Assembly: GCA_049325595.1 (NCBI GenBank) | Contig: JBMOLF010000015.1 | Coordinates: 64,001-128,000, forward strand | Length of the DNA: 64,000 nt | From: Candidatus Babelota bacterium | Lineage (GTDB): Bacteria > Babelota > Babeliae > Babelales > Vermiphilaceae | Direction: 5' to 3' | Shown: positions 1-64,000 of the stretch, in pieces | Layout: every line of letters begins with the position of its first letter | How positions within the stretch are numbered: the stretch's first letter is position 1 | Made by a program: the position numbers and the translations under genes | Notes under the pieces: generated by a model | Databases searched by the model: none | Seen by the model: only the letters and a program-made list of their open reading frames with translations | Told to the model about the DNA's origin: nothing

Positions 1-22
1 TATAAATTACAACAGACAGGTT

Positions 23-1444
23 ATGAGTCATAATTCAATTCGTGTTAGATTTGCTCCGTCTCCGACGGGGCATTTACATATTGGTGGTTTGCGATCGGCA
101 TTATTTAATTGGTTATATGCACGTCGTTATAATGGTACTTTTTTATTGCGTATAGAAGATACCGATATTGAACGTTCAAAAGATGAATACACCAAGGCCC
201 TGCTTGAAGCTCTTGAATGGGCCGGTGTTCATTCTGATGAACCGATTGTTATACAATCAGAGCGCATCGAAATTCATCGTAAATTAATACATAATTTATT
301 GCAGCAGGGTAAAGCTTATTATTGTACATGCAGTGCAGATGATGTGATTAAGCGCTTGAAAGAAAGTGGTCAAGATATTTTATTTATCAAATATGATGGC
401 TATTGTAGGTCACGTAATAATACTCATGGGGCGGTTCGATTTAAAATTCCTGAAAATATGAGTGATATTTCTTTTCATGATCTCATACGAGGAGATATCA
501 CGGTTAATATGGCGCAACTTGACGATTTTATTATTATGCGCACAGATGGTACCCCAATGTATAATTTTGTCGTGGTAGCTGATGATGCTCATATGAATAT
601 ATCGCACGTAATACGTGGTGAAGAACATATTTCAAATACCCCTAAACAAATTTTGCTTTATCAAGCGCTTGAGTTTCGTATACCGAACTTTGCTCATTTG
701 CCGTTAATTTTAGGCCCTGATGGTAATAAATTAAGTAAACGAGATGCTGCTACGGCGGTAATTGATTATAAAACTGCAGGTTATTTACCTGATGCATTAG
801 TAAATTATTTGGTACGTTTAGGTTGGGCTCATGGTGACCAAGAAATATTTTCACGCCAAGAAATGATTGCCTCATTTTCACTTGAAGCCGTCAGTAAAAA
901 AGGTGCCATATTTGATCAAAAAAAACTTGATTGGATGAATGGCTATTATATTCGCAATGCCGATAATAAAACTATTCGCAATCTTATTGAGCAAGATGTT
1001 GATGTATCATTTGAATCTTGTGTTGCACAATGGACAAGCGAGCAAATAAATTCTTTGATTGAGTTGTATAAGCAACGTTCACATACGCTTAAAGAATTGG
1101 CGTACCATATTATTAATTTTTCTCAAGATCCTGATACGTACATAACGGCTGATGTTATGCAATGGACTTCTGCGCAGACGCCAAGTCAACTACAAGAACT
1201 GGTTTCTTTTTTACAAGGGTATGCAGGCTCTCTTTCTGAACTTGAGCAAGCGATAAAACAATGGAGCAAGGAGCGTGGAATAAAATTAGTAGCTATTGCT
1301 CAACCAGTACGTATTGCATTACTTGGTAATAGTTCTGGACCAGGCGTATTTGATTTAATAGCAATACTTGGTATTAATAAAACGATAATACGTATTAACA
1401 AATTTATTCAATTCTTGCAGAATGAAATAAAAGCGCAATCATGA
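23..1444 (+). CDS. gltX: Glutamate--tRNA ligase
   Basis: RFAPSPTG, HIGG (HIGH) and KLSKR (KMSKS) class I motifs; 473 aa. Confidence 0.97.
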   Translation: MSHNSIRVRFAPSPTGHLHIGGLRSALFNWLYARRYNGTFLLRIEDTDIERSKDEYTKALLEALEWAGVHSDEPIVIQSERIEIHRKLIHNLLQQGKAYYCTCSADDVIKRLKESGQDILFIKYDGYCRSRNNTHGAVRFKIPENMSDISFHDLIRGDITVNMAQLDDFIIMRTDGTPMYNFVVVADDAHMNISHVIRGEEHISNTPKQILLYQALEFRIPNFAHLPLILGPDGNKLSKRDAATAVIDYKTAGYLPDALVNYLVRLGWAHGDQEIFSRQEMIASFSLEAVSKKGAIFDQKKLDWMNGYYIRNADNKTIRNLIEQDVDVSFESCVAQWTSEQINSLIELYKQRSHTLKELAYHIINFSQDPDTYITADVMQWTSAQTPSQLQELVSFLQGYAGSLSELEQAIKQWSKERGIKLVAIAQPVRIALLGNSSGPGVFDLIAILGINKTIIRINKFIQFLQNEIKAQS

Positions 1445-1454
1445 AAGAGATCGT

Positions 1455-1697
1455 ATGTTAAATAGAGAATCAATAAAAGAACAGGTAGTAGCTGTTATTG
1501 CAGAAAAATTAAGCATAGATAGTTCTAAAATAACCGAAGAATCTACCCTTGCTCAATTGGGTGCAGATTCTCTTGATTTAGTAGAAATTATTATGCGTTT
1601 AGAAGAAAAATTTGATATTGAAATTGATGACGAACAAGCTGAAAAATTGCAAAATGTTGGTCAGGTAATTGATTATATTCAATCATTAGTAAAATAA
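1455..1697 (+). CDS. acpP: Acyl carrier protein
   Basis: LGADSLD phosphopantetheine motif; acidic 80 aa protein. Confidence 0.95.
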   Translation: MLNRESIKEQVVAVIAEKLSIDSSKITEESTLAQLGADSLDLVEIIMRLEEKFDIEIDDEQAEKLQNVGQVIDYIQSLVK

Positions 1698-1699
1698 AG

Positions 1700-1730
1700 A
1701 AAAGCCCTAGCGCAAAACTAGGGCTTTTTT
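1700..1730. terminator. Bidirectional intrinsic terminator
   Basis: aaaagccctag-cgcaaaa-ctagggctttttt between convergent genes. Confidence 0.85.
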
Positions 1731-1736
1731 CGTGTT

Positions 1737-2099
1737 TTATTTTTTTATAGCTACCTTTATCTCTTTAGTTTGAGCAGGTTTCAAATGACCTTCCCAGGGT
1801 TTACGGTATGCAAAATGTAAGGTAGCATCACCTTCTTTTAATGCTTTAAATTGCCACGTTTGTTTGCCACCTTTACCAACAAGTCCTTGTGGATTTGCAT
1901 CAGGTGTATAATGTGATTCTTCAAGTCGTAGCAAAGTAGAGTCAGGTTGCTCTGCTAAATGCCAAGAATAACCAGTACTTGGATTGGACTCTAATGTTAC
2001 ATTAAAAGAAAGTCCTTTTTTAGTTGAAATTGTTTGACCATTTGCACCATACATTGCTGTTGTTAAAAGCATTGAGCTTATTAATAATAAATGTTTCAT
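1737..2099 (-). CDS. Chagasin/ICP-family (I42) cysteine protease inhibitor, secreted
   Basis: Signal peptide; NPSTGYSW, GxVGxGG and YRKPWE loops typical of chagasin. Confidence 0.88.
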   Translation of the reverse strand: MKHLLLISSMLLTTAMYGANGQTISTKKGLSFNVTLESNPSTGYSWHLAEQPDSTLLRLEESHYTPDANPQGLVGKGGKQTWQFKALKEGDATLHFAYRKPWEGHLKPAQTKEIKVAIKK

Positions 2100-2118
2100 A
2101 AAATACTACTCCTTTAGG

Positions 2119-3750
2119 TTAATAAGATACGCCACCTTTTAGCCACAGTCCCCATTGAGAAACTGAAATTTTATTAGGTTCTAATTGATTTAATGGTCGA
2201 ATTCCTTCAAACTCAACTTCACCACCAGCACCAATAAACGGATCTATTATGCCAAACCAACTACTACAACGTTGACCGCTGTATTGAAGATGACCAAATA
2301 TTTTATGGGTAAATGGTCTATTGGTTGCAGCTGAATTCACATTAATTGCTTGAGAAGTGATAAACACTGGTGAGTTAGGATCCATCACGCATGCTTGATT
2401 AAAGAAATTATTACCAAAAATAGTAGCGCAACTTTCAGTTGCATTACTTGGTGTGAGTAACTCAGTATAACAATTTTGAATACCTTTCATGCCGTAAGTA
2501 TTTGGTGGTAAGCATGGTACATCAGTAATTTTTTCCCGCGATCGAATCCACCCGTTGTAGCCAAGGTCTACGCCCCAATTGCAGTAGGTATATGCGGCCA
2601 TAATTACAAAATCAAATTGAAGATCAATGTGTACATTAACATCAAAGGTGAGTCGATTAATTGCTGGTACCGTAACAGTCGTGTAATTACCAAACTCGTC
2701 AAATTGTTTTATAAGAGTATATCTGCTTCCCCATCCATTTTTGCAAAGATCAAATGAGCGACGCTGGCGCGACTTAAAAAGAGTAGAAGCGTTAAATTCG
2801 CTATGAATACCTACCGTTTGTTGGCCATCTTTTTCCCACACAATCACATGCCCGGTAAAACCAAGACCAATTTCCCCGTGGTGACCGTTGCCAATTACCG
2901 GCTCAAAAAGAAATTCAGCTTTAGAGCGATTACCCGTTGGTATAACACCCAAGATGTTAAAGCCAACATGTCCTCTTCTTCGTGAAACAAAATTCCATCC
3001 TAATGCTAAATGTATATCAGCTAACCCAAATCTACTTTGTGGACAGGCAATTCTTCCAAATTGTAAGCCTTCTCGTACATCACCATACGTTAATCCTCCT
3101 TGCATTGCTTGAATAAATGAAGTAGCCGGAGCAGGAATTGCAGGCACAGACATGTATAAAGGTGGATAAGGAGTTGCGGTGCCAGGATTGATGACATTTT
3201 CGCTTAATCCCATTGAAGTTCGCGTCCATACAATAGGTGCATGAAGTCTGAAATAAAAGGATCGCCACCCCACATAGAGTGCGCCATCAATAATACCATT
3301 AATCATATGAGGATCAACAAATACATCACTTACAAATTCTGGTGATAACCCAAAATAATCGGCAAGTATATCAGGTTCACCTCGGTCAATAACTTGGCTA
3401 CCTGCTATACTTAAACAATTGGTACCAAAAAAGTATTCAGCAAGCCGTTTAGGGCGATAGGTGCGACTAAATTCACCGGTAAAATTCCATGCCCAGTACC
3501 ATCCTGGTTCATCATAGCGATTTATAAAACGATGCCAGCCAACTAGATCACGAGCTATGTTTACTCCTTGTGAACGGGGGAGTAAGAATGTTTTGCCATG
3601 TAACGGAAAGTCGCAGCATTGATCAATACATAATGGCGGGCAGTCAATGCATGAGCCACAATTGCTTGCAACACAACATTCATTTGCAAAAGATAGGGAC
3701 ATTATTCCTATCAAAAAAGTAATTCCAATACCTAAAAGCCGTAATTTCAT
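2119..3750 (-). CDS. Cys-rich probable outer-membrane beta-barrel protein, paralog 4
   Basis: Signal peptide; shared motifs RSQG, LADYFGL, FEPVIGNG, RRSFDL; C-terminal QWGLWLKGGVSY resembling a BamA beta-signal. Confidence 0.6.
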   Translation of the reverse strand: MKLRLLGIGITFLIGIMSLSFANECCVASNCGSCIDCPPLCIDQCCDFPLHGKTFLLPRSQGVNIARDLVGWHRFINRYDEPGWYWAWNFTGEFSRTYRPKRLAEYFFGTNCLSIAGSQVIDRGEPDILADYFGLSPEFVSDVFVDPHMINGIIDGALYVGWRSFYFRLHAPIVWTRTSMGLSENVINPGTATPYPPLYMSVPAIPAPATSFIQAMQGGLTYGDVREGLQFGRIACPQSRFGLADIHLALGWNFVSRRRGHVGFNILGVIPTGNRSKAEFLFEPVIGNGHHGEIGLGFTGHVIVWEKDGQQTVGIHSEFNASTLFKSRQRRSFDLCKNGWGSRYTLIKQFDEFGNYTTVTVPAINRLTFDVNVHIDLQFDFVIMAAYTYCNWGVDLGYNGWIRSREKITDVPCLPPNTYGMKGIQNCYTELLTPSNATESCATIFGNNFFNQACVMDPNSPVFITSQAINVNSAATNRPFTHKIFGHLQYSGQRCSSWFGIIDPFIGAGGEVEFEGIRPLNQLEPNKISVSQWGLWLKGGVSY

Positions 3751-3780
3751 AGGAGCCTTTCTTTTTAAAGAATATGTCTA

Positions 3781-5679
3781 TTAATTGAATGACACTCCTC
3801 CTTTAAACCAAATACCCCATTCTGATAATGCTGATTGCTGGCATTTGCAACTGTCACATTCAAGAGTGCATGGATTAGTGTGCTGTGCAAATTCTACTTT
3901 GGCACCTGCACCAATATAAGGGATCCATTCACACCAGTGCGGCCCCCAGGCATACGAAACATGGGTGAAGAATTTATGTGATAATCCTTTGGTGCGTGCT
4001 GAAAATAAATCAATATCAGAGTTAGCGATAAAAATAGGCTCTTGAGATGTTTTGGTTTGTAATCCGGTGACTAAATCATTAATGTCTGCGCCAGCAGTAT
4101 TATCTTCTAAAAAGCGGGCAAATTTAGAATTATCTACACCCGGATTTCGGGTTGGTTGAATGCCATCGATACCACCATCTAAAGGATTTGGTCCGACAAA
4201 ATTATTTCTACCGGTATGAATAGTTGCCGTATCTTGTGTTGCTGATAGCGGAATAGGTTGATTGGCGGTTATAGGGTCGATAGTATTTGCAGCAAATCCA
4301 TACACAAATGAATCACCTTTGAGTGCCCATATTCTGTTGCCATCTAGAGGAGCTGGGCATGTACAGGTATAGCGTAATTTTTCACAACTTCTTGTCCAGA
4401 AGTTGTATCCCATATCCCATCCCCACCCACAATTGGTATAATTAAATAATAAAACAAGATCAAATTGAGCAGCAATACGTGATTCAACATCAAAAGTGGT
4501 TAAATTAGCAACGGAGGTAAACACATTTTGAAATTGTGCTATTGGAGCCACGCTATTTGATACGTCGCCTGGGTCAGTATTGGCAAAAAGGTTATACACC
4601 GGCACACCAAGCATACTTGCTAAAGCATAACGGCTGTTTGGACGATCGATCAAATCAAATGAGCGGCGTTGACGTGCACTAAATAAATGTGTGAGATTAA
4701 AATCAAAATACATGCCGCATGATTGTTGACTGTTTTTACTACGCCAGAACGTGTAATGACTAGTAAAACCAAATCCTAATTCCCAATGGTGACCATTTCC
4801 TACAAGAGGTTCAAATAAGTATTCGCCGGTAGGGCGGTTTCCTGTAGGAGCAGCTCCGCGTAAATTTAAGCCAATATGATAATCATCCGATTGGGCAAAA
4901 TTCCATCCCAGTGCACCTTGTACATCGGACAAGGTAGTTTTATTGCGTGTTCTGCGATATAATCGAGCATTTTTTAATGATTCAAATGTAACTAAACATC
5001 CTAAATTGGGCGTTGCACAACCGGTTAAAAAATCTGTTGCTGATTCCACTAACTGTGCGCGATCAACACCTGCTGTGCTTTCATTAAAATAACCAGGCAA
5101 ATAAGCTGAGCTACCACGATCAATAACTTTTTCACAAAAATTAAGATCCCACCGAGTATGAACTATGGGCGCATGGAAACGTAAATAAAGACCTTCAACC
5201 CATTCATCAAGCCCTAAATAAAAACTCAGATCAATCATTAAATTGGTAATGCGGGGTTCAAATGTTAAAATACTTTGATAATCAGTCGGTAAGCCAAAAT
5301 AATCTGCAAGCCAATCAGTGCAACCACGATTAGGAACTAGGCTACCTGAGACTTTAATAAATCCACAACGAGTATCATCTTTGCAGAGCTGGCAATCAAT
5401 ATCTGAAGTTGATAATAAATCTACACCAAACAAAGTTTGTGCAATATCACATGATTTAAAAGAACGTGTGTACTCGGGTGTAAAACCAATAACACCGTAT
5501 ACACGACACATATCATATAAATTAATAAGTTGTGTCCATCCAACTAAATCACGCGCTGCATCTTCACTTTGAGAGCGTGGATAAAAAAATGGCGTAACAC
5601 CAAAAACAGAAGAGCTAACTATACTGGTAAATGAAATAACATATAATAATTTTTTAGTAAGGCGATGCATAATACCCAC
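3781..5679 (-). CDS. Cys-rich probable outer-membrane beta-barrel protein, paralog 3
   Basis: Same family motifs (WLADYFGLPTD, FEPLVGNGHHWE, WALKGD); ends EWGIWFKGGVSFN. Confidence 0.6.
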   Translation of the reverse strand: MGIMHRLTKKLLYVISFTSIVSSSVFGVTPFFYPRSQSEDAARDLVGWTQLINLYDMCRVYGVIGFTPEYTRSFKSCDIAQTLFGVDLLSTSDIDCQLCKDDTRCGFIKVSGSLVPNRGCTDWLADYFGLPTDYQSILTFEPRITNLMIDLSFYLGLDEWVEGLYLRFHAPIVHTRWDLNFCEKVIDRGSSAYLPGYFNESTAGVDRAQLVESATDFLTGCATPNLGCLVTFESLKNARLYRRTRNKTTLSDVQGALGWNFAQSDDYHIGLNLRGAAPTGNRPTGEYLFEPLVGNGHHWELGFGFTSHYTFWRSKNSQQSCGMYFDFNLTHLFSARQRRSFDLIDRPNSRYALASMLGVPVYNLFANTDPGDVSNSVAPIAQFQNVFTSVANLTTFDVESRIAAQFDLVLLFNYTNCGWGWDMGYNFWTRSCEKLRYTCTCPAPLDGNRIWALKGDSFVYGFAANTIDPITANQPIPLSATQDTATIHTGRNNFVGPNPLDGGIDGIQPTRNPGVDNSKFARFLEDNTAGADINDLVTGLQTKTSQEPIFIANSDIDLFSARTKGLSHKFFTHVSYAWGPHWCEWIPYIGAGAKVEFAQHTNPCTLECDSCKCQQSALSEWGIWFKGGVSFN

Positions 5680-5706
5680 TCCTTGATTGCAATAGTTGTT
5701 TTAAAA

Positions 5707-5736
5707 ACTGTAACACGGCGCGTTTTATTGCTTCAA
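5707..5736 (-). promoter_or_regulatory. Putative sigma70-type promoter for paralog 3
   Basis: Minus strand TTGAAG-18 nt-TACAGT with TGn extension; same layout as 7811-7840. Confidence 0.45.
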
Positions 5737-5746
5737 GAAAAGAAGT

Positions 5747-5776
5747 AAAAAGGCCCGGTCTTTATGACCAGGCCTT
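5747..5776 (-). terminator. Intrinsic terminator after paralog 2
   Basis: aaggcc(c)ggtc...gacc(a)ggcctt stem followed by a T-run on the minus strand. Confidence 0.7.
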
Positions 5777-5799
5777 GTTGGTTTACTAATTGCTGTTGA

Positions 5800-7764
5800 T
5801 TAATAATCAAAAGCAAAGCCACCTTTGAGCCAAATACCCCATTCAGACAAGTTGCATGTTTTGCAGCATGTTTGAGTATTAGGATTTACATTAATGTTAG
5901 CAGTTGATACGCAGTCGCTTACGCAGCATCCAGTATCACATGAGGTATCGTTAGTGCAGCAGCTTGAACCACGTTTGTGTGCAAATTCTGCTTTACCACC
6001 AATTCCTAAGAATGGAGTCCAGCATTCAAAGCAATCATTCCATGTATAGCTCAAATGAGCAAATACTTTGCTTGATAAACCACGGCTGCGAGCAGCAACT
6101 AAGTCTACATCTTCATTGCGTAAGAAGATTGGATCATTAGATGTTCTGGTTTGAATTAAATCAGCAGGAGAAATATCAAGATTATTACCAAGACCAGTTG
6201 CTCCAGCAGTAAAACGTGCAAATTGTGGATTATCAATACCAGGATTTGCGCGATCAGTGATCACAAAATCATTACCTGGAGTTGTATTGGTACCCGAATT
6301 GATTGTTGCTTGACTTTCTGTTGCAGATAACGCTACTGGTAATCCACTGCTACGTCGGAAGCCATATACACTGGCATCACCTTTAAGTGCCCAGTTTCGA
6401 GTAGCAAATTCAGTTTGGTCATCACAGCAAGCAAAGCGGATTTTCTCGCAGCTTCTACCCCAGAAATTATAACCAATATCAAATGAGAAATCGCATTTGG
6501 TAAAGTTGAACAATGCTACAACATCTGCTTGTATACCACTGCTCACTTTAACATCTAAGGTTGTTAAGTTAGCAACTGGGGTAATTAAGTTTTTAAATTG
6601 TGCAATTGGTGCTTGGCTACCAGCAACATCACCCGGTAGTGGGTTTGCAAATAAGGTGTTAACTGGTACATCAAGGCGTTCTGCAAGCATATAACGGCTA
6701 TTTGGTCTACCTACTAAATCAAATGAGCGTAATTGGCGTGTTCTGAATAAGTGAGTAATTTTAGCATCAACATAAATTCCCCAGCTTGCATCATTACATG
6801 CGTTGCGCCAGAAAGTCCAGTGTGATGTTAAAATACCACCAAATTCCCAGTGTTTACCATTACCTACGATTGGTTCAAATAACCATTCACTTTGTGGACG
6901 ACGGCCAGTCGGTGCAGCAACACGAGCAGCAATACCAAAATGATAATCTTCATCTTGCGCAAAGTTGTAACCAAGATCAAAACGAACTTCAGCTACTCCA
7001 TTGTCTGTTAATGAACACTTAGAAAATTTTGAATTTTTAAGCGGCTCTACAAAAACATTTTGATTTGATTGGGCTAAGTTTTGGAAAAAAAGACCTCTGC
7101 CGCCGGATGCATATTCAGTAAATTCATAACGTAATTGGGTGCGTGGCACTGCTACTGCAGCAAAATAACCAGCATCATAACCATTAACGCCTTCTGCAGT
7201 AACCGTTTCGCAATAGTCTAAATCCCATTTTGTATGTACAAAAGGAACATCAATACGTGCCCATAATCCGCACGCTAAACCGTCAAGTCCAAGATACAAA
7301 TTAAAGTCAGCAATTGCATTGCTTACTTTTGGTTTAAAACACACAGTGCTTTCAAAATCGGTTGGTAATCCAAAATAATCAGCTAACCAATCAGTTGCTG
7401 CACGGCCAGCTACGCGGCTACCAGAAATTTTAATGCAATGATCGTTATCGCATTCATTGCAAGAAGTAGTGCATGTTGTTGGACAATTTGTAGGGCATGT
7501 ATTGCAGGTATCAAATGGTCCAAAAAGACAATCGAAAATTCTACCTGGTCTGAATGAACGTGTTCCTTCAAGAGTTAACGCAGCAACCCCATAGAAGCAG
7601 TCTTTGCCAAATAAGTTTATAAGATGTGTTTCTCCGACTAATTCTCGTGCCGCATCTACGCCTTGAGAGCGAATGCTAAAATAGGGTAAGGCACCATCCA
7701 TGTTGCTGCTTATACCCACCATAATGGCTAGGCTAAGCAATGGTTTAAGGTGTGATCGCATCAT
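5800..7764 (-). CDS. Cys-rich probable outer-membrane beta-barrel protein, paralog 2
   Basis: Same family motifs; Cys/Thr/Asn-rich inserts (CNTCPTNCPTTCTTSCNEC); ends EWGIWLKGGFAFDY. Confidence 0.6.
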   Translation of the reverse strand: MMRSHLKPLLSLAIMVGISSNMDGALPYFSIRSQGVDAARELVGETHLINLFGKDCFYGVAALTLEGTRSFRPGRIFDCLFGPFDTCNTCPTNCPTTCTTSCNECDNDHCIKISGSRVAGRAATDWLADYFGLPTDFESTVCFKPKVSNAIADFNLYLGLDGLACGLWARIDVPFVHTKWDLDYCETVTAEGVNGYDAGYFAAVAVPRTQLRYEFTEYASGGRGLFFQNLAQSNQNVFVEPLKNSKFSKCSLTDNGVAEVRFDLGYNFAQDEDYHFGIAARVAAPTGRRPQSEWLFEPIVGNGKHWEFGGILTSHWTFWRNACNDASWGIYVDAKITHLFRTRQLRSFDLVGRPNSRYMLAERLDVPVNTLFANPLPGDVAGSQAPIAQFKNLITPVANLTTLDVKVSSGIQADVVALFNFTKCDFSFDIGYNFWGRSCEKIRFACCDDQTEFATRNWALKGDASVYGFRRSSGLPVALSATESQATINSGTNTTPGNDFVITDRANPGIDNPQFARFTAGATGLGNNLDISPADLIQTRTSNDPIFLRNEDVDLVAARSRGLSSKVFAHLSYTWNDCFECWTPFLGIGGKAEFAHKRGSSCCTNDTSCDTGCCVSDCVSTANINVNPNTQTCCKTCNLSEWGIWLKGGFAFDY

Positions 7765-7810
7765 AGGCTACTCCTTTTTTTTGGATAGGGGTTGTATGCA
7801 ATTTTTCAGT

Positions 7811-7840
7811 ACTCTAACATAGACGGTAGCTCTGTTTCAA
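7811..7840 (-). promoter_or_regulatory. Putative sigma70-type promoter for paralog 2
   Basis: Minus strand TTGAAA-18 nt-TAGAGT with TGn extension. Confidence 0.45.
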
Positions 7841-7877
7841 GAAAATAGCGATCAATCTTTTATAATGAGGCTATTAC

Positions 7878-7911
7878 AAAAAACAAGAGCTCGGTATTAT
7901 CCGAGCTCTTG
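7878..7911 (-). terminator. Intrinsic terminator after paralog 1
   Basis: Perfect 11-bp stem caagagctcgg/ccgagctcttg followed by T6 on the minus strand. Confidence 0.8.
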
Positions 7912-7952
7912 CTGTACTAGTTTTGTTTGCATTGATTTTTACAAACTAAACC

Positions 7953-9953
7953 TTAGTTAAAGGAGATACCCCCTTTAAGCCATACACCCCATTGAGAGAT
8001 GTTGGTAATGTTGCAACCATTGCAGCAGTCGTTGCATACGGTATTGCAACCAGTGCCGGTGAAGCAATTGTTGGTTGTGCAAGCATTAGTAAAGCAGGTA
8101 TTAGTTGTGCATGAAGTGTTGCAAGCGGTATTGCAAGAAGTATTGCAAGGGTTGCAGAAGTCATTGCAGAAATCATCGCAGCAGTCATTATTTCTTCTGT
8201 TATGTGCAAATTCAACTTTACCACCTACGCCCAAGAATGGTATCCAACACTCAGATTCACACCAGGTGTAGCTGAAATGAGCAAATATTGAGCTTGAAAG
8301 ACCTCTAGTACGTGCAGCGCAATAATCAATATCATTAAGGCTTAAGAATACAGGCTCTAATGAGGTATTGGTTTGAGCTAAGTTAGCACCAGTTACGTTT
8401 GGAATAGCTTGAATTTGTGCATTAAGAGCAGATGTGCTTGCCCAAGCTAACTCAGGATTGTCAATACGAGGATTTTGTAAGTTAGAACCAGTGAATGATC
8501 CAGTGCATGGTGTATTGGTACCTGCGTTAATTGTTGCATTGCTTTCAGTAGCAGATAATGCTACAGCAGTGTTAGGGTTAGTTGATGAGTCACTACGGGT
8601 GAAACCAAATACTTGTGCGTCACCTTTAAGTGCCCATGTTCTTGCAGCAAATGGCAATCCGCAATCACAGTCACGTTCAATTTTCTCACAGCTTCTGCCC
8701 CAGAATTCATAACCTAAGTCAAATGAGAAGCCACAGTGTGTATAGTTGAATAATGCTAATACGTCTGCTTGTACTGCGCTACGAACTTTAACATCTAAGG
8801 TTGTTAAGTTAGCAACAGTGGTAAATTCGTTTTTGAATTGTGCAACAGGAGCTACTGCATCAGCTTGTACTGGGCCAGCGAACAAGTTGTTAACTGGGGT
8901 TCCAAGTCTTTCAGCAAGCATATAACGGCTGTTTGCGCCGCGACCACAAAGGTCAAATGCACGACGTTGACGCGCTTTGAACAAGGTGGTGATATTTGCT
9001 TCAACCCAGAAACTTAAGTTAGCATCATCACAGTCACTTCTCCAGAAGGTCCAGTGAGTTGTTAATTGACCACCAAGCTCCCATTGTTTACCGTTACCTA
9101 CGATAGGCTCAAACAAGATATCACCTTCTGGACGAGTACCTGTTGGAGCTGCAGCGCGGATGCCAAGACCAAAGTGATAGTTTTCACCTTGTAAGAAATC
9201 CCATCCTAAAATTGCACGTAATTCAGCAACACCAGCTTTATGATGGCTACAGAATGAAATTACGGAATTTCTGATTGGATTGAAGGTAACACCAGGAAGA
9301 TTTGGTGTACGGCCATTCATGAAATCAGTGAAGCTGCAAAGCAAGTTAGAACGTGGAACGGTATTTTCACCAGTAAGACCTGCACCAGCAACTACTGTTG
9401 GGGTGAAGTAACCAGCGTCATAACCATTTACACCAGCGTTGATAACGTTTTCACATGCTCTTAAATTCCAACGTGTATAAACAACTGGTAATTTAAGTTC
9501 AAAGTATAAACCGCAGAGCCATTCATTTAATCCTAAGTAGAGATTGAAATCTACTAAGAAGTTAGAAATGCGAGGTCTGAAACTTACGGTGCTTTGGAAA
9601 TCGGTTGGTAAACCAAAGTAGTCAGCAAGCCAATCGCAGCAGTTTCTACCAGCTACGCGGCTACCACTGATTCCAATTGAGGTGCAATCTGAATTGCAGC
9701 TGCTATTGATGGAAGGCCCAAAAAGGGTTTCAGCTATACGGCTTGATCTGAATGAACGAGTAAATTCTGGGATGATTGCAAAGCTGCCGTAAAAGCCATC
9801 TTTGTCATATAAATGTGTATGATTTGTCCAACCAACTAATTCACGAGCGGCATCGATACCTTGTGAACGGATGCTGTAGTAAGGTGCAACTGCTTGTGCG
9901 CCTGTGCTTACCAGAGCGGCAACGCAGAGAAACCCTTTAAGCATTTGTTTCAT
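7953..9953 (-). CDS. Cys-rich probable outer-membrane beta-barrel protein, paralog 1 (possible major envelope protein)
   Basis: Signal peptide, GGAG RBS, family motifs, long C-x3-C repeat tract near the C-terminus, ends QWGVWLKGGISFN; many AAC/TTC/GCT codons suggest high expression. Confidence 0.65.
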   Translation of the reverse strand: MKQMLKGFLCVAALVSTGAQAVAPYYSIRSQGIDAARELVGWTNHTHLYDKDGFYGSFAIIPEFTRSFRSSRIAETLFGPSINSSCNSDCTSIGISGSRVAGRNCCDWLADYFGLPTDFQSTVSFRPRISNFLVDFNLYLGLNEWLCGLYFELKLPVVYTRWNLRACENVINAGVNGYDAGYFTPTVVAGAGLTGENTVPRSNLLCSFTDFMNGRTPNLPGVTFNPIRNSVISFCSHHKAGVAELRAILGWDFLQGENYHFGLGIRAAAPTGTRPEGDILFEPIVGNGKQWELGGQLTTHWTFWRSDCDDANLSFWVEANITTLFKARQRRAFDLCGRGANSRYMLAERLGTPVNNLFAGPVQADAVAPVAQFKNEFTTVANLTTLDVKVRSAVQADVLALFNYTHCGFSFDLGYEFWGRSCEKIERDCDCGLPFAARTWALKGDAQVFGFTRSDSSTNPNTAVALSATESNATINAGTNTPCTGSFTGSNLQNPRIDNPELAWASTSALNAQIQAIPNVTGANLAQTNTSLEPVFLSLNDIDYCAARTRGLSSSIFAHFSYTWCESECWIPFLGVGGKVEFAHNRRNNDCCDDFCNDFCNPCNTSCNTACNTSCTTNTCFTNACTTNNCFTGTGCNTVCNDCCNGCNITNISQWGVWLKGGISFN

Positions 9954-10255
9954 ATATTATCTCCTTAAATTTTCTTACTGTTTGCTTCATCAAAAAGAGA
10001 TGTGTGTATGGATGTAGTGATGTTTTAATCCAGATGTGCTTCATCCTCCTTTCGTTGCGAATATAAATGTGCATTCATTACTTTAGATTGATACTTATAT
10101 ATTTCAAATGCAAAGTCAACACCTTGTGCAACTGGTCGACTAATTTAAACATCGAAAGTATAATATGGTGTAATTTGAATTGTAAAGAAATTGTTGCGCC
10201 AATGATCGCCAGAGTGGTTGTTTGCGTGTTGTTTATATTAAAAAAACATGGTGGT

Positions 10256-11044
10256 ATGCTTAATTTTTATCTATGGCTTATTGTACAGATTGTTTTAGAA
10301 AGTCTTCCGGTAAGTAGTTCTGGTCATCTTTATTTGTTAGAAAAAATAATAGAAAAAAATGGGCTGTTCTTGCCCGCTTTGCTACAAGATCCAATTACCT
10401 ATAAGAAAATTTCATTTTTTATTCATGCACCGATGGTTGTGATAATTGCTTTGTTCTTTTTTGAACAATGGTGGTTTTTATTCAAAAATATTTTTTCTTG
10501 CTATCGCCAAGTCTTAAAGCTTGGTATTTATGTTGCTGTCGCTAATAGTGCAACTATAAGTATGTATGGATTATGGCATGTGATAAGAGTACCCACGTCG
10601 ATATTTTTGCCATATGGATTTATTATTACTGCACTTGCGCTTGCAAGTTTGTATTGGGTACCAGAGCGTTCTCAAGGAGCTACTCTTTTTACTGCTTTTA
10701 TAGTAGGACTGGTACAAGGATGCGCCTTATTACCCGGTATTTCACGCCTTGCAGTAACATATGTGGTAAGTCGCTGGTTAGGATTATCATACAAACGAGC
10801 TTTTGAATTTTCTTTTGCTATACAATTTCCGTTAATTGCCCTAGCAAGTTTTTATGGATTAGTTACGATGCCACCTCTAGCGCGTGTATTATTATTTTCT
10901 TGGCAGTCGATGTTTGTTATGATCTGTGCAAGTATTGGTTCATATATGCTTTTAAAGTGGGGATATCAAAAAGCTCGTAATAATACATTTCAACAATTTG
11001 CCTGGTATATGATATTGCCTATTTTGCTGAGCTTATTTATTTAA
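10256..11044 (+). CDS. uppP: Undecaprenyl-diphosphate phosphatase (BacA family); start at ATG 10256 more likely than 10067
   Basis: ESLPVSSSGH and ALLPGISR motifs; multiple TM segments. Confidence 0.85.
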   Translation: MLNFYLWLIVQIVLESLPVSSSGHLYLLEKIIEKNGLFLPALLQDPITYKKISFFIHAPMVVIIALFFFEQWWFLFKNIFSCYRQVLKLGIYVAVANSATISMYGLWHVIRVPTSIFLPYGFIITALALASLYWVPERSQGATLFTAFIVGLVQGCALLPGISRLAVTYVVSRWLGLSYKRAFEFSFAIQFPLIALASFYGLVTMPPLARVLLFSWQSMFVMICASIGSYMLLKWGYQKARNNTFQQFAWYMILPILLSLFI

Positions 11045-11392
11045 AGAGTTGATCAGACGAAAATTCATAGTGAGAACGATTTCGCGTGGCGGTGTTTTTT
11101 CGTTTTCATTGTTATTTTGAACAGAATTTTTTTCTTGATTAAAATCTATTGGCTCATAACGATAGTTAGTTTGCCTATTTTGATCTTCATCATCGTGAAT
11201 GAAAGTGAAATTTTTATAGGAAGGATCAAAATCTACGGATAAATTTTTCTTACACCATTCTTCATTGTTATATGACGATACTATTATGGTAAGAGGCTTA
11301 TTCCTAGAGCAAAAGGTATTTGGTTTAGGCTCATTGGCATTCAAGTTATAGATGTGAATGAATAAAAAAATAATGATAAAAAATAATTTCAT
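11033..11392 (-). CDS. Secreted hypothetical protein with a degenerate GT2-like N-terminal segment
   Basis: Signal peptide MKLFFIII; IIVSSYNN...KNL...YKNF..IHDD resembles the start of a GT2 domain, but the protein is too short. Confidence 0.4.
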   Translation of the reverse strand: MKLFFIIIFLFIHIYNLNANEPKPNTFCSRNKPLTIIVSSYNNEEWCKKNLSVDFDPSYKNFTFIHDDEDQNRQTNYRYEPIDFNQEKNSVQNNNENEKTPPREIVLTMNFRLINSLNK

Positions 11393-11417
11393 TACTATTC
11401 TCCTTACAAAATTATCT

Positions 11418-11672
11418 TTATTTTCTTTGGCTTGCTGCCGCCTGAGTTGCAATCGTATTTCTGATTTTTAAAAGTTCATCGATGTCGTAGGTTTTCTTTT
11501 TTGTATATTTTTCATTTCCTGCACAGGGTATATTGTCGTCATTAATGTTAATGGGAGCAAGACGCATTTTATCTTCTTGAGATAATCTGTCCCAATTAAT
11601 GCGATATTCACTTGCAAAGCTTACGGTAAAAATAATGGCCATGCATAGTCCAAAAATTGTTTTATTAAGCAT
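11418..11672 (-). CDS. Small secreted hypothetical protein
   Basis: AAGGA RBS; signal peptide ending SFA-SE. Confidence 0.55.
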   Translation of the reverse strand: MLNKTIFGLCMAIIFTVSFASEYRINWDRLSQEDKMRLAPININDDNIPCAGNEKYTKKKTYDIDELLKIRNTIATQAAASQRK

Positions 11673-11794
11673 AATATCCTTTCATAGTAAGAAAAATTAC
11701 CATTACTATATCATTTTTTTTGTGTAATGTGACTAAATGTCTTGTTAATGAATAAAGCGATTCACTATTCTTTTATCAAACAAAAAGGAATAGC

Positions 11795-14011
11795 ATGAAA
11801 ATAAGTAAAGAAAAAAAACAACCAAAACCCTCATTTTCTTGGTATTGGAGTGAAGTAAAAGGAATAATTTGCTTTGCCGTAGCCTTGTTTATAATAATCT
11901 GTCTTTCTTCATATAATCCTTATGATAATTGTTTATTTTATTATGCAATGTGCCCTCAAGTTACTATGAATTGGGGTGGAATGATTGGAGCATATCTGGC
12001 ATCCTTTCTTATTTATTTTTTTGATAGTATAGCCTATGCAATAACTGCTTTTTTATTTTTTGTTGGTTACTTATACTGCACACAAAAATCGTTACACGAT
12101 CATTGGGAACGCGTGGTAGCTGCAGGTTGTATGGTAATTGTTTTGTCAGGTATTGCCGCTGCTTATCAAATACCAGGATTTGTGTATAGTGTTGCTGGTG
12201 GTTATATGGGTTCTCAGTTGTATGCATCATTAATTTCTTTTGGTGGTAAATTAGGAGCATTACTTTTATTACATACGTTATTTTTGATGGGGTTTATTTT
12301 AGTAACTCGTTGTTCATTGGCGGCTTTATTATATCGATGTAGAAAAACAATGAGTAATGGTGTGCGTACTGTATATAATCATTTGCAAAAGCGCCAAAAG
12401 CATGAAACTTATCTTGATGAAAAAGTATCTAAAATAGAACAACTATCTGAGCGTCAAAATCCCATTGATATTATCATTACTTCTATTTCAACCGAATCTA
12501 AAGAGACGATAAAGCCCTCTTTAAAAATAGATCAAGAACATACTGCTACAATAACCGCTAATAAAACTGTTAAATATTCTATTGATACTGCATCTTGTCA
12601 AGATCATGAAAAAATTATTCCTGATTACGTACGGCCAAGTATTGAAATTTTCTCGTTGCCACCAAATGATCAACAAGAAAATGCATTATTAAATGAGTTA
12701 GAAAAGTCGGCAAAAATACTACAAGACAAACTTGAGCGCTTTGGTATTCAAGGAAAAGTAGTATCGATAAAACGAGGACCAGTAGTAACGTTATTTGAAT
12801 ATCAACCAGCAATAGACTCTAAATTAAGTAAAATTATTGCACTTGAAGATGATTTAGCTCTTGCGCTGCAAGCTATGAGCATTCGTATTTTAGCGCCAAT
12901 TCCGGGCAAGTCTGTCGTAGGATTTGAAGTTGCAAACAAAAATAGAAAGAATGTGTTAATTGCACAATTAATTAGATCTGCTGAATATCAAGAAAAAAAC
13001 TATGCATTACCTTTAATTTTGGGCGAAGATACCATTGGTAATTGTGTGATTATTGATTTAACTAAAATGCCTCATTTATTAGTTGCAGGTTCGACCGGAT
13101 CAGGAAAATCGGTTGCTTTAAATACTATGCTGGTCAGTTTATTGTGCCATTGTACACCAGAAGAATTGCGATTGATTTTAATTGATCCTAAACGATTAGA
13201 ATTTGCACCATATGCTGATATTGCACACTTATTATTTCCTATAATAACTGATCCTAAAAATGCTATTAAATCATTAAAATGGGCGGTAGAGCATATGGAA
13301 GAACGATACCAAAAAATGGCAGAAGCAGGTGCGCGTACTATTGTCGATTACAATGCATTGTTTGTCGATACACCAAGCGAACAATTTCCTTATCTAGTGA
13401 TAATGATTGATGAGCTTGCCGATTTGATGATGACTGCCGGTAAAGAGATAGAAGATTTAATTACGCGTTTAGCGCAAATGGCGCGTGCAGCCGGCATTCA
13501 TTTGCTTGTAGCAACACAACGACCGTCGGTTGATGTAATAACCGGATTAATTAAAGTTAATTTTCCGAGTCGCATTTCGTTTAGAGTTACCTCAAAAACA
13601 GATTCTCGTACCATTCTTGATGCTGCCGGTGCAGATAAATTACTCGGACGCGGTGATATGTTATTTTTAAGTGCCCATGAAGGACATTTAAAACGCGTGC
13701 ATGGTGCCTATGTTTCTGATCAAGAGATTATGCAGGTAGTAGCACACATTCAAAAACAACGAACAGTAAGTTACTTAGATTTATCAACGGTAACTTTCGA
13801 TTCTACAAATGCTATTGATGATGTTGATGATCAATTAATGAACGATGTTTTGCAATTTCTTTCGGAAATTGATGAAGTGTCAATTTCATTATTGCAACGC
13901 AAATTTAGGATTGGATATAATCGATCAGCACGTATAATTGATGCACTTGAAACACGCGGTTTTATAGCGCCATCTTCAGGGAGTAAAACAAGAAAAGTAA
14001 TACGGCAATAA
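11795..14011 (+). CDS. ftsK: DNA translocase FtsK
   Basis: N-terminal TM domain; PHLLVAGSTGSGKS, IDELADLMM, ATQRPSVDV; gamma domain LQRKFRIGYNRSARIID. Confidence 0.97.
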   Translation: MKISKEKKQPKPSFSWYWSEVKGIICFAVALFIIICLSSYNPYDNCLFYYAMCPQVTMNWGGMIGAYLASFLIYFFDSIAYAITAFLFFVGYLYCTQKSLHDHWERVVAAGCMVIVLSGIAAAYQIPGFVYSVAGGYMGSQLYASLISFGGKLGALLLLHTLFLMGFILVTRCSLAALLYRCRKTMSNGVRTVYNHLQKRQKHETYLDEKVSKIEQLSERQNPIDIIITSISTESKETIKPSLKIDQEHTATITANKTVKYSIDTASCQDHEKIIPDYVRPSIEIFSLPPNDQQENALLNELEKSAKILQDKLERFGIQGKVVSIKRGPVVTLFEYQPAIDSKLSKIIALEDDLALALQAMSIRILAPIPGKSVVGFEVANKNRKNVLIAQLIRSAEYQEKNYALPLILGEDTIGNCVIIDLTKMPHLLVAGSTGSGKSVALNTMLVSLLCHCTPEELRLILIDPKRLEFAPYADIAHLLFPIITDPKNAIKSLKWAVEHMEERYQKMAEAGARTIVDYNALFVDTPSEQFPYLVIMIDELADLMMTAGKEIEDLITRLAQMARAAGIHLLVATQRPSVDVITGLIKVNFPSRISFRVTSKTDSRTILDAAGADKLLGRGDMLFLSAHEGHLKRVHGAYVSDQEIMQVVAHIQKQRTVSYLDLSTVTFDSTNAIDDVDDQLMNDVLQFLSEIDEVSISLLQRKFRIGYNRSARIIDALETRGFIAPSSGSKTRKVIRQ

Positions 14012-14202
14012 TAATTGATTCGTTCTTTTTTTAAAAAATAATTACTGTTCATTTAGTATTTTCTACAGGTTCAAACAATTTTATTAATATGAGTTTTTGG
14101 TATTCTTGCTTGACAAATGTTCAAAAAAAAGACATTTTTTCTCCCGTAGCTATTAGATTTATTTTTTAAAATTTTTTACCAAGCCAAAAACGGAGAAGGT
14201 CA

Positions 14203-15618
14203 ATGTATTTTGATCAGAAATTTATAAAGAGTGTTTTGCAAGACGTGCAATTTATCGGTTCATACGTAGATGACCATATTAATTTTTCAATTGATTCACG
14301 TGCTATTCAACCAGATGATGTATTTATTGCGTTAAAAGGAACGCGTGTAGATGGCCATGACTATATTGAGCATGCACTTAATAATGGTGCAGCGGGCTTA
14401 ATGATTGAGATTTCAAAAAAAGATATTCTCAATCGATTTAGTAAATCAGTTCTTGATGATAAATTTATTATTTTAGTTAATGATACGCTTTCAGCACTAA
14501 CAACTCTTGCTGCTGCATGGCGCGCACAATTTTCGTATCCGGTTGTTGGTATAACTGGCTCAGTAGGAAAAACTTCTACAAAAGAAAGACTTGCGCAAAT
14601 TTTTATTCATCAAAACATACCTTGTTTGGCATCAAGCGGTAATCAAAATACCCGTGTTGGTCTTTCTCTTAATATTTTAAAAATGAGAGATTACCACAAG
14701 GTTGCTATTTTTGAGCTTGGTATATCGCGTCGCGGCGAAATGGCTGAATTGGTAAAAATTTTAGACCCTAAGTATGCGGTAATTACTTATATTGGGCATG
14801 CGCATATGGAAGGCCTTGGATCACTTGCTGATATTGCTGCTGAAAAGCGTGATATTTTCAAATATTTCAATGAACGTAGCATTGGTATTATTAATGGTGA
14901 TCAACCAATTTTATCGCAGGTAGGATACGCACATCCAGTAATTCGCTTTGGGTATAAAACAATTAATCAAGTACAAGCACGTAAAGTACAACCACAAAAT
15001 ACCCAAATGAGTTTTGTGTTAAAACTGTATAAACAAAAATTTAATGTGTTGATTAATCAACCTCATGAAGGGGCTGTGCTTAATGCATTAGCAGCTGCAG
15101 CGACTGCTTATTTACTGGGGGTATCACCTGAAAAAATAGTTGAAGGTATTCAACAACCAATCTCAGTGCCTGGGCGTTTTGAAGAGTGCGCAATAAGCAA
15201 AACAAAAAGCACCCTCATTAATGATTGCTATAATGCAAATCCAGAAAGCATGAAAGCCGCATTACTTGCTTTTCATCGTATTAATACCAAGCGTTCAAAA
15301 ATTGCGGTGATTGGTGATATGCTAGAACTCGGACCATTAGCACCATTCTGGCATAGACAAATTGGTAGATTCTTGCGTAAAGTACCGTCTATTCGTCAGG
15401 TGATTTTGGTAGGAAATATGGTACAATGGACTAAGAAAACTATGCCATTAGGTGTATCTGCTGATATTGTTCCTAATTGGCAAGAAGCGCTTAAAATACT
15501 TGATACCAAACTATCAGATGAATCTATGGTTTTGGTAAAAGGGTCACGAGGCATGGCGCTTGATAACATTGTTAATCATTTAAGTTCTGAATTAACCCAA
15601 GAACATTCAGAGAAATAA
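14203..15618 (+). CDS. murF: UDP-N-acetylmuramoyl-tripeptide--D-Ala-D-Ala ligase
   Basis: DSR, GITGSVGKTSTKE, DCYNANPESM, GDMLELG and LVKGSRG motifs. Confidence 0.93.
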   Translation: MYFDQKFIKSVLQDVQFIGSYVDDHINFSIDSRAIQPDDVFIALKGTRVDGHDYIEHALNNGAAGLMIEISKKDILNRFSKSVLDDKFIILVNDTLSALTTLAAAWRAQFSYPVVGITGSVGKTSTKERLAQIFIHQNIPCLASSGNQNTRVGLSLNILKMRDYHKVAIFELGISRRGEMAELVKILDPKYAVITYIGHAHMEGLGSLADIAAEKRDIFKYFNERSIGIINGDQPILSQVGYAHPVIRFGYKTINQVQARKVQPQNTQMSFVLKLYKQKFNVLINQPHEGAVLNALAAAATAYLLGVSPEKIVEGIQQPISVPGRFEECAISKTKSTLINDCYNANPESMKAALLAFHRINTKRSKIAVIGDMLELGPLAPFWHRQIGRFLRKVPSIRQVILVGNMVQWTKKTMPLGVSADIVPNWQEALKILDTKLSDESMVLVKGSRGMALDNIVNHLSSELTQEHSEK

Positions 15619-15628
15619 ACAGAGATTT

Positions 15629-16540
15629 ATGAAAACATTAAAACCTGTAGCAGTGCATAAAGCGGTTCTTACCAAGCAAGTTATTGAATATCTTGACCCT
15701 CAACCAGGTAAAACATATTTAGATGTTACCTTTGGTTCTGGCGGGCATACACGGGCAATCTTAGAAAAAGAACCAATGTGTAAAGTAGTAGCCGTGGATT
15801 GGGATACCCGCGCATTTGATCTTTTTAGCGGACCGCTCATTGAAGAGTTTGGTGGTCGTCTTACATTGCTATGGGGAAATTTTGCTCATCTATACAAAAC
15901 CCTCAAGAAAGCCGGCATTGAAAAAGTAGATGGGATTTTGGCTGATTTTGGTACTTCACAAGTACAAATATCTCAGCGTGCAGGATTTTCAGTATATAAA
16001 GACACACCGCTTGATATGCGTATGTCGCCAGCCCACCAAAAAATGACGGCGGCGGAGGTGCTTAATAAATCATCAGAAGAAAAGCTGCGTGAACTATTTT
16101 TTCAACTTGGCGAAGAAAGAAATGCAAAAGCAATTGCACGAGCTATTGTTAACCAACGCCAAAAAGAAAAATTTAGAACAACCGGGCAATTGGTTGATCT
16201 TATAGAACGCGTGGTGCCGGTAAAAGGAAGAAGTAGAATTCATCCGGCTACCAAAGTGTTTCAAGCGCTACGTATTTATGTAAACGATGAGTTAAATAAT
16301 ATTCAAGCGTTGCTATCAACAGCACTTACTATTCTTAATCCTGAAGGCAGATTGGTTTGTGTAAGTTTTCATTCTCTTGAAGACCGACTTGTAAAGCAGT
16401 TTATTGCGCAGCATAAAGATGTTTTAGAAAATTTAACACCAAAAGTAGTGGTTGCAGAACCAGATGAATTGCGGATAAATCCTTCAGCTCGTTCTGCAAA
16501 ATTAAGAGCTGCGCGATTTATGAGCGGGCAAAATATTTAG
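15629..16540 (+). CDS. rsmH: 16S rRNA m4C1402 methyltransferase
   Basis: DVTFGSGGHT, PLDMRM, HPATKVFQALRIYVNDEL, SFHSLEDR, NPSARSAKLR. Confidence 0.96.
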   Translation: MKTLKPVAVHKAVLTKQVIEYLDPQPGKTYLDVTFGSGGHTRAILEKEPMCKVVAVDWDTRAFDLFSGPLIEEFGGRLTLLWGNFAHLYKTLKKAGIEKVDGILADFGTSQVQISQRAGFSVYKDTPLDMRMSPAHQKMTAAEVLNKSSEEKLRELFFQLGEERNAKAIARAIVNQRQKEKFRTTGQLVDLIERVVPVKGRSRIHPATKVFQALRIYVNDELNNIQALLSTALTILNPEGRLVCVSFHSLEDRLVKQFIAQHKDVLENLTPKVVVAEPDELRINPSARSAKLRAARFMSGQNI

Positions 16541-16609
16541 CAAAAGAATAATGAAAAATATGCTTTTGAATAGTAATAATTTTTTTGTGAATAAAATGCA
16601 CTAAATTTA

Positions 16610-16637
16610 TTGACAAATCGAAGGCATAGGATAAAAT
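16610..16637 (+). promoter_or_regulatory. Putative sigma70 promoter for spoVG/tRNA-Gln
   Basis: TTGACA-16 nt-TAAAAT. Confidence 0.5.
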
Positions 16638-16704
16638 GATCTCACTGTTATTGTAAAACAAAAAAAAGAGTAGTAAACCAGGAATACCTCTGAGGATTGC
16701 GGTC

Positions 16705-16995
16705 ATGGCGATAACCATAACAGAAGTAAAAGTTTATCCAGCAAAAGAAAATGGTAGACTTAAGGCATATGCAACAATAGTCTTTGAAAATAGCTTCATA
16801 GTGCGTGATCTCAAAGTGATCGAAGGCAACAAAGGATATTTTGTATCAATGCCATCGCGTCGCCGCAAGGATGGAACATTTAGAGATATTGTTCATCCCT
16901 TAAACTCTGAGACTCGTAAGCTTATAGAAGAGCAAGTGATCCAAGAATTTAAAAAAGTAATGGATCTTGAAGAAGATTATAATTTAGCAGTTTAA
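16705..16995 (+). CDS. spoVG: SpoVG family nucleic-acid-binding protein
   Basis: ITEVKV, LKAYATI, FVSMPSRR, FRDIVHPLN. Confidence 0.93.
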   Translation: MAITITEVKVYPAKENGRLKAYATIVFENSFIVRDLKVIEGNKGYFVSMPSRRRKDGTFRDIVHPLNSETRKLIEEQVIQEFKKVMDLEEDYNLAV

Positions 16996-17042
16996 AATTA
17001 TTTTTTTATCTGCTATACTTTGAAAAGTCTAAAAAATAGCGT

Positions 17043-17116
17043 TGGGGCGTAGCCAAGTGGTAAGGCACCGGGTTTTGGCTCCGGCACCGGAGGTTCGAAT
17101 CCTCCCGCCCCAGCCA
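17043..17116 (+). tRNA. tRNA-Gln (anticodon TTG)
   Basis: Acceptor stem TGGGGCG/CGCCCCA, D-arm AGCCAAGTGGTAAGGC, anticodon loop TTTTGGC, GGTTCGAATCC, encoded CCA. Confidence 0.95.
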
Positions 17117-17200
17117 GTCTTCGTTCTCAAGAACTTCTTCTGGCATCCTTCTACGTTAAAAACTTCGTAGGACAAGAGCCATCAAATTTAAAAGCGATTT
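17113..17200 (+). repeat. 88-bp direct repeat A, copy 1 (overlaps the tRNA 3' GCCA)
   Basis: 83/88 nt identical to 22564-22651; two imperfect hairpins. Confidence 0.9.
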
Positions 17201-17272
17201 GTATTTTTACAAGTTGCTTTTTTTGTTTTTAAATGTGATTTAATATAGTTATTTTTATAGTCATAGTAATTA

Positions 17273-17680
17273 ATGCAGAATTTTCATATGAAAAAAGTTA
17301 TTGCGGCCGTTTTTGCAAAAGATGGCAAAGTTCTGATAGCGCAACGAGCAAAAAAAGATGTGCTTTTTGGTAAATGGGAATTTCCTGGTGGCAAGCTTGA
17401 AGACAATGAAACCGAACATGAGTGTTTAAAGCGTGAACTATTTGAAGAGCTTGGTATACATGTTGAAGTCGGTTCTTACATCTGCTCAAGTTATTTTGAA
17501 CACAAAAACGCACCCTATGAAATGAGGGCATATTTTGTTACTTCATATTCCGGTGAATTTGTTTTGCATGAGCATCAAGAAATCAAATGGGTTGCTCATG
17601 AAGAACTATCTGAGTACGATATGCCAGAACCGGATAAGCCTATAGTGGAAAAGCTACTTGAAATTAATATGAAGAAATAA
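17273..17680 (+). CDS. MutT-like NUDIX hydrolase, copy 1
   Basis: WEFPGGKLEDNETEHECLKRELFEELGI Nudix box. Confidence 0.9.
   Translation: MQNFHMKKVIAAVFAKDGKVLIAQRAKKDVLFGKWEFPGGKLEDNETEHECLKRELFEELGIHVEVGSYICSSYFEHKNAPYEMRAYFVTSYSGEFVLHEHQEIKWVAHEELSEYDMPEPDKPIVEKLLEINMKK
17371..17655 (+). repeat. 285-bp repeat identical to 24799-25083
   Basis: Manual comparison found no mismatch from taaatgggaa to gtggaaaagct. Confidence 0.88.
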
Positions 17681-17862
17681 ATAATTAATTGTTAAATTTT
17701 AATTAAACAGACTAACGTTAGTATTAGGTTATATCACTAACGCTTTTTTTATTAAGTTTTATTTGTTCATTAAGAAGCCTAAATAAAATCTGCTAGACTC
17801 TTTTGATAGATTGAATGTGCAAAATAAGTTCCTTAATAAACAACTTTCAATAGTTGTAACTG

Positions 17863-18279
17863 CTATTTACTCTTTTTGCGAGCATGAATAGCTTTTGATG
17901 TTGGTGAAGAAGTAGGTTGTTTTTTAAGTGGGCTTTTCTTAATAGGAGTGGTAATAGCTACCGTTACACTTGCTTTGGTTGTTGATCGTTTTTTTGGAGC
18001 AACCGTTATGGTTATTGCTTGGCCTAAAATATTTAAAAAGCGAAAAAGCCTTTCAAGAGAAAATCCTGATAATTTCCCTTTACTCAGCGCAGAAATTTTT
18101 GGTTGATCAATAGAAAGCAGTTCAGCTGCTGCTGCTTGCGTAAGGCCTTGTTGCTTGATTAAAGTATTGATTTGTCGGGCAAGCTCTGCCTTAGCAAGAC
18201 GTTCTTCTGGATTTGCAACACCAAGATCAGCAAATACATTTCCTGAACTTACTTCATAATCATTAGTATGTTTTTTCAT
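17863..18279 (-). CDS. HigA-like XRE/HTH antitoxin with a basic C-terminal tail
   Basis: SSGNVFADLG, LTQAAAAELLSIDQPKISAL, FSLERLF; lies downstream of a toxin. Confidence 0.85.
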   Translation of the reverse strand: MKKHTNDYEVSSGNVFADLGVANPEERLAKAELARQINTLIKQQGLTQAAAAELLSIDQPKISALSKGKLSGFSLERLFRFLNILGQAITITVAPKKRSTTKASVTVAITTPIKKSPLKKQPTSSPTSKAIHARKKSK

Positions 18280-18283
18280 GGCC

Positions 18284-18646
18284 TTACTTCTTCTTAAATT
18301 TTTCTTTATAAATTTCTTCAGCTAATTTCAATCTACTTTTTATAAGCTCTATGTCTTGTTGTGGTGTTTTAATGCCCTGCTTTGATTTCTTTTGAAAAGC
18401 ATGAAGCACAAACACTACTTCAGGCATGGTAACCGTGTACACTACCCGATAGGTTCCAGCAGCATCAGAATCTTTAATTTCAATAACACCAGCACTACCA
18501 AATCCTTTAAGAACTTTTGCATGTTCAGGCATTTGACCCTTTTGAGCAAGGTATAACCCATAGCCCATGGAGTCTATCACCTCATCAGGGAGATCTTGTA
18601 AATCTTTTTTGCTTGAGCCAATCCAGATCAGTTCTTTGTGTTTCAT
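18284..18646 (-). CDS. RelE/HigB-like (phage gp49 type) toxin
   Basis: WIGSSKKDL, GTYRVVY, VLHAFQKKSKQGIKTP; toxin-first gene order. Confidence 0.85.
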   Translation of the reverse strand: MKHKELIWIGSSKKDLQDLPDEVIDSMGYGLYLAQKGQMPEHAKVLKGFGSAGVIEIKDSDAAGTYRVVYTVTMPEVVFVLHAFQKKSKQGIKTPQQDIELIKSRLKLAEEIYKEKFKKK

Positions 18647-18658
18647 TTTTGCTACTCA

Positions 18659-18694
18659 GTTAAAATTATACCATATTTGGCATAATTTAACAAT
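18659..18694 (-). promoter_or_regulatory. TA promoter overlapped by an inverted-repeat operator
   Basis: Minus strand TTGTTA-17 nt-TATAAT overlapping the imperfect palindrome gttaaaattatacca-tatt-tggcataatttaac. Confidence 0.6.
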
Positions 18695-18761
18695 AATTTA
18701 ACTCAAAGGCAAAAAGTATGCAAAATTGTTTATAGTTAGATTATTTCTTTAAGCAGCAACC

Positions 18762-19898
18762 CTATCTTTTTATAAATTTCTTATACTGCTTATTAATCGG
18801 TTCGAATTTGACCAATTGTTCCCGCAATGCCTTAAAATGATCAAGAGCCCTAGACAGTTGTATCTTGCTTACATCTGCAATGAGTCGTTGCCAGCTTCGC
18901 GGCGAGCAGCGTGAAAACATAGTTCTTAATTCACGCATGTCCATGATTTCAAGCACTTTTTTAAAGCCATACAGCTGTAATAGTTGTTTTGGCCCTAAAT
19001 TGGGATTATTAAACATTAAATCAACGAGCAAGGCTTTACCATTGGTTGATTGGTAATCAAGCAATAGCGGGCGCTTGCTAACGAGTTCATCAAAATAATG
19101 TAACAAAACCTTTTTAGAAATCGCGGGTTTGAACATTTTTTTAAAGGTTACATCAGTTTTAATACCAAGCTTGGTGAACAACTCTTTAATTTTAACGCGC
19201 TTGTTTAACCGCACTTCCATGCGTAGCACTTCAAACTTAGTGCGTCTTTTTTGCAATTGTTCGTGGGTGGTTAATTGAAGTTCGTTATCTTTTTCAACTG
19301 CTCGCTTATTACTGGTCTGAGCTTTTTCAAGATCGCGAATTTTATCATAGAAAGCGACTTCATAATAATTGGTAAGCCATTTAAAACTGTGGCCGGCATT
19401 GCGATAGGCAGTTTCATTTACATCAAGTGAGAGCTTGGTGTTAGCTTCTTTGATTTTGTTAATGTAAAAATGTGGCGTTGAGCCATCGGTTAAACACATG
19501 TTTTTTGAATAATGGATGGCAGATACGGGTGCTGATGCGATTGCAGTTGAGGTTGTGCATATGCCCATTGCTTGTAGCGTTGCTACTAGTTTGTTAATGA
19601 TGGATGGAAAATCTTTGTAACGCAGTTCGCTAAAATTGTTGCCAAATACGAGCTTGGGTAATGACAGTTCAATTTTAAGAATAATTTCTGGTTTGCCTAA
19701 AAGATTATAACGATATGCAAGAGTAAGACGCGGCTTATAGATTCCTTTTGTGAGTTCTTTTTTTAAAGGGTTTTGCTTTGATTGCATGCCACGTTCAATT
19801 TTTTTTGAAAGTGCCCATGCTGCTGATGGGATAAATAACTCTGGATCGGTAATTTCAAACAAATCTCTACTCAGGGTAATAACTATCGTGTCAATCAT
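18762..19898 (-). CDS. Putative rolling-circle replication initiator (phage/plasmid gene II/X, Rep_trans-like)
   Basis: MIDT start, SLPKLVFGNNF, FYDK and LRMEVRL motifs. Confidence 0.6.
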   Translation of the reverse strand: MIDTIVITLSRDLFEITDPELFIPSAAWALSKKIERGMQSKQNPLKKELTKGIYKPRLTLAYRYNLLGKPEIILKIELSLPKLVFGNNFSELRYKDFPSIINKLVATLQAMGICTTSTAIASAPVSAIHYSKNMCLTDGSTPHFYINKIKEANTKLSLDVNETAYRNAGHSFKWLTNYYEVAFYDKIRDLEKAQTSNKRAVEKDNELQLTTHEQLQKRRTKFEVLRMEVRLNKRVKIKELFTKLGIKTDVTFKKMFKPAISKKVLLHYFDELVSKRPLLLDYQSTNGKALLVDLMFNNPNLGPKQLLQLYGFKKVLEIMDMRELRTMFSRCSPRSWQRLIADVSKIQLSRALDHFKALREQLVKFEPINKQYKKFIKR

Positions 19899-20015
19899 GA
19901 TGCTCGCTACAAGGTGATATTATTTTGCATGCATCAAGGATAAAAGAGATGGTAATAAAGACAAGCGTAAATGATTAGTTAATATTTGAGAATTTCGTGT
20001 ATTGGTTCGTGACTT

Positions 20016-20243
20016 TTATCGAGTAAGCAATAGATAAAGAATTACAGCGATAATAATTGCTAATAAAGAAGCCCGCTCAATGAGCGAGCCTACTGTGCGC
20101 CCTTGATTGGGAGCTTTTGATTGTTTGGTTTTTGAACTGCTTATACGCTTATCAATGGTGGCCAGTATCTGAAAGAACGTAGCCAATCGTTGTTGATCTG
20201 AAAAAGACAATAGTCTTTGTGTTGTTTGCTTTTTTAGAGACAT
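20016..20243 (-). CDS. Small hypothetical protein upstream of the Rep-like gene
   Basis: 75-aa ORF with an amphipathic FFQILATIDKR helix and a hydrophobic C-terminus. Confidence 0.45.
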   Translation of the reverse strand: MSLKKQTTQRLLSFSDQQRLATFFQILATIDKRISSSKTKQSKAPNQGRTVGSLIERASLLAIIIAVILYLLLTR

Positions 20244-20303
20244 AAAAAAATTGTTGATTGTTAGATCAATTTAAAAATAAATAATACTTAAGTGGATTAC
20301 TTA

Positions 20304-21206
20304 GAGCCTATCCGGAAATTAAATTTTTCTAAGAACAATGATCTGGCAAGCAAATTGAAGTAGAGCTAGATGATTGTTTGCTAACTTATCCCATCGTATT
20401 AAAAGTCGCCTGAATCGAGTTATCCAAGAAAAAGTGCGTTCAACGCCCCATCGAAATTTAAGGTTAACTTTTTGAGAAATTTGATTTCTGCGCTTGTTGC
20501 AACTAATTCTGAAAGAGTACCCTCGACTTGCCAAATATTTTCGAATAAAAGATGCATCGAATGCTGCGTCTAGTTCAATGGTTTTGAATGGTAATATTCG
20601 ACTATAAATTTGATTGGCAATTGTTGAAATAAATGTTTTTGAATCATGCGTATTACCAGCAAAAAGATTTATTGCCAACGGAATGCCATTTTTATCAATT
20701 AAAAGAGCTTTTTTTGTTCCTAACTTCCTCCGATCAACTGGACTTAAGCCTGTTTCTTGGCCACCAAGCGGAGCTTTTGCATGACTGCAATCAAAGGATT
20801 GATTTTGCAAATTAAGCCCTATAAATCGATCATATTTTTCAAGAGCATGATGCCATGCTTGTGCAAAAAAATCAGTTTTTACTAGTCTTTGAAAGTGCTC
20901 ATGAATTGTTGATGAAGGACCAAAACATTTTGGTAAAGCGTTCCATTGACAGCCAGTTTTCAATAGATAAAATATGCCTTGTAAAATTGCTAATGGCTCA
21001 CTTTTAGGCCTGCCTTTTTTAATTTTTTGTGGCATAAATTTTAAAAGATGTAATACTTGTTCATCATTCATCAAAAACTTTTTTGATATGCATGTTGCAA
21101 AGCATGTATTCATAAAATCCTCTCTTCTTTTTTTTCATCGGAAATTTAGAGAGGATTTTACTTTTTAATACCTATTTTTTCAAATTATGATTTTCCGGAT
21201 AGGCTC
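20304..21206 (-). mobile_element. IS5-family insertion sequence, 903 bp
   Basis: Perfect 15-bp TIRs GAGCCTATCCGGAAA (20304-20318 and 21192-21206); TTA target duplication (20301-20303 and 21207-21209). Confidence 0.93.
20319..21113 (-). CDS. IS5-family DDE transposase
   Basis: GCQWNALP, D...D...RWGVERTFSWITRFRRL motifs. Confidence 0.92.
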   Translation of the reverse strand: MNTCFATCISKKFLMNDEQVLHLLKFMPQKIKKGRPKSEPLAILQGIFYLLKTGCQWNALPKCFGPSSTIHEHFQRLVKTDFFAQAWHHALEKYDRFIGLNLQNQSFDCSHAKAPLGGQETGLSPVDRRKLGTKKALLIDKNGIPLAINLFAGNTHDSKTFISTIANQIYSRILPFKTIELDAAFDASFIRKYLASRGYSFRISCNKRRNQISQKVNLKFRWGVERTFSWITRFRRLLIRWDKLANNHLALLQFACQIIVLRKI

Positions 21207-21317
21207 TTAATAAGAAAGCTCAAATGAAGAGCTGAATGATTCAGAAATGCATTTGCAATCTAAGAGCCATGATGACGTATGCAAATGCTCGTGCGGCCTA
21301 TAGATGTATGGATTCAT
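21207..21317 (-). CDS. Putative 36-aa micro-ORF MNPYIYRPHEHLHTSSWLLDCKCISESFSSSFELSY (absent from the ORF track)
   Basis: GAGAG RBS-like sequence; the homolog at 25928-25993 keeps MNxY..RxHEHLH with synonymous changes and a 6-nt indel. Confidence 0.45.
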   Translation of the reverse strand: MNPYIYRPHEHLHTSSWLLDCKCISESFSSSFELSY

Positions 21318-21442
21318 GGGATTACTCTCTTGCATAGATTGCTTTTGATGTTACTACTTGATTGGCAAGTATATCTAATTTAATGGTTAACTCAAGCGAA
21401 ATCGAGTGAAAAGCAAAGAAGGCTGTATCTGTTACAGCCTTC
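21234..21442 (-). repeat. Repeat B, copy 1: terminator + promoter + structured leader/micro-ORF
   Basis: Clearly homologous to 25903-26117, with conserved stems. Confidence 0.8.
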
Positions 21443-21462
21443 TTTTTAAACAGCTTAACTAT

Positions 21463-22293
21463 TTAATCTTTTAATTTTTCTAAATATTTTATAGCTTCTT
21501 GATTGCCACTATCTTTGATCCATTCACGGAGTGTTTTACGATCTAGACTCCAGCTAAATTCCAGTGGTTGATTATTAATAAAATTTGAGCCAAATATTTT
21601 TTGTACCGTATCAATAATTAAAGCAAGAATTTGTGTATTGGAGGTATTCTCTACACCTAAATAGATTTTATATTCATCTTCGATTCCTAAGTAGAAAACT
21701 TTGAGGAGCTCATTTCCAATTTTATTAGTGAAGGTAAATCGATTATTGATAAAAAAATTATTAAGGGCACCTAAAATTATGGCACTTACTTCTTCGCTTT
21801 TGCATAAAATTCCTTCATTGGAAGTTGATACATTGAATAATGACAAGTAATTTTTCAAATCTTGTTTTGTTATTGTCTGCTTTTGATTTTTTATGCTATT
21901 TATTAAACTATTAATTTGACCTTTTGCATCCGGAATCTTTGCAAAATGAACTAATGCTTCTTTTAAAATTCTTAAAGTTTTTTGTTGAATGTTGGGATTA
22001 TCATAATTACCAGAAGCCAATGCTGTTAAAGAAAGATCAAATTTTTGATTGAGTATTTTTTTAATAGATTCTTTGTTTTCTTTTATATAGTGAGCGATTG
22101 CTTTATTAACTTGTGCATAGTTACTTAAAAGAGTAAGTGCTTCATCACGAGTGCTTGATGTATTTAATATTTGTTTTATTATTTCTGTAGTTTGTAACTC
22201 ATAAGGCAAATCAGTAAATTTTAGTAGGTTTTTTTCCATAGTGGAAACATCCATGACTATCAATGAGCCTAAGAGTAAATAATATAATTTCAT
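21463..22293 (-). CDS. Secreted protein with an N-terminal F-box-like motif
   Basis: Signal peptide, then MEKN...FTDLPYELQTTEIIKQIL; paralog of 28558-29373. Confidence 0.65.
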   Translation of the reverse strand: MKLYYLLLGSLIVMDVSTMEKNLLKFTDLPYELQTTEIIKQILNTSSTRDEALTLLSNYAQVNKAIAHYIKENKESIKKILNQKFDLSLTALASGNYDNPNIQQKTLRILKEALVHFAKIPDAKGQINSLINSIKNQKQTITKQDLKNYLSLFNVSTSNEGILCKSEEVSAIILGALNNFFINNRFTFTNKIGNELLKVFYLGIEDEYKIYLGVENTSNTQILALIIDTVQKIFGSNFINNQPLEFSWSLDRKTLREWIKDSGNQEAIKYLEKLKD

Positions 22294-22563
22294 ACCAGGT
22301 CCTTCAGAGGTATTTATTTTCTTAGTATATATCCACTAATATACCAAAATAACAATTCAAATTGTAATATTTTTTTGTTTAGATTGCATAGATATAAATA
22401 AACTAACTTATTAAAATGCATCAGAAGTAATTTTTTGTAAAAGAGATTCAAATTTTTTAACTAAATTTTTGTTTTAATCCTAAAACTGAATATGCGGTTG
22501 GGATGCGTTATAAAGTAAATCCAAACTCAATTTTTCCGTTCCTGAACGCGTCTATTAAGTCTA

Positions 22564-22651
22564 GCTAGTCTTCGTTCTCAAGAACTTTGTCTAGCATTCT
22601 TCTACGTTAAAAACTTCGTAGGACAAGAGCCATCAAATTTAAAAGCGATTT
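22564..22651 (+). repeat. 88-bp direct repeat A, copy 2
   Basis: 5 mismatches versus 17113-17200, two of them compensatory (GCCAG/CTGGC to GCTAG/CTAGC). Confidence 0.9.
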
Positions 22652-22949
22652 TGTAGAAATACTGACTTTTTTATTGTTTTCTTTTTAATGCGCATGGAAT
22701 TTTTTGCGTTTACATTTCATAATAAAAAAATTGAATCTATTCTGCAGTAACTAGTTCAGAGGCTCATTCATAGCTTTTCCAAAATAATAATTATATGTAG
22801 CTTAATCCTTAAATAATTTAAGCTACACTAATTTTAAGTGGGAGGTTATGATAGCGATTTAAATTAGAAAAATAGAAATATATAAATAATAATGTACAAA
22901 AGAAGAGCTCTAATATAATTAAATCTTTTTTATCATATATCTGTTTTTA

Positions 22950-23513
22950 TTACTGAAGTGCTATGCGATAGAACAAATATGGAAGTTTATATGATAAGAT
23001 CATTGCAAAATATATTTTTAAGAAAAGACCAAGCATAGAAATATTAAATGGCCAATTTAATGCCCGTATTACTGCTATAAGACATTTTTGAAACCATGTG
23101 TTGGCCAGCTCTTTAGGACTCACTAAATCTTTTTTGCTCGGAAACGCACATATGCCTATAATTATACCCAGGGTGTATAATGCCAAGCTCGCCGTGTAAT
23201 ATATGGATGACGTTGCATAATTAAAATTGTTGCCTAAAGTGTAAATGGTACTTACAACATGTGGAAAGGTTAAAAACATGCAAATTAAAGAATTTACAAA
23301 AAATGGTGCAATACCTATCAATAGATCAATGTAAAATTTTTCATTTTTTTCATGTATTACATAGCCGCTGGCCTCTGAGCTAAAGCTTAAGTAGCGAACT
23401 TTGAGAACTCGGACATTAAAAATATCGCAAAAAAAACGATGTGCGATTTCATGAATTATAATGCCGGGACTGGTTATGATTGTTATTGCATGTGGTGGAA
23501 TCCAAATTATCAT
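22950..23513 (-). CDS. Membrane zinc metalloprotease-like protein (M50-like/DUF3267-like)
   Basis: PGIIIHEIAH HExxH motif, GYV, IAPFF, PSxxD; several TM helices. Confidence 0.65.
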   Translation of the reverse strand: MIIWIPPHAITIITSPGIIIHEIAHRFFCDIFNVRVLKVRYLSFSSEASGYVIHEKNEKFYIDLLIGIAPFFVNSLICMFLTFPHVVSTIYTLGNNFNYATSSIYYTASLALYTLGIIIGICAFPSKKDLVSPKELANTWFQKCLIAVIRALNWPFNISMLGLFLKIYFAMILSYKLPYLFYRIALQ

Positions 23514-23515
23514 AA

Positions 23516-23953
23516 TTACCCTCGAATAAATGATGCTTTGAAATCATCGTGATATTGTTTTGGCAGATATGTTACCAGTTCTTTAATTTGAGCGTCTGTA
23601 TATGTTTTATTGGGTTGGCTGTAGAAGTAGCTCAATGCGTAATCATAAAACTCAGGTTGTGTATCGCTTTGCGCAAAGCAACATTGAATAAGTCGTTTTT
23701 GAGCGTGCTCAAATGAATTATAGTTTTCTACTAGTTTAAGAAATTTTTGTGCTGCCCTTTCGTAATTTTTTTGTGAAAAATGAAGTTCTGCGATTAATAT
23801 TTTTTTGTGTAAATGTTTGAGGTTTTTTAATTCAAACACAAAAAAACGGATAAGTACTGCGATAAAGATAATAATAAGTATTAGACCAAATAGTTTTATA
23901 ACTAATGGGTAGGTATGTTTGGGTAAAAATTGATCATGCATTGCGGTCTCCAA
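23516..23953 (-). CDS. Membrane-anchored protein with a TPR-like helix pair
   Basis: N-terminal TM helix; AELHFSQKNYERAAQKFLKLV. Confidence 0.55.
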   Translation of the reverse strand: METAMHDQFLPKHTYPLVIKLFGLILIIIFIAVLIRFFVFELKNLKHLHKKILIAELHFSQKNYERAAQKFLKLVENYNSFEHAQKRLIQCCFAQSDTQPEFYDYALSYFYSQPNKTYTDAQIKELVTYLPKQYHDDFKASFIRG

Positions 23954-24139
23954 AAAACTGTGGCAATACTAGCAATAAATTACTAGAACGGCAATTTTTT
24001 TCTGAACGTAGTATGCACTGTTAAAATAGAGGGTAGGAATAAATTGCTGAATAATTAACCTATTATTTGTCATTGCTTGATAATGACCATAAACTACAAT
24101 CAGTAAATGTTTAAAATTTAATAGCAAAGTAATTAAACT

Positions 24140-24679
24140 ATGAAAAAACATTTTGTGTGTTTCTTGTACTTAGGATCTATTGTTGCTGGAGAACAAATTG
24201 ATTTGCTCAAGAACTATAATCTGCGAGAGCCATATTATCCATCGTATGTTGATTTAAATCACTATGGGTTTTGTTTACGCGCTGCAAAAGATTTGCCTGC
24301 GGGAACCGTTGTGGCGACGGCAAATTTTGAAGAAAGCAATAATCCTTATATTGCCAATCACTCTGATCCTGAATATAAATATGTTGCATTAGTAGATGTG
24401 AATGCTGAAGGTATTCCAACGTGGGGAAGAATTAGAGGAAAATGGGCATTTTGTAATCATTCCTGTGATCCTAACTGTGATATTAAGCCCGGATGGATTA
24501 TTACCACGAATCGTTTTATACAACAAGGTGATGAACTTACTACTTCTTATGATGCATATATACCAGGTTTTGCATGGCCTGATAATTGGAATTTTTCCTG
24601 TTTATGTCAGACTGCCAACTGCAAGAAATTTATTACTGGGTATCGATTTGATATGATATATCCGCTAGCTCGTCAATAA
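24140..24679 (+). CDS. SET-domain lysine methyltransferase with post-SET cysteines, probably exported
   Basis: GFCLRAAKDL, FCNHSCDPN, ELTTSY, CLCQTANC; signal-like N-terminus. Confidence 0.88.
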   Translation: MKKHFVCFLYLGSIVAGEQIDLLKNYNLREPYYPSYVDLNHYGFCLRAAKDLPAGTVVATANFEESNNPYIANHSDPEYKYVALVDVNAEGIPTWGRIRGKWAFCNHSCDPNCDIKPGWIITTNRFIQQGDELTTSYDAYIPGFAWPDNWNFSCLCQTANCKKFITGYRFDMIYPLARQ

Positions 24680-24700
24680 GATATACAACGGGATGTATCA

Positions 24701-25099
24701 ATGAATAATTCGGTTACAAAAAAAGTAATTGCGGCAGTATTGGTAAAAGATAATACCGTGCTGATAGCCCAGCGCGCAAAGCCAGATGTGAACTATGATA
24801 AATGGGAATTTCCTGGTGGCAAGCTTGAAGACAATGAAACCGAACATGAGTGTTTAAAGCGTGAACTATTTGAAGAGCTTGGTATACATGTTGAAGTCGG
24901 TTCTTACATCTGCTCAAGTTATTTTGAACACAAAAACGCACCCTATGAAATGAGGGCATATTTTGTTACTTCATATTCCGGTGAATTTGTTTTGCATGAG
25001 CATCAAGAAATCAAATGGGTTGCTCATGAAGAACTATCTGAGTACGATATGCCAGAACCGGATAAGCCTATAGTGGAAAAGCTTCTTGAGATTATTTAA
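24701..25099 (+). CDS. MutT-like NUDIX hydrolase, copy 2
   Basis: Nudix box; 3' part identical in DNA to copy 1. Confidence 0.9.
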   Translation: MNNSVTKKVIAAVLVKDNTVLIAQRAKPDVNYDKWEFPGGKLEDNETEHECLKRELFEELGIHVEVGSYICSSYFEHKNAPYEMRAYFVTSYSGEFVLHEHQEIKWVAHEELSEYDMPEPDKPIVEKLLEII

Positions 25100-25101
25100 T
25101 T

Positions 25102-25431
25102 TTATCTACCGCGAGCAAGTGCTGCAGCATAATTAAATTGATAAAAATAATCTTGCCATTCTTGGTCAGTTGATTGGTATTCATTGTCAAATGCAAAATG
25201 ATCAACAAGTAAATACCGGGCGCGGCATAGTTCTTTAAGACGTTTTTTGTTTTTAGGATCAGCGATGGTAAGATCTAATAATTCTAACGCACGTTCAAAA
25301 GCTTGTCGGCTGTATTCAGAGTTTTTATTTTTCCATTCTATAGTACGCTCAATATCCATGCCAACATTGGCAAGTTGTTCAAAAAGGGTAAATTTGAACC
25401 ATCGCTCGTGAGTTAAATCTTTATGTATCAT
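25102..25431 (-). CDS. Helical hypothetical protein, coupled to the upstream gene
   Basis: ATGA overlap with 25428-25808; EQLANVG..IER and ELCRAR motifs. Confidence 0.65.
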   Translation of the reverse strand: MIHKDLTHERWFKFTLFEQLANVGMDIERTIEWKNKNSEYSRQAFERALELLDLTIADPKNKKRLKELCRARYLLVDHFAFDNEYQSTDQEWQDYFYQFNYAAALARGR

Positions 25432-25808
25432 GGTTTTACCAATTTCATTACAATTTTAATAATTTTTTGTTGGATTTGAGGATTTTCAACAGTTCGTGAG
25501 CGATTTCCTTGGCTAGGACGCAAATTAATCATCGAATCAAATTTAATAAATTCTGGTTTTCCCCAATGTTGCGGATACAGATTAATTCCCCAAAGATTTT
25601 CTTGTTTTGAGTCATATTTTTCGAGCAACCAGGTTTCTTGGTCGACATGCATTGGTGCATCAACAATCATTACTTCTTTTTCAACGTCTACTACGGCTTT
25701 GACTAATGCCTCAAACATTTTAGTGGACATTTGTTTAAGTTCTTCAAGAAAAATTTCTTTTTCTACCAGTTTCATAAATCTTCCATTTTTACTAAATTTA
25801 ATAGCCAA
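25428..25808 (-). CDS. DUF5674-like protein
   Basis: KAVVDVEK, MHVDQE, LWGINLYP, SMINLRPSQGNRSR. Confidence 0.7.
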   Translation of the reverse strand: MAIKFSKNGRFMKLVEKEIFLEELKQMSTKMFEALVKAVVDVEKEVMIVDAPMHVDQETWLLEKYDSKQENLWGINLYPQHWGKPEFIKFDSMINLRPSQGNRSRTVENPQIQQKIIKIVMKLVKP

Positions 25809-25902
25809 TACTAAAAAGATTACACGCTAATCTTCAAAGTTCAACTTATATGGCTATAAGTTAATCTTTTCTTGTTTTTTATAGGTATCTTAATTATAAA
25901 AA

Positions 25903-26117
25903 GAATGATTCAGAAATGCATTTGCAATCAGAAAGCCATGCATAAATTATGCAGGTGCTCGTGCTGCCTGATAATGTAGTTGTATAGATTCATGAGTGTA
26001 CTCTTTGTTTTGATTGCTTTTATGTTACTACTTGGTGGGCAAGTATATCTAATTTAATGATTAGTGCAACTGGCTAGGATTGAAAAAATAAAGAAGGCTG
26101 TGTACCTTGCAGCCTTC
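25903..26117 (-). repeat. Repeat B, copy 2, containing the 21-aa micro-ORF MNLYNYIIRQHEHLHNLCMAF (25928-25993)
   Basis: Homologous to 21234-21442. Confidence 0.8.
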
Positions 26118-26127
26118 CTTTATTTGA

Positions 26128-26550
26128 TTATCTATTTAATTTATTGATAGTTTCCAAATATTTAATTGCTTCTTGATTATTGGACTTTCTCACCGTATCG
26201 AGTAGGGTTCCTTCGGAATTATAACCCATTTCTTTATCAATAAATTTCGGACCAAATATTTTTACTGCTGTATTAATAATTAAAGTTATAATCTGTGTCC
26301 AATTTTTATCTTTACCCATTGTGCCAATATGATCTTTCAATAAGTCGACAAACTCGAGCTCAGAAAGTTTGAAATCCACCTTATTATTACTAAAAGCGTT
26401 GTTTATTGTACCTAACACTACGGCAGCAAGCTGAAATTTATTGGGATATCCCGATCCAAGTATTTTTCCTAAATATTCTATATCACCACCTATGCCTAGA
26501 AAAACACTATCACTTCTCTCTTTAGTGTTAATATAAGTTACTAAAATTAA
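26128..26550 (-). pseudogene. Orphan C-terminal half of the 21463/28558 protein family
   Basis: Frame is open to about 26550 with no signal peptide or F-box-like part; shares TQII.LII...IFG..FI and NQEAIKYLE. Confidence 0.6.
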
Positions 26551-26551
26551 G

Positions 26552-27316
26552 TTACTGAATTCCCAGCTGAGCTTTTACCCGTGCATCGATGTCGTTAATA
26601 ATTTGCATGGCTTCTTCTGGGGAAAGTTGTTGATAGAGCTTTTGCTCTAGAAAATCGATTACTATAGGCATTTTTTCACTGTACTCCGCGGTTACATCTT
26701 GATCCATTATCGCTTTTTGAGCTAGAAATAATAATTCCTTAATATTTTTTAAGCTAAAGATATCAGGATTGTATTTACTTAGTAGCTCTAATACAGGAAC
26801 TGAAATTCCATATTCTACCGCATAAGAATCAAGAGTCCATCCATTGAACTGGCGGTACTTTGGATTATATCCTTTATCGAGCCATTGTTTTAGAGAATTT
26901 AAATCTCCGCTTCGAATATATTCCAAGGCAGTGTTAAATTGTTGATCATTAGTAGAAATTACATTAAAGCTTGCATTTGGGTTTACTTTTTTAAGCCACT
27001 CTTCAGCTAATTTAGTGTTAAGGGCTCGTGCGATTGCAGTTTCAGAGCCAGGAAATTTTGTGAGCAATGAGTTTAGAACACCAAAAAGTATTGTTGTGTT
27101 GTTGGTGATTTGATCATAAAGATCTTTATTTACAAAGCGTATATTTTGTAAATTTGTTATAGCATCTGAAATTGATGGTGCATCTACAACATGCTTTAAA
27201 ATTTCTGTTTTGAGTTCGGGTAATAATTGCTCTAATGGAAATGATGTCTGTTCTTTTTCCATACTAACTAATTGTGTGCTTGCTATGGCTAAAGTGAGTA
27301 ATAAAATTTTTTTCAT
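26552..27316 (-). CDS. Secreted F-box-like protein with a degenerate ankyrin-like region
   Basis: Signal peptide-MEKE; LEQLLPELKTEILKHV; GDLNSLKQWLDKGYNP...GWTLDSYAV. Confidence 0.6.
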   Translation of the reverse strand: MKKILLLTLAIASTQLVSMEKEQTSFPLEQLLPELKTEILKHVVDAPSISDAITNLQNIRFVNKDLYDQITNNTTILFGVLNSLLTKFPGSETAIARALNTKLAEEWLKKVNPNASFNVISTNDQQFNTALEYIRSGDLNSLKQWLDKGYNPKYRQFNGWTLDSYAVEYGISVPVLELLSKYNPDIFSLKNIKELLFLAQKAIMDQDVTAEYSEKMPIVIDFLEQKLYQQLSPEEAMQIINDIDARVKAQLGIQ

Positions 27317-27507
27317 GTTATCTCCTATTATACGTCTTGTTTCAAATTAAATATTCTATTATGAATTATAGCAGAGTGAAGTAGCTAATATAAAGAAAAT
27401 ACGTTAAAAGACGTAAAAAAATAAGATTTTTTGTTTTTTATTCATTGTAAATTGCTTAAATACTTATTAAGCCAAGTTTTTGATTATCTTAAAGAAAGAT
27501 TGGGAGT

Positions 27508-28397
27508 CTATCGTTGAGTTGGAATAAAAATGTATTTCAAGAGAAAGTAATGATGATTTCCCACAGCGCAGAAATTTTTATTGATCAATAATAAGCAATT
27601 AAGTTCCGGGGTTGCGTAAGACCTTTTTTTGCTGGATTGAAATATTGATTTATTTTCCACAAGTTCATCTTTGTTAATTTTTAATTCTCCCAGATGATAC
27701 CATGGCCAATCGAAGTAAAAACTGATGTGATCGTTGCTAAAAGTAAAGGAGGTAAAATTTTCTTCTTTAGGCTGAGTTTGCCAATCATTTTCCCAGAATC
27801 CAATGCCCATATCTTGTTCTTCATCAACAAGATGAGCTCTGCAAACTTTACTAATTTTTTCAAGATAGCAGTAATCACTCTCAAATAAATCTTTAAGATC
27901 AATTTTTTTCTTTTTCTTTATATCATAATTAAATGTGTAGTGGGCAAAAAATGGCTGAGCATTCCCATGGCAATAACCTGAATGATGAAATGCGATGCTA
28001 ATATATGAATCATTTATTTGGGCGATGTGGTATGTGCATTCAAAAGATGAAGCACCATTTTCTTTGATGCGGGCCATTTCTTGCGAGTCATCAAAGTCGC
28101 CATTTGCAAGACAATCATTGTAATGTTGTAAAGCTAATTCATTGGCTTTGTTATATTCATTAGTAATCAAATTTTCAATCCAACTATTTACTTCTTCGGG
28201 AGCATTTTCAAAATAAGGTATGTGTAATTTAAGTTAATATGAATATCTTTTTTTGTTATTTGTTTCTCAATAACCCTAATCAGAGTAGATTGGCCCAAAG
28301 AGTTATTTATAATACCAGATGATTTTTTTGCATATAATATAAAACAGGTAATTAAAATTATACAAATGCTCAGTAGGCCTAATGTTTTTTTAATCAC
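27508..28397 (-). pseudogene. Frameshifted RsiV/DUF3298-like exported protein (ORFs 28188-28397 + 27508-28170)
   Basis: Adding one C near 28217 gives a continuous YTYPYFENAPEEVNSWIENL...; TFNYDI...IDLKDLF motif. Confidence 0.6.
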
Positions 28398-28557
28398 TGA
28401 TTTTCCTTATTAAAGTTATTTTTAAAATATTAGTAAATCTCGCATATGCTTCATTTAAGGTTTTACTAAAATATCAAGCAGATAGGATTATTAAAAGTGA
28501 TTATAAAAGTAAAAAGATGCGAATCAAGTTTAGTTTTTGAATCTTCTTAGGAATTTT

Positions 28558-29373
28558 TCATTGATTTTTTATAGTTTCTAAATATTTAATAGCAGCTTTA
28601 TTACCCGTAGTTCTGGTAAAATTAAACAAAGTACCGCTTTTTGACATATGCTGGCCAATTTCATTATCAATAAAATTGGGTCCAAATAATGTTATGGCTT
28701 GATTGATGATTGAAATTAAAATTTGAGTTAATGGTTTATTCTTTCCAAAAAAACTAATAAAACCTTTGAGCAAATCTACAAATTGTGACTCATTATTTTT
28801 ATTTAGTACCGGATGAGTATGATTAATAAAATTATCGAATACGCCTATAAGAGCTGCACTTAATGAATAATCTTTATCTAGCAGTGATCGAGCAAGAAGA
28901 CCTATGTACATGTGTACATTCACAATAGTTATTTTATCATTTTTATTTTTAATAAATGTTATTAAGGTATTTAAGGTCTCGCTATAGGAACTATATTTGT
29001 GTGTTGCTTTTTGCAAAACTTTTATTGTTTCTGCTTTGATATTGGGATCATTATAATTACCTGAAGTTAAAACAGTTAATGAAAGACCAAATTTTTGATC
29101 GAGTATTTTTTGGATAGTATCTTTATTTTCTTTTATGTATTCAGCGATTGCTTTATTAACTTGTGCATAGTTGTTTAAAAGAGTAAGTGCTTCATCGCGA
29201 GTATTTGAGATGTGTAATAATTGCTTTACTATCTCTGTTGTTTGAATATCAGATGGTAGTTCTGGTAACGAACTAGTAAAGGGTTGAGTAACCCATTTTT
29301 TTATTTTATTCCAAACGCCCATGCTAAAAATTGGCGAGTTTAAAAATAAAATCAAAATTATGAGCTTTTTCAT
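28558..29373 (-). CDS. Secreted F-box-like protein, paralog of 21463-22293; likely start MKKLII
   Basis: GGAG RBS; LPELPSDIQTTEIVKQLL; TRDEALTLL.NYAQVNKAIA shared with the paralog. Confidence 0.65.
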   Translation of the reverse strand: MKKLIILILFLNSPIFSMGVWNKIKKWVTQPFTSSLPELPSDIQTTEIVKQLLHISNTRDEALTLLNNYAQVNKAIAEYIKENKDTIQKILDQKFGLSLTVLTSGNYNDPNIKAETIKVLQKATHKYSSYSETLNTLITFIKNKNDKITIVNVHMYIGLLARSLLDKDYSLSAALIGVFDNFINHTHPVLNKNNESQFVDLLKGFISFFGKNKPLTQILISIINQAITLFGPNFIDNEIGQHMSKSGTLFNFTRTTGNKAAIKYLETIKNQ

Positions 29374-29692
29374 GAAAGTATTTCTCCAATTAATGCTTAA
29401 TGATCCCAAAGAATCGCACAATAAATTAATTTTATATGATTATTCTTAATGTTGGAGTTCTTTAGTTTACCAGTTTCATAATGCAGATTGTAATAGTTTT
29501 AAAAATAGGTTTGTTTAACATAAAGGTTGTAATTAATTTAGTTAATTGGTCTCAAATGCATTTTTATGTTACATTAATAAAAATTACTTATTAAATTTCT
29601 GCTCTTAAGCGTATTAATAAATTTTCCATACCTACTAAGGTTAGTGTACCCAAATAGAAAAATGCACTTAGTGAATATAAGCAGGATAAATT

Positions 29693-30484
29693 ATGAAAAA
29701 AATAATACAGAGCAATCGACCACTAAATGGTCAATTGCTTGATACCATTAAAGCAGCATTTAATTCTTCGATTGACTTTACTCAATATCCATTTTGCTTG
29801 GATGTGGTACAAAATTTAAAAGAAATTAAGTTTACAACACCAGTTACCTTTTTTGTTGGAGAAAATGGTACCGGTAAATCAACTATTCTTGAAGCAATTG
29901 CTTATCATGCCGGTTTTGGTATTGAAGGTGGTAGCAAAAATATTAATTTTAAAACGGCATCAGAAAAGCATTATTCAAGCGCAGAGCAATTAGCAGATTG
30001 CTTAACTTTATCCTGGAATCGAAAATCTGAAGATGGTTATTTTTTTAGGGCAGAAACATTTTATAATGTTGCTAATCATCTTGACCATATAGCGCTTTTT
30101 GGCGGAGGTGGTGATAAAACTTATGCTCCGTATGGTGGTAAATCATTGCATGAACAATCTCATGGTGAAAGTTTTTTATCTTTTTTTAAAAATCGGTTGG
30201 GGAAAGGTGGCTTTTTTGTATTAGACGAGCCAGAGGCCGCACTTTCTCCCCAACGGCAGTTGTCTTTAATGGTTATTATTAATCAATTATGCAAGCAAAG
30301 TTCTGCTCAATTTATTATTGCTACCCATTCACCGTTACTTTTGGCTTATCCAGGTGCAGTTATTTATTCTTGTGATAATGGTAAACTTGATACTAAATCT
30401 TATAAAGATACTGATCATTATCAAATAACCAAAAGTTTTTTGGATAATACTGATTATTTTTTGCATCATTTGTTTAATGATTAA
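29693..30484 (+). CDS. Stand-alone ABC/AAA-type ATPase (COG3910-like)
   Basis: GENGTGKST, SHGESF, LDEPEAALSP, IATHSP. Confidence 0.85.
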   Translation: MKKIIQSNRPLNGQLLDTIKAAFNSSIDFTQYPFCLDVVQNLKEIKFTTPVTFFVGENGTGKSTILEAIAYHAGFGIEGGSKNINFKTASEKHYSSAEQLADCLTLSWNRKSEDGYFFRAETFYNVANHLDHIALFGGGGDKTYAPYGGKSLHEQSHGESFLSFFKNRLGKGGFFVLDEPEAALSPQRQLSLMVIINQLCKQSSAQFIIATHSPLLLAYPGAVIYSCDNGKLDTKSYKDTDHYQITKSFLDNTDYFLHHLFND

Positions 30485-30547
30485 CTTTACGCTTTATTTC
30501 TTTTTTACTATAGTCTCCACAAGTTAATTCAAACTAAGGAGTACTAC

Positions 30548-31345
30548 ATGAAAAAGAAGATAACGCTTCTTGCATTATTATCAATTCCGTATGCATATGC
30601 GTATGATGTTGATTGTGCCAATATTAAAGAGATGTATGATCGTGCGCAGATGTACATGCAGGCCAATAGACCCGGTTACACATCTCATGCCGTTGAAATG
30701 TTTCAAGCAATTTATGATAAATGTAAAGACAAGTCAAAAGATAAAGAAACATTAGGAAACACGGTTTATCAGATTGGCAGAGCTCATTGGCACGGTTATG
30801 GTGTTGGCAGAAATTATCCTAAAGCATGCAGTTATTTTGATGAATTGATTAGCCAATATGCAGATGTAGCCGACCATAATTTGGTTGGGTATTCTCAAAT
30901 GTTTATTGCAGATGGCGCACGTAATGCTTTGTGTGAAGAACGCAATTGGGCAAAAGCAATAATAATGTATAAAAAAATCATTGCTGATGAAAAATTTACA
31001 AAGGCTGATATTAAAGCATGGGCGCAAGCTCGTTTAGGAGATGCTTATCGCGAAGGTGAAGGAATAGGGCAAGACTATTCAAAAAGTTTTGAGCTCTTTA
31101 ACTCTATTATGAATGATGATAAAAACATTCCTGATAAATCAGTTGTAGCATGGGCAAAGTTTTGGATAGCAGATGCTCATGAACATGCAAAAGGTGTAGA
31201 AAAAGATTTAGATAAAGCACATGCAATGTTCACTGATATTGTTGAAAATTATAAAGAATTGGATCCAATAGCTGTTATTCATGCACAAGATCGATTAAAG
31301 AAAATGGAAGAAGCTGGCTATAAACCGAATGTAAAAAAAGATTAA
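30548..31345 (+). CDS. Secreted Sel1-like repeat protein
   Basis: Signal peptide; repeated A...LG..Y..G.G...D..KA units. Confidence 0.8.
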   Translation: MKKKITLLALLSIPYAYAYDVDCANIKEMYDRAQMYMQANRPGYTSHAVEMFQAIYDKCKDKSKDKETLGNTVYQIGRAHWHGYGVGRNYPKACSYFDELISQYADVADHNLVGYSQMFIADGARNALCEERNWAKAIIMYKKIIADEKFTKADIKAWAQARLGDAYREGEGIGQDYSKSFELFNSIMNDDKNIPDKSVVAWAKFWIADAHEHAKGVEKDLDKAHAMFTDIVENYKELDPIAVIHAQDRLKKMEEAGYKPNVKKD

Positions 31346-31366
31346 TATTATTTTAGAAGGATTGCT

Positions 31367-31708
31367 ATGAAGAAATTGTTATTAACAACTCTTGTAGTTA
31401 CTGCTATGAGTCTATATGCCGATGCTGACCCAAGAAAACCATTAGAACAAATGCGTGAACATAAACGACAAGATGACTCAATGACAGCTAAAGATTTTAT
31501 TGTTGCTGGGGTGATTGGCGGTTGCGCTATTGAACTTGCTAATGTAATTAGAAAAGATGAAAATTATAAAAAAGTTTTAGCTTTTGCAATGGATTATCCG
31601 GGTGTTTTTGTTGCCGGTGTTTCAGCATCAGCTGGTCTTATTTACATTTATGGTAAAGGGATTAAAAATTTTCTTTCGCGTTATAAGCTCGTAGCTAAAT
31701 CAGAATAA
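31367..31708 (+). CDS. Secreted/membrane hypothetical protein
   Basis: AAGGA RBS, signal peptide, two hydrophobic helices. Confidence 0.6.
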   Translation: MKKLLLTTLVVTAMSLYADADPRKPLEQMREHKRQDDSMTAKDFIVAGVIGGCAIELANVIRKDENYKKVLAFAMDYPGVFVAGVSASAGLIYIYGKGIKNFLSRYKLVAKSE

Positions 31709-31731
31709 GTGATTACAGAATTATCACCAAT

Positions 31732-31763
31732 AAAAAAAGGCTAGAATAATCTAGCCTTTTTTT
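31732..31763. terminator. Intrinsic terminator
   Basis: aaaaaaaggctaga-ataa-tctagccttttttt. Confidence 0.8.
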
Positions 31764-31833
31764 ATTGACAATTTAATTTCAAAAGTAATAATAAGGTCGA
31801 CATATTATAAAACAGCTAAGCCAAGGGGAAATA

Positions 31834-33534
31834 ATGTCAAAAAAATTATTGCTTTCTTTTTGTGTTGCGAGCAATCTATTCGCTCAATACGATGACCATT
31901 ATAAATCAGGGGCAGCAAGAATTGCTCATATAATGTCTAATGAAGAAACGGATGTAGGTGTCTCTGCTAAAAAAAATATTAAGTATGCAGAAACTCAGAA
32001 TTTGGTGCATGATTTGAATACCACAGAAATTGCACATTTTTTTGATTGCAAAACAGTATGGGGCACTATTTATTTGCAAGAGACGTTGAATAATCCAATA
32101 CGTTTGGAAGATTTACCAGCAGTATTACAACGACAAAATGCAATAAAAACACTGGTAGAAAACCCTGCAATAAAAAAAGAAGTTGATCAACTTTTGGAAA
32201 TGGTAAAGCAATCTGAGAATGATATTATTTTGCTGTTTTCTGATTATTTTAAGGGTCAAAACTGCCCAGAATTAGCAAATCTTGAAATTATAAAAAAACA
32301 AAATCCTTATCTGTATCCCTTTTTTAAATTGATAACATATAACCCAAAAGCAAAATGTGCTGCAACAGCGTTGAGTCTTATTTCTATTCCTATTGGAACA
32401 GCAACTACTGCCTATTTAGCAAAAATTTCTTATGACCTTGCGCGTGCTGGTTATCATTCAATTAATATGTATTTATTAACTGCTTATTGTGGGTTGCTTG
32501 ATGGTATTTCAATGTATGGTGCTTACAAAGATTATTCGTTAGGATCTGAAAAAAGAAAAAAGTTACATGCATTAAATCAGCTTATCACCAGCGCAGAACT
32601 TATTGAAAAATTATGCTCTCAATTTGGTATTGAACAACACTATAAAATAAGTGACTATAAAGATATAGTTGGATATCAGCTTATTAAAGAACTTAAGCAT
32701 GACAGATATGCACGCAAACAATGCGCTTTATTTTTGACATCATCTGTGCATACCTTCATATATAAATTATATGAGCATGATAAACAGTTAGCGCAATTAT
32801 TCGCTACTATTGGTGAGATGGATGCATATAATGCGGTAGCAAATAAAATATTAGCATCAAAAGAACAGGGTAATAAATTCTGCTTTGCTCGTTTTAACGA
32901 AAATAAAAACGCGTTCATACAAGCGACTAATTTTTGGAATGTATTAGTAACAAATCCGATTGTAAACTCTATATCAGAAGATAGAAACATTATATTAACA
33001 GGTCCAAACAAGGGCGGAAAAACAACTGCTATCAGAGCATTGCTCCAAAATATTGTAATGGCACAGAGCTTTGGTATAGCAGCGGCAGAATATTTTGAAA
33101 GTAGTGTTTTTGATGTAATTCATTCATATCTTAATGTTTCAGATGATTTAATTAATGGATTTTCATTATTTGCATCCGAATTAAAACGAGCCCAAGAAAT
33201 ATTGCAGCGAATCAAATCATTGAATAATAATGAAAAGTTTTTCTTCGCGCTAGATGAACTATTTACTGGAACGGTTGCTGAAGATGGTGAACAGTGTGCT
33301 CATGAATTTATTAAAAAGATTGGTAATTATGATGGCATTCAATTTATATACGCAACACATTTTAATAAATTAAAAGAATTAGCAGAACATAATGCTAGAT
33401 GTGTTAATTACCGTGTTGATGCGCCTTTCAAAAACGAAGAAGGCAAATTAATGTATCCATTTACGCTAAGTAAAGGATATAGTGATTCACGTGTAGCTCT
33501 GGATCTAGCTCGTGAAGCACAGTTATTTGATTAA
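31834..33534 (+). CDS. MutS-related ATPase (domain III/V only) with a signal-like N-terminus
   Basis: ILTGPNKGGKTT, SLFASE, LDELFTGT, ATHF; no mismatch-binding domain I. Confidence 0.8.
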   Translation: MSKKLLLSFCVASNLFAQYDDHYKSGAARIAHIMSNEETDVGVSAKKNIKYAETQNLVHDLNTTEIAHFFDCKTVWGTIYLQETLNNPIRLEDLPAVLQRQNAIKTLVENPAIKKEVDQLLEMVKQSENDIILLFSDYFKGQNCPELANLEIIKKQNPYLYPFFKLITYNPKAKCAATALSLISIPIGTATTAYLAKISYDLARAGYHSINMYLLTAYCGLLDGISMYGAYKDYSLGSEKRKKLHALNQLITSAELIEKLCSQFGIEQHYKISDYKDIVGYQLIKELKHDRYARKQCALFLTSSVHTFIYKLYEHDKQLAQLFATIGEMDAYNAVANKILASKEQGNKFCFARFNENKNAFIQATNFWNVLVTNPIVNSISEDRNIILTGPNKGGKTTAIRALLQNIVMAQSFGIAAAEYFESSVFDVIHSYLNVSDDLINGFSLFASELKRAQEILQRIKSLNNNEKFFFALDELFTGTVAEDGEQCAHEFIKKIGNYDGIQFIYATHFNKLKELAEHNARCVNYRVDAPFKNEEGKLMYPFTLSKGYSDSRVALDLAREAQLFD

Positions 33535-33554
33535 TATGTTTAACTATGTTTATA

Positions 33555-33583
33555 ATTACGGCTGCGATTTACGCAGCCGTAAT
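33555..33583. terminator. Intrinsic terminator hairpin
   Basis: attacggctgcg-attta-cgcagccgtaat. Confidence 0.7.
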
Positions 33584-33885
33584 GTTTATTGAGATTTTAC
33601 AACAAAGTTTACAAACGATTTTTTTAATTTTGAAAAAAGAAAAATTATATGTTCTTACCATATAAAAAATAATTGATCTTACTCACGAGCTTAATGAACA
33701 TAATACAGCATGGGAGATGGTGATTGTGGCTTTGAATTACATACGTTGATTATGATCAGTGTAATGACGTTGTCAAATTTAAAATACAAGCGCTAGCCTA
33801 AACAAGTCATGAGTAATTGCATTACCAATAAAAATTAACGCTATGCAAGCTCCTATTCAGGTAATTGGGCTTATTGATTAATTTA

Positions 33886-34491
33886 TTAATTATCCAGTTG
33901 TACAACTCCATGAATCAGTTCTTTGTAATAAGCAGACTTACTGAGCAATGTGTGCTGATCATAGGCCTCAATTATTTTTTCTTGATCAAGCAAAGATAAA
34001 TCGATAATCCCAACAGCTTTTTGTATTGTTTTAAGACGATGGGCAACAACGAGCGTAACTGATTCATGAGCAAGATGCTCAATCATGCGCGTAATAGCAA
34101 GTTCACTGATCTCATCAAGGCTGCTTGTAGGTTCATCTATGAGAATGAGAAGTGGTTTATAAAATAGACCTCTTAGATACAGTGCAGCAAAATTTAACCG
34201 TTGTCTTTGGCCGCCTGATAAGTTAAGCCCACCTTCGCCTAATACTGTTTCTATGCCGTTGTGGTTGTTTAAAATAGTGAGCAATCCAACTTGATCCAAA
34301 ACCGATATCAACTGATCATCAGAAAAGCCATGATCATTTGGAAGGCCCAGCAAGAGATTATTTTTTATCGTGCCCCGCAGATTTGAAGCGACCTGTCCTT
34401 GGAGTGCTATAAGCCGGCTTCGCATTGCATCGGTTACCTGATATATGTCAATACCATTAATTAAAATAGCGCCCTTAATGGGTTTTAATCT
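33886..34491 (-). pseudogene. 3' remnant of an ABC transporter ATPase, truncated at the IS200 left end
   Basis: LSGGQRQR, LIDEPTSSLD and VAHRL present; frame runs back to RLKPIKGAILINGID, then meets a TAG at the IS boundary; Walker A is missing. Confidence 0.8.
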
Positions 34492-34493
34492 CT

Positions 34494-35046
34494 AGAGGTT
34501 AATTCCTCGCGGCTTGCCGCGGGACAAAAGTCCTTATAAACTGGAGTTATGAGTCGCTACATACATAAAAGTCATAACGTATCAGTACTAATGTATCATA
34601 TAGTTTGTCCCGCGAAATACCGGAAAGCAGTATTTAACGAAGAGATAGATAAAATCTTAAAGTTAGTTTGCTTAGAAATTGAACTGAGATATGAGATAGA
34701 GTTCCTAGAAATAGGAACGGACCGAGATCATGTACATTTTCTTGTGCAATCAGTACCAACGTATAGTCCAACAGAAATAGTAAAGAAAATAAAGAGCATC
34801 ACAGCGAGAGAAATTTTCAAGAGAGCTCCCTATGTTAAAAAAGAATTATGGGGAGGCGAATTTTGGTCGAGTGGATATTATATTAGTACTGTTGGTAAAC
34901 ATGGAAGCGAGAAACGAGTAGCTGCATATGTTAAAAATCAAGGTCAAGAATATAATTTGTTGCACAAACAAGATCCTAAAAAATTCGGACAGATGTTTTT
35001 CCTATAAATAGTTTTGATACCTCGCTGCTTGCTGCGAGGTTATTCA
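34494..35046 (+). mobile_element. IS200/IS605-family element (tnpA only); ends approximate
   Basis: Related subterminal hairpins tcctcgcggcttgccgcggga (34504-34524) and acctcgctgcttgctgcgaggt (35019-35040), the latter followed by TTCA. Confidence 0.8.
34549..35007 (+). CDS. tnpA: IS200-family Y1 HUH transposase
   Basis: YHIVCPAKYR, DHVHFL (HUH), FWSSGYY, YVKNQ. Confidence 0.93.
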   Translation: MSRYIHKSHNVSVLMYHIVCPAKYRKAVFNEEIDKILKLVCLEIELRYEIEFLEIGTDRDHVHFLVQSVPTYSPTEIVKKIKSITAREIFKRAPYVKKELWGGEFWSSGYYISTVGKHGSEKRVAAYVKNQGQEYNLLHKQDPKKFGQMFFL

Positions 35047-35282
35047 TTTAACTCTTTATGCTTAATAACATACAAACGTGCTGCTTTTGATGATGCTTGA
35101 TAACGGTTTATATTTTGCCACGCTTCTTTTTTTGTTTGTGCAGTGTTAATGAGCTGTTTGATAATTTCACCAAATCTAATTTCTTCAGGAAGCGCTTCAA
35201 GTGAACATGGTTTATTTTTTTCCATCGCATAAGAGTGATGAGCTAGAAAAAGAAATGTTAGAAGTAAGACTTTTTTAATCAT
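35040..35282 (-). pseudogene. 5' remnant of a secreted F-box-like gene, truncated at the IS200 right end
   Basis: Signal-AMEKN; LEALPEEIRFGEIIKQLI; the stop codon lies in the IS end. Confidence 0.65.
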
Positions 35283-35486
35283 GACAATCCTAACCTAATT
35301 AGGTAATACCTATTGCGATTGTAAATTGTCCTTCATTTGCAATGCAAGATATTGCGATTTGTATCTTTTTAATTGTGATGTAGAAATTCAAACCGATAAT
35401 AAGCAAAAATTTTTTTGAAAAAATAAAGCAAAAACATTATTATGTTTTGCTTGTAAGCATTTTTAATTTAACTACAAGGACTATTT

Positions 35487-36143
35487 ATGAAAAAACAAAC
35501 AATATTGTTATTAATAGGTTTATCTTTGATAAATTCTATTGGTGCAAGTCATGAATCATCTGATATAAAAAATGATTGGCTTCCACCACTAAAAACCAAA
35601 TTTGAAGAGCTATCTCAAGGTTGTAATCCGTATGAACGACTCTGTTTTACCCCAGAAAAGATTAGAGATTTAGAATTTGTTTTTAAAACTTCTCCTCGAC
35701 GGGCACAAAATGTTGTTGAACAATTAAAAAATAAGAGCGAATCGCAATTTACTCTTTTCTTTGGTCGTAGTGGAACCGGCAAAACTGATATGGCGCAAGC
35801 TATAGCTTATAAAATGATGAAAGAAGGATGGTCTACTCATTTTATTCCAAGCATGTATTTAGTAACAACCAGTGATGCTCGAACCTTAGAAAACTTAAAA
35901 AAGCAACTTGAATACATTACTACTCATAATAATAAAGTACTCATTATAATTGATGATATAGATGGATTATTTGATAGTTGTTCTGATAGCAAACTATTAG
36001 TTGAATATTTTAATCATTTTCTTGATGTTAATCAGAATAATCCTAATATACATGTTATTGCTACCCTATCAGAGCAAGGTAGATTACCTCAAAAACTTGA
36101 ACAAAAAATTGGTCACCGCAGAATAAGATTTAATTCTTTTTAA
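35487..36143 (+). CDS. AAA+ ATPase-like protein with a signal peptide
   Basis: GRSGTGKT Walker A, LIIIDDID Walker B; hydrophobic N-terminus. Confidence 0.75.
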   Translation: MKKQTILLLIGLSLINSIGASHESSDIKNDWLPPLKTKFEELSQGCNPYERLCFTPEKIRDLEFVFKTSPRRAQNVVEQLKNKSESQFTLFFGRSGTGKTDMAQAIAYKMMKEGWSTHFIPSMYLVTTSDARTLENLKKQLEYITTHNNKVLIIIDDIDGLFDSCSDSKLLVEYFNHFLDVNQNNPNIHVIATLSEQGRLPQKLEQKIGHRRIRFNSF

Positions 36144-36163
36144 TGTGAATTAGCTATAAAAAC

Positions 36164-36194
36164 AAAGAGCTCCTCGCAAAAAAGGAGCTCTTTT
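36164..36194. terminator. Bidirectional terminator
   Basis: aaagagctcct...aggagctctttt between convergent genes. Confidence 0.75.
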
Positions 36195-36201
36195 GTTGTA
36201 T

Positions 36202-37023
36202 TTATTCAACAAAATGTAACTTACCATCTTTATAACTACCGCGCTCACGCATGAGCAATTTTAACTTTTCAACGGCATCGCTATAACCACCAACTTGATC
36301 TATAAGCCCTAATTGTAATGCTTGCTCACCGGTAAACTCTTTTGCATCGGCCCAGTCAGATACATTTTCTATTTTTAGATTTCGAAACTGTGCAACTCGA
36401 GCAACAAAATTTTTATAACAATTGTCTACGTGTTCTTGATAAAAGGCGCGGACTTCGTCTTTCATGATAGGGGTATCTTCGTTTCGTGCTATTTTGTATT
36501 TTCCTGCATGAACAGTATCATAGATTATATCTCCATTTATGCCGTTGCTGTTTTTCTGTTTCATATTATTTATTTTTTTGTTTGACCACAATACACCAAT
36601 ACTTCCTATTGTACTCATAGAAGGGGCAATGATATTACTTGTTGCAGATGCTACTAAATAAGCACCTGAATTGCACATGCTTGCTACTAGTGTAACAATC
36701 GGTTTTGTTTTATTGAGCATCTCTATTTCGCGTGAGATGAGCTCCGATAGTCCACTACTTCCACCATTAGAATTAATTACGAGTAATATACCCTTAATTG
36801 AATCTTTTTCTGCAAATTCAATAATTTTTTTAATTAGTTTTTCAGTTTCTTCATTATTAATCTGATTGGTAAGTTTTAAAATCCCAATTTGATTTTGGGC
36901 TGGTACGTGTTGCGCTTTTTTTACTAAAAATTTACTGAGCAAAGGGATGTTAAGAGCTTTAGCTGACAAAATAATATTGCATGCAATAAACAAGAGTAAG
37001 GTTTTTGTATAACTGATTTTCAT
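36202..37023 (-). CDS. sppA: Signal peptide peptidase, S49 family (short SppA)
   Basis: INSNGGS, CNSGAYLVAS, GSIGV, GKYK, ALQLGLIDQVG. Confidence 0.8.
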   Translation of the reverse strand: MKISYTKTLLLFIACNIILSAKALNIPLLSKFLVKKAQHVPAQNQIGILKLTNQINNEETEKLIKKIIEFAEKDSIKGILLVINSNGGSSGLSELISREIEMLNKTKPIVTLVASMCNSGAYLVASATSNIIAPSMSTIGSIGVLWSNKKINNMKQKNSNGINGDIIYDTVHAGKYKIARNEDTPIMKDEVRAFYQEHVDNCYKNFVARVAQFRNLKIENVSDWADAKEFTGEQALQLGLIDQVGGYSDAVEKLKLLMRERGSYKDGKLHFVE

Positions 37024-37193
37024 AAAGATATCCTTTGTATAATTTCACCGATAAACAAGTATAACTTTTTTAAAAAAAACAGGAATTTAATATAGTATTT
37101 TTAATTGAGAGAAATGCTATAGGAAATTAAGAGGCTTATCTTAGCCTGCTCAAGTAATTCTCAATGGCATATTTTTAACAAATATATCTAAAA

Positions 37194-37988
37194 ATGGTTT
37201 ATATTAGTTTTGACTATAATATACGGGAGTTTGCGCTTATGAACCCAACTAAATTATTGTATATGGATGATTTTAACCAACTGTATTGCACGGCCCGCGT
37301 TGAAAGCGTTTTTTCAGAAAATGGCAAAGACATCGTTATTCTTGATCAGACCGTGTTTTATCCACAGGGTGGTGGTCAACCATACGACAAAGGTATTATT
37401 AAATCTAATAATGGCGAATTTGTTGTTGAAGAAGTCCGATTTGGAGAAGGCATGGTAAAACATATTGGCTTTTTTAGACACGGTATGTTTCCCGCATTTG
37501 GCAAGGGGAGGTTTATGCCAGGTGAAATAGTTGAATGTATTGTAGAGCAGGATCGTCGTGTACTTAATACGCGCTTGCATTCTGCTGGTCATTTGATTGA
37601 TTTAGCAGTACAAGAATTAAATTTACCGTGGGTGCCAGCAAAAGGATTCCATTTTCCTGAGGGGCCGTATGTTGAGTATGTAGTGGAATCTACTAACTTT
37701 GATAAAGAAAAAACAAAAGAGGACATTGAGGTTATTTGTAATCGATTAATTAATGAAAATATGCAAACTTCACTCCTCTTTATGAATAAAGAAGATATGA
37801 AATCGGTGTGCAAAAATGTTCCGGCTTTTATTCCTGAGAATAAGCCAGCGCGCGTTGTGATGTATGGCAAAGTTGGTATTCCCTGTGGTGGCACTCATGT
37901 AAAAAATAGTGCTGATATAAAACATATGGGCATACGAAAAATTAAAGTTGAAGGTAATCATGTTAAAGTGGCTTATGAGATAGCCTGA
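37194..37988 (+). CDS. AlaX-type alanyl-tRNA editing protein; start possibly at 37239
   Basis: LDQTVFYPQGGGQPYD, HSAGH, PCGGTHV. Confidence 0.9.
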   Translation: MVYISFDYNIREFALMNPTKLLYMDDFNQLYCTARVESVFSENGKDIVILDQTVFYPQGGGQPYDKGIIKSNNGEFVVEEVRFGEGMVKHIGFFRHGMFPAFGKGRFMPGEIVECIVEQDRRVLNTRLHSAGHLIDLAVQELNLPWVPAKGFHFPEGPYVEYVVESTNFDKEKTKEDIEVICNRLINENMQTSLLFMNKEDMKSVCKNVPAFIPENKPARVVMYGKVGIPCGGTHVKNSADIKHMGIRKIKVEGNHVKVAYEIA

Positions 37989-37997
37989 AGGAAATTA

Positions 37998-38375
37998 ATG
38001 CTTAAAAAAATAATTGTCGTTTTGATAGCGCTCTATAGTGGCACCTATGCAATGGATAATACTATTGAACCCGCAATTGCTGCCCGTGCTCATTGGATAG
38101 GAAATGAAATTGGTTTTGTAATTTTTAGATCAATTATGAATGCTCATGGTCAATCAAAAGGAATACTAAGCGACACAGATAAAAAGCCTTTAGCAGAATT
38201 CGATGATACAACGCAAACAGTAACAACTTATTTTTTACACAATAATAATCAACAGAAGTTTATATTAGAGCAGGATAAATTTATTACCTTTTTAAATGAT
38301 GAAAATCTACTGGAAAAAGCAAAAGCGTATAAAAGATTGCAACGTAATCTTTCGATTAAGTGTACTATTCTTTAA
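37998..38375 (+). CDS. Secreted protein with a C-terminal CaaX box (CTIL)
   Basis: Signal-AMD; ARAHWIGNE; paralog of 38415 and 40206. Confidence 0.7.
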   Translation: MLKKIIVVLIALYSGTYAMDNTIEPAIAARAHWIGNEIGFVIFRSIMNAHGQSKGILSDTDKKPLAEFDDTTQTVTTYFLHNNNQQKFILEQDKFITFLNDENLLEKAKAYKRLQRNLSIKCTIL

Positions 38376-38414
38376 ATAAAAAAATTATTTTATGTAAATT
38401 TAATAAGGAGTTTT

Positions 38415-38816
38415 ATGAAAAGATTTTTACTTACTCTTTTAATGGCAGTTCCTCTTTGCGCAATGGAACAAGAGTTGACTGAACATGAGATTAGCCAAGA
38501 TGATTTAATCGAAGCTCGTATACGTTGGGCGGGTTCTGAATCAAGAATTCGTCAACTTATGTTTGAAGCAAAAAATTATGCTAAAGAAGTACCCTGCCAA
38601 TATATATGTCAAGGCAAAGGGCATATAGCTGATTTTGATGGAAAAAACCAAACAGTGATAACTTATATTGCTAAAGATGATAAACAAACGAGTATCGTAC
38701 AAAGCTATGATGATTTTATTGCTTTTATAAATAATCAAGAATTATATGAGAAAGCGCGCGAAAAATATCTTCAATTGCATCCGCCAGTAAACCGTAAGCG
38801 GTGTGCAATTTTATAA
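38415..38816 (+). CDS. Secreted protein with a C-terminal CaaX box (CAIL)
   Basis: Signal-AME; ARIRWAGSE; ends RKRCAIL. Confidence 0.7.
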   Translation: MKRFLLTLLMAVPLCAMEQELTEHEISQDDLIEARIRWAGSESRIRQLMFEAKNYAKEVPCQYICQGKGHIADFDGKNQTVITYIAKDDKQTSIVQSYDDFIAFINNQELYEKAREKYLQLHPPVNRKRCAIL

Positions 38817-38875
38817 GTAATTTAAGATTGTATTTTTAAATAAATGTGCCATACTAGTTGATTATGGAGGTTATT

Positions 38876-40036
38876 ATGGCACAATTATTTTATTCATTTA
38901 TTCTTATTTTTTTATGCATTACTTGTCCAATTAATGCTATGTTTACAGTAGCACGACGAATAGTGCCTTTGATAGCTATTAAATCTGCCCAATCATTACA
39001 GAAAAATTCAATTTTTATTCAAAAAAATACCAAAAATTACAAGCCATTATTTAAAACTGTTCAAGCTGAACAAAATATACCAATGACACAAAATCGCTTG
39101 TACAGTTGGTTTAGTTGGACAAAAACTGATGATCGAAGCAAAAAGGCTGAAGAAAATATTAAAAACCTATTAAAAAATTCACGCAATACATTGCTCAAAA
39201 CCAGTGATACTACTTTTGATGAATTCTTAAAAAACGTTGCTACTATTAATTATCAAAGTGATAAATTGGCTTCTCAAGAACTTGTATTTGAAATTATCAA
39301 AGCTACTGGCTACCAATCTAATAGCATTATAGCGCCCTGGTTTTATAACGATAACGATATTGCGCAAGAATTAATAATGGGTGTTGATCGCCAAAAAAGA
39401 TTAGCACAAGTTTTGCTTAATAAAAAAATTAAGCTTGATAGCATCGTAGTAAATAATCAATCATTGTTATTATACGCAATTAGCCAGCTTAATATTGGCT
39501 TTGTTCAGATGATCATGCAAACAGAGTTTAAACACTCAATTGATGTAGCCACTGCAATTTATTATTTAGCGTCTGAATTTGCCAAATTAGAAGATAAAAA
39601 TAATTGGCTGTGTTCTTATAATACCGCTGGCCTCATAACGCGTGATTATCATCGAGCGCGCGCTTATATTATAAAAATGATGGCGCACATTTTACAGCCA
39701 GAGGAATTACCAAAATTTAATTACAACGGGCCTACTTCTGATAACGTTAGAAAAAGTCAAAATAACCAAAAAAATAATACCGAACAAAAAACAGAAAAAA
39801 AGAGATCAACACCATATAGCATAGATGAGTTTTATCAGTTCGCCTTACAGCATGAACGAGTACCAGAATTAATTTTAGGCATAGAAGCATTAGCAAATCA
39901 GCAAGAAATTAAAAATGCCTATAAAGCATTGATAAGCAAATACCATCCCGATAAATACTTGGATGATGAAAGTAGGCGAAAAGCGACAATAATTACTCAA
40001 ATTATTATCAATGCATACAAACATAAATGTTCATAA
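38876..40036 (+). CDS. Secreted protein with a C-terminal DnaJ domain
   Basis: GGAGG RBS before ATG 38876; ILGI...EIKNAYKALISKYHPDK...IINAY. Confidence 0.75.
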   Translation: MAQLFYSFILIFLCITCPINAMFTVARRIVPLIAIKSAQSLQKNSIFIQKNTKNYKPLFKTVQAEQNIPMTQNRLYSWFSWTKTDDRSKKAEENIKNLLKNSRNTLLKTSDTTFDEFLKNVATINYQSDKLASQELVFEIIKATGYQSNSIIAPWFYNDNDIAQELIMGVDRQKRLAQVLLNKKIKLDSIVVNNQSLLLYAISQLNIGFVQMIMQTEFKHSIDVATAIYYLASEFAKLEDKNNWLCSYNTAGLITRDYHRARAYIIKMMAHILQPEELPKFNYNGPTSDNVRKSQNNQKNNTEQKTEKKRSTPYSIDEFYQFALQHERVPELILGIEALANQQEIKNAYKALISKYHPDKYLDDESRRKATIITQIIINAYKHKCS

Positions 40037-40205
40037 TTGTACATACCCCTGAAATTATTTAATAAAGACATAAATCGGCAAATTACATGCTTAACTTAGT
40101 CTTGCAATTAAAATTTTTATAGAGTAGTAAAATGAGTAAAGTGGTTTAATAGCTAAACTCATTGGACATTGCCCAATCAATCTTTAGTGTATATCTAAAA
40201 AAGGA

Positions 40206-40586
40206 GTGAGTATGAAAAGATTATGGATTGTTTTTGTAATTGTTGCCAATTCTTACGCAATGGAAACTGAATTAGAATATACCCCCAATCAGATTCAATT
40301 GATTACTGCGCGTTTAAGATGGTCTGGCAATGAAGATTTATTTAAGCTTACCAAGCAAGAAGAAAATTGTTTTATCAACTCGCGGATAGATAATGAACAA
40401 CTTGCTTATCTAGATAATAATGCAAAATTTATTACTACTTATTTTAAATATAATGGTAAAACAAAAACAGTTACCCACACGCGTGAAGAACTTAAAAAAT
40501 TTCTTACCGATCGCCAATTGCTCGCCGAAGTTGCCAAATGTAAAACCACTAAAAAGAATCTTGGACGGTTGTGTACTATTCAATAA
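40206..40586 (+). CDS. Secreted protein with a C-terminal CaaX box (CTIQ)
   Basis: Signal-AME; ARLRWSGNE; basic residues before CTIQ. Confidence 0.7.
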   Translation: MSMKRLWIVFVIVANSYAMETELEYTPNQIQLITARLRWSGNEDLFKLTKQEENCFINSRIDNEQLAYLDNNAKFITTYFKYNGKTKTVTHTREELKKFLTDRQLLAEVAKCKTTKKNLGRLCTIQ

Positions 40587-40756
40587 TATTTAAATTTATA
40601 AATAGGTTAATATTTTTTCTTAATCTATCAGTTGCATAAGGTATTAATGAGAGGTGGCAGAACATTGTCATTCAGAATCATTTTTCTATCTATTTAAAAA
40701 TAAAAAAACAGCTACAATTACTGTTTGGTTCTGAATAATAAGACAGGAGAAGCTAC

Positions 40757-41374
40757 ATGTCAATTTTATATGTTGGTACCAAATCTGCATCACGACGTAT
40801 GTTATTAGATCAAGCACAAATTCCTTATACGCTTGTGCAACAAGAAGCAGATGAATCAGTATGTAAATTAAGCGATAATTTACAAGAACGAGTTACTGCA
40901 ATTGCATTACAAAAAATGGATCACGTAATTTTGCCAAAAGGTAAAGATAGCGAACAATGTTTTGTTCTTACCGCTGATACGTTGTCGCAAGATAAAACTG
41001 GCGCCATTTCTGGTAAGCCAGAAAATAGACAAGAAGCAATTTCCATGATTAAAGCAGCACGAGATGGTATGTACACGGGTACTGCATTTTGTTTGGATCG
41101 CAAAATATGGAAAGAAAATAGTTGGCATATTGATGAACGTGTCGTTCAATTTGTAGCCGCTGAATATATTTTTAATATTCCTGATGAATGGATTGAGATA
41201 TATTTTGAAAAATCAATTGCACTCAATGCATCAGGTGCCATTGCAATAGAAGATTTTGGTATGCAATTTTTAAAGATAATCAATGGATCTTATTCAGGTT
41301 TAGTTGGTTTGCCTATGTATGAGCTACGCGAGGCACTTGAGGAATTGAATTTCTTTTCGTTTGTAAAAAAATAA
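40757..41374 (+). CDS. maf: Maf family nucleotide pyrophosphatase
   Basis: SASRRMLL, LTADT, GKP, GLVGLP. Confidence 0.85.
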   Translation: MSILYVGTKSASRRMLLDQAQIPYTLVQQEADESVCKLSDNLQERVTAIALQKMDHVILPKGKDSEQCFVLTADTLSQDKTGAISGKPENRQEAISMIKAARDGMYTGTAFCLDRKIWKENSWHIDERVVQFVAAEYIFNIPDEWIEIYFEKSIALNASGAIAIEDFGMQFLKIINGSYSGLVGLPMYELREALEELNFFSFVKK

Positions 41375-41424
41375 TTTTTGCTATAATGATTCACCAAATA
41401 ATTTTAAAAACTTATGGAGAATTC

Positions 41425-41910
41425 ATGAAAAAAATTTTATTTGTGATGTTCATTATGATTAATAGCATTAGTGCGCATGAAGTCCAGCAAGTAAAAGCTT
41501 CGGGAATAACCTATCCTTTATCCTGCCATGCCGTGCAACGTATGAGAGAAAGGGGAATTAATGCAATTAATTTAAGCAATTTGTTAGCGCATGGTAAATC
41601 GTATGAAAATACCGAAAATACCCAATTAGTTGTTAATACTAATAATGGTTATGGTGCAGTAGTTTCCATAAATGATCGGGTAATAATAACAGTAATGATC
41701 AACATATTTGAAGATAGACTGCAACGAAAATTGCAAAAAGTTAAGCATGCAAATCCAACTATATTAAAGCAAAAAGATATAAAATATTTAAAACACAGTG
41801 CGCTGATTCCATCTACTGAAAAAAGCATGAGAAAAAAACTAAAAAAAAGCACGGATTTATTTTTTGATGATGAAAATTATCAAAAAAAGTTAAGAAACAA
41901 AAGAAAATAA
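41425..41910 (+). CDS. Secreted protein with a DUF4258-like motif and a basic tail
   Basis: GGAG RBS before MKKIL; SCHAVQRMRERGI; Lys/Arg-rich C-terminus. Confidence 0.55.
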   Translation: MKKILFVMFIMINSISAHEVQQVKASGITYPLSCHAVQRMRERGINAINLSNLLAHGKSYENTENTQLVVNTNNGYGAVVSINDRVIITVMINIFEDRLQRKLQKVKHANPTILKQKDIKYLKHSALIPSTEKSMRKKLKKSTDLFFDDENYQKKLRNKRK

Positions 41911-41926
41911 CTTAGTAAAAAGTTTA

Positions 41927-43378
41927 TTAATATACATCATTTTTAACTAAGAACGTTGAAAACTGCCAGATATCATCAGTAGCTGGCATTTTTTTATCAA
42001 AAACTAAGAATTGATTAGGTCTATCAACGGGTTTCCAATTAACTGGTCGTGAAATAAATTCTCCCAGATAAGGTTTTGCAATAGTTAATATTTGTGTGTG
42101 ATCGATATCGTCAGGTAAACAAAAACCTTGATTAGGATTAGTAATAGCATAGACAGCAGCGGCAACTATACTAATAGCAACTTGCAAGGTCGTGCTGTTT
42201 TGCCCGGGTATTAATTTTCGTGTTTGTTCGATATCAAGTACACTACCAATCCACCACGAATGGTAGGCATGTCCCATTAATAAACAGCCAATTTCGTCAG
42301 CGCCGCTTGTAATTTCATCATACATAATACGTTTTTTTGGCTGAAGCACAAAATCACGCATGCGAAATTCATACAAAGAACTCAAAGCTGAGTCGTTAAG
42401 ACAATAGGCATAATATACGGTAGGGCGATAAATTGCGCGACCTTGTTCCCACACGGTTAATCGCTCTGAAATGCCGTATGCTTCTCCATGGCGAATAACC
42501 ATGCCAATAATAGGACCAGAAGGTACCCAGGAGCGGACAAGAGTATTCATACCCATTGATGATAATAATATTTGATTTTGTGGGCCATGATTATGAGTGT
42601 GTGCTCCTTTAGGCAACATTTTTTCGTGAGTGCCCCAGCCAAGTTCTGCAGGAGCCATTCCTTCTTCGATAAGACCTTCTATGCTCCAGGTATTTACAAA
42701 TTCATTAACTTGTTTTGGCTTGTTAATAATTTGTGTATCGCGCTCAGAGATATGGATAACTTTGGTTTGAGTGAGCAATGATAATCGAGGAAAATGATTA
42801 TTTGATAATGCTGCTTCTAACTCTATTTTTTTGTCTGCTTTGTCATCTTTTAATAATTGCTGTGCTAAGTCAATTAATGCTTGTTTGGTAAAGTGCGACA
42901 CAAGACCTGGGTTAGCACCATGATCAACAATAGCCGTTGCGCTTGGTTTAGTCCATGTTGAAATCATCTTTTCTATTTTCATATGGCGATAGTACAAAGT
43001 AAGATTCTCAGGTGGTGTATTTTCTACATCTTGATAGGGTTCCCATTCTTCTATAGAACTGTTGATATACAAAACATTATGTTCATAGCACCATTGCAAA
43101 AGTGAAATGGTATCAACGTTCCATGAAAGATCAATAAACAGATCACCAGCTTTTAGATGCTGTGATAATATTTCTTGATAATTGTCTTTAGTAAGTTTGT
43201 TAATAACGTAAGTAATTCCCTGTTCAAGATAATCTTTAAGATAAGATCTATTATCTACAAAATCCATTATCGTAATGTGCTTAGGATCAATGTTAATGTG
43301 CTTAAGTAAAAGAGGTAACGTACAACGAGCCACAGCCCCGAAACCAAGCATAAAAATAGAGCGATCAAATCTTATCAT
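41927..43378 (-). CDS. hss: Homospermidine synthase
   Basis: GFGAV, HGANPGLVSHF, HISERDTQ, EFVNTWSIEG, ELGWGTHE, QNSTTLQV. Confidence 0.92.
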   Translation of the reverse strand: MIRFDRSIFMLGFGAVARCTLPLLLKHINIDPKHITIMDFVDNRSYLKDYLEQGITYVINKLTKDNYQEILSQHLKAGDLFIDLSWNVDTISLLQWCYEHNVLYINSSIEEWEPYQDVENTPPENLTLYYRHMKIEKMISTWTKPSATAIVDHGANPGLVSHFTKQALIDLAQQLLKDDKADKKIELEAALSNNHFPRLSLLTQTKVIHISERDTQIINKPKQVNEFVNTWSIEGLIEEGMAPAELGWGTHEKMLPKGAHTHNHGPQNQILLSSMGMNTLVRSWVPSGPIIGMVIRHGEAYGISERLTVWEQGRAIYRPTVYYAYCLNDSALSSLYEFRMRDFVLQPKKRIMYDEITSGADEIGCLLMGHAYHSWWIGSVLDIEQTRKLIPGQNSTTLQVAISIVAAAVYAITNPNQGFCLPDDIDHTQILTIAKPYLGEFISRPVNWKPVDRPNQFLVFDKKMPATDDIWQFSTFLVKNDVY

Positions 43379-43472
43379 TAGAACCTAACAATAATTAATT
43401 AAGTTATATGTGATAAGATAAAAAGTGGGTTGAGTAAAAAGCAATCAAAAAATATTAAGATATTTTTCAAAT

Positions 43473-43502
43473 AAAAAAGAGGCCGCTTTTAAACGGCCTC
43501 TT
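43473..43502 (-). terminator. Intrinsic terminator
   Basis: aagaggccg...cggcctctt followed by a T-run on the minus strand. Confidence 0.7.
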
Positions 43503-43519
43503 GGTCTAATAATAATTGC

Positions 43520-43990
43520 TTAATGCATTATTTGTTTTTTTGTAGGTTTCCAGCGTTTGAGAAGCTCTTCAAACAATAATTGTTGGGCATTTTGATCAGG
43601 TTTTTGTTCTGCTTTTGTCGTAGCTTTTTCTACACTAAAACGAACCGTTTCTTGGTCGCATGCAGTAGCATCAATATGATCAATAGCGGGCATCAAATTT
43701 TGTTTGATTGCTTTTTTTGCAGTATCTTCATTTAAAGCAACGAGCAAGAGTGATTCCATTAAGGTGAAAAATTCTAAAATGCTGTGGTGCACTTCTTCAA
43801 GCATATCAGACTCGGTGTTTACCTTACTGTATGCTTCAATCTTTTTAATCTCTTCTTTGAGCCCGTTATCAAGTGCTTTGGACACCAGTTTTTTTAGCTT
43901 ATCAGTATCATACTGTGAGAGCCAACGGAGAAGACATAAAAGTTCATACGAAATAGTAAATTGGTTTGCGTTATTATTGTCATTCATCAT
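43520..43990 (-). CDS. Hypothetical cytoplasmic protein
   Basis: 156-aa ORF in an operon-like arrangement after htpX; AGGGA RBS. Confidence 0.65.
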   Translation of the reverse strand: MMNDNNNANQFTISYELLCLLRWLSQYDTDKLKKLVSKALDNGLKEEIKKIEAYSKVNTESDMLEEVHHSILEFFTLMESLLLVALNEDTAKKAIKQNLMPAIDHIDATACDQETVRFSVEKATTKAEQKPDQNAQQLLFEELLKRWKPTKKQIMH

Positions 43991-44041
43991 ACCGTGATTC
44001 CCTTTGGTTGAGGTGTCGGCACTATATTGTTTTGTTAATTA

Positions 44042-44893
44042 TTATCTTTTTTGCGCCATTAAACGTAAACGTTCAATACGTTTGCGTAATGGTGGGTGGG
44101 TTGAAAACCACTCGCTTATTGTGGACATTCTAAATGGATGCACAATAAAAAGAGACGATGTTGTCGCTTCAGTTGTTGTTCCACGTGGAGCAACATGAGT
44201 GTGTAATTTTTCAAGAGCGCTTGCTAATGCCATAGGATCGTGGCAAGCATGAGCTCCAGTTTCATCGGCCATATATTCGCGTGAGCGAGAGATGGCAAGT
44301 TGAAGCAATGAAGCAATAAACGGTGTAATAATAGCAAGCACTAAAAGACTTAATGGATTATTGCGTTGTCTGCCGTCTTGCGATTGGCCGCCCCACATAG
44401 CAGAATATTGGAGCATTTGCGCCAAATAACTAATAGTTGTTGCAATTACTACTGCTATGGTAGAAATTAAGGTATCTCTATTTTTTACATGCGACAATTC
44501 ATGAGCTACTACGCCCCGTAATTCACGATCATCAAGAATTTGCAAAATACTACTTGTAAAGGCAACTGATGCATTGATTGGATTTCTGCCCGTAGCAAAT
44601 GCATTTGCAGATGGATTATCAATAAGCCATAATTTAGGCATAGGAATGTTCATACTTTTTGATAATTCGCTTACCATTTGATAAATTGCAGCATATCGTT
44701 GTTGATCTAATGGGCGAGCATTGTACATGCGTAATACAATTTTGTCTGAGAAAAAGTAGGCATATCCATTCATGAGTAATGAAAAGATAAAGGCAATCAT
44801 TAATCCTTGTGAACCCCCAATTGCTCTACCTACCAATAATAGTAATCCACTAAGCGTACCAAGTAAGATTACCGTTTTAAGATTATTATTCAT
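44042..44893 (-). CDS. htpX: Zinc metalloprotease HtpX
   Basis: NAFATGRNP, AHELSHVKNRD, SRSREYMAD, FSTHPP. Confidence 0.95.
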   Translation of the reverse strand: MNNNLKTVILLGTLSGLLLLVGRAIGGSQGLMIAFIFSLLMNGYAYFFSDKIVLRMYNARPLDQQRYAAIYQMVSELSKSMNIPMPKLWLIDNPSANAFATGRNPINASVAFTSSILQILDDRELRGVVAHELSHVKNRDTLISTIAVVIATTISYLAQMLQYSAMWGGQSQDGRQRNNPLSLLVLAIITPFIASLLQLAISRSREYMADETGAHACHDPMALASALEKLHTHVAPRGTTTEATTSSLFIVHPFRMSTISEWFSTHPPLRKRIERLRLMAQKR

Positions 44894-44902
44894 TTGACCC
44901 CC

Positions 44903-45376
44903 TTATTCATCATATTCAACTTCCCAATTATCAACATCTGACTCAACTGATTGATTTCTATGATTAGGCTTTACTTCTAATAATTCAGTGATTGGTTTTT
45001 CTGGATTATTTTTTTGCTTAATTTTAATTAGTTGTTTTGCCGTTACGCTTGCAGCTTGTTTTGCTAAATGAGCTTCAGCGTCAAGTTCTTTTTGTGATGA
45101 CTCAAAAATTTTATTCATATCTTTTTGCATTTTGCTTATTTGACGCTTTAATCGTAGTATCATTTCTACGCCAGCTAAGTTAATACCCAGTTGATGAGTC
45201 AAATAAACTATTTCTTCCAGACGATCTACATCTTCTTCAGAAAATAAACGGGTGTTCCCAGAAGAGCGTTTAGGATTAATGAGTCCTTCTTTTTCATACA
45301 AACGGATTGTTTGCTGATGGATAGAAAACATTTTTGCTACCGCTGAGATTGAAAAAAAGCCTTTCTTGCGTTTCAT
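44903..45376 (-). CDS. MerR-family regulator, HspR-like
   Basis: SISAVAKMFSIHQQTIRLYEKEGL, LGINLAGVEMIL; upstream of htpX. Confidence 0.8.
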   Translation of the reverse strand: MKRKKGFFSISAVAKMFSIHQQTIRLYEKEGLINPKRSSGNTRLFSEEDVDRLEEIVYLTHQLGINLAGVEMILRLKRQISKMQKDMNKIFESSQKELDAEAHLAKQAASVTAKQLIKIKQKNNPEKPITELLEVKPNHRNQSVESDVDNWEVEYDE

Positions 45377-45627
45377 GCTAATTATTTACCATCACTGGTG
45401 AGCAATATGCTCACGGTTAAAATGTGCTGCATTATTGGTAATCTAGTATATCACATTGACAAAAAAAAGTATTTCACTTTTATACCACAAAAAATGGGTA
45501 AAATGGCTTTTTATAGTGTAAAGTTTTCAAGGAAAAATTCTCACGGGGCCGGGTTGATCAAAATATTTCTATTTGATACACTGCTTTACAAATAAAGCTA
45601 TAATAATCCATTTTTTAGAGGTCTGCT

Positions 45628-46518
45628 ATGTTGCATTTTTATTTATTAATATTAATTGGATTATGTAGTTTTGAGGCACAATCCCAAGAACCGGTCTCGC
45701 CTACCAAAAGAAATCAAAGAGCTATCCATATAAAACGTTCAGAAGCTGCAGCTCGCAAATTGCTATTTCATGGTTTGAAAGCTGAGAGAAAAAGAGAAGT
45801 TGAGCGTTGTAAAATTCCTAAATATCCAAAAGCTAATTTGATTCGGTTAAATGCTATTGCAGATAAATTAAATGATTTATATCAAGAAAATTACCATGCA
45901 TTTAATTCTCTAAAATATTTTGATTATTACATGCATGAAGAAGTGCCTAATTATGGTGAACGTGCATGGGCATATGATCAAAAATTAAAGCACATTGATA
46001 TGCAAGCCAATGCAAAAAAACATTACGAAAAATTATTGAGAAAATATCAGTTGTTAGATAACGGTGGGCATCTTTATCCTGATGTCAAATTTGTATATGA
46101 AAATTGTGTGATAGCTCCCAACAATTTTCCTGATCGTGTAGATGAGTATATTTACGAAGTAAGTTTGCCATCGACGATAATAAAAAAATATGAGGATAAT
46201 CAAAAAGAATTGAGTATTGAAGTTCCAAATATTATTGCTCCTGAGGATATAGAGCAAGAAAAAATAGAACGTGCTCTGGAAAAATTACAAATTTACAAAA
46301 GCAAGCATCCAAACGGATACAAAAAAATACCTGCATTATTTAATCAGGATCACTTTCAAAAGCTTATGGAACCAACAAAAGATAAAAGTCTTGATGAATG
46401 CAAACAAGAATGGGCTTCTTTTTTGGAATCATTACGTAGGGCAAAGTTAGTTACGAAATATTATCGTCCAATCAGCGGATTGAAACATCTTTATTTACAA
46501 TCAATTGGTCGAAAATAA
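45628..46518 (+). CDS. Secreted hypothetical protein
   Basis: GAGG RBS; signal peptide ending AQS. Confidence 0.65.
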   Translation: MLHFYLLILIGLCSFEAQSQEPVSPTKRNQRAIHIKRSEAAARKLLFHGLKAERKREVERCKIPKYPKANLIRLNAIADKLNDLYQENYHAFNSLKYFDYYMHEEVPNYGERAWAYDQKLKHIDMQANAKKHYEKLLRKYQLLDNGGHLYPDVKFVYENCVIAPNNFPDRVDEYIYEVSLPSTIIKKYEDNQKELSIEVPNIIAPEDIEQEKIERALEKLQIYKSKHPNGYKKIPALFNQDHFQKLMEPTKDKSLDECKQEWASFLESLRRAKLVTKYYRPISGLKHLYLQSIGRK

Positions 46519-46625
46519 CAATTTAAAATTTGAAATAATTACAAAGTGAGAGTAAGGTATTTTTAAAGGCAACTTAGTTGTTTTAGTAAAAACAATTGAT
46601 AAAACAAAAAAATCTAAGGGCTTAT

Positions 46626-47348
46626 ATGAAATATCTACTCTCGCTTGTTCTTGTAATTTCACCACTTTCTTCAATCAATGCGATGAATAAAAATAGTTCA
46701 TTTATAAAAATTGAACTTCATCCAGAACAATCACTCTATCCAAAATGCGAAAATATTTATGAACCCTGGGATGAAAATGTATGCGGTTACTGGAGCATGA
46801 ATCGGCGACTTGACGAGTACGACTATAGTGTTGGATATAATGATTCAAAATGCATGCTGAGATTTGTAACCTCTAGACCATACATCAAAAAATGTATTTA
46901 CGGAAAAGATCATCCCTCTATTTGTATGCCTAATCGTCAAAACGCAGATGCAAAAAAAATATTGCGAGAAATTCGTGTAGCAAAATCTATCTCTCCTTCT
47001 CTATTAAAAACTGTTTCGCAAAAGCATTGGCTTTATTTTCGTGAGCAGGTACTATACCAGGTAAAAGATCACTATTATCAAAAAGTTTGCCATGAAAATG
47101 AGCAGTACCACTATGGGTTAACGAACGAAAAAATGCCAGATTATTATCGACCCTGTAAAACCTACTACGAACGAAAAAATTGGTATTATTTTCAAAAGAA
47201 GGTATTAAAAGAATTGCCAATTAAATACGCATTAGGAATAATTAAGCAACATTTTCAATCGCGGCCACTGTCTGCAGGAAACCAAAGCATAGTAACTACG
47301 CAAAGTTCAACGGTAGCTTACGTGCCCCATAATTCAATAGAAGCATAA
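46626..47348 (+). CDS. Secreted hypothetical protein with a short internal repeat
   Basis: Signal ending INA-MN; KHWLYFREQVL and KNWYYFQKKVL repeat. Confidence 0.6.
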   Translation: MKYLLSLVLVISPLSSINAMNKNSSFIKIELHPEQSLYPKCENIYEPWDENVCGYWSMNRRLDEYDYSVGYNDSKCMLRFVTSRPYIKKCIYGKDHPSICMPNRQNADAKKILREIRVAKSISPSLLKTVSQKHWLYFREQVLYQVKDHYYQKVCHENEQYHYGLTNEKMPDYYRPCKTYYERKNWYYFQKKVLKELPIKYALGIIKQHFQSRPLSAGNQSIVTTQSSTVAYVPHNSIEA

Positions 47349-47382
47349 AAAGGAGGCGCTTTTTAACAGCGCCCCAATCTTT

Positions 47383-49044
47383 TTAGTGCAATTGAACAGG
47401 TAATATTCCTTGAGCTTTTTTAGTTCGTTTTAAAATGGCAGCAACTTCTTGTTGTGCTATTGGATCAGCTTCATATGCAATTAATGCTCGTGTTGCCTTA
47501 TCTAAATTATTTAAAAAGTAGGGTGAACCAAAAAGCGCAATAATGGTAGTTGTTTTTTCTTGTAATGCGTTAATGAGTTTTAAGCTATTTTCAGATACCC
47601 CAAATTGTTTGTGTGGATCGCGTGTCATGCCAAATAATGCTACTATTGCAGGTTTTGCAGCATCAATTTTTTCAATAATTGTTTCAATCTCATCAGTGCT
47701 TGGTTTTTTTGAGAGCTTAAACAAATTTTTTGATTCGATAGGTAGCGATTGAATAAATGCATCTTTTGGTGCACTACCAATTTGTATAACTGTTGCATCA
47801 TCTAAGGTGAATTCTTCTTGATTAAAATTATATGCGGTTATAGATTGCTCAAAAACTTTTTGTTTAAGAGTCAAAGCAGTGTCGCTGTTAATAATTTGAT
47901 CATAGTTTTCAAGCGCATGTGTTTGCCAATTGCGTTGTGAAAAAATCCATTCTTTTGCTTTGAGTATGCGCAATACATGAGCGTCAAGTTCTTGCTCTGA
48001 AATAGTTCCGTGGTCAATTGCATGTTCGATGCATGCAACAGCACGAGAAACATCGGTAGGACACAATAAAATATCATTGCCTGCTTGCAAAGCTTTTAAT
48101 TCTAATTCACCTGGTTTGTAATGGTCTGAGACGGCACGCATCATTAATGCATCGGTGATAATTAATCCATTAAATGCCATTTCATTGCGCAGTAAATCAG
48201 TAATCATTTTGGGTGAAAGACTTGAAGTAATGTTTTCATCTAGCGCAGGGATGCGCAAATGGGCTGTCATAATTGATTTGACTTGTTCAGTGATCATTGC
48301 TTTAAATGGTGCAAGCTCTATTTCGTTTAATCGCTCACGTGAGTGATTAATGGTTGGTAATTCATGGTGTGAATCGAGATCAGTGTCACCATGACCCGGA
48401 AAATGTTTTGCACAGGCAATAATACCGGCGTTTTGTAATCCTTCAGTATACGCAATTGCTTTTTCTATAACGGTATTGGGTTGTGAACCAAACGATCGAA
48501 AGCCAATAACCGGATTATTAGGATTATTATTAACATCAACCACCGGTGCAAAATTAATATTTACACCAAGTGCCTGACAATGCTTGCCTGTTTCATAAGC
48601 AACATCATAAATGAGTGTTGGGTTTTGTACGGCACCAAGTGACATTGCGCAGGGGAAACGTAAGCTGCCGTTTTGATTTCTACTTCCGGTACCTGCTTCG
48701 TAATCCTGTGCGATGAATAATGGTACTTTACTTGCATCTTGAAACTTATTCGTGTACGATACTTGCTCCTTAAGTTCGCCTGTTCCTAAAAAAATTACGC
48801 CGCCGATATTATATTTTTGAATCAAATGTTTTACATAGGTTTTATCAACGCCAAGGTTTTTTTGCGTATACCACCATTCATTGCGCGTATCTTCGGGGTT
48901 AGTTACCGCAGTTACGATAAACAATTGACCTATTTTTTCTTGCAGCGACATTTTCTTGAGTGTTTGCTCTGCCCATGATGATTGGCTTGCATCAAGAGCG
49001 TTATTGAGTAGGGTAAACATTAGTATAAAAAATTTTTTATACAT
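47383..49044 (-). CDS. GH3 beta-N-acetylglucosaminidase (NagZ-like), exported
   Basis: EKIGQL, APVVDVNNNP, KHFPGHGDTDLDSH, IITDALMM. Confidence 0.9.
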   Translation of the reverse strand: MYKKFFILMFTLLNNALDASQSSWAEQTLKKMSLQEKIGQLFIVTAVTNPEDTRNEWWYTQKNLGVDKTYVKHLIQKYNIGGVIFLGTGELKEQVSYTNKFQDASKVPLFIAQDYEAGTGSRNQNGSLRFPCAMSLGAVQNPTLIYDVAYETGKHCQALGVNINFAPVVDVNNNPNNPVIGFRSFGSQPNTVIEKAIAYTEGLQNAGIIACAKHFPGHGDTDLDSHHELPTINHSRERLNEIELAPFKAMITEQVKSIMTAHLRIPALDENITSSLSPKMITDLLRNEMAFNGLIITDALMMRAVSDHYKPGELELKALQAGNDILLCPTDVSRAVACIEHAIDHGTISEQELDAHVLRILKAKEWIFSQRNWQTHALENYDQIINSDTALTLKQKVFEQSITAYNFNQEEFTLDDATVIQIGSAPKDAFIQSLPIESKNLFKLSKKPSTDEIETIIEKIDAAKPAIVALFGMTRDPHKQFGVSENSLKLINALQEKTTTIIALFGSPYFLNNLDKATRALIAYEADPIAQQEVAAILKRTKKAQGILPVQLH

Positions 49045-49115
49045 ACTTGGATCCTTTTTTAAAATTGTTTTAATAAGTCATTGCACAGTGTAGCGAACCA
49101 CTAACATAGGTCAAT

Positions 49116-49142
49116 AAAAAAGGCCGGACAAATGTCCGGCCT
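49116..49142 (-). terminator. Intrinsic terminator after the GH1 pair
   Basis: aggccggaca-aa-tgtccggcct followed by a T-run on the minus strand. Confidence 0.75.
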
Positions 49143-49160
49143 CTTAAAAAATTTAGTTAA

Positions 49161-50738
49161 TTAGCAGAAAGTTGCTTGGATTATTTTTTGATAATATTCA
49201 GCGCCAACTTTTTTAGTACGTGGTAATTGTGGGTCATTAAAATCTACTTTGAATAATCCATACCGTTTAGAATAAGTTCCCCATTCGTAATTATCTAACA
49301 ATGACCAATAAAAATAACCACGCACATCATGGCCTGCTGAAATAGCACGTGCGAGTGCATATAAATAGCGCTGTAAAAATAACTCACGATGAGATTCGTT
49401 ATCAGTACCAATACCATTTTCAGTTACATAAATTGGTATATTTAATGGCTTTGCAACGTTGTTTGAAATTTCTTCTATCGCACGATAGAGACCTTCACCA
49501 TAAATAGTGTAGCGTTCATTATTTGCCGGAATTTCATTTTTCTCATCGCGCAAGATTGTTTTGCCTTTCATGTAGCCATGGCAATAATAATTAAGGCCGA
49601 TGAAATCAAGGCATTTACCACCATTTTTGATGTACTCATTTACCGGAAATTTCTTATTAACTTTAGTTGGTGTGTATACATGCAATAAGCCGGTTTTTAA
49701 ATAGGTGTAGAATGTACTGTTTACCAACTGATTACCAAAGTAACACAATAAATGATCACCTGGGTGATATAAGCGCCATGGATCTAATTGATAAATATTT
49801 TTTAATACACCAATGCGTGAAGTGTCACCGCCCGGTAATGCTTTTAAAGTGCGATACACTGCAACGTGTGCTTCAAATAAATTATGCATTACGTCGGCCA
49901 TTAATTCCCATTGATCTTTTTTAGCTGGAGGTTTTAAGCCTTGCGTCCAACCCGTTAATGCATATGATTCAGGGGCATTAAAGGTAAGCCATAAGTGAAC
50001 ATAAGAATGTAAGCGTTCAAATACTGTTTTTGCAAAAAATACAAAATGTTCTATGTTTTCTGCTTTTTCCCATCCACCTAAATCGCCAAACCAAATTGGA
50101 TCGGTGTAATGATACAGCGTGATAACGGGTTTAATACCTTTTGCAACCAGTTGTTTGCACACGTCTTCATAATGATCTAAGGCCGTGTAATCGATAACTC
50201 CTGGTTGAGGAACTATTTTGCTCCATTCAACTGAAAATCGATACCCGTTTAATCCAAAATCAGCCATGAGTGCAATGTCTTCAGGATATTTATTCCAGTG
50301 ATCACAGGCAATACCAGCATCAACTATTTTTCCTTGTTGTTCAGGGCTATTAGCATAGGCATACCAATTGTTGTTTGTGCAACCACCTTCAACTTGGTGC
50401 GCAGAAGTACCGCTTCCCCATAACCACATATCATTTTGCGCAGCTAATTTTTGAGCATGATGTTTAAAAAATGTTCCGATAGGTTGATTGTTAATGCGAT
50501 CGGTATGTATAGCTGCCCAATTCCAAGAAATAGTATTTAAATGGTTAGTGACTGCCTTGTATGCATATAAACTTCCTATAGCAGTAGCAGGTAATACTAC
50601 TGCAGCAACTGGATTTTCTTTTGCTTGCTGCCAGGCATTATTAGTAAGGTGAGTAACATATTCCATACCCTGTGCTGGTTGGTGTATAACACCTAATGCA
50701 ACAAGCGATAGTAATAATTTTTTCATCACATAGTTCAT
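49161..50738 (-). CDS. GH1 family protein, exported; acid/base motif reads TFNAP
   Basis: SAHQVEG, YRFSVEWS, GLNYY, VTENG, DNYEW. Confidence 0.9.
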   Translation of the reverse strand: MNYVMKKLLLSLVALGVIHQPAQGMEYVTHLTNNAWQQAKENPVAAVVLPATAIGSLYAYKAVTNHLNTISWNWAAIHTDRINNQPIGTFFKHHAQKLAAQNDMWLWGSGTSAHQVEGGCTNNNWYAYANSPEQQGKIVDAGIACDHWNKYPEDIALMADFGLNGYRFSVEWSKIVPQPGVIDYTALDHYEDVCKQLVAKGIKPVITLYHYTDPIWFGDLGGWEKAENIEHFVFFAKTVFERLHSYVHLWLTFNAPESYALTGWTQGLKPPAKKDQWELMADVMHNLFEAHVAVYRTLKALPGGDTSRIGVLKNIYQLDPWRLYHPGDHLLCYFGNQLVNSTFYTYLKTGLLHVYTPTKVNKKFPVNEYIKNGGKCLDFIGLNYYCHGYMKGKTILRDEKNEIPANNERYTIYGEGLYRAIEEISNNVAKPLNIPIYVTENGIGTDNESHRELFLQRYLYALARAISAGHDVRGYFYWSLLDNYEWGTYSKRYGLFKVDFNDPQLPRTKKVGAEYYQKIIQATFC

Positions 50739-52243
50739 GCAATAATCTCCTTGTTAAATTTATTTATCACATCAATATAGTATTGTGCGCCGGGTTTGAG
50801 CGAGCGTTTTTGTGTAGCATAATCAATTGCACATAACCCATATTTTTTACTATAGGTTCCCCACTCATAGTTGTCCATGAGCGACCATACAATATATCCA
50901 CGTACATCGTGACCTTCATTTATTGCTTGTGAAAGGGCATATAGATATCGTTTAAAAAACAATTCACGATCAGCTTCACTCGAGGTGCTAATACCATTTT
51001 CGGTAACATAAATAGGAATATTCAGCGGTTTTGCTAGATGAGTTGATATATCAACAATAGCGCGATACAAGCCTTCAGGATATATAGTATAAATAGGATT
51101 ATCGGTTATTGTTTCGCCTGGATAGGTAGTAACATCTCGACTTTGCATTAAGCCATGTGAGTAATAATTAAGACCGATAAAATCAAGACTTTGAGGGGCC
51201 AGTTTGTTGCTGTATTTTAATTTTGCCGTAAAAGGAACGCTTATTTTAACTTCGCCCTTTGTAAAGAAATTGTATACATTTTCATCAAACAATGAACGCG
51301 CTGCTTTGCAACCCATACCGTCAAACCATCCAGAACCTGGTTCTACTTGATAGATATTGTGAAGTATACCTATGTGTGATGATGTGCCACCTTCTAATGT
51401 TTTTAATGCATGATAAGTTTGTACGTGTGCTTCTAATACATTTTTTAATACTTCTTGTGCCCGTTGCATACTCGGCTTGCCACCAGGGTAGGCCATCTGT
51501 TTATAATAACAGCGCGCTACATAACTGGTTGGTGAATTAAAGGTAAGCCACAAGTGAACATACGATTGCAAGCGTTCAAATACGATAGCTGCAAACTTAA
51601 CAAAATGAGAAATATTTTCTTGATTCTCAAAGCCACCTTTTAATGCAAACCATTTAGGGCTCGTGTAATGATGCAGGGTGATAACTGGTTTTATGCCAGC
51701 TTTAATAAGTGCTTTGCAAACATCCTCGTAATGATCAAGTACTGCTTGATTGATTTTTCCTTGCTCTGGTTCAATTTTGCTCCATTCAACAGAAAATCTA
51801 AATGTATTAATGCCTAGCGATTGCATGAGTGCAATATCTTCTTCATACCGATTCCAATGATCGCAAGCTGTCCCAGTTTTTTCTTCAACGTTGCCTGTTT
51901 CTTCCCATAGGCACCAATCATTGTTAGTGCAATTTCCTTCTACTTGATGAGCAGAGGTACCGACACCCCACAAAAAGTGCTCAGGGAATTGTAGATTTTG
52001 TTCATTGATTAATGACCAATCCCAATATAAAGGAGTGCTTGTTTTGATAGGCGTTTCTTGATACACATATGATGGAAATTCTTTTTCAGCAACAACAGCC
52101 ACTGATGCTTTAGATTGTGTTGATTCTTGATGTTGTTTGACTGTTTTTTTATTGCAAGCAGGGATAAGTACTAATCCAGCTGCAATGGCAAGAATAGCTA
52201 TGCTAAGACGTGACATAATAACCTCTATTTTTATAACCTTCAT
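50735..52243 (-). CDS. GH1 family lipoprotein; acid/base motif reads TFNSP
   Basis: Lipobox LIPA-C; FLWGVGTSAHQVEG, VTENG, DNYEW. Confidence 0.9.
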   Translation of the reverse strand: MKVIKIEVIMSRLSIAILAIAAGLVLIPACNKKTVKQHQESTQSKASVAVVAEKEFPSYVYQETPIKTSTPLYWDWSLINEQNLQFPEHFLWGVGTSAHQVEGNCTNNDWCLWEETGNVEEKTGTACDHWNRYEEDIALMQSLGINTFRFSVEWSKIEPEQGKINQAVLDHYEDVCKALIKAGIKPVITLHHYTSPKWFALKGGFENQENISHFVKFAAIVFERLQSYVHLWLTFNSPTSYVARCYYKQMAYPGGKPSMQRAQEVLKNVLEAHVQTYHALKTLEGGTSSHIGILHNIYQVEPGSGWFDGMGCKAARSLFDENVYNFFTKGEVKISVPFTAKLKYSNKLAPQSLDFIGLNYYSHGLMQSRDVTTYPGETITDNPIYTIYPEGLYRAIVDISTHLAKPLNIPIYVTENGISTSSEADRELFFKRYLYALSQAINEGHDVRGYIVWSLMDNYEWGTYSKKYGLCAIDYATQKRSLKPGAQYYIDVINKFNKEIIA

Positions 52244-52414
52244 TTACTTATAGTTTAATACAACATAATCAAATCGTCAAAATTGATCCAAATAGTAAGT
52301 TTTTATTCGATAAAAGCTAAAAAAAAGTAAGTTGTCATCTCTGGGGCTGTTGTTATACTAGGTGCCGGACGCTTAAATGAAAGATTAAACATGAATATAT
52401 GAATTTTTATTGGC

Positions 52415-53047
52415 TTGTTATTAGTGAGTTTTCCTATCATATCAAGTGAAAAAAGTCTTACCAAAATTTTAAGTAAAGATTTTAATCTCGGTAAAAAACG
52501 CGTTGAAAATCTGTTTAATGAAGCACGAATGCTTCCAACCAAAGAAAAAAGAGCATGTTTTTTAAAAGATTTCTGTATTCGGCACATTCATAAAAATATA
52601 GATCAAGCAGCACGTAATTTGCAAAATCGAGTAGTTGATATACAAAAAATTAAACAGGCAGCTAATGAAATAAAAAAAATGACAACTAGTGCCTCTGGTA
52701 TAGTAAATGAAGATGGATTAATAAATAAGAAAAAATTACTTTTGTATGCTCCTGATAATCTAGAATGTCAATTATTAGATCAAATATCTGATATTTGTTG
52801 TCCTGTTTGTTATGAATATTATGCTATCGACGTAATTGGCGGAACGGCACAAAAAATTTTTTTGGGTTGTCATCCTACTCATACCATATGCTCCAAAGAT
52901 GTGAGTTCGCTCTTTACTAAAGAGCAATGCCCTCATTGTAGACAGCGCATTAGTATAAATTCAATACGACAACAAATAAACCTGCATGATGCCTATCAAA
53001 AAAGAGATCAATTTCTAAAACTAAAGGAACAGCATGAAAAAAATTAG
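52415..53047 (+). CDS. RING-finger protein; upstream in-frame ATG 52391 is blocked by TGA
   Basis: CPVC-x17-CHPTH-x2-CSKD-x9-CPHCR. Confidence 0.7.
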   Translation: MLLVSFPIISSEKSLTKILSKDFNLGKKRVENLFNEARMLPTKEKRACFLKDFCIRHIHKNIDQAARNLQNRVVDIQKIKQAANEIKKMTTSASGIVNEDGLINKKKLLLYAPDNLECQLLDQISDICCPVCYEYYAIDVIGGTAQKIFLGCHPTHTICSKDVSSLFTKEQCPHCRQRISINSIRQQINLHDAYQKRDQFLKLKEQHEKN

Positions 53048-54221
53048 TTTGTCGATTGTATTTTTACTATCGATTGTACAATCAATGCACGCATCATGGT
53101 ACGATTTCTTTAAAGCATTACATGATATGCTTGAAAAAATTGAACAAGAAGCAAAGCCGGTTCATCAAACAACACCACTACAAAAACGGGATTTAGAATA
53201 TTATTTGCAACAATTTAGATCAGATCTTTCAGGACTTGAAGCGGCTGATATAGAGCGTATTGTTTCACTTGCACGAACTTCGCTGCTTTCACTTGGTACC
53301 ACATCTATAACAAAAGACTATCTAGATCAAGCATTACGATCGGCCTTGGTTGAGCAATCATATCAATCAGCTTATACGAAAGCAAAACAATTAGGAGCAT
53401 CAGAAAATTTTGCACAACGCTTTGCGCAATCTATCCAGGGAAATGTTATTGCTCGTTTAGAAAAAGCACAAAACATTAATGGTCTTGCGTATGTGCAATT
53501 TTTTGGTAAGGAATTAGAATATACTCTCAAAAAAGAATTAAAAGCAAATCAGCCTTCTCAGCCAGCTTATTCACCGTCATATCAAGCTCCAACAAGCCAA
53601 ACTTCATATCATTTTCCTATAGCAGAGCACATGAATATGCTCCATAAAAAATTACAAGAGCTTAATCTTTCTGAGGCTGAAGTTAATACGCTTTTGCATC
53701 GAGTTAAGAATGAACTATCTGCTCATTTTGTTACTGACAAAAATGCAATCTCACTTACTAAAAAGGCATTAAAAGAATGGTTTGACCAAGTAATACAACA
53801 AAATTGTAATGCATTACAATTTGAGGTAGTCGATCTTTATAAGCTTAAAGAAGGCTGCGAGCAAGTGCGTCGGTTGCTTAATAGTAAAGAAGGTTTAGAT
53901 TTTGATTCAGCAGTATTTGCAGTTGCCAAATTGCGTAAATTTACACCCAAAGAAGTAACTGAAACTATCTTGGACAACATTGATAAAATACGCTGCTCAA
54001 TTTGTATGGAATATTTTATTGAAGAAATGAAAACAAAAGGAACAGTACATCGCGTTGTGTTATCATGCCCATCAAAACATGCAATTTGCGCGCATGATGC
54101 TGCATGGAGTTTGCAATCGGGAGCATGTCCTGAATGTAAGGCACCAATTAATAAGAATAACTTACAGCAACAAATTAATGCGCTGCACAATGCGCCATCA
54201 GCTCCACCAATGGGCGCATAA
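53034..54221 (+). CDS. Secreted RING-finger protein
   Basis: Signal peptide; CSIC...CPSKH-x2-CAHD...CPECK. Confidence 0.75.
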   Translation: MKKISLSIVFLLSIVQSMHASWYDFFKALHDMLEKIEQEAKPVHQTTPLQKRDLEYYLQQFRSDLSGLEAADIERIVSLARTSLLSLGTTSITKDYLDQALRSALVEQSYQSAYTKAKQLGASENFAQRFAQSIQGNVIARLEKAQNINGLAYVQFFGKELEYTLKKELKANQPSQPAYSPSYQAPTSQTSYHFPIAEHMNMLHKKLQELNLSEAEVNTLLHRVKNELSAHFVTDKNAISLTKKALKEWFDQVIQQNCNALQFEVVDLYKLKEGCEQVRRLLNSKEGLDFDSAVFAVAKLRKFTPKEVTETILDNIDKIRCSICMEYFIEEMKTKGTVHRVVLSCPSKHAICAHDAAWSLQSGACPECKAPINKNNLQQQINALHNAPSAPPMGA

Positions 54222-54323
54222 AATTAATGAAAAATTAGGCCGGTTTGCCGGCCTTTTTTTATAATTAAATATTGTGATGTGGTAAATAAGCTTATTACCC
54301 TAAAATAAAAAGGGGATAAAAAG

Positions 54324-54614
54324 ATGAAGCACTATGCAATTATAGTAGGGTTAATTGTTATCACACCATTCTTATCTGCATCAGAAAACAAAGAAAATAC
54401 CTTAGCAAAACCACACAAAAAAAATATAAAGCTCCCATTTAATGTAGGCTTTACCAATGATTTGTATGAAAAGAAAAAAAAGTCTAAGCCGGAAGATGAT
54501 TATGCAGGGCGTATGACACCTCGTCCTCTTACTGCGCGAGAAGAATTTCAAGAGTCGCTTAAACGACTCTTGTGTTGTGTGATTTGCAAAAAAGATTACG
54601 ATGAACTGGAATAA
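54324..54614 (+). CDS. Small secreted hypothetical protein
   Basis: Signal ending LSA-SE; LLCCVIC near the C-terminus. Confidence 0.55.
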   Translation: MKHYAIIVGLIVITPFLSASENKENTLAKPHKKNIKLPFNVGFTNDLYEKKKKSKPEDDYAGRMTPRPLTAREEFQESLKRLLCCVICKKDYDELE

Positions 54615-55727
54615 TTACACATTAAATTTAATGTGTACTATATCACCATCTTGTACTAAATAATGTTGGCCTTCTACGCGAATTTTGCCCGCTTCTTTTA
54701 ATTTTGCTTCAGTACCCAATGTTACTAAATCTTTATAATTAAAAATATCAGCGCAAATAAAGCCGCGTTCCAGATCTGAATGTATTTCGCCCGCTGCTTG
54801 ACGGATGGTGATACCTTTTTTAATGGGCCATGCATGAATTTCTTTAGGTCCGCAGGTAAAGAAGGTGATAAGGCCAAGATGTTCATAAGTTTTTTTAATG
54901 ATAGTATCCAAGCTTCGTTGTTTTAACCCAACGAGCGACATTATTTCTTGTGCATCTTCATCACTCATTTGAGCAAGTTCGCCTTCAAGTTTTGCGCAAA
55001 CAGGAATTACGCGATCAGCACCAAAGTGCGCAACAAGTTTTTGATAATTTTTATTAGTCGTGTATGCGTCATTTTCAATTTCATGTTCTGCAACGTTGGC
55101 AATAATCAAGAAATTTTTTGCTGACAATAAGGGAATAGTTTTTACTGATGATTCATTAACAAGCTGCTGTACCGTTTTAACATCAGCATTATCAAGCGCT
55201 GTTTTAACTTTTTTGAGCAATTCTAGTTCAGCTTCTAATTCTTTTTTCTCAGTTGGGTTATTTTGTGCTTTTTTAAGTGAATGTTCAGCTTTTTCAATTC
55301 GTTTAATAACCGACTCTAAGTCTTTGAGCATAAGTTCAGAAACAATAATCTCATAATCAATCAGAGGATCAATTTCATTTTGAGTGGAGATAATATTAGG
55401 ATCTTCAAAGCAACGCAATACATGTAAAATTAAATTTACTTGTTGAATATGGCTTAAAAATTGGTTACCAAGGCCTTCGCCAGAAGCAGCTCCTTTAACT
55501 AAGCCTGCAATGTCTACAAAAGTTACTGAAGCAGGAATTTGTTTTTGCGAACTATATGCTTTTTGGAGTACATCCATGCGCTCATCAGGTACTTCGGTGA
55601 TCGCAATATGAGGATCGATGGTACAAAATGGATAGTTTTCAGCAGGAATACTAGATTTGGTTAAAGCATTAAAAAGGGTTGATTTGCCCACATTAGGGAG
55701 GCCAACTAAGCCAGCTTGAATACTCAT
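54615..55727 (-). CDS. ychF: Redox-regulated ATPase YchF
   Basis: GLVGLPNVGKSTLFNALT, NYPFCTIDP, DIAGLVKGAASGEGLGNQFL, TGS domain. Confidence 0.97.
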   Translation of the reverse strand: MSIQAGLVGLPNVGKSTLFNALTKSSIPAENYPFCTIDPHIAITEVPDERMDVLQKAYSSQKQIPASVTFVDIAGLVKGAASGEGLGNQFLSHIQQVNLILHVLRCFEDPNIISTQNEIDPLIDYEIIVSELMLKDLESVIKRIEKAEHSLKKAQNNPTEKKELEAELELLKKVKTALDNADVKTVQQLVNESSVKTIPLLSAKNFLIIANVAEHEIENDAYTTNKNYQKLVAHFGADRVIPVCAKLEGELAQMSDEDAQEIMSLVGLKQRSLDTIIKKTYEHLGLITFFTCGPKEIHAWPIKKGITIRQAAGEIHSDLERGFICADIFNYKDLVTLGTEAKLKEAGKIRVEGQHYLVQDGDIVHIKFNV

Positions 55728-55916
55728 TGATTGATAACCTTAAATAATATGTCTTTTATGTATTATTCTAGTGTGGGACAAAAAAGGAGTTTTTTCAAAT
55801 TTTTATTCATTTATTTGGATATGAATCATCATAATCTAGAAAAATATTAATCGTTTATGTTACTATCTGTATTAGGGATAAAAATATCTTTTTAACGTTA
55901 AAAAAGGAGAGACGTT

Positions 55917-56180
55917 ATGCATTGTCATTCACCATTAGGCAAATTAGTTTGCAAATTAAGCTGGTTGTTAACTGCAATTGGTGCAATTCTATGGGGTTTA
56001 ATTCCTTTTGGTTTTGACTTTTGGAAGTCAGACTTTGTTGTTAACAATATTCCTTGGATTGTAACTCCTGCTTTATATATAGTTGGTATCGCGGGTGTTT
56101 TAAGCTTAATAGGCTTTTTTAAGCACTGTGCTGATAAGCATGCTTGTCCAGAAGAAACTGGCAGACCATACAATCGCTAA
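55917..56180 (+). CDS. Small membrane protein, DUF378-like
   Basis: AGGAG RBS; IGAILWGL...YIVGIAG. Confidence 0.65.
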   Translation: MHCHSPLGKLVCKLSWLLTAIGAILWGLIPFGFDFWKSDFVVNNIPWIVTPALYIVGIAGVLSLIGFFKHCADKHACPEETGRPYNR

Positions 56181-56352
56181 TTATTCTAATTAGTAAAAGA
56201 TTAAGGGGTGCTGATGAGGCACCCTTTTTTATGACCTAAAGATGATTGAAATTAATAAAATTAACAAAAAAATAATAAAAATGATTGTATAGTTATCAAA
56301 AATCTGCCAAAATTGACAATAAGCTTAACAAATTTGGGAGATTTTTGATAAC

Positions 56353-57498
56353 ATGTTTAACAGAATTCTGAAATTACCTCTTGAAGGATCGAGTAGTATT
56401 TTCTTATTTGGGCCTCGAGGAACGGGTAAAACTTCATATATTAAAGCTATCATTCCTTCTGCTCTTTATTTTGATTTATTAGATTTTTCAACCTATAGTT
56501 CTTTTTTGGCTAATCCAGGACGTTTAGAAACACTTATACCCCCAAATTACCGTGATTGGATAGTGATTGATGAGGTTCAACGAGTGCCAGAGTTGCTTAA
56601 TGAGGTACACCGGTTAATTGAGCATAAAAAAATGAAATTTATTTTAACCGGTTCTAGTGCGCGTACTTTACGAAGAAGTGGCGTAAATCTTTTAGCTGGC
56701 CGAGCGCTTCGTTATACTATGCATCCGCTTACTATTCAAGAGATGCGCGATCAATTTGATTTGAAAAAAGCGGTTCAATATGGTCTATTGCCTGCAGCGG
56801 TAAGTCATAGTGATCCTAAACGCTATTTAGAAAGTTATGTACAAACATACATACGAGAAGAAGTTCTTCAAGAAGGACTTACCAGAAATATTGGGGCATT
56901 TACCCGCTTTTTAGAGATAGCAAGTTTTTCTCAGGGACAAGTGCTTAACGTTTCAGAAATATCCCGGGAAATGTCATTAAACAGGGTAGCAGTTGCTAAT
57001 TACTTTGATATTTTAGAAGATTTATTGTTAAGTGTTCGAATTTCAGCATTTTCGCAACGAGCTAAGCGTAAAGTTATTGCTCACCAAAAATTCTATTTTT
57101 TTGATACCGGTGTTTATAATATTTTACGGCCTATGGGACCATTAGATTCTAAAGAAGAATCTGAAGGAGCTGCCTTAGAGACTTTATTTTTCCAATCACT
57201 GAGCGCAATTAATGACTATTATAATCTTGATTACAAGATTCATTTTTGGAGAACGCAGGATGGTCAGGAAGTAGATTTTGTAATCTACGGGCCACGTGGC
57301 TTTCATGCTTTTGAAATTAAACGATCTTCTACTATTACCAGCAAATCGCTCAAAGGACTTCTTGCATTTGGAGAAGATTATCCTGAAGCAAAATTGCATA
57401 TACTATTTCTTGGAAAACAAAAAGAATACCATGGCGCTATTACTGCAATTCCTTTTGAAGAAGCACTCAGAGAATTACCCTTATTAATTGGTGGATAA
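56353..57498 (+). CDS. AAA_14 ATPase with a DUF4143/PD-(D/E)xK C-terminus
   Basis: GPRGTGKT, IDEVQR, LTGSS, KFYFFDTG, EVDF...FEIK. Confidence 0.88.
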   Translation: MFNRILKLPLEGSSSIFLFGPRGTGKTSYIKAIIPSALYFDLLDFSTYSSFLANPGRLETLIPPNYRDWIVIDEVQRVPELLNEVHRLIEHKKMKFILTGSSARTLRRSGVNLLAGRALRYTMHPLTIQEMRDQFDLKKAVQYGLLPAAVSHSDPKRYLESYVQTYIREEVLQEGLTRNIGAFTRFLEIASFSQGQVLNVSEISREMSLNRVAVANYFDILEDLLLSVRISAFSQRAKRKVIAHQKFYFFDTGVYNILRPMGPLDSKEESEGAALETLFFQSLSAINDYYNLDYKIHFWRTQDGQEVDFVIYGPRGFHAFEIKRSSTITSKSLKGLLAFGEDYPEAKLHILFLGKQKEYHGAITAIPFEEALRELPLLIGG

Positions 57499-57680
57499 TA
57501 TAAGCCAAAAATGAGCAAGCTATTTATTAATTTTCTTTGTGTTAATTTTTTGTTCTTAATGTCGCCAATAAAATGTCTGCTTGAATTGATATTTTTTTGT
57601 TTTTTGTTATGCTGTGCATAAAGTAGTAGTGCCTAAAGCCAAAACAGAAAATTTCATCTACCTTAAATAAGGTTTGGCCT

Positions 57681-58199
57681 ATGAATAGCAAGCAATTTAC
57701 TTTTGTCTTTTTAATTATGATGTTGTTTTTTTGGCAATCCTATGGAATGGGGTCTTTAAAACAAGTCTTTAATAAAAAAATTGCTCAATCAAATGTATCA
57801 TTCTTTTTATCACATCCACGTATAGTTAGCACACAAGCACGACATCAACATCAAGAAAAAATAGAAAAAAAGAATCACTTGCGTGCACAAGAATTACATG
57901 AGCTTAAAAACATTACGGTGCTTAAAAACGAGCAAAAAACAAAGATAAAAAAATCTGCTTTATGGGGATTTTCATCATTTAATGGGTTAATGTACTCAGT
58001 TGGCTTTGCTTTAAACGCTGAATTGTTACAACCATTTCTTGGTAATACTTCAGACATAGTCTTAGGTGCGGCATGTTTTTCAGCATTTGCTGCGTATCAT
58101 GCACGTTCTCACGCATCACAGGCCTTATATTATAAAAAATTAAAAAAGGCTCATCAGGACGATTTGCAAAAAATTCAAGAAGAGTTAAAAGTATTTTGA
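57681..58199 (+). CDS. Secreted protein with two TM helices
   Basis: Signal ending SYG-MG; acid-free basic segment; two hydrophobic helices. Confidence 0.6.
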   Translation: MNSKQFTFVFLIMMLFFWQSYGMGSLKQVFNKKIAQSNVSFFLSHPRIVSTQARHQHQEKIEKKNHLRAQELHELKNITVLKNEQKTKIKKSALWGFSSFNGLMYSVGFALNAELLQPFLGNTSDIVLGAACFSAFAAYHARSHASQALYYKKLKKAHQDDLQKIQEELKVF

Positions 58200-58227
58200 T
58201 TTGAACACTAATTCTGGAATATTAATC

Positions 58228-58719
58228 ATGAAAATAGTACATTATCTTTTTTTAGCGTTAACTGTTATTACCATTCATTCATCAGAAAATAAATATCATC
58301 AAAGTGATTATGAATATGCTTATAAAAAAGTATCACGCGAATATTTAAAACTTGCCGATTATTTTGCCAACAAAGCGATCGATGCCTATTACCAGCCCGA
58401 TATTGATATTGCCTACATCAAAGAGCTTAATAAACTTCGCTATCAATACCATTTACTTGCAATTGGCCTTGATCCAAAGCATGCTGCAAACTATAATGAG
58501 CTAGTGGAAGTTGCTTCATTGGATACGGCAATAGACTTTGAGTTGTTTACTGATACATTACATGGCAAAACATTAATTGAACACATCGCAGAAAAAACGC
58601 AATTACTCTGTAGGCATAATCAAGATGAGCTATGCGCAAATGCAAAAAAAACTCATGCAGCATTTAAGCAGTATATACAGAATGTATTTGAAAAAATAAA
58701 ACGCTATGAATCAGAATAG
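58228..58719 (+). CDS. Secreted hypothetical protein
   Basis: MKIVHYLFLALTVITIHS-SE signal. Confidence 0.6.
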   Translation: MKIVHYLFLALTVITIHSSENKYHQSDYEYAYKKVSREYLKLADYFANKAIDAYYQPDIDIAYIKELNKLRYQYHLLAIGLDPKHAANYNELVEVASLDTAIDFELFTDTLHGKTLIEHIAEKTQLLCRHNQDELCANAKKTHAAFKQYIQNVFEKIKRYESE

Positions 58720-58731
58720 CGCTACGATATT

Positions 58732-58764
58732 AAAAAGGGCCTCTTTTTTAAGAGGCCTTTTTTT
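58732..58764. terminator. Bidirectional terminator
   Basis: aaaaagggcctctt...aagaggccttttttt. Confidence 0.75.
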
Positions 58765-58765
58765 G

Positions 58766-59104
58766 TTAGTTAGTTTGATTTTCTTTTATCGCATTTTTCA
58801 AATGTTCAAGAGGATAAGCTACCAATACCTCATGCTTTTCAAAAACTACAAAACATTCTGGTCTTAAAGTGCCAAGCTTGATCGATTCTGTTTCTAAATC
58901 TGCAATGCAAGATTCAATTTCAGAATTTTCATACGGTGTATTTTTTTGTAAAATAATCGGCTTTAAAGCTATTTCACGATTATGATTAAAAGTAAAATCG
59001 TGCAATATAACTCTTTCAGTGCGATTATTAACAAAAGTTACTGCAGATGCAGAAGATATGGTTGCAAGTGTAGCCAATGCAAACAATTTAAGTGTGCATT
59101 GCAT
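58766..59104 (-). CDS. Secreted hypothetical protein
   Basis: GGAGG RBS; signal ending ASA. Confidence 0.6.
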   Translation of the reverse strand: MQCTLKLFALATLATISSASAVTFVNNRTERVILHDFTFNHNREIALKPIILQKNTPYENSEIESCIADLETESIKLGTLRPECFVVFEKHEVLVAYPLEHLKNAIKENQTN

Positions 59105-59228
59105 ATAATTAACCTCCTATAAAACGTTAAAGATACTATTAACGAGAGTATCACTGAAATAGGAAATTGCAACTAAGTCAAATTTAAACTTATTAAATTA
59201 TTTCTAATATAGGATAATTAGGATAATT

Positions 59229-64000: not shown

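Follow-up and report, generated by a model that had tools for sequence, protein, structure and literature searches.

The segment behind tRNA-Gln in the window, the whole 64,000-nucleotide stretch of Candidatus Babelota DNA analyzed here, carries a rolling-circle-type Rep gene between direct repeats and no integrase of its own, which raises the question of how it came to sit at a tRNA gene. A preliminary description had read it as a minimal, integrase-less replicon that inserts through Rep or through a hairpin in the repeat. Our comparison with related loci makes it quite probable, on sequence grounds, that the segment is instead a decayed member of an integrative family that inserts at the extreme 3' ends of tRNA genes, and that it has lost its large serine recombinase (LSR). 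The absence of an integrase from the window copy is derived, a secondary loss. The features are collected in Table 1.

Table 1. Features of the tRNA-Gln segment (window coordinates).
Feature	Position	Strand	Remark
tRNA-Gln (UUG), target gene	17043..17116	+	17116 is the last base
Left 89-nt repeat	17112..17200	+	last 5 nt of tRNA-Gln, 65-nt trailer module (17117-17181), 19 nt of terminator
NUDIX hydrolase, copy 1	17273..17680	+	Pfam
HTH_37 (HigA-like) antitoxin	17863..18279	-	Pfam
Gp49 / HigB-like toxin	18284..18646	-	Pfam
Predicted rolling-circle initiator, Rep_trans / gpII (Phage_CRI) superfamily, 378 aa	18762..19898	-	frame intact
75-aa ORF, hydrophobic C-terminus, upstream of Rep	20016..20243	-	kept in X2/X4 strains
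IS5-type insertion sequence	about 20300..21205	-	transposase 20319-21113, terminal inverted repeats
276-aa cargo gene, multi-copy family	21463..22293	-	paralogs in genome
Conserved 75-nt end module, recombinase 'P arm' side of attP	22494..22567	+	family comparison
Right 89-nt repeat	22563..22651	+	displaced native trailer, B' side

As described earlier, direct repeats bracket the segment and lie almost entirely downstream of the tRNA, starting 5 nt inside its 3' end (AGCCA). The two copies are identical at 84 of 89 positions (94%) and form a mosaic in which five differences within the first 36 nt are followed by 53 identical nucleotides and then strong divergence, with weak similarity persisting for ~40 nt past position 89. 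Two of the differences compensate each other within a stem (GCCAG/CTGGC in the left copy, GCTAG/CTAGC in the right copy). The 1.29-Mb genome has just these two full-length copies (E 4e-41 and 2e-34), which rules out a chance match. Homology to a same-genus genome ends exactly at the final base of tRNA-Gln; the final part of the left repeat equals the first 19 nt of the native-type tRNA-Gln terminator, and the stretch 3' of the right repeat resembles the terminator of that same relative. The 89-nt repeat is the native tRNA-Gln trailer, duplicated.

The 378-aa protein is predicted, from its motifs and modeled fold, to initiate rolling-circle replication as Rep_trans and inovirus gpII proteins do, which bears out the Rep assignment of the preliminary description. 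Its AlphaFold model (pLDDT 84.6, pTM 0.84) matched RepDE (4cwc_A; Z 8.8, 232 residues, rmsd 4.9) and RepSTK1 (4cij_A; Z 8.4, 208 residues) best among solved folds, the following entry having a Z of 5.0; Foldseek against the PDB ranked 4cwe_A first (E 4e-3), and a BFVD search gave 8 matches at E<=1e-3, among them Inoviridae G2P with a probability of 1.0. The window protein itself stayed below the threshold of every Pfam model and found no match in PDB profile searches, while PF05144 (Phage_CRI) was matched in 2/43 close and 9/81 distant homologs. Motifs N', III and IV of Rep_trans proteins, as given in excerpts of PMC5714925, are fitted by D3 (invariant in the close homolog set), Y184-D-K186, with Y184 on a predicted beta-strand, and R226-x-E228. 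The YDK and LRxE motifs pointed out previously are thus present at family-invariant positions, and all nine invariant residues are kept (E91, K132, N133, G169, Y184, D185, K186, R226 and E228). The protein also has an additional helical domain at its C-terminus (about residues 277-352), whose similarity to tyrosine-recombinase core-binding domains is weak (Z 4-4.8, within the noise range).

Next, we surveyed the neighborhoods of related Rep genes in 19 loci from 15 related genomes and, among species representatives, in 77 loci. Because the 77 overlap the 19 and many of the genomes are related, these counts cannot be treated as independent. In the first set, 14/19 loci had a tRNA on the expected side and 14/19 an LSR, whole or in pieces, among the 150 of 238 called ORFs nearest Rep that were scanned. 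In the second, 66/77 loci carried an LSR, which lay downstream of Rep on the same strand in 63/77; 47 of these 63 align over at least 450 aa. The preliminary description had taken an invariable pairing of Rep homologs with an integrase as grounds against its reading, and the 77 loci come close to that, at odds with a natively integrase-less design. A minus-strand tRNA lay downstream in 48/77 loci, abutted by the LSR 3' end in 44, and the 75-nt end module was found in 47/77, in its canonical place and strand on the far side of Rep in 43/77. The intact layout reads tRNA, antisense LSR, cargo, Rep, cargo, end module and native tRNA trailer, with the last LSR codons running into the tRNA and the last 6-9 nt of the end modules repeating the target tRNA's 3' end. 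Repeats at Rep loci begin at -5 from the tRNA end in the window, L077 and L091, and the L093 repeat ends at -3. The family is widespread, occurring in Babeliales and Patescibacteria, and an IMG/VR contig carries a Rep of 32% identity that is likewise followed by an LSR. The Rep+LSR family seems to be undescribed so far.

The window copy retains one end of this layout. Its end module lies immediately left of the right repeat and finishes at the core where the repeat starts; its tail (..AGCTA) fits the tRNA-Gln end less well than that of the closest relative, L059 (..CAGCCA). The genome's own intact LSR element, on contig C10, carries this module at its far end too, and by eye the two agree at 35/46 positions. 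The left junction, in contrast to the tRNA|LSR-3'-end junction of intact relatives, resembles an unrecombined attB, and no LSR remnant was found in the window. In two sequencing runs with related metagenomic strains (X2 and X4, about 94% identical in Rep and SpoVG-tRNA), tRNA-Gln is followed by 3533 other letters, NUDIX, 275 letters, and Rep with the 75-aa ORF, such that these strains have 3.5 kb where the window has the left repeat. The tRNA-proximal end of this stretch, on the other strand behind 17116, reads like an LSR C-terminus (..ILK-x-SD..); the placement of an LSR in the X2 stretch rests on 30 X4 letters read by eye. Alternatively, the 3533 letters could be a separate small element ahead of an already LSR-less one. 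Neither a circular junction nor an empty site was seen in contigs of the likely source run, which says little because contigs drop rare variants.

The NUDIX gene and the HigBA-type toxin-antitoxin (TA) pair noted previously were confirmed by Pfam, and TA and cargo genes are indeed present in the segment. NUDIX copy 1 is also linked to Rep in X2 and X4; a paralog outside the repeats (24701-25099), 7.4 kb off, differs at 24/376 nt, and the two proteins are identical across their last ~100 residues. The 275 nt of X2/X4 stand in place of the entire TA pair. The 75-aa ORF had no homolog among the 77 other Rep loci. The earlier statement that no recombinase is recognizable holds for an own integrase and overlooked a DDE transposase (DUF4096 + DDE_Tnp_1), whose IS has 39-nt inverted repeats (20297-20335 / 21175-21213) and a 3-4-nt target duplication, (C)TTA. 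It is precisely missing from the X2 and X4 contigs and has no further copy in the genome, so its insertion is recent. The IS occupies the location of the supposed structured leader, and Rfam gave only a sub-threshold chance match, inside the 75-aa ORF. The supposed F-box-like gene encodes the 276-aa protein, which matches neither an F-box nor, credibly, any other Pfam model, even with the E cutoff relaxed to 10; paralogs are found at about 25.9-26.4 and 28.6-29.4 kb of the window as well as at C15:242-243 kb, C21 and C19.

In the mechanism that we propose, the LSR would recombine attP (end module, core and LSR 3' end) with attB (tRNA 3' end and trailer), crossing over within the last few bases of the tRNA. 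Rep would nick the origin of the excised circle and maintain it by rolling-circle replication, with a possible second role as relaxase, as for the Rep_trans proteins of ICEBs1 and Tn916. In the window copy, the LSR and ~3.5 kb beside the tRNA would have been swapped for a second native trailer copy, thereby creating the 89-nt repeats; this copy would also have gained the TA pair, received the IS between the 75-aa ORF and the cargo gene, and exchanged NUDIX sequence with the chromosomal paralog. With its attB-like rather than attL-like left junction, the element is probably no longer excisable by an LSR. Homologous recombination between the repeats could still loop it out, and it may have entered via host homologous recombination within the repeat.

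The latter route would also serve a plasmid-like circle lacking an LSR, which we regard as a tenable but distinctly less probable origin. Such a circle, comprising Rep, cargo and the end module plus a stretch captured from the tRNA-Gln trailer, would have arisen by imprecise excision in another strain, entered an empty site by a single host-mediated crossover in the shared trailer, and may still cycle, looping out in the same way and replicating via Rep. The repeat copies, with their compensatory stem pair, look like alleles of different lineages rather than a fresh in-place duplication; an attB-like left and an end-module|trailer right junction are the outcome to be expected from a Campbell insertion of such a circle; the Rep gene is intact; and a second LSR-poor locus, L077 (the same locus as L047; 52-aa LSR remnant), has a 23-nt repeat starting at -5. 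Those 23 nt are short for RecA-type recombination, however, no circle or empty site was seen in the contigs, and gene conversion, which the NUDIX pair shows to happen in this DNA, could yield the same mosaic after in-place rearrangement. It is improbable that the segment is a satellite with working att sites, moved in trans as a cis-mobilizable element by the LSR of the C10 element at tRNA-Arg(UCU). This is the one intact family LSR of the genome (C10:99707-101161; two others are broken), the end modules are alike, and integrative elements are known to give rise to CIMEs and to undergo accretion (PMC5704250, in excerpt). Against this, the left junction lacks the P' arm (LSR 3' end) present in every intact relative, leaving no attL to pair with attR, and the C10 LSR targets another tRNA, being ~66% identical to the tRNA-Gln LSR of L036.

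Integration of a minimal recombinase-free replicon by Rep-mediated strand transfer at the repeat hairpin, as originally suggested, appears very improbable. According to excerpts of PMC5714925, Rep_trans and HUH enzymes transfer strands reversibly at nick sites exposed by hairpins, and the repeat can fold into small hairpins, but its folding is no better than that of shuffled sequence (z -1.0 and -0.5). The hairpin belongs to a family of trailer modules found behind 9/36 tRNA/tmRNA genes of the genome; its motif recurs behind tRNA-Arg(CCU), tRNA-Arg(UCG), tmRNA and, weakly, tRNA-Ser(CGA), with no Rep near the other trailer-bearing genes. Next to the Rep paralogs on C10 and C19 the motif did not turn up. 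The prevalence of LSRs at Rep loci and the LSR-side end module at the right boundary likewise speak against it. Slimmer still are the chances of an integrated filamentous, inovirus-like prophage: Rep resembles gpII, yet PHROGs structural or morphogenesis matches are absent from the 7 ORFs scanned, in line with the earlier report of no capsid gene, a Zot-like ATPase is absent from 150 scanned neighboring ORFs of relatives, and an IMG/VR pattern scan gave 1 relative only.

The window Rep shares its fold with Rep_trans initiators (RepD/RepC of pT181-type plasmids, RepSTK1) and inovirus gpII, together with the Tyr on a beta-strand in a Y-x-K motif, the R-x-E motif and the N-terminal Asp. It differs in its C-terminal helical domain, in an identity of about 10% to solved Rep_trans proteins, and in setting, since the family Rep sits in a chromosomal island beside a serine integrase rather than on a small plasmid or phage; some family members exceed the PF05144 threshold, which the window protein does not. 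Integrative and mobilizable elements (IMEs) and ICEs of the Tn916/ICEBs1/ICESt3 group that carry Rep_trans (MobT) proteins likewise combine such a protein, which can replicate the excised circle and/or act as relaxase, with a site-specific recombinase. They too have TA modules among their cargo, undergo tandem accretion and leave decayed derivatives without an integrase (CIMEs), as far as excerpts of PMC5704250 and PMC5714925 describe them. Site-specific serine-recombinase IMEs disrupt dispensable genes (PMC5704250, in excerpt), whereas the integrase here is an LSR acting at the last tRNA bases. Hosts also differ, Firmicutes for the Tn916/ICEBs1/ICESt3 group versus Babeliales (Dependentiae) and Patescibacteria here, and, of gpII and PF02486, the family Rep is closer to the former. 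The Babeliales loci scanned showed neither a coupling-protein gene nor a T4SS gene; a distant IMG/VR contig has one T4CP-like gene.

Elements of the CTX-phi type encode the Rep_trans protein RstA and, having no integrase of their own, are integrated at dif by host XerCD. The window element is similarly a rolling-circle Rep element without its own integrase, but it reached this state by secondary loss, it sits at the 3' end of a tRNA rather than at dif, and virion genes are absent; the CTX-phi Rep is mentioned in the excerpted part of PMC5714925. With regard to the integrase, the relatives carry the Resolvase, Recombinase and Zn_ribbon_recom domain set. Integration by large serine recombinases is exemplified by phiC31, Bxb1, A118 and Tn4451 TndX. 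A very short att overlap is a further likeness to such systems, and 10/11 tRNA-adjacent LSR loci (whole or pieces) of the first set have no long direct repeats. In contrast to the known systems, the targets are tRNA 3' ends, the integrase stop codon lies inside or just past the tRNA, and the conserved 75-nt arm greatly exceeds the usual length of an attP half-site.

Behind tRNA-Gln, the window, part of contig C15 of a 1.29-Mb genome with roughly 34% G+C, carries a segment bracketed by 89-nt direct repeats that are 94% identical. The genes between the repeats run NUDIX, HTH_37 antitoxin, Gp49/HigB-like toxin, a 378-aa ORF (Rep), a 75-aa ORF, a DDE transposase and a 276-aa ORF. The inventory of the preliminary description therefore largely holds up, with three corrections: a DDE transposase that it lacked sits about where a "structured leader" had been read, the 276-aa protein described as F-box-like has no Pfam support for an F-box even at E values up to 10, and NUDIX is present in a second copy. 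An Rfam scan of 16.5-26.5 kb returned tRNA only, plus a sub-threshold Trp-leader match (22.6 bits, where the gathering score is 41). The Gp49/HTH genes (toxin, PF05973, E 3e-21; antitoxin, PF13744, E 7e-27), which lie 4 nt apart with the toxin gene directly upstream of the antitoxin gene, appear to form a HigBA-type type II toxin-antitoxin pair. The transposase carries the Pfam domains DUF4096 and DDE_Tnp_1, and the inverted repeats beside it are 74% complementary; together with a short target duplication and an empty site in relatives, it shows every feature expected of the IS5 family, to which we presume it belongs from the Pfam names.

Coordinates of the features discussed (window positions unless a contig or locus is named)
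Feature	Position	Strand	Remark
tRNA-Gln	17043-17116		target gene
Left 89-nt repeat	17112-17200		
Trailer module of tRNA-Gln	17117-17181 (C15:81117-81181)		
tRNA-Gln terminator	17182-17225		
NUDIX	17291-17666 (aligned stretch)	plus	between repeats
25-nt direct repeats	18722-18746 / 20247-20271		
Rep, 378-aa	18762-19898	minus	
DDE transposase, 264-aa			39-nt inverted repeats on both sides
End module	22494-22567		just left of right repeat
Right 89-nt repeat	22563-22651		
Island 3' of tRNA-Gln	22652-31700		
Second NUDIX copy	24701-25099 (aligned stretch 24719-25094)		outside repeats
254-aa gene	26552-27316		
IS200-type Y1 transposase	34549-35007		
IS200-type Y1 transposase on C19	C19:6952-7410		
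Trailer modules, C15	behind 225446, 228254		
Trailer module, C7	behind 69358		
Trailer modules, C10	behind 149852, 153359, 153635		
Trailer module, C12	behind 30686		
Trailer module, C23	behind 7073		
Small ORF overlapping Rep start	L049:10924-11223		SpoVG match

Two further observations concern the segment itself. The NUDIX copies differ at 24 of the 376 aligned nt, with almost every difference falling in the first third, and the last roughly 100 residues of both proteins are identical, which suggests that the element-borne and chromosomal copies were recently gene-converted. The 25-nt direct repeats (84% identical) bracket the unit of Rep and the 75-aa ORF and could be promoter, terminator or origin-related sequence.

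The Rep protein of the window has no match in Pfam at E values up to 10 or in PHROGs, and profile searches of its family against PDB sequences gave chance matches only. Among its homologs, 2 of 43 close and 9 of 81 distant ones reach the threshold of PF05144, the gpII N-terminal domain, and none of either group reaches PF02486. The family comprises 1247 matches in a collection clustered at 90% identity, 992 clusters when the cut-offs are 50% identity and E <= 1e-3, and 280 stretches in species-representative genomes that encode a relative; source names place homologs in Candidatus Babeliales (Dependentiae). A confident AlphaFold model built with 43 homologs (pLDDT 84.6, pTM 0.84) was compared by VIA-align, an all-against-representatives structural search, which ranked RepDE first (4cwc_A; Z 8.8, 232 aligned residues, rmsd 4.9) and RepSTK1 second (4cij_A; Z 8.4, 208 aligned residues), followed by a TBP-containing complex at Z 5.0. 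Foldseek against BFVD viral models yielded eight matches at E <= 1e-3, including Inoviridae G2P at probability 1.0; against the PDB alone its matches were weak (best E 4e-3, RepD-type chains), and the fold assignment rests on VIA-align and BFVD.

Nine positions are invariant in the 81 distant homologs (E91, K132, N133, G169, Y184, D185, K186, R226 and E228), and D189, at least 90% conserved in the same set, occupies the E position of motif III. Rep_trans motifs III (YxKxxE) and IV (W/LxRxE), as set out in PMC5714925, correspond to Y184-x-K186 and R226-x-E228, respectively, and D3 to N'. Y184 falls in a predicted strand (179-185), and this location on a beta-strand is shared with Rep_trans, unlike HUH enzymes. 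We conclude that Rep is a probable rolling-circle initiator of the Rep_trans/gpII superfamily; in this respect the preliminary description holds. At about residues 277-352 the model has a C-terminal helical domain that weakly resembles the core-binding domains at the N-termini of tyrosine recombinases (XerA, XerD, lambda Int), with Z scores (3.9-4.8) in the range that the tool calls common. In one relative (L049), the start of Rep is overlapped by a small ORF with a SpoVG match (E 6e-12); chromosomal spoVG lies directly before the window's tRNA-Gln.

Two further full copies and one wreck of Rep are present in the genome. The paralog on contig C10 stands behind tRNA-Arg(UCU), accompanied by an intact large serine recombinase (LSR) of 485 aa (C10:99707-101161) and by a further Gp49/HTH pair. 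Rep occurs in 15 of 60 other genomes of the family, often as several copies or fragments, and is absent from G045, the only other genome of the genus searched. In a first set of 19 loci, the tRNA lay on the expected side in 14, and an LSR, whole or in pieces, was found in 14 by a scan that took the 150 of 238 called ORFs nearest Rep. A second set, obtained with the closer Rep alignment A1 and limited to one genome per species, comprised 77 loci and overlaps the first, of which it is not independent. An LSR was found in 66 of these 77 loci, downstream of Rep and on the same strand in 63 (47 of them aligned over at least 450 aa); a minus-strand tRNA gene followed downstream in 48 (Asp 17, Asn 11, Arg 9, Glu 8, Gln 3), and the LSR end abutted or overlapped the downstream tRNA in 44. 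Hosts as labelled include Pacebacteria, Levybacteria, Woesebacteria, Saccharibacteria and Peribacteria, with contigs of up to 905 kb. Among viral contigs one distant relative was found, an IMG/VR contig whose Rep is 32% identical, and there too an LSR follows Rep.

The placement of LSR and tRNA in the 77 loci points to a canonical element order of tRNA / LSR / cargo / Rep / cargo. In the window, Rep lies antisense and a few kb 3' of the tRNA, as in the 48 loci with a downstream tRNA. No LSR similarity was detected between Rep and tRNA, or anywhere in the window save read-through of the tRNA itself, and for this reason the copy is filed as a decayed derivative; three LSR copies exist elsewhere in the genome. 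The integrase-less state of the segment is thus probably secondary, given the LSR in most homologous loci.

Several related loci deserve mention in their own right. In the LSR-bearing locus L091 (Babeliales MAG contig JAGVLQ010000015.1), a perfect 94-nt direct repeat, covering -5 to +88 of tRNA-Asp, recurs 5.6 kb apart; the LSR gene ends inside it at its 3' side, a hint of tandem insertion beside the remnant of a like element. Three Patescibacteria-labelled contigs (L105, L117, L126) have the LSR 3' end 100-200 nt from the end module described below, upstream of Rep, apparently a junction of the attP-like or tandem-array type, and these contigs are large and chromosomal. Contig C19 of the present genome (7596 nt, locus L011) carries two versions of Rep, one a full paralog and one wrecked, together with two paralogs of the 276-aa cargo gene and an IS200-type Y1 transposase. 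It also has an end module with a terminator behind it and, close to each of its ends, a 125-nt repeat (97% identical), and may be the unassembled remainder of a broken tRNA-Asp or tRNA-Glu element. Pfam score and E-value are identical for its Y1 transposase and the one in the window.

The far end of these elements is marked by a conserved 75-nt stretch, the end module (module profile E 7e-19 for the window). Copies lie about 5.6 kb behind the tRNA-Arg of the genome's own C10 element, on its contigs C19 and C17, behind tRNA-Asp elements of the related genomes G017 and G024, and inside the tRNA-Gln island of G045. The 75-nt profile detects the module in 47 of the 77 loci, 43 of them sharing a single placement, across Rep from the LSR and on the opposite strand, and it finishes with 6-9 nt equal to the 3' end of the targeted tRNA. 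RNAalifold found no consensus structure in it; an inverted repeat drawn by hand has 77% of its cells paired, but with the 3' partners shifted by one column the whole structure tested scores nearly as high. We read the end module as the putative P-arm side of attP, and the 3' end of the LSR gene, directly after the tRNA in intact copies, as its likely P' arm. Repeats at the tRNA end start at -5 in the window, L077 and L091, and that of L093 ends at -3, edges that would place the crossover within the final few bases of the tRNA. The right boundary of the window copy thus looks like a normal attR of the family, which is hard to reconcile with the Rep-mediated insertion proposed for it. A hypervariable island lies 3' of tRNA-Gln in the genus (compared with G045:C1:546000-559500), with a SET-domain gene, Sel1/TPR, AAA_21, a gene resembling MutS and members of multi-copy families; in G045, three tandem paralogs of the window's 254-aa gene are followed by a degenerate end module.

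The repeat is best understood from the sequence behind other tRNA genes. The CCA of the G045 tRNA-Gln has no trailer module and is followed at once by a terminator, recognisably the same as that of the window and also resembling the sequence after the window's right repeat. An extra 65 nt separates CCA and terminator in the window, and this piece is a version of a trailer module that directly follows the CCA in 9 of 36 tRNA/tmRNA genes (tmRNA, four tRNA-Ser, three tRNA-Arg and tRNA-Gln), as counted by eye, a strict regular expression having flagged 4. The module is 30-65 nt long, its outer stem makes use of the CCA of the tRNA itself by pairing with it, and its last nucleotides, GCCA, precede an A/T-rich stretch; an inner hairpin motif recurs behind tRNA-Arg(CCU), tRNA-Arg(UCG) and tmRNA. 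Such modules could be landing pads, footprints or processing signals. The repeat is thus native trailer sequence and not an element-specific origin. The hairpin that had been taken for the integration site is a dispersed motif without a link to Rep, and as folded DNA the repeats do no better than shuffled sequences; on the count of the hairpin, the refutation named at the outset, a dispersed repeat unrelated to the boundaries, applies in part. The full repeat occurs only at these two places in the genome.

Further evidence comes from a related strain in two runs of other metagenomes (X2 and X4), about 94% identical in SpoVG-tRNA-Gln and in Rep. Here, 3533 other letters after tRNA-Gln replace 17117-17290, followed by NUDIX; 275 letters replace the toxin-antitoxin pair, and Rep and the 75-aa ORF lead into a clean 20299 to 21206 joint that lacks the insertion sequence and shares 4 letters. 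This order indicates that the insertion sequence is recent, with a 3-4 nt target duplication, that the toxin-antitoxin pair is an indel, and that NUDIX belongs to the element, the tRNA-proximal part being different. On the other strand, 30 letters after the tRNA in X4 read, by eye, as the C-terminal motif of the family's LSRs, so that the relatives most likely still have an integrase where the window has its left repeat. Around the 117-nt similarity to G045 at 390 kb there is neither a Rep nor an LSR nor a cargo paralog. As an empty-site comparison G045 fails: its tRNA-Gln is followed by a 4.5-kb island unlike that of the window, and its tRNA-Arg(UCU) by a further one. The source-run contigs contain no circular or empty-site joint, which is no evidence of absence, and unitig depth in that run (31 for the element, 20-24 for the flanks) belongs to a class of figures that cannot be ranked and from which nothing is drawn.

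Together, these data make it likely that the segment is a decayed element of the family that pairs an LSR with Rep. Its right junction (end module / trailer) reads as an attR and its left junction (tRNA / trailer) is attB-like without a P' arm, which, in comparison with cis-mobilizable elements, describes a copy that has lost its integrase and kept an attR-like end; the LSR-bearing left part appears to have been replaced by a second trailer copy. An integrase-less replicon inserting through its Rep, as put forward in the preliminary description, is not supported; the observation itself is real but incomplete, and its call of a Rep is right. An inovirus prophage was rejected, the element's 7 ORFs having no PHROGs or Pfam match to virion genes (pI/Zot morphogenesis ATPase, coat). 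Also rejected was a classical tyrosine-integrase tRNA island: the three PF00589 genes of the genome are found at other places on C15, and repeat and tRNA overlap by just 5 nt.

How the decayed LSR-family element acquired its two trailer copies allows for a subordinate route, entry by recombination, which we consider rather unlikely. In one version of it, an imprecisely excised circle, maintained by Rep, would have entered an empty site by Campbell insertion and left a mosaic of the two repeats. The copies are indeed mosaic, with five differences within the initial 36 nt, a run of 53 identical nt after them and strong divergence beyond, and two of the five differences form a compensatory pair (GCCAG/CTGGC left, GCTAG/CTAGC right), a pattern that fits a crossover between diverged alleles better than a fresh duplication in place. 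Gene conversion, however, could mimic such a mosaic, and the NUDIX pair shows that conversion occurs here.

Dependentiae/Babeliales and Patescibacteria are lineages of reduced-genome symbionts, and Babeliales live inside protists; to our knowledge, almost nothing is known of gene exchange in either. We found no description of the element family in literature listings on Dependentiae/Babeliales mobile elements or on Patescibacteria serine recombinases, with subscription journals and supplements outside the scope. Tentatively, and with less than even confidence, we propose that Rep, LSR and end module constitute an undescribed integrative rolling-circle class common to Babeliales and Patescibacteria that hits the last bases of tRNA-Asp, -Asn, -Arg, -Glu or -Gln, with the trailers as B' landing pads or footprints. 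If true, such elements reshape tRNA 3' flanks genome-wide. The window copy itself is a relic of modest interest; the interesting part is the family behind it, which unites a gpII-like initiator with a serine integrase specific to tRNA genes and with an end module that is long and conserved, offers a testable attP/attB system from uncultured lineages, and may explain the hypervariable effector islands 3' of tRNA genes in these genomes.

The nearest described systems are those IMEs and ICEs of Firmicutes in which a site-specific recombinase is combined with a Rep_trans/MobT protein and which, according to PMC5704250 and PMC5714925, show accretion and integrase-less CIME derivatives. The present family differs in its hosts, in the lack of a transfer gene in the Babeliales loci scanned, in a Rep that is gpII-like rather than PF02486-like, in a serine integrase at the very end of tRNA genes, and in its long conserved end module.

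Follow-up and report, generated by a model that had tools for sequence, protein, structure and literature searches.

Two damaged copies of a probable translated leader, and the replication module that it precedes, in a Babelota genome

Two copies of a leader in one window

The stretch of DNA described here, 64 kb in length and referred to below as ‘the window’, contains two copies of a short segment that we call the leader. Copy 1 lies at 21234-21445 and copy 2 at 25903-26121, both on the minus strand; there is no third copy inside the window. Reading and alignment (77% identity over 209 nt) bear out a first-pass annotation of this DNA, which had reported two minus-strand copies. Blocks of 22 and 27 nt are perfectly shared between them, and the 27-mer, which occurs twice in the window, occurs in none of 100 shuffles. 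The features of the two copies are:

21415..21445, minus strand: terminator-like hairpin of copy 1, 13 pairs and a T-rich tail; ends the upstream paralogous gene (21463-22293)
21368..21395, minus strand: sigma-70-like promoter of copy 1, TTGAGT-16-TATACT, found by scan (9/12 match); positionally homologous to the family promoter
21355..21371, minus strand: inverted repeat of copy 1, TACTTG-CCAAT-CAAGTA, overlapping the -10 box; read by eye
21207..21317, minus strand: micro-ORF of copy 1, MNPYIYRPHEHLHTSSWLLDCKCISESFSSSFELSY, 36 codons and stop (ATG 21315-21317, TAA 21207-21209)
21234..21260, minus strand: 27-nt identical block in copy 1; its frame of reading differs between copies 1 and 2
26093..26117, minus strand: terminator-like hairpin of copy 2, 10 pairs, after a truncated paralogue (26128-26418); symmetric, and listed by the scan on the plus strand
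26042..26069, minus strand: promoter of copy 2, TTGCAC-16-TATACT, read by eye; homologous to the family promoter
26029..26045, minus strand: inverted repeat of copy 2, TACTTG-CCCAC-CAAGTA, read by eye and in the alignment
25928..25993, minus strand: micro-ORF of copy 2, MNLYNYIIRQHEHLHNLCMAF, 21 codons and TGA
25946..25975, minus strand: family hairpin in copy 2, ATTATCAGG / CCTGCATAAT, 9 pairs with a 1-nt bulge and an 11-nt loop; present in the minimum-energy fold

The terminator, the promoter-like boxes and the inverted repeat TACTTG-N5-CAAGTA with its varying spacer had all been claimed earlier, and all are found in both copies. The terminator stem is conserved from copy 1 to copy 2 and its loop varies; the arms of the inverted repeat are likewise kept, with the spacers CCAAT (copy 1) and CCCAC (copy 2). 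This repeat is seen in copies 1 and 2 only, not in more distant relatives, and its place over the -10 box gives a weak hint, and no more, of an operator-like element. The promoter of copy 2 falls below the scan threshold, its -35 box matching at 3 of 6 positions. Alignment of the two micro-ORFs also confirms the 6-nt and 1-nt indels and the synonymous CAT/CAC and TTG/CTG changes that had been described.

Between the two loci the leader flank is ~80% identical, as against 58% nucleotide identity (pS 0.675) for the adjoining paralogous coding sequence. A flank conserved above its neighbouring coding sequence argues that the copies are not simply an equally old duplicate. A third paralogue of the upstream gene is without such a flank. 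When copy 1 was compared by BLAST with the genomes of 40 relatives, only chance matches of 17-35 nt were returned, and exact-word searches with pieces of the 22- and 27-nt blocks found none in genome contigs and none, for either piece, in viral contigs. Two metagenome-contig loci that these scans brought up proved to be chance matches in unrelated sequence. In a near-identical strain (X2), copy 2 is unchanged, with no differences over 25750-26500; this comparison used contigs of four DNA runs, and copy 1 lies outside their coverage. Run X2 also shows an empty site. The region of the window is rich in other duplicated pieces, including a tRNA flank (94%) and a NUDIX gene (90%).

The insertion sequence and the replication module

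Downstream of copy 1, an insertion sequence (IS) stands before two genes that recur together elsewhere:

20304..21206, minus strand: IS5-family insertion sequence, transposase 20319-21113; ends GAGCCTATCCGGAAA; target duplication TTA
20244..20303, minus strand: the rest of the copy 1 leader (its spacer) beyond the IS; shows a loose alignment to the C10 and C19 leader spacers
20016..20243, minus strand: 75-aa small basic ORF that opens the module; 20 small ORFs situated ahead of Rep homologues align with it
18762..19898, minus strand: probable rolling-circle replication initiator (Rep), 378 aa, with 1247 homologues

The transposase carries DUF4096 and DDE_Tnp_1 domains, and the IS is present as a single copy in the assembly. 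Its junction is marked by the inverted repeats and by the TTA duplication, which coincides with the TAA stop codon of the micro-ORF. The IS is inserted, that is, exactly at the stop of the copy 1 micro-ORF, and it cuts the leader from its operon; coordinate 21207, at which the first-pass annotation began the segment, is the edge of the inserted element. As now placed, copy 1 would read into the transposase gene.

The small basic protein has the motif VL..D..R...FF.LL..VD.R and a Lys-rich stretch. It has no meaningful match in Pfam, and none at all in NCBIfam or PHROGs. The assignment of the 378-aa protein as a rolling-circle initiator is probable, and rests on weak profile matches: among 18 members of its family, two match Phage_CRI (best E 3.1e-6) and five match phrog_702, ‘replication protein’ (best E 1.7e-6). 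The protein of the window itself (member 1 of this set) matches nothing in NCBIfam or PHROGs, and a PDB sequence profile search gave nothing meaningful. Its AlphaFold model is poor (pLDDT 58), and Foldseek found nothing in the PDB at E 0.001 or better. We found no description of a Babeliales mobile element carrying this module in the literature searched.

The leader family

The leader is not confined to the window. The source genome has five (two on C15, and one each on C10, C19 and C5), four of which precede a small ORF; Rep, too, is visible downstream of three of these four, and the C5 contig ends before Rep. Iterated nhmmer searches of 61 distinct Rep loci located a leader in 29. In 28 of the 29, the match lies ~800 to 240 nt upstream of the Rep start; in the remaining locus (L033) it lies further out, at -1098 to -886. 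A covariance model, R1, found it in 33 of 87 loci, and twice in the window. All 33 locus matches are upstream of Rep and on the Rep strand. Of 151 genomes sampled from the order, 12 contain a leader match. These leaders are related in sequence, and the counts given here and below therefore overstate independence.

Collecting homologues, building a covariance model and searching Rfam had been proposed as checks on the first-pass annotation. The outcome is a set of some 30 relatives whose comparison shows a conserved reading frame and a covarying hairpin, the model R1, and no Rfam family. Applied to the whole window at the gathering threshold, Rfam reported only tRNA; searched by E-value with four leader loci, it gave only a chance Trp_leader match (E 0.91), inside the small ORF. 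As judged from sequence, then, the leader family matches no Rfam family, and we found no description of it in the literature searched.

Promoter, start site and reading frame

The promoter of the family reads cTTGCAAt-17-TATAMT. Scanning 28 leaders (copy 1 was excluded, its scanned span being interrupted by the IS) placed 19 promoter-like matches in a single 20-nt bin, at 41-60 nt before the ATG of the micro-ORF, and no more than three in any other bin. In alignment A4, T12 and A13 are nearly invariant and T17 is invariant; we read the three as positions 1, 2 and 6 of the -10 box. On the opposite strand of the same 28 leaders, a scan with the sigma-70 consensus gave at most three matches per bin, and no positionally conserved antisense promoter was found.

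The aligned ATG pairs well with the anti-Shine–Dalgarno (anti-SD) sequence. Mean duplex energy there is -5.7 kcal/mol, and 23 of 29 leaders reach -4 or lower; the other 146 ATGs in the same leaders average -0.85, and 7% reach -4. A micro-ORF of 21-49 codons begins at this ATG in 29 of 31 leaders. In 30 of 31, no stop interrupts the frame for 20 codons or more (median 34); the +2 frame attains 20 codons in 12 of 31. Two loci were left out after this count: L033, which has a 2-codon ORF and an odd position, and L058, a weak match whose ORF has at least 69 codons. Along the same part of the leader, each of the five remaining frames is stop-free in only 1-7 of 29 leaders; an opposite-strand ORF (MIQKCICN...) was considered and rejected, as it does not stay open in the relatives. 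When related leaders are compared, 8 of the 9 runs of internal indels have a length divisible by three, and all seven covariance-model matches from outside the training set have an ATG and an ORF of 27-43 codons. On these signals the short ORF is very probably translated, and comparison across ~30 relatives supports the earlier proposal of a cis-acting leader with its own promoter and short ORF.

The peptide itself is weakly constrained. Across pairs of leaders, pN/pS runs from 0.27 to 1.68, and the bias by codon position is weak, six pairs having 19, 18 and 28 changes at first, second and third positions. Some relatives, read by eye, change frame in the C-terminal half (e.g. L065 compared with L112 and L069). 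Weak constraint of this kind agrees with the act of translation, not its product, being what counts. What recurs is an N-terminus of the form M-N/K-x-hydrophobic-x-hydrophobic-I/L-R and, later, a W-L pair. Pfam gave no meaningful match for 11 micro-ORF peptides. HEHLH, put forward earlier as a conserved peptide, does not survive as one: its His residues are confined to the five copies of the source genome, where by eye they form part of the hairpin arm GCATAAT, and the motif of the family is the N-terminus and W-L.

The early hairpin and other RNA structure

A stem of at least 5 bp starting 12 to 25 nt after the AUG is present in 19 of 29 leaders, compared with 8.8 ± 2.4 in shuffles (maximum 15). 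In 16 chosen sequences, a set picked after the hairpin had been seen, 83.9% of cells pair vs 71.8 ± 2.4, five of the six pairs show compensatory changes, and the covariation score is 0.307 vs 0.132, a level that none of 500 shuffles reaches. Across all 35 covariance-model matches, the alignment of which is fitted to the structure and places L020 and L049 wrongly by a few columns, 70.1% pair vs 61.1 ± 2.1, with slid controls at 25-37%; here the covariation score is 0.257 vs 0.156, again reached by none of 500 shuffles. The hairpin loops are not conserved across the family. RNAalifold, run on a MAFFT alignment of 29 leaders, predicted zero pairs, and so the hairpin was specified by hand.

The first-pass annotation had described a different structure, a ~95-nt fold-back burying the ribosome-binding site and the AUG. 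Its closing stem does appear in the minimum-energy folds of both copies, but no better than chance would give: fold-energy z values against shuffles are +0.87 and +0.13 for copies 1 and 2 (+0.29 and +0.19 for the opposite strand), and those for the duplex between 5'UTR and ORF are -1.08 and -0.94. Pairing of 5'UTR with ORF is not conserved in the relatives (mean z -0.29; 5 of 29 below -2). The broader claim, of selection on both RNA structure and peptide, stands in part. Frame and hairpin are upheld, and it took the ~30 relatives to see this; the particular fold-back and the HEHLH peptide are not.

Between the micro-ORF stop and the next start there are 46-130 nt in 22 of 24 leaders; the other two gaps, of 151 and 194 nt, are doubtful calls of the small ORF (L088 and L025). 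Such a gap makes direct termination–reinitiation coupling, as in plasmid R1, unlikely. Two further modes were tried and found no support. The first, judged from thermodynamic predictions, is that translation of the micro-ORF unmasks the ribosome site of the small ORF: mean unpaired probability is 0.39 with the micro-ORF free vs 0.46 with it occupied, and the site pairs mainly with the micro-ORF in only 5 of 21 leaders. The second is an alternative pairing of hairpin with spacer, which is not enriched (mean z -0.37; 2 of 20 below -2). Read by eye, the spacers of the relatives contain hairpins, with no U-run seen after them before the next gene.

State of the two window copies

Copy 1 matches model R1 at 21249-21381 with 58.8 bits (E 1.1e-6), and copy 2 at 25918-26055 with 56 bits (E 3.3e-6), each having been included in the model's training alignment. 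Judged by its sequence, copy 1 is a leader that retains its promoter, its AUG (anti-SD duplex -4.2 kcal/mol), the family frame through the W-L box, and its native stop; the 5' arm of the hairpin has been lost in a 6-nt deletion, and the IS intervenes before the module. A scan also lists a weak terminator-like site of 5 pairs at 21217-21233, inside the end of the ORF.

Copy 2 has a weaker anti-SD duplex (-2.4 kcal/mol) and a hairpin that starts 18 nt past the AUG. Upstream of the TGGCT (W-L) box, a 1-nt insertion (G at 25941) has shifted its frame from that of the family. Neither Rep nor the small basic ORF was found downstream of it; the genes there are:

25102..25808, minus strand: a DUF5674 protein (25428-25808, Pfam E 2.4e-27) and a 109-aa ORF (25102-25431)

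Counted by hand, 128 nt separate copy 2 from the ATG of this DUF5674 operon at 25775. NCBIfam and PHROGs hold nothing for the 109-aa partner. By the same kind of reading, copy 2 is an orphan, with promoter and hairpin kept, frame shifted and no module after it, and it may serve the DUF5674 operon as promoter and leader. The single ‘downstream cargo’ of the first-pass annotation thus resolves into two: a replication module separated by the IS in the case of copy 1, and an unrelated DUF5674 operon in the case of copy 2.

Interpretation

Homologous leaders, held in one position ahead of Rep, with a conserved start and frame and a covarying hairpin, point to the reading that we consider probable: both window segments are damaged copies of a translated regulatory leader that belongs to a two-gene replication module. 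We infer that the leader is transcribed and translated, and that it is coupled in some way to the regulation of the genes that follow. The module would comprise the small basic protein and then the probable rolling-circle initiator, on a multi-copy, patchily distributed mobile element that is common in the amoeba-associated Babeliales (Dependentiae). An intact leader would run from a sigma-70-type promoter, through a 5'UTR of ~40 nt with a Shine–Dalgarno sequence, into a micro-ORF of 21-49 codons; the early covarying hairpin would begin 12-25 nt after the AUG, and a structured spacer of 46-130 nt would lead to the small ORF. Start, frame and approximate stop are kept much more strictly than the peptide. 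Ribosomes moving along the micro-ORF, with the early hairpin as their gate, would set the expression level of the replication operon, and the leader would be a copy-number control module akin to the leader-peptide regions of plasmid rep genes, in which the act of translation, not the peptide, is what matters. Copies 1 and 2 deviate from the family pattern, and may be inactive today. A bolder form of this proposal is doubtful: that an undescribed translational control device governs how a large and hitherto undescribed family of integrative rolling-circle-type Dependentiae elements replicates, that it does so without stop–start coupling or a recognizable antisense RNA, perhaps through ribosome loading or pausing at the hairpin just beyond the initiating ribosome, and that it is portable, copy 2 having been captured by unrelated genes.

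Other readings account for part of this evidence. If the micro-ORF were an ordinary small protein gene, the third of the module, with a peptide function of its own, then conservation of its start site and frame would be expected, as would the recurring N-terminal and W-L motifs, the low pN/pS of some pairs (0.27 and 0.36) and the pattern of change between C5 and C19 (5 synonymous and 3 replacement changes counted by hand; 3, 1 and 4 by codon position when scripted). We think this unlikely, since most pairs have pN/pS of 0.5-1.7, C-terminal halves vary freely and are sometimes frame-shifted, lengths spread from 21 to 49 codons, Pfam is blank for 11 of 11 peptides, and the hairpin arms account for part of the conserved ‘peptide’ (ATCAGG, read as I-R). 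The block might instead act as DNA, as a replication origin (double- or single-strand) or as a site to which Rep or a repressor binds, with the ORF incidental. It always adjoins the probable rolling-circle initiator, it contains hairpins and palindromes, and in copies 1 and 2 an operator-like inverted repeat covers the -10 box; yet the loops are not conserved, as a nick site in a loop would be, and the Shine–Dalgarno sequence and AUG, the open frame and the in-frame indels are left unexplained, so that this reading is improbable. 

That the window copies are functionless leftovers of a segmental duplication is very improbable, and as an account of their origin it is refuted. Both copies follow paralogous genes in a region full of duplicated pieces (the tRNA flank and NUDIX gene mentioned above), both are damaged relative to the family, and their exact DNA is unmatched among the genomes of 40 relatives. 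Against this, the flank is conserved far above synonymous sites, the third paralogue lacks it, a family with conserved features spans many genomes, and copy 2 is unchanged in strain X2. A type I toxin–antitoxin locus, as suggested earlier, or some other small toxin under antisense-RNA control would suit a short ORF that lies in a structured leader and is carried by a mobile element. Its chances are slim: by eye, the peptides have charged and polar residues throughout and lack a hydrophobic helix long enough to span a membrane, a consensus scan gave no antisense promoter at a shared position, none of the reverse-strand frames is kept open, and Rfam gives no match. Slighter still is the case for an attenuator that senses His or a metal through the HEHLH codons, the other suggestion made at that time. 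Copies 1 and 2 do have three His codons within five, and the other three copies of the source genome have H-x-H motifs, but there is no run of consecutive His codons, the cluster is absent from most relatives, and by eye the codons overlap the hairpin arm GCATAAT. Nor is a U-run terminator seen, again by eye in the relatives, between the micro-ORF and the next gene; copy 1 alone has the weak 5-pair site.

Relation to known systems

It is a classic strategy of plasmids to control their copy number through a leader ORF in front of the replication genes, and the well-studied cases come mainly from a few groups of proteobacterial plasmids. Leader-peptide control of rep by the RepY/RepB leaders of IncI-alpha and IncB plasmids is one example. 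Babeliales are obligate protist associates, and we know of no genetic tools for them. In resistance leaders of the ermC and cat types, alternative pairings free a downstream ribosome site. The resemblance to the leader family lies in a short, putatively translated leader ORF that holds one hairpin arm close to its start; the difference is that no consistent alternative pairing was found in the Babeliales leaders.

In plasmid R1 (IncFII), tap–repA coupling is combined with the CopA antisense RNA, as outlined in PMC5717011. The leader family has in common with this tap-type arrangement a short same-strand ORF in what would be the leader of the initiator transcript, a frame that is kept while the peptide drifts, and stem-loops near the start of the ORF. 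The tap-type leader ORF abuts the next start, whereas the Babeliales ORF ends 46-130 nt before it, and the next gene in the Babeliales module encodes the small basic protein, not Rep itself. Moreover, a consensus scan found no antisense promoter in the Babeliales leaders, their predicted structures show no unmasking of a downstream ribosome site, and there is no relationship between the two in sequence or in Rfam.

The REx-C elements of Pseudomonas plasmid replicons, according to PMC5304414, are portable replication-control modules with stem-loops and a leader peptide whose translation, rather than product, sets rep expression. They resemble the Babeliales leader as compact, portable modules combining stem-loops, a putative leader peptide and rep expression signals. 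REx-C is also described there as exchanged between replicons, with strongly diverging leader peptides, and orphan copy 2 would fit such portability. The differences are that REx-C, as presented there, has a putative antisense RNA and a leader ORF coupled to rep, neither of which is seen in the Babeliales leader, and that neither the phylum of the hosts nor the initiator family is related. The rolling-circle plasmid pMV158 offers a similar arrangement: in its copG–repB operon a small protein gene stands upstream of a rolling-circle initiator, and one regulated promoter serves both (PMC5717011). The operator-like inverted repeat over the -10 box of copies 1 and 2 adds to the likeness. The plasmid differs in having, as described there, no leader micro-ORF before copG, and in using the antisense RNAII. 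Because the small basic ORF belongs to no detectable family, a CopG-like repressor role for it is only a guess.

A comparable leader device in Babeliales would sit on a mobile element for which we found no description in the literature searched. The leader can be treated as a defined regulatory unit, consisting of promoter, start site, frame and hairpin. The covariance model recovers its relatives, and the leader can serve to mark the replication module of the element in metagenomes. The window also displays the decay and reuse of control modules: copy 1 has been cut by an IS at its stop codon, and copy 2 has been stranded before different genes.

A leader in two damaged copies

As the first-pass annotation had proposed, two look-alike segments lie on the minus strand; copy 1 spans 21234-21445 and copy 2 spans 25903-26121. 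Read and aligned, they are 77% identical over 209 nt and have perfect blocks of 22 and 27 nt in common; the 27-mer occurs twice in the window and not once in 100 shuffles. Their layout, too, is largely as first described: a terminator-like hairpin, recovered in a terminator and promoter scan, heads each copy, and is followed by promoter-like TTGAGT (copy 1) or TTGCAC (copy 2), 16 nt and TATACT, with the inverted repeat TACTTG-N5-CAAGTA, the spacer of which differs between copies. On the 3' side of this repeat come a weak purine-rich stretch and an ATG, which opens a micro-ORF of 36 codons in copy 1 and 21 codons in copy 2; the 6-nt and 1-nt indels reported between the two are indeed present. 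The genes directly upstream of the copies are paralogues of each other, with synonymous sites near saturation (pS 0.675). Since the non-coding flank is ~80% identical, versus 58% for these genes, and a third paralogue has no leader-like flank, the copies are not simply a duplicate of the paralogues' age.

Both are damaged representatives of a larger family that appears to be undescribed. Promoter, ATG and native stop are intact in copy 1, and the family frame holds through the W-L box; a 6-nt deletion has removed the 5' arm of its hairpin, and an insertion sequence (IS) cuts it off from its own operon. Copy 2 retains the promoter and, by minimum-energy folding, a good hairpin (ATTATCAGG/CCTGCATAAT). 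Its W-L box is out of frame owing to one additional G at 25941, and in place of a replication module a DUF5674 gene and a 109-aa ORF lie downstream. In a close strain from another metagenome copy 2 is unchanged (0 differences over 25750-26500). A 151-nt contig, also from another metagenome (sequencing run X5, record 28), matches copy 2 over 25902-26048 apart from 17 differences. One nucleotide is missing at 25941 and an insertion follows position 26021, both sites at which copy 1 differs; the contig probably represents a third leader allele.

The interrupted, probable replication module

The features next to copy 1 are:

20304-21206: IS5-family element with an inverted repeat (GAGCCTATCCGGAAA) at its ends, flanked by duplicated TTA
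Directly beyond the IS, on the side away from copy 1: 60-nt spacer
20016-20243: basic ORF of 75 aa, beyond the spacer
18762-19898: ORF of 378 aa (Rep), beyond the basic ORF
17863-18646: Gp49/DUF891 (HigB-like) gene and HTH_37 gene, just downstream of Rep

The right-hand TTA of the duplication is the TAA stop of the copy-1 micro-ORF on the minus strand, so that position 21207, formerly taken as the leader boundary, is in fact the edge of the inserted IS. The 378-aa protein has 1247 homologues, all named merely hypothetical proteins of Babeliales. Its profile matches, though weak, recur and point to replication initiators: of 18 members, two match Phage_CRI (best E 3.1e-6) and five match phrog_702, 'replication protein' (best E 1.7e-6). 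We regard it as a probable rolling-circle initiator (Rep); structure prediction was of no help toward this assignment.

The Gp49/DUF891 and HTH_37 genes are likely a toxin-antitoxin pair, and similar pairs adjoin Rep in several relatives (e.g. loci L023, L028 and L031). The small basic ORF and Rep are separated by 117 nt in the window. In some relatives they are fused in frame (as in the 461-aa ORF of L023 and in homologues 452-488 aa long); in others the small ORF overlaps the Rep start by ~50 nt in a different frame. Split genes, decay or programmed frameshifting could account for these arrangements.

Distribution of the leader family

By BLAST, copy 1 has no match in 40 relatives. The Rep gene is present in 13 of 41 genomes, among them that of the window (GCA_049325595.1), where it occurs three times. 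The other two Reps of that genome also have a small basic ORF upstream, and 5' of this a sequence recognisably related to the leader: TTGCAA-16-TATACTTGC, then GTAATAAAGCAAAC, then CCCATGAATCTG, with micro-ORFs MNLFYILDCAIWLSKHNHYENNLHIN and MNLFYIIDYALWLSESRHNHPQKQFAY. Once 80 more Rep loci from public genomes had been added, iterated nhmmer placed the leader in 29 of 61 distinct loci, ~800 to 240 nt upstream of the Rep start in 28 of them. A covariance model built on 29 sequences matched 33 of 87 loci, always on the Rep strand and upstream of Rep, and matched the window only twice, at copies 1 and 2; loci labelled as candidate phyla radiation bacteria gave no match. The homology, position and conservation pattern of the leaders are direct observations. 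Five leaders occur in the genome studied here, the fifth on a short contig 5' of another small ORF, and 12 of 151 genomes sampled from the order have a match. Rfam holds no family matching the leader, and the literature, as judged from listings and abstracts, gave no description of the element: no paper linking Babeliales with rolling-circle replication came up, and among the papers listed on Dependentiae with plasmid or integrative elements none was relevant.

Six loci (L066, L118, L081, L068, L105 and L048) have the leader 1.4-2.2 kb 5' of Rep, versus the usual ~0.5 kb, with extra genes or longer first ORFs in between.

Start site, frame and hairpin

Promoter-like matches in 28 leaders cluster in a single 20-nt bin, 41-60 nt 5' of the micro-ORF ATG (19 matches; at most 3 in every other bin). 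The opposite strand of these leaders has no such cluster, and no antisense promoter is evident in the leaders scanned. The aligned start is ATG (once GTG), with a mean anti-SD duplex energy of -5.7 kcal/mol, -4 or lower in 23 of 29, versus a mean of -0.85 kcal/mol for the other 146 ATGs of the same leaders, of which 7% reach -4. From this start, 30 of 31 leaders keep an open frame for 20 codons or more (median 34), versus 12 of 31 in the +2 frame; the five frames other than that of the micro-ORF are stop-free over the same stretch in 1-7 of 29. Of nine internal indels that separate related leaders, eight have a length divisible by three, and each of the seven covariance-model matches not used in training carries an ATG followed by 27-43 open codons.

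The peptide itself is under weak constraint only (pN/pS 0.27-1.68; codon-position counts 19, 18 and 28). Its N-terminus recurs as M-N/K-x-hydrophobic-x-hydrophobic-I/L-R, and W-L, encoded by TGGCT, is a second recurring part; the C-terminal halves drift and at times switch frame.

Inside the micro-ORF, 19 of 29 leaders have a stem of 5 bp or longer that begins 12-25 nt past the AUG (8.8 +/- 2.4 in shuffles, maximum 15), with compensatory variants ATCAGG/CCTGAT, ATCAGAT/ATCTGAT, TTCAGG/CCTGAA, TTAGACA/TGTCTAA and CAGAA/TTCTG. In a set of 16 sequences, picked after the hairpin had been seen, 83.9% of cells pair (shuffles 71.8 +/- 2.4), five of six pairs vary on both sides, and the covariation score is 0.307 versus 0.132, reached by 0 of 500 shuffles. 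Across all 35 model matches, with the alignment fitted to the structure, the figures are 70.1% versus 61.1 +/- 2.1 and 0.257 versus 0.156 (again 0 of 500); slid controls pair at 25-37%.

The first-pass annotation was thus right about a conserved leader with a micro-ORF, but credited it with the wrong structure and peptide motif. Its ~95-nt fold-back folds no better than shuffles (z +0.87 and +0.13; opposite strand +0.29 and +0.19), and the duplex between 5'UTR and ORF is unremarkable (z -1.08 and -0.94 for copies 1 and 2). HEHLH, held to be conserved, is common to these two copies only; most relatives have no His cluster, and the remaining three leaders of the genome carry H-N-H instead, the codons of which, by reading, appear to overlap the hairpin arm GCATAAT.

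Between micro-ORF and small ORF lies a spacer of 46-130 nt with further hairpins. One of these, GCTGAT-loop-ATCAGC, recurs in eight loci (L054, L062, L059, L021, L034, L023, L024 and L020); a GATGATAC/GATCATAC box comes after it, just 5' of the small-ORF ribosome site, and the arms of this second hairpin are similar to those of the one inside the micro-ORF.

A probable translated regulatory leader and its alternatives

What the leader does, we infer. In plasmid replication control, according to two papers (PMC5304414; PMC5717011), rep expression is set by the act of translating a leader peptide and not by the peptide made, and the control modules are portable between replicons. As in those reported peptides, the frame here is kept while the peptide drifts, which makes a translated regulatory leader for the small-ORF/Rep operon the most likely reading of the block. 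That the micro-ORF encodes a functional small protein is unlikely, given peptide drift and length variation. A purely DNA-level role is more doubtful still, as it leaves the start site, frame and in-frame indels unexplained, and plain duplication debris, contradicted by the existence of the family, is very improbable. We give hardly any credence to the type I toxin-antitoxin locus once suggested, and even less to a His or metal attenuator; each lacks a defining feature.

In a translated regulatory leader, the early hairpin would modulate initiation or early elongation on the micro-ORF; candidates for coupling to the operon are suppression of premature termination, mRNA protection or a peptide-dependent pause. 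Stop-start coupling is unlikely, the micro-ORF stop being too distant from the next start, and predicted structures give no support to unmasking of the small-ORF ribosome site (mean unpaired probability 0.39 free versus 0.46 with the micro-ORF occupied). No alternative pairing partner of the hairpin is enriched in the spacer.

The island at tRNA-Gln and neighbouring genes

In the region 17043-22651, an 89-nt stretch (17112-17200) that begins at the 3' end of tRNA-Gln has a second copy, 94% identical, at 22563-22651. A contig of sequencing run X2 passes from a tRNA 3' end straight into the second repeat and from there jumps to the NUDIX gene at 24799. The pattern resembles an island of ~5.4 kb inserted beside the tRNA, the site being empty in a close strain; repeat and empty site are consistent with an integrated element. 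The putative island comprises a NUDIX copy, the toxin-antitoxin pair, Rep, the small ORF, the IS, the leader and a secreted paralogue; no recombinase gene was seen inside it.

Two NUDIX genes occur, at 17273-17680 and at 24701-25099; they share 90% identity in their first 300 nt (17269-17568, 24697-24996), and the C-terminal parts of their proteins are identical. Between them lies a SET-domain protein, a eukaryote-like methyltransferase domain (24140-24679; Pfam E 1.1e-12). The secreted-looking family (21463-22293, 26128-26418, 28558-29421, and 198-983 of Rep locus L039) has no Pfam match; its members are 43-47% identical mutually, and the copy at 26128-26418 is a C-terminal piece only. A member lies directly 5' of the leader in three of the five leader loci of the genome. 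The third secreted paralogue adjoins an AAA_21/AAA_15 ATPase (29693-30484; AbiEii-type family names), which may be a defence-related gene.

Follow-up and report, generated by a model that had tools for sequence, protein, structure and literature searches.

Genes at the locus

The window analysed, a stretch of 64,000 nucleotides from a genome of the phylum Dependentiae (TM6; 1.29 Mb, 95% complete), contains three small paralogous genes and, between the second and the third, a gene of a different kind (Table 1). As the initial annotation had it, and as was confirmed in the DNA, the paralogs encode proteins with Sec-type signal peptides that end in CTIL, CAIL and CTIQ. At their N-termini, K/R residues in the n-region and a hydrophobic stretch precede YA-MD, CA-ME or YA-ME (paralogs 1, 2 and 3, respectively; the hyphen marks the presumed cut). 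In paralog 1, the signal peptide is followed by a core (residues ~24-108) and a basic C-terminal helix.

Table 1. Coordinates of the three paralogs and of the intervening gene, with features of their products.
Gene	Position in window	Strand	Product	Putative signal peptide	C-terminus	Cys codon	3' end of the reading frame
Paralog 1	37998..38375	+	125 aa	residues 1-18, MLKKIIVVLIALYSGTYA before MD	...LSIKCTIL; CaaX = CTIL	38361-38363	aag tgt act att ctt taa (stop 38373-38375)
Paralog 2	38415..38816	+	133 aa	MKRFLLTLLMAVPLCA before ME	NRKR precedes CAIL; CaaX = CAIL	38802-38804	cgt aag cgg tgt gca att tta taa
Intervening gene	38876..40036	+		signal-peptide-like N-terminus	J domain (HPD)		
Paralog 3	40212..40586	+	124 aa	MKRLWIVFVIVANSYA before ME	...LGRLCTIQ; CaaX = CTIQ	40572-40574	cgg ttg tgt act att caa taa

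Ribosome-binding sites of the AAGGA(G) type are located upstream of paralogs 1 and 2. For paralog 3, the ORF listing gives an alternative GTG start at 40206 (40206-40586, 126 aa); since AAGGAG lies 7 nt 5' of the ATG at 40212, the latter is most likely the start. Comparison with a strain that is 2.7% diverged yielded pN/pS values of 0.38 for paralog 1 and 0.24 for paralog 2, with CaaX tails intact. The Shine-Dalgarno sites and the pN/pS values indicate that the paralogs are real genes. Their pairwise identity is only about 26-31% (31% to the first sequence in one alignment, 30% and 26% in another), and the motif AR-x-R-W-x-G-x-E ... A-x-x-D ... TY ... F is common to all three.

The intervening gene, which is preceded by GGAGG upstream of its ATG, matches Pfam DnaJ (1.1e-8) as well as NCBIfam J-domain models, and its product may be a secreted mimic of Hsp70 co-chaperones; it does not belong to the CaaX family. 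In a congeneric genome (G001), the ORFs of at least 80 aa listed at the syntenic locus (3.4 kb) include no counterpart.

Searches for further paralogs in the same genome retrieved the three genes plus one weak match with three internal stops (E 0.045) by alignment, and the three genes only by hmmsearch with the family profile, all remaining matches having E>=0.0045. Paralog 1 as the sole query found no relative in the genome contigs. A scan for promoters and terminators gave numbers at the level of shuffled sequence (19 versus 23.7 expected and 2 versus 1.8, respectively).

The core domain and the C-terminal tails

The core was initially described as an unknown domain, and this held: none of the three proteins matches a Pfam family at E<=0.1, and with the core no Pfam-A or NCBIfam family scored above the cut-off, the only scoring element being the MYND finger of two fused family members. 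An AlphaFold model of paralog 1 (pLDDT 88.9 overall and >95 over residues 30-110) predicts a helix-helix-beta4-helix-helix fold for the core of ~90 aa. A Foldseek search with the core model, proposed in the initial annotation, failed to retrieve a known fold from the PDB at E<=1e-3, nor was anything found in BFVD; the ESM Atlas contained no usable feature match (TM at most 0.41). The best hit of a PDB sequence profile search was unrelated (E 0.037), and a marginal one was the PARP14 entry 1x4r_A, its WWE domain (E 0.56). The closest structural neighbour was 9dcr_A (VIA-align wide; Z 6.4, rmsd 3.3, 74 aligned residues), below the noise bar formed by a typical best Z of 7-8. Several WWE domains (Z 3.2-4.6) and YkuJ (2ffg, Z 5.0) scored below the same bar; the nearest folds, all of them sub-noise, are WWE domains, TelA/TelB type VII chaperones and YkuJ. 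Pfam WWE (PF02825) was absent among the 25 most-matched families listed for 70 members. As modelled, the core is without a clear known fold and offers no functional clue.

A profile search of 1.84 billion representatives produced a family of 71 homolog clusters at 50% identity. Cysteine occupies position -4 in 25 of them, versus 1.8% of the ORFs of the genome under study (24/1365, a crude ORF set). The binomial probability of such a count is 1e-25, or 6e-7 if only 10 independent events are counted. Over the final ten residues, cysteines peak at -4 (25) and -6 (10), with 0-3 at other positions. The a2 residue is I in 14, L in 7, V in 3 and F in 1, i.e., I/L/V/F in 25/25. A terminal X = Q favours modification by farnesyltransferase and X = L by geranylgeranyltransferase I. 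The X residues of the 25 clusters are S6, Q4, L4, M3, N2, Y2, V2, F1 and H1, seven of which (N, Y, V, H) are outside the textbook classes of either enzyme.

The hypervariable regions of Ras and Rho combine a CaaX box with an upstream polybasic run or a palmitoylatable Cys. Basic residues ahead of the box were noted earlier for the three proteins; in the wider family, Ras-like second signals are present in 20/25 CaaX clusters, which have two or more K/R between -12 and -5 or an additional Cys between -8 and -5. Tails such as KKSKKKRCIIS, RCKCVLN, KRKRKCCCILN and KKCCCSLY illustrate the likeness. It is the tail alone that is mimicked; Pfam searches showed no G domain of the Ras superfamily, either for the three proteins (E<=0.1) or in the list of the 25 most-matched families of the 70 members.

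An alignment of 16 sequences (three genomes and metagenomes) has just two invariant columns, a Trp and the Cys at -4. The family was found in 9 of 261 Dependentiae genomes, and 21 of the 30 distinct ORFs at those loci (33 entries less three truncated duplicates) have Cys at -4, among them KRKRKCCCILN, KSKRCCCVLI, KKSKKKRCIIS and KKKKCWCCSLN. The X class is retained in orthologs: those at 54-57% identity keep ...KCTIL, and the group of paralog 3 keeps C-(T/S)-(I/V)-Q (the cluster nearest to it, P0007, shows 52% identity across the core columns used for the tree). The retention of CaaX despite divergence, asserted in the initial annotation, was seen in orthologs down to ~30% identity and in another family of the order, but it does not extend to the family as a whole, since 46/71 clusters lack the box, which makes it a modular tail rather than a family constant. 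One close homolog ends in CFNP, two members carry zf-MYND (E 2.8e-9), three have hydrophobic C-terminal tails (tail-anchor helices), and one three-member clade ends in HDEL, KSEL and TIEL. The core is also found without CaaX, repeated four to five times in tandem, and in fusion with MYND.

When the tree is computed from core columns only, the CaaX state changes at least 10 times, and an AU test rejects one common clade of all CaaX members (p-AU 0.006, delta lnL 80; the group was named after the tree had been seen). Paralog 2 sits apart from paralogs 1 and 3 and groups with P0039 and the three hydrophobic-tail members (81% SH-aLRT, a node that is not starred). As reconstructed on this tree, CaaX is repeatedly gained or lost within the family. 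The tail is a putative swappable address label: depending on the member, one core bears CaaX with a second signal, a tail-anchor helix, an HDEL-type end or a MYND finger.

A signal peptide class linked to CaaX endings

The signal-AM(D/E) start, originally taken as a mark of the three paralogs, is present in all three but turned out to be a genome-wide feature that is not particular to them. We defined an SP-M[DE] class as ORFs whose signal peptide ends in A, S or G immediately before M-D or M-E. It comprises 83/1365 ORFs in this genome and 117/1431 in a genome of another family (G039), the junction often reading MEKN. Homologs in G039 exist for just 4 of these 83 ORFs, versus 34% of other signal-peptide-like ORFs.

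The proteome-wide CaaX enrichment that the initial annotation suggested looking for was seen with this class and was not seen with a general, over-permissive signal-peptide rule (640/1365 positive), under which Cys at -4 (14/640 vs 10/725, p=0.18) and strict CaaX (6/640 vs 4/725, p=0.30) were unenriched; the SP-M[DE] class was used instead for that reason. Strict CaaX endings occur in 7/83 SP-M[DE] ORFs and in 3/1282 others (p=2.5e-7), or in 5/81 SP-M[DE] ORFs when the paralogs are counted once (p=3e-5). CaaX boxes are thus almost confined to the class, and among the ten C-terminal positions of its members, -4 is the single one at which Cys is elevated. A replicate in G039 (6/117 vs 7/1314, p=3e-4) is only partly independent, since at least four of the seven SP-ME ORFs with Cys at -4 there belong to the CaaX family. 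Five other CaaX secretome ORFs of the genome under study end in CIIL, CIIL, CLVI, CTIL and CHSQ and have no Pfam family.

One may speculate, with considerable doubt, that the SP-M[DE] signal marks a large, fast-evolving effector secretome and that CaaX proteins are the visible tip of a host-targeting system. N-termini with Met-Asp/Glu/Asn/Gln form the NatB substrate class. On such a reading, the motif would either sort proteins into the host cytosol (cf. Plasmodium PEXEL) or provide a eukaryote-like mature N-terminus, and both ends of the protein would be written in the host's language.

Proposed host prenylation and alternative readings

At 90% identity, the YchF protein of the genome clusters with its counterpart from Candidatus Dependentiae bacterium Noda2021, a close relative that multiplies inside Vermamoeba (PMC8812299). 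Orthologs with the endings ...LCSIQ and ...KCTIL occur in the genus of this relative. A YchF search of genome contigs gave three close matches that were 66-72% identical, the other matches listed being 43-49% identical. Two ATP/ADP (TLC) translocases are encoded in the genome. The eukaryotic host that had been assumed for the prenylation is supported by the relative and by the translocases: the source organism is an intracellular parasite of eukaryotes, amoebae. As was also supposed, the bacterium appears to lack prenylation machinery of its own, no prenyltransferase alpha/beta subunit, Rce1-like protease or ICMT being found in the 95%-complete genome (PF00432, PF01239, PF02517, PF04140).

Two secretins were the sole export-route markers found, on which ground we propose exit by Sec and a type II-type system; neither the T4SS marker VirB4 nor the T3SS marker FHIPEP was detected in the genome. 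According to available excerpts of PMC4378268, type II secretion was the sole secretion system detected in Babela, whose ankyrin proteins with signal peptides are presumed to be secreted into the amoeba cytoplasm. Excerpts of two further papers report two gspD copies in each of seven TM6 genomes compared (PMC4776705) and signal peptides on 44% of Chromulinavorax CDS (PMC6561590).

We consider it likely that the three genes belong to an undescribed family of small secreted Dependentiae effectors that are lipidated by the host and anchored to its membranes. Prenylation by the host, in particular, is a prediction that is well supported in silico. The Sec signal peptide would be cut most likely just before Met-Asp/Glu, as the -3/-1 pattern suggests, and the protein would leave the cell through type II-type secretins or by vesicles and arrive in the amoeba cytosol. 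There, following CaaX rules, the Cys at -4 would be lipidated, by the farnesyltransferase of the host where X = Q and by its geranylgeranyltransferase I where X = L, and host Rce1/Ste24 and ICMT would complete the tail. The isoprenoid and the adjacent basic residues may then hold the core to a host membrane, on its cytosolic side, where the core would bind a putative host target.

Salmonella SifA has a C-terminal Cys motif that is prenylated by the host, which promotes its membrane association. A likewise acting motif is described for Salmonella GtgE in excerpts of PMC13423502; both proteins differ from the present ones in type III delivery, in belonging to animal pathogens and in their unrelated folds and functions. 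A closer likeness is to AnkB/Pel of Legionella pneumophila, also an amoeba-infecting bacterium whose proteins carry a eukaryotic C-terminal CaaX; according to PMC2916131 and PMC13081727, such effectors are lipidated by host FTase/GGTase, RCE1 and ICMT and so anchored to host membranes, in macrophages and in Dictyostelium alike, and farnesylation of AnkB is described both for mammalian cells and for Dictyostelium (PMC2916131). The Legionella effectors, however, enter the host by Dot/Icm type IV injection and lack a Sec signal peptide, whereas here the signal peptide looks cleavable and no T4SS marker was found; they come from an unrelated phylum and have no sequence similarity to the present proteins, in which CaaX recurs through a multi-genome family. 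AnkB of strain Paris, where a di-lysine replaces CaaX (PMC5506055, in excerpt), is a precedent for an address swap on one core, but it is a single frameshift in one gene, whereas the present family has changed state at least 10 times.

An alternative, which we regard as unlikely, is that the proteins are exported yet confined to the bacterial envelope or the vacuole lumen, with the Cys serving in a disulfide, a thioether, metal binding or covalent attachment. A Sec signal peptide delivers first to the periplasm and Babela was observed inside a vacuole (PMC4378268), so one or two more membranes would have to be crossed; the lack of a T3SS or T4SS marker and the homologs ending in HDEL/KSEL/TIEL, which would act in the lumen and not in the cytosol, point the same way. 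Yet a general need for Cys would neither fix it at -4 with an a2 of I/L/V/F in every CaaX cluster nor explain the polybasic or CxC/CC second signals of most of them, and in sister members tail-anchor helices replace CaaX, following the same membrane-anchoring logic. Rce1-like, ICMT and prenyltransferase genes were not found in the genome, and bacterial systems are not known to recognise a tail of this type.

It is more improbable still that the tails are true mimicry but serve a decoy function, the proteins competing as substrates and thereby titrating out or misplacing the host machinery of prenylation or Ras/Rho trafficking, with the core mattering little. The close copying of Ras/Rho hypervariable regions (KKSKKKRCIIS, RCKCVLN, KKCCCSLY), the very small size of the proteins and the differing X classes among several paralogs would fit such a role. 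The core, however, is well conserved and is predicted with confidence to fold (pLDDT >95, residues 30-110), and it occurs without CaaX, in tandem and fused to MYND. These features argue for an activity that resides in the core, the tail supplying no more than the address.

That AT-rich ORFs end in C-x-x-x by chance, the ending being common to three genes through recent duplication only, is hardly credible: Cys at -4 is indeed unenriched genome-wide (24 of 1365 ORFs, versus 25 at -5 and 14-25 at neighbouring positions), but the paralogs are highly diverged, paralog 2 lies elsewhere on the tree, the motif is found in several genera and families, its frequency among the clusters (25/71) is far above the 1.8% background, and the 16-sequence alignment, the tree, the loci of nine genomes and the 71-cluster counts refute a chance ending.

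Host-lipidated effectors are known as a kind. A literature search, which covered main texts, found no paper on prenylation in Dependentiae, no mention of CaaX among the papers listed for TM6, Babela, Dependentiae, Vermiphilus or Chromulinavorax, and no report of such effectors in the phylum; "prenyl" and "CaaX" are absent from PMC6561590 and "prenyl" from PMC4378268.

Dependentiae are widespread, almost uncultured parasites of protists, and their host-manipulation proteins are essentially uncharacterised. The eukaryotic sorting rules at the C-termini of the family are a first concrete and easily testable handle on the destinations of Dependentiae effectors. Since prenylation is confined to the host cytosol, host lipidation of these putative effectors would imply that Dependentiae proteins exported by Sec and type II secretion reach the cytosol. 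The link between CaaX and the SP-M[DE] signal, in turn, provides a simple sequence rule by which candidate effectors may be listed phylum-wide.

The locus and its three paralogs

Four plus-strand genes are located between an AlaX-like gene and maf, three of which code for small signal-peptide proteins ending in a CaaX box (Cys at position -4 followed by a1, a2 and X). Reading the DNA of all three genes bore out the C-termini given in the initial annotation: paralog 1 ends aag tgt act att ctt taa (KCTIL), paralog 2 cgg tgt gca att tta taa (RCAIL) and paralog 3 ttg tgt act att caa taa (LCTIQ). Ribosome-binding sites of the AAGGA(G) type precede paralogs 1 and 2; since AAGGAG stands ahead of the ATG at 40212, this codon is probably the start of paralog 3, giving 124 aa. 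The domain and the exported start ascribed to the proteins were likewise found, as a common motif AR-x-R-W-x-G-x-E ... A-x-x-D ... TY ... F and as a K/R n-region and hydrophobic stretch leading to YA|MD, CA|ME or YA|ME. Identity to the first sequence is 31% in one alignment (A1) and 30% and 26% in another, of 16 sequences (A2). A profile search revealed no further paralogs in the source genome.

On one 63-kb contig of run X2, from a strain differing by 2.7%, all four genes are present. In this comparison, pN/pS was 0.38 for paralog 1 and 0.24 for paralog 2, and both CaaX boxes were unchanged; an Arg-to-Trp change was present at -5 of paralog 2.

The fourth gene, separating paralogs 2 and 3, codes for a protein with a C-terminal J domain (KYHPDKY), a candidate for secretion and for mimicry of an Hsp70 co-chaperone of the host; the ORFs listed for the syntenic 3.4-kb locus of a congeneric genome include no J-domain gene. 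Downstream of maf, in synteny kept in that genome, is the gene of a DUF4258-like protein that bears a signal peptide and is very basic in its C-terminal half (KKLKKSTDLFFDDENYQKKLRNKRK). SET-domain, histone-deacetylase-family and Sel1/TPR proteins, with eukaryote-like or host-interaction domains, are coded near the locus. The window also contains two transposases, though the 1.29-Mb genome is otherwise reduced, and four consecutive large ORFs, none with a Pfam family, at 39-42% G+C vs about 33% elsewhere.

Coordinates of features in the window and of further CaaX ORFs of the source genome (G000; contig:positions)
Feature	Position	Strand	Remarks
Four large ORFs	2119-9953	-	543-666 aa
IS4/IS5-type DDE transposase	20319-21113	-	
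SET-domain protein	24140-24679	+	
Sel1/TPR protein	30548-31345	+	
IS200-like Y1 transposase	34549-35007	+	
AlaX-like gene	37194-37988		
Paralog 1	37998-38375	+	125 aa
Paralog 2	38415-38816	+	133 aa
J-domain protein	38858/38876-40036	+	386-392 aa; signal-peptide-like N-terminus
Paralog 3	40206/40212-40586	+	124 aa from 40212
maf	40757-41374		
DUF4258-like protein	41386-41910	+	
Histone-deacetylase-family protein	63032-63922	-	
SP-M[DE] examples	26552-27316, 35040-35282, 49161-50738, 60383-60877, 60881-61141	all -	
CaaX ORF	C7:82316-83404		CIIL; SP-M[DE] start
CaaX ORF	C9:59385-60074		CKCIIL; SP-M[DE] start
CaaX ORF	C15:170568-170936		KKKKKRRNKICLVI (polyK-CLVI); SP-M[DE] start
CaaX ORF	C11:2278-2592		CTIL; SP-M[DE] start
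CaaX ORF	C22:36143-37264		CLLM

A recurrent core with exchangeable tails

The core, described earlier as unknown, has no Pfam or NCBIfam family and no sequence relative in the PDB. A word-index search retrieved nine homologs, from metagenomes or the source genome only, all with Cys at -4; in the 16-sequence alignment, one Trp and this Cys are the only invariant columns. The congeneric genome has two homologs (LCSIQ and KCTIL) at the same location adjoining maf and the DUF4258 gene, and in a genome of another family of the order (G039) homologs ending CILF, CIIN, CLIS and CNLY stand in tandem. With up to 16 candidates per genome scored, the family was present in 9 of 261 Dependentiae genomes, or 6 of 145 genera (E<=1e-5). 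In the loci of these nine, 21 of 30 distinct ORFs (33 rows minus 3 incomplete duplicates) have Cys at -4.

When 1.84 billion cluster representatives were searched with a profile, 71 matched at E<=1e-3. The CaaX motif is specific in both position and composition: over the final ten positions of the 71, Cys is counted 25 times at -4 and 10 times at -6, against 0-3 at any other position; in the 25 members with Cys at -4, a2 is most often I (14), followed by L (7), V (3) and F (1), the X residues are S6, Q4, L4, M3, N2, Y2, V2, F1 and H1, and 20 have a polybasic stretch or extra Cys immediately upstream. Tails such as KKSKKKRCIIS, RCKCVLN, KRKRCYCFLM and KKCCCSLY resemble Ras/Rho hypervariable regions.

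A tree built on the 82 core columns was poorly resolved, with stars on 7 of its 67 inner branches. One starred six-member clade, all CaaX, contains paralogs 1 and 3; paralog 2 is apart, grouping with P0039 and three members (P0024, P0041 and P0056) whose hydrophobic C-terminal helices are tail-anchor-like (81% SH-aLRT). The CaaX state requires at least 10 changes on this tree, and the best tree keeping all 26 CaaX rows together, a group chosen after tree inspection, has a log-likelihood lower by 80 units (p-AU 0.006). Further C-termini in the family are a MYND zinc finger (P0029 and P0037; E 2.8e-9), HDEL, KSEL or TIEL (one clade of P0071, P0048 and P0055) and K-rich tails, and 4-5 tandem core copies occur in single proteins (P0010, P0013 and G073 C5:115000-118100). 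The family is thus modular, the pattern being that of one putative binding module with swappable eukaryotic address labels.

An AlphaFold2 model of paralog 1 (70-sequence alignment; mean pLDDT 88.9, >93 over residues 30-120) places after the signal-peptide helix H25-33, H37-50, four antiparallel strands (54-91), H92-100 and H102-124, a long helix running into the CaaX box. Foldseek against PDB and BFVD gave no match at E<=1e-3. With VIA-align against 48,161 chains, the best Z, 6.4 for a type VII chaperone, and those of several WWE domains (3.2-4.6) are below the tool's stated noise level. The modeled core resembles no clear known fold.

CaaX boxes in a class of putatively secreted proteins

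The proposed enrichment of CaaX boxes among signal-peptide proteins did not appear in raw counts (Cys at -4 in 24 of 1365 crude ORFs) and emerged in one class. A first signal-peptide rule was dropped as over-loose and thus uninformative. The class, SP-M[DE], comprises 83 of 1365 ORFs whose hydrophobic N-terminus ends in [A/S/G/C]-M-[D/E], often MEKN; ME is the top enriched dipeptide at residues 15-36 (3.6-fold). Since 94 of 107 cases have A, S, G or T ahead of M[DE] when that position is left unrestricted, the pattern would fit a signal peptidase cut directly ahead of Met.

Strict CaaX boxes terminate 7 of 83 class ORFs vs 3 of 1282 others (p=2.5e-7), or 5 of 81 with the three paralogs counted once (p=3e-5); nearly all canonical boxes of the genome fall in the class. 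Cys in its last ten residues is raised at -4 only (8 vs 0-2 at each other position). The CaaX ORFs on C7, C9, C15 and C11 have no Pfam family and do not match the family profile.

In G039 (contig C1, 1.42 Mb), 117 of 1431 ORFs fall in the class, with ME once more the most enriched dipeptide (residues 15-36, 3.7-fold). Strict CaaX is present in 6 of 117 class ORFs vs 7 of 1314 others (p=3e-4), a replicate only partly independent because the paralog family supplies at least 4 of the 7 SP-ME ORFs that have Cys at -4. Since only 4 of the 83 source-genome members have a blastp match in G039, compared with 184 of 549 among the other signal-peptide-like ORFs and 463 of 733 among the rest, the class, judged by sequence comparison, is fast-evolving and almost wholly lineage-specific.

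Proposed host prenylation and the effector reading

The source assembly (1.29 Mb, 24 contigs, 95% complete, about 34% G+C) is of an organism with an intracellular lifestyle. Its YchF clusters at 90% identity with the YchF of 'Candidatus Dependentiae bacterium Noda2021', which was isolated by infecting Vermamoeba vermiformis and proliferates therein (PMC8812299). The source genome has two ATP/ADP translocase genes and two secretins; neither VirB4 nor FHIPEP was found in it. This profile fits published accounts of the phylum. Type II is the sole secretion system detected in Babela, whose ankyrin proteins with signal peptides are presumed to be secreted to the amoeba cytoplasm (PMC4378268), gspD is present in two copies in 7 of 7 TM6 genomes compared (PMC4776705), and 44% of Chromulinavorax CDS have signal peptides (PMC6561590). 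It follows that putative host-directed proteins of this phylum normally carry a signal peptide and that its presence is no contradiction.

Searches of the source genome for protein prenyltransferase beta (PF00432) and alpha (PF01239), Rce1-like protease (PF02517) and ICMT (PF04140) found none, control genomes being positive; any CaaX processing must therefore fall to the host. Amoebae are capable of it, as the case of AnkB in Dictyostelium shows (PMC2916131). We consider it rather likely that the family consists of effectors exported by the Sec/type II route and anchored to host membranes: after signal-peptide cleavage and export, the proteins would enter the host cytosol, be lipidated by amoeba farnesyl- or geranylgeranyl-transferase and be targeted to a host membrane. 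The weakest link is topology, as a periplasmic protein would have to cross the outer membrane and the vacuolar membrane, if any.

Host prenylation of CaaX effectors is established for Legionella (PMC2916131, PMC13081727) and Salmonella (PMC13423502), so the Dependentiae family would extend a known effector type. No link between Dependentiae and prenylation was found in the literature searched, and passages of three published Dependentiae genome accounts make no mention of the SP-M[DE] class, which is a less expected observation than the CaaX tails. Whereas the Legionella and Salmonella effectors are injected, the Dependentiae paralogs would be Sec-type substrates; what is new in this family is thus the phylum, the domain and the Sec-type substrate.
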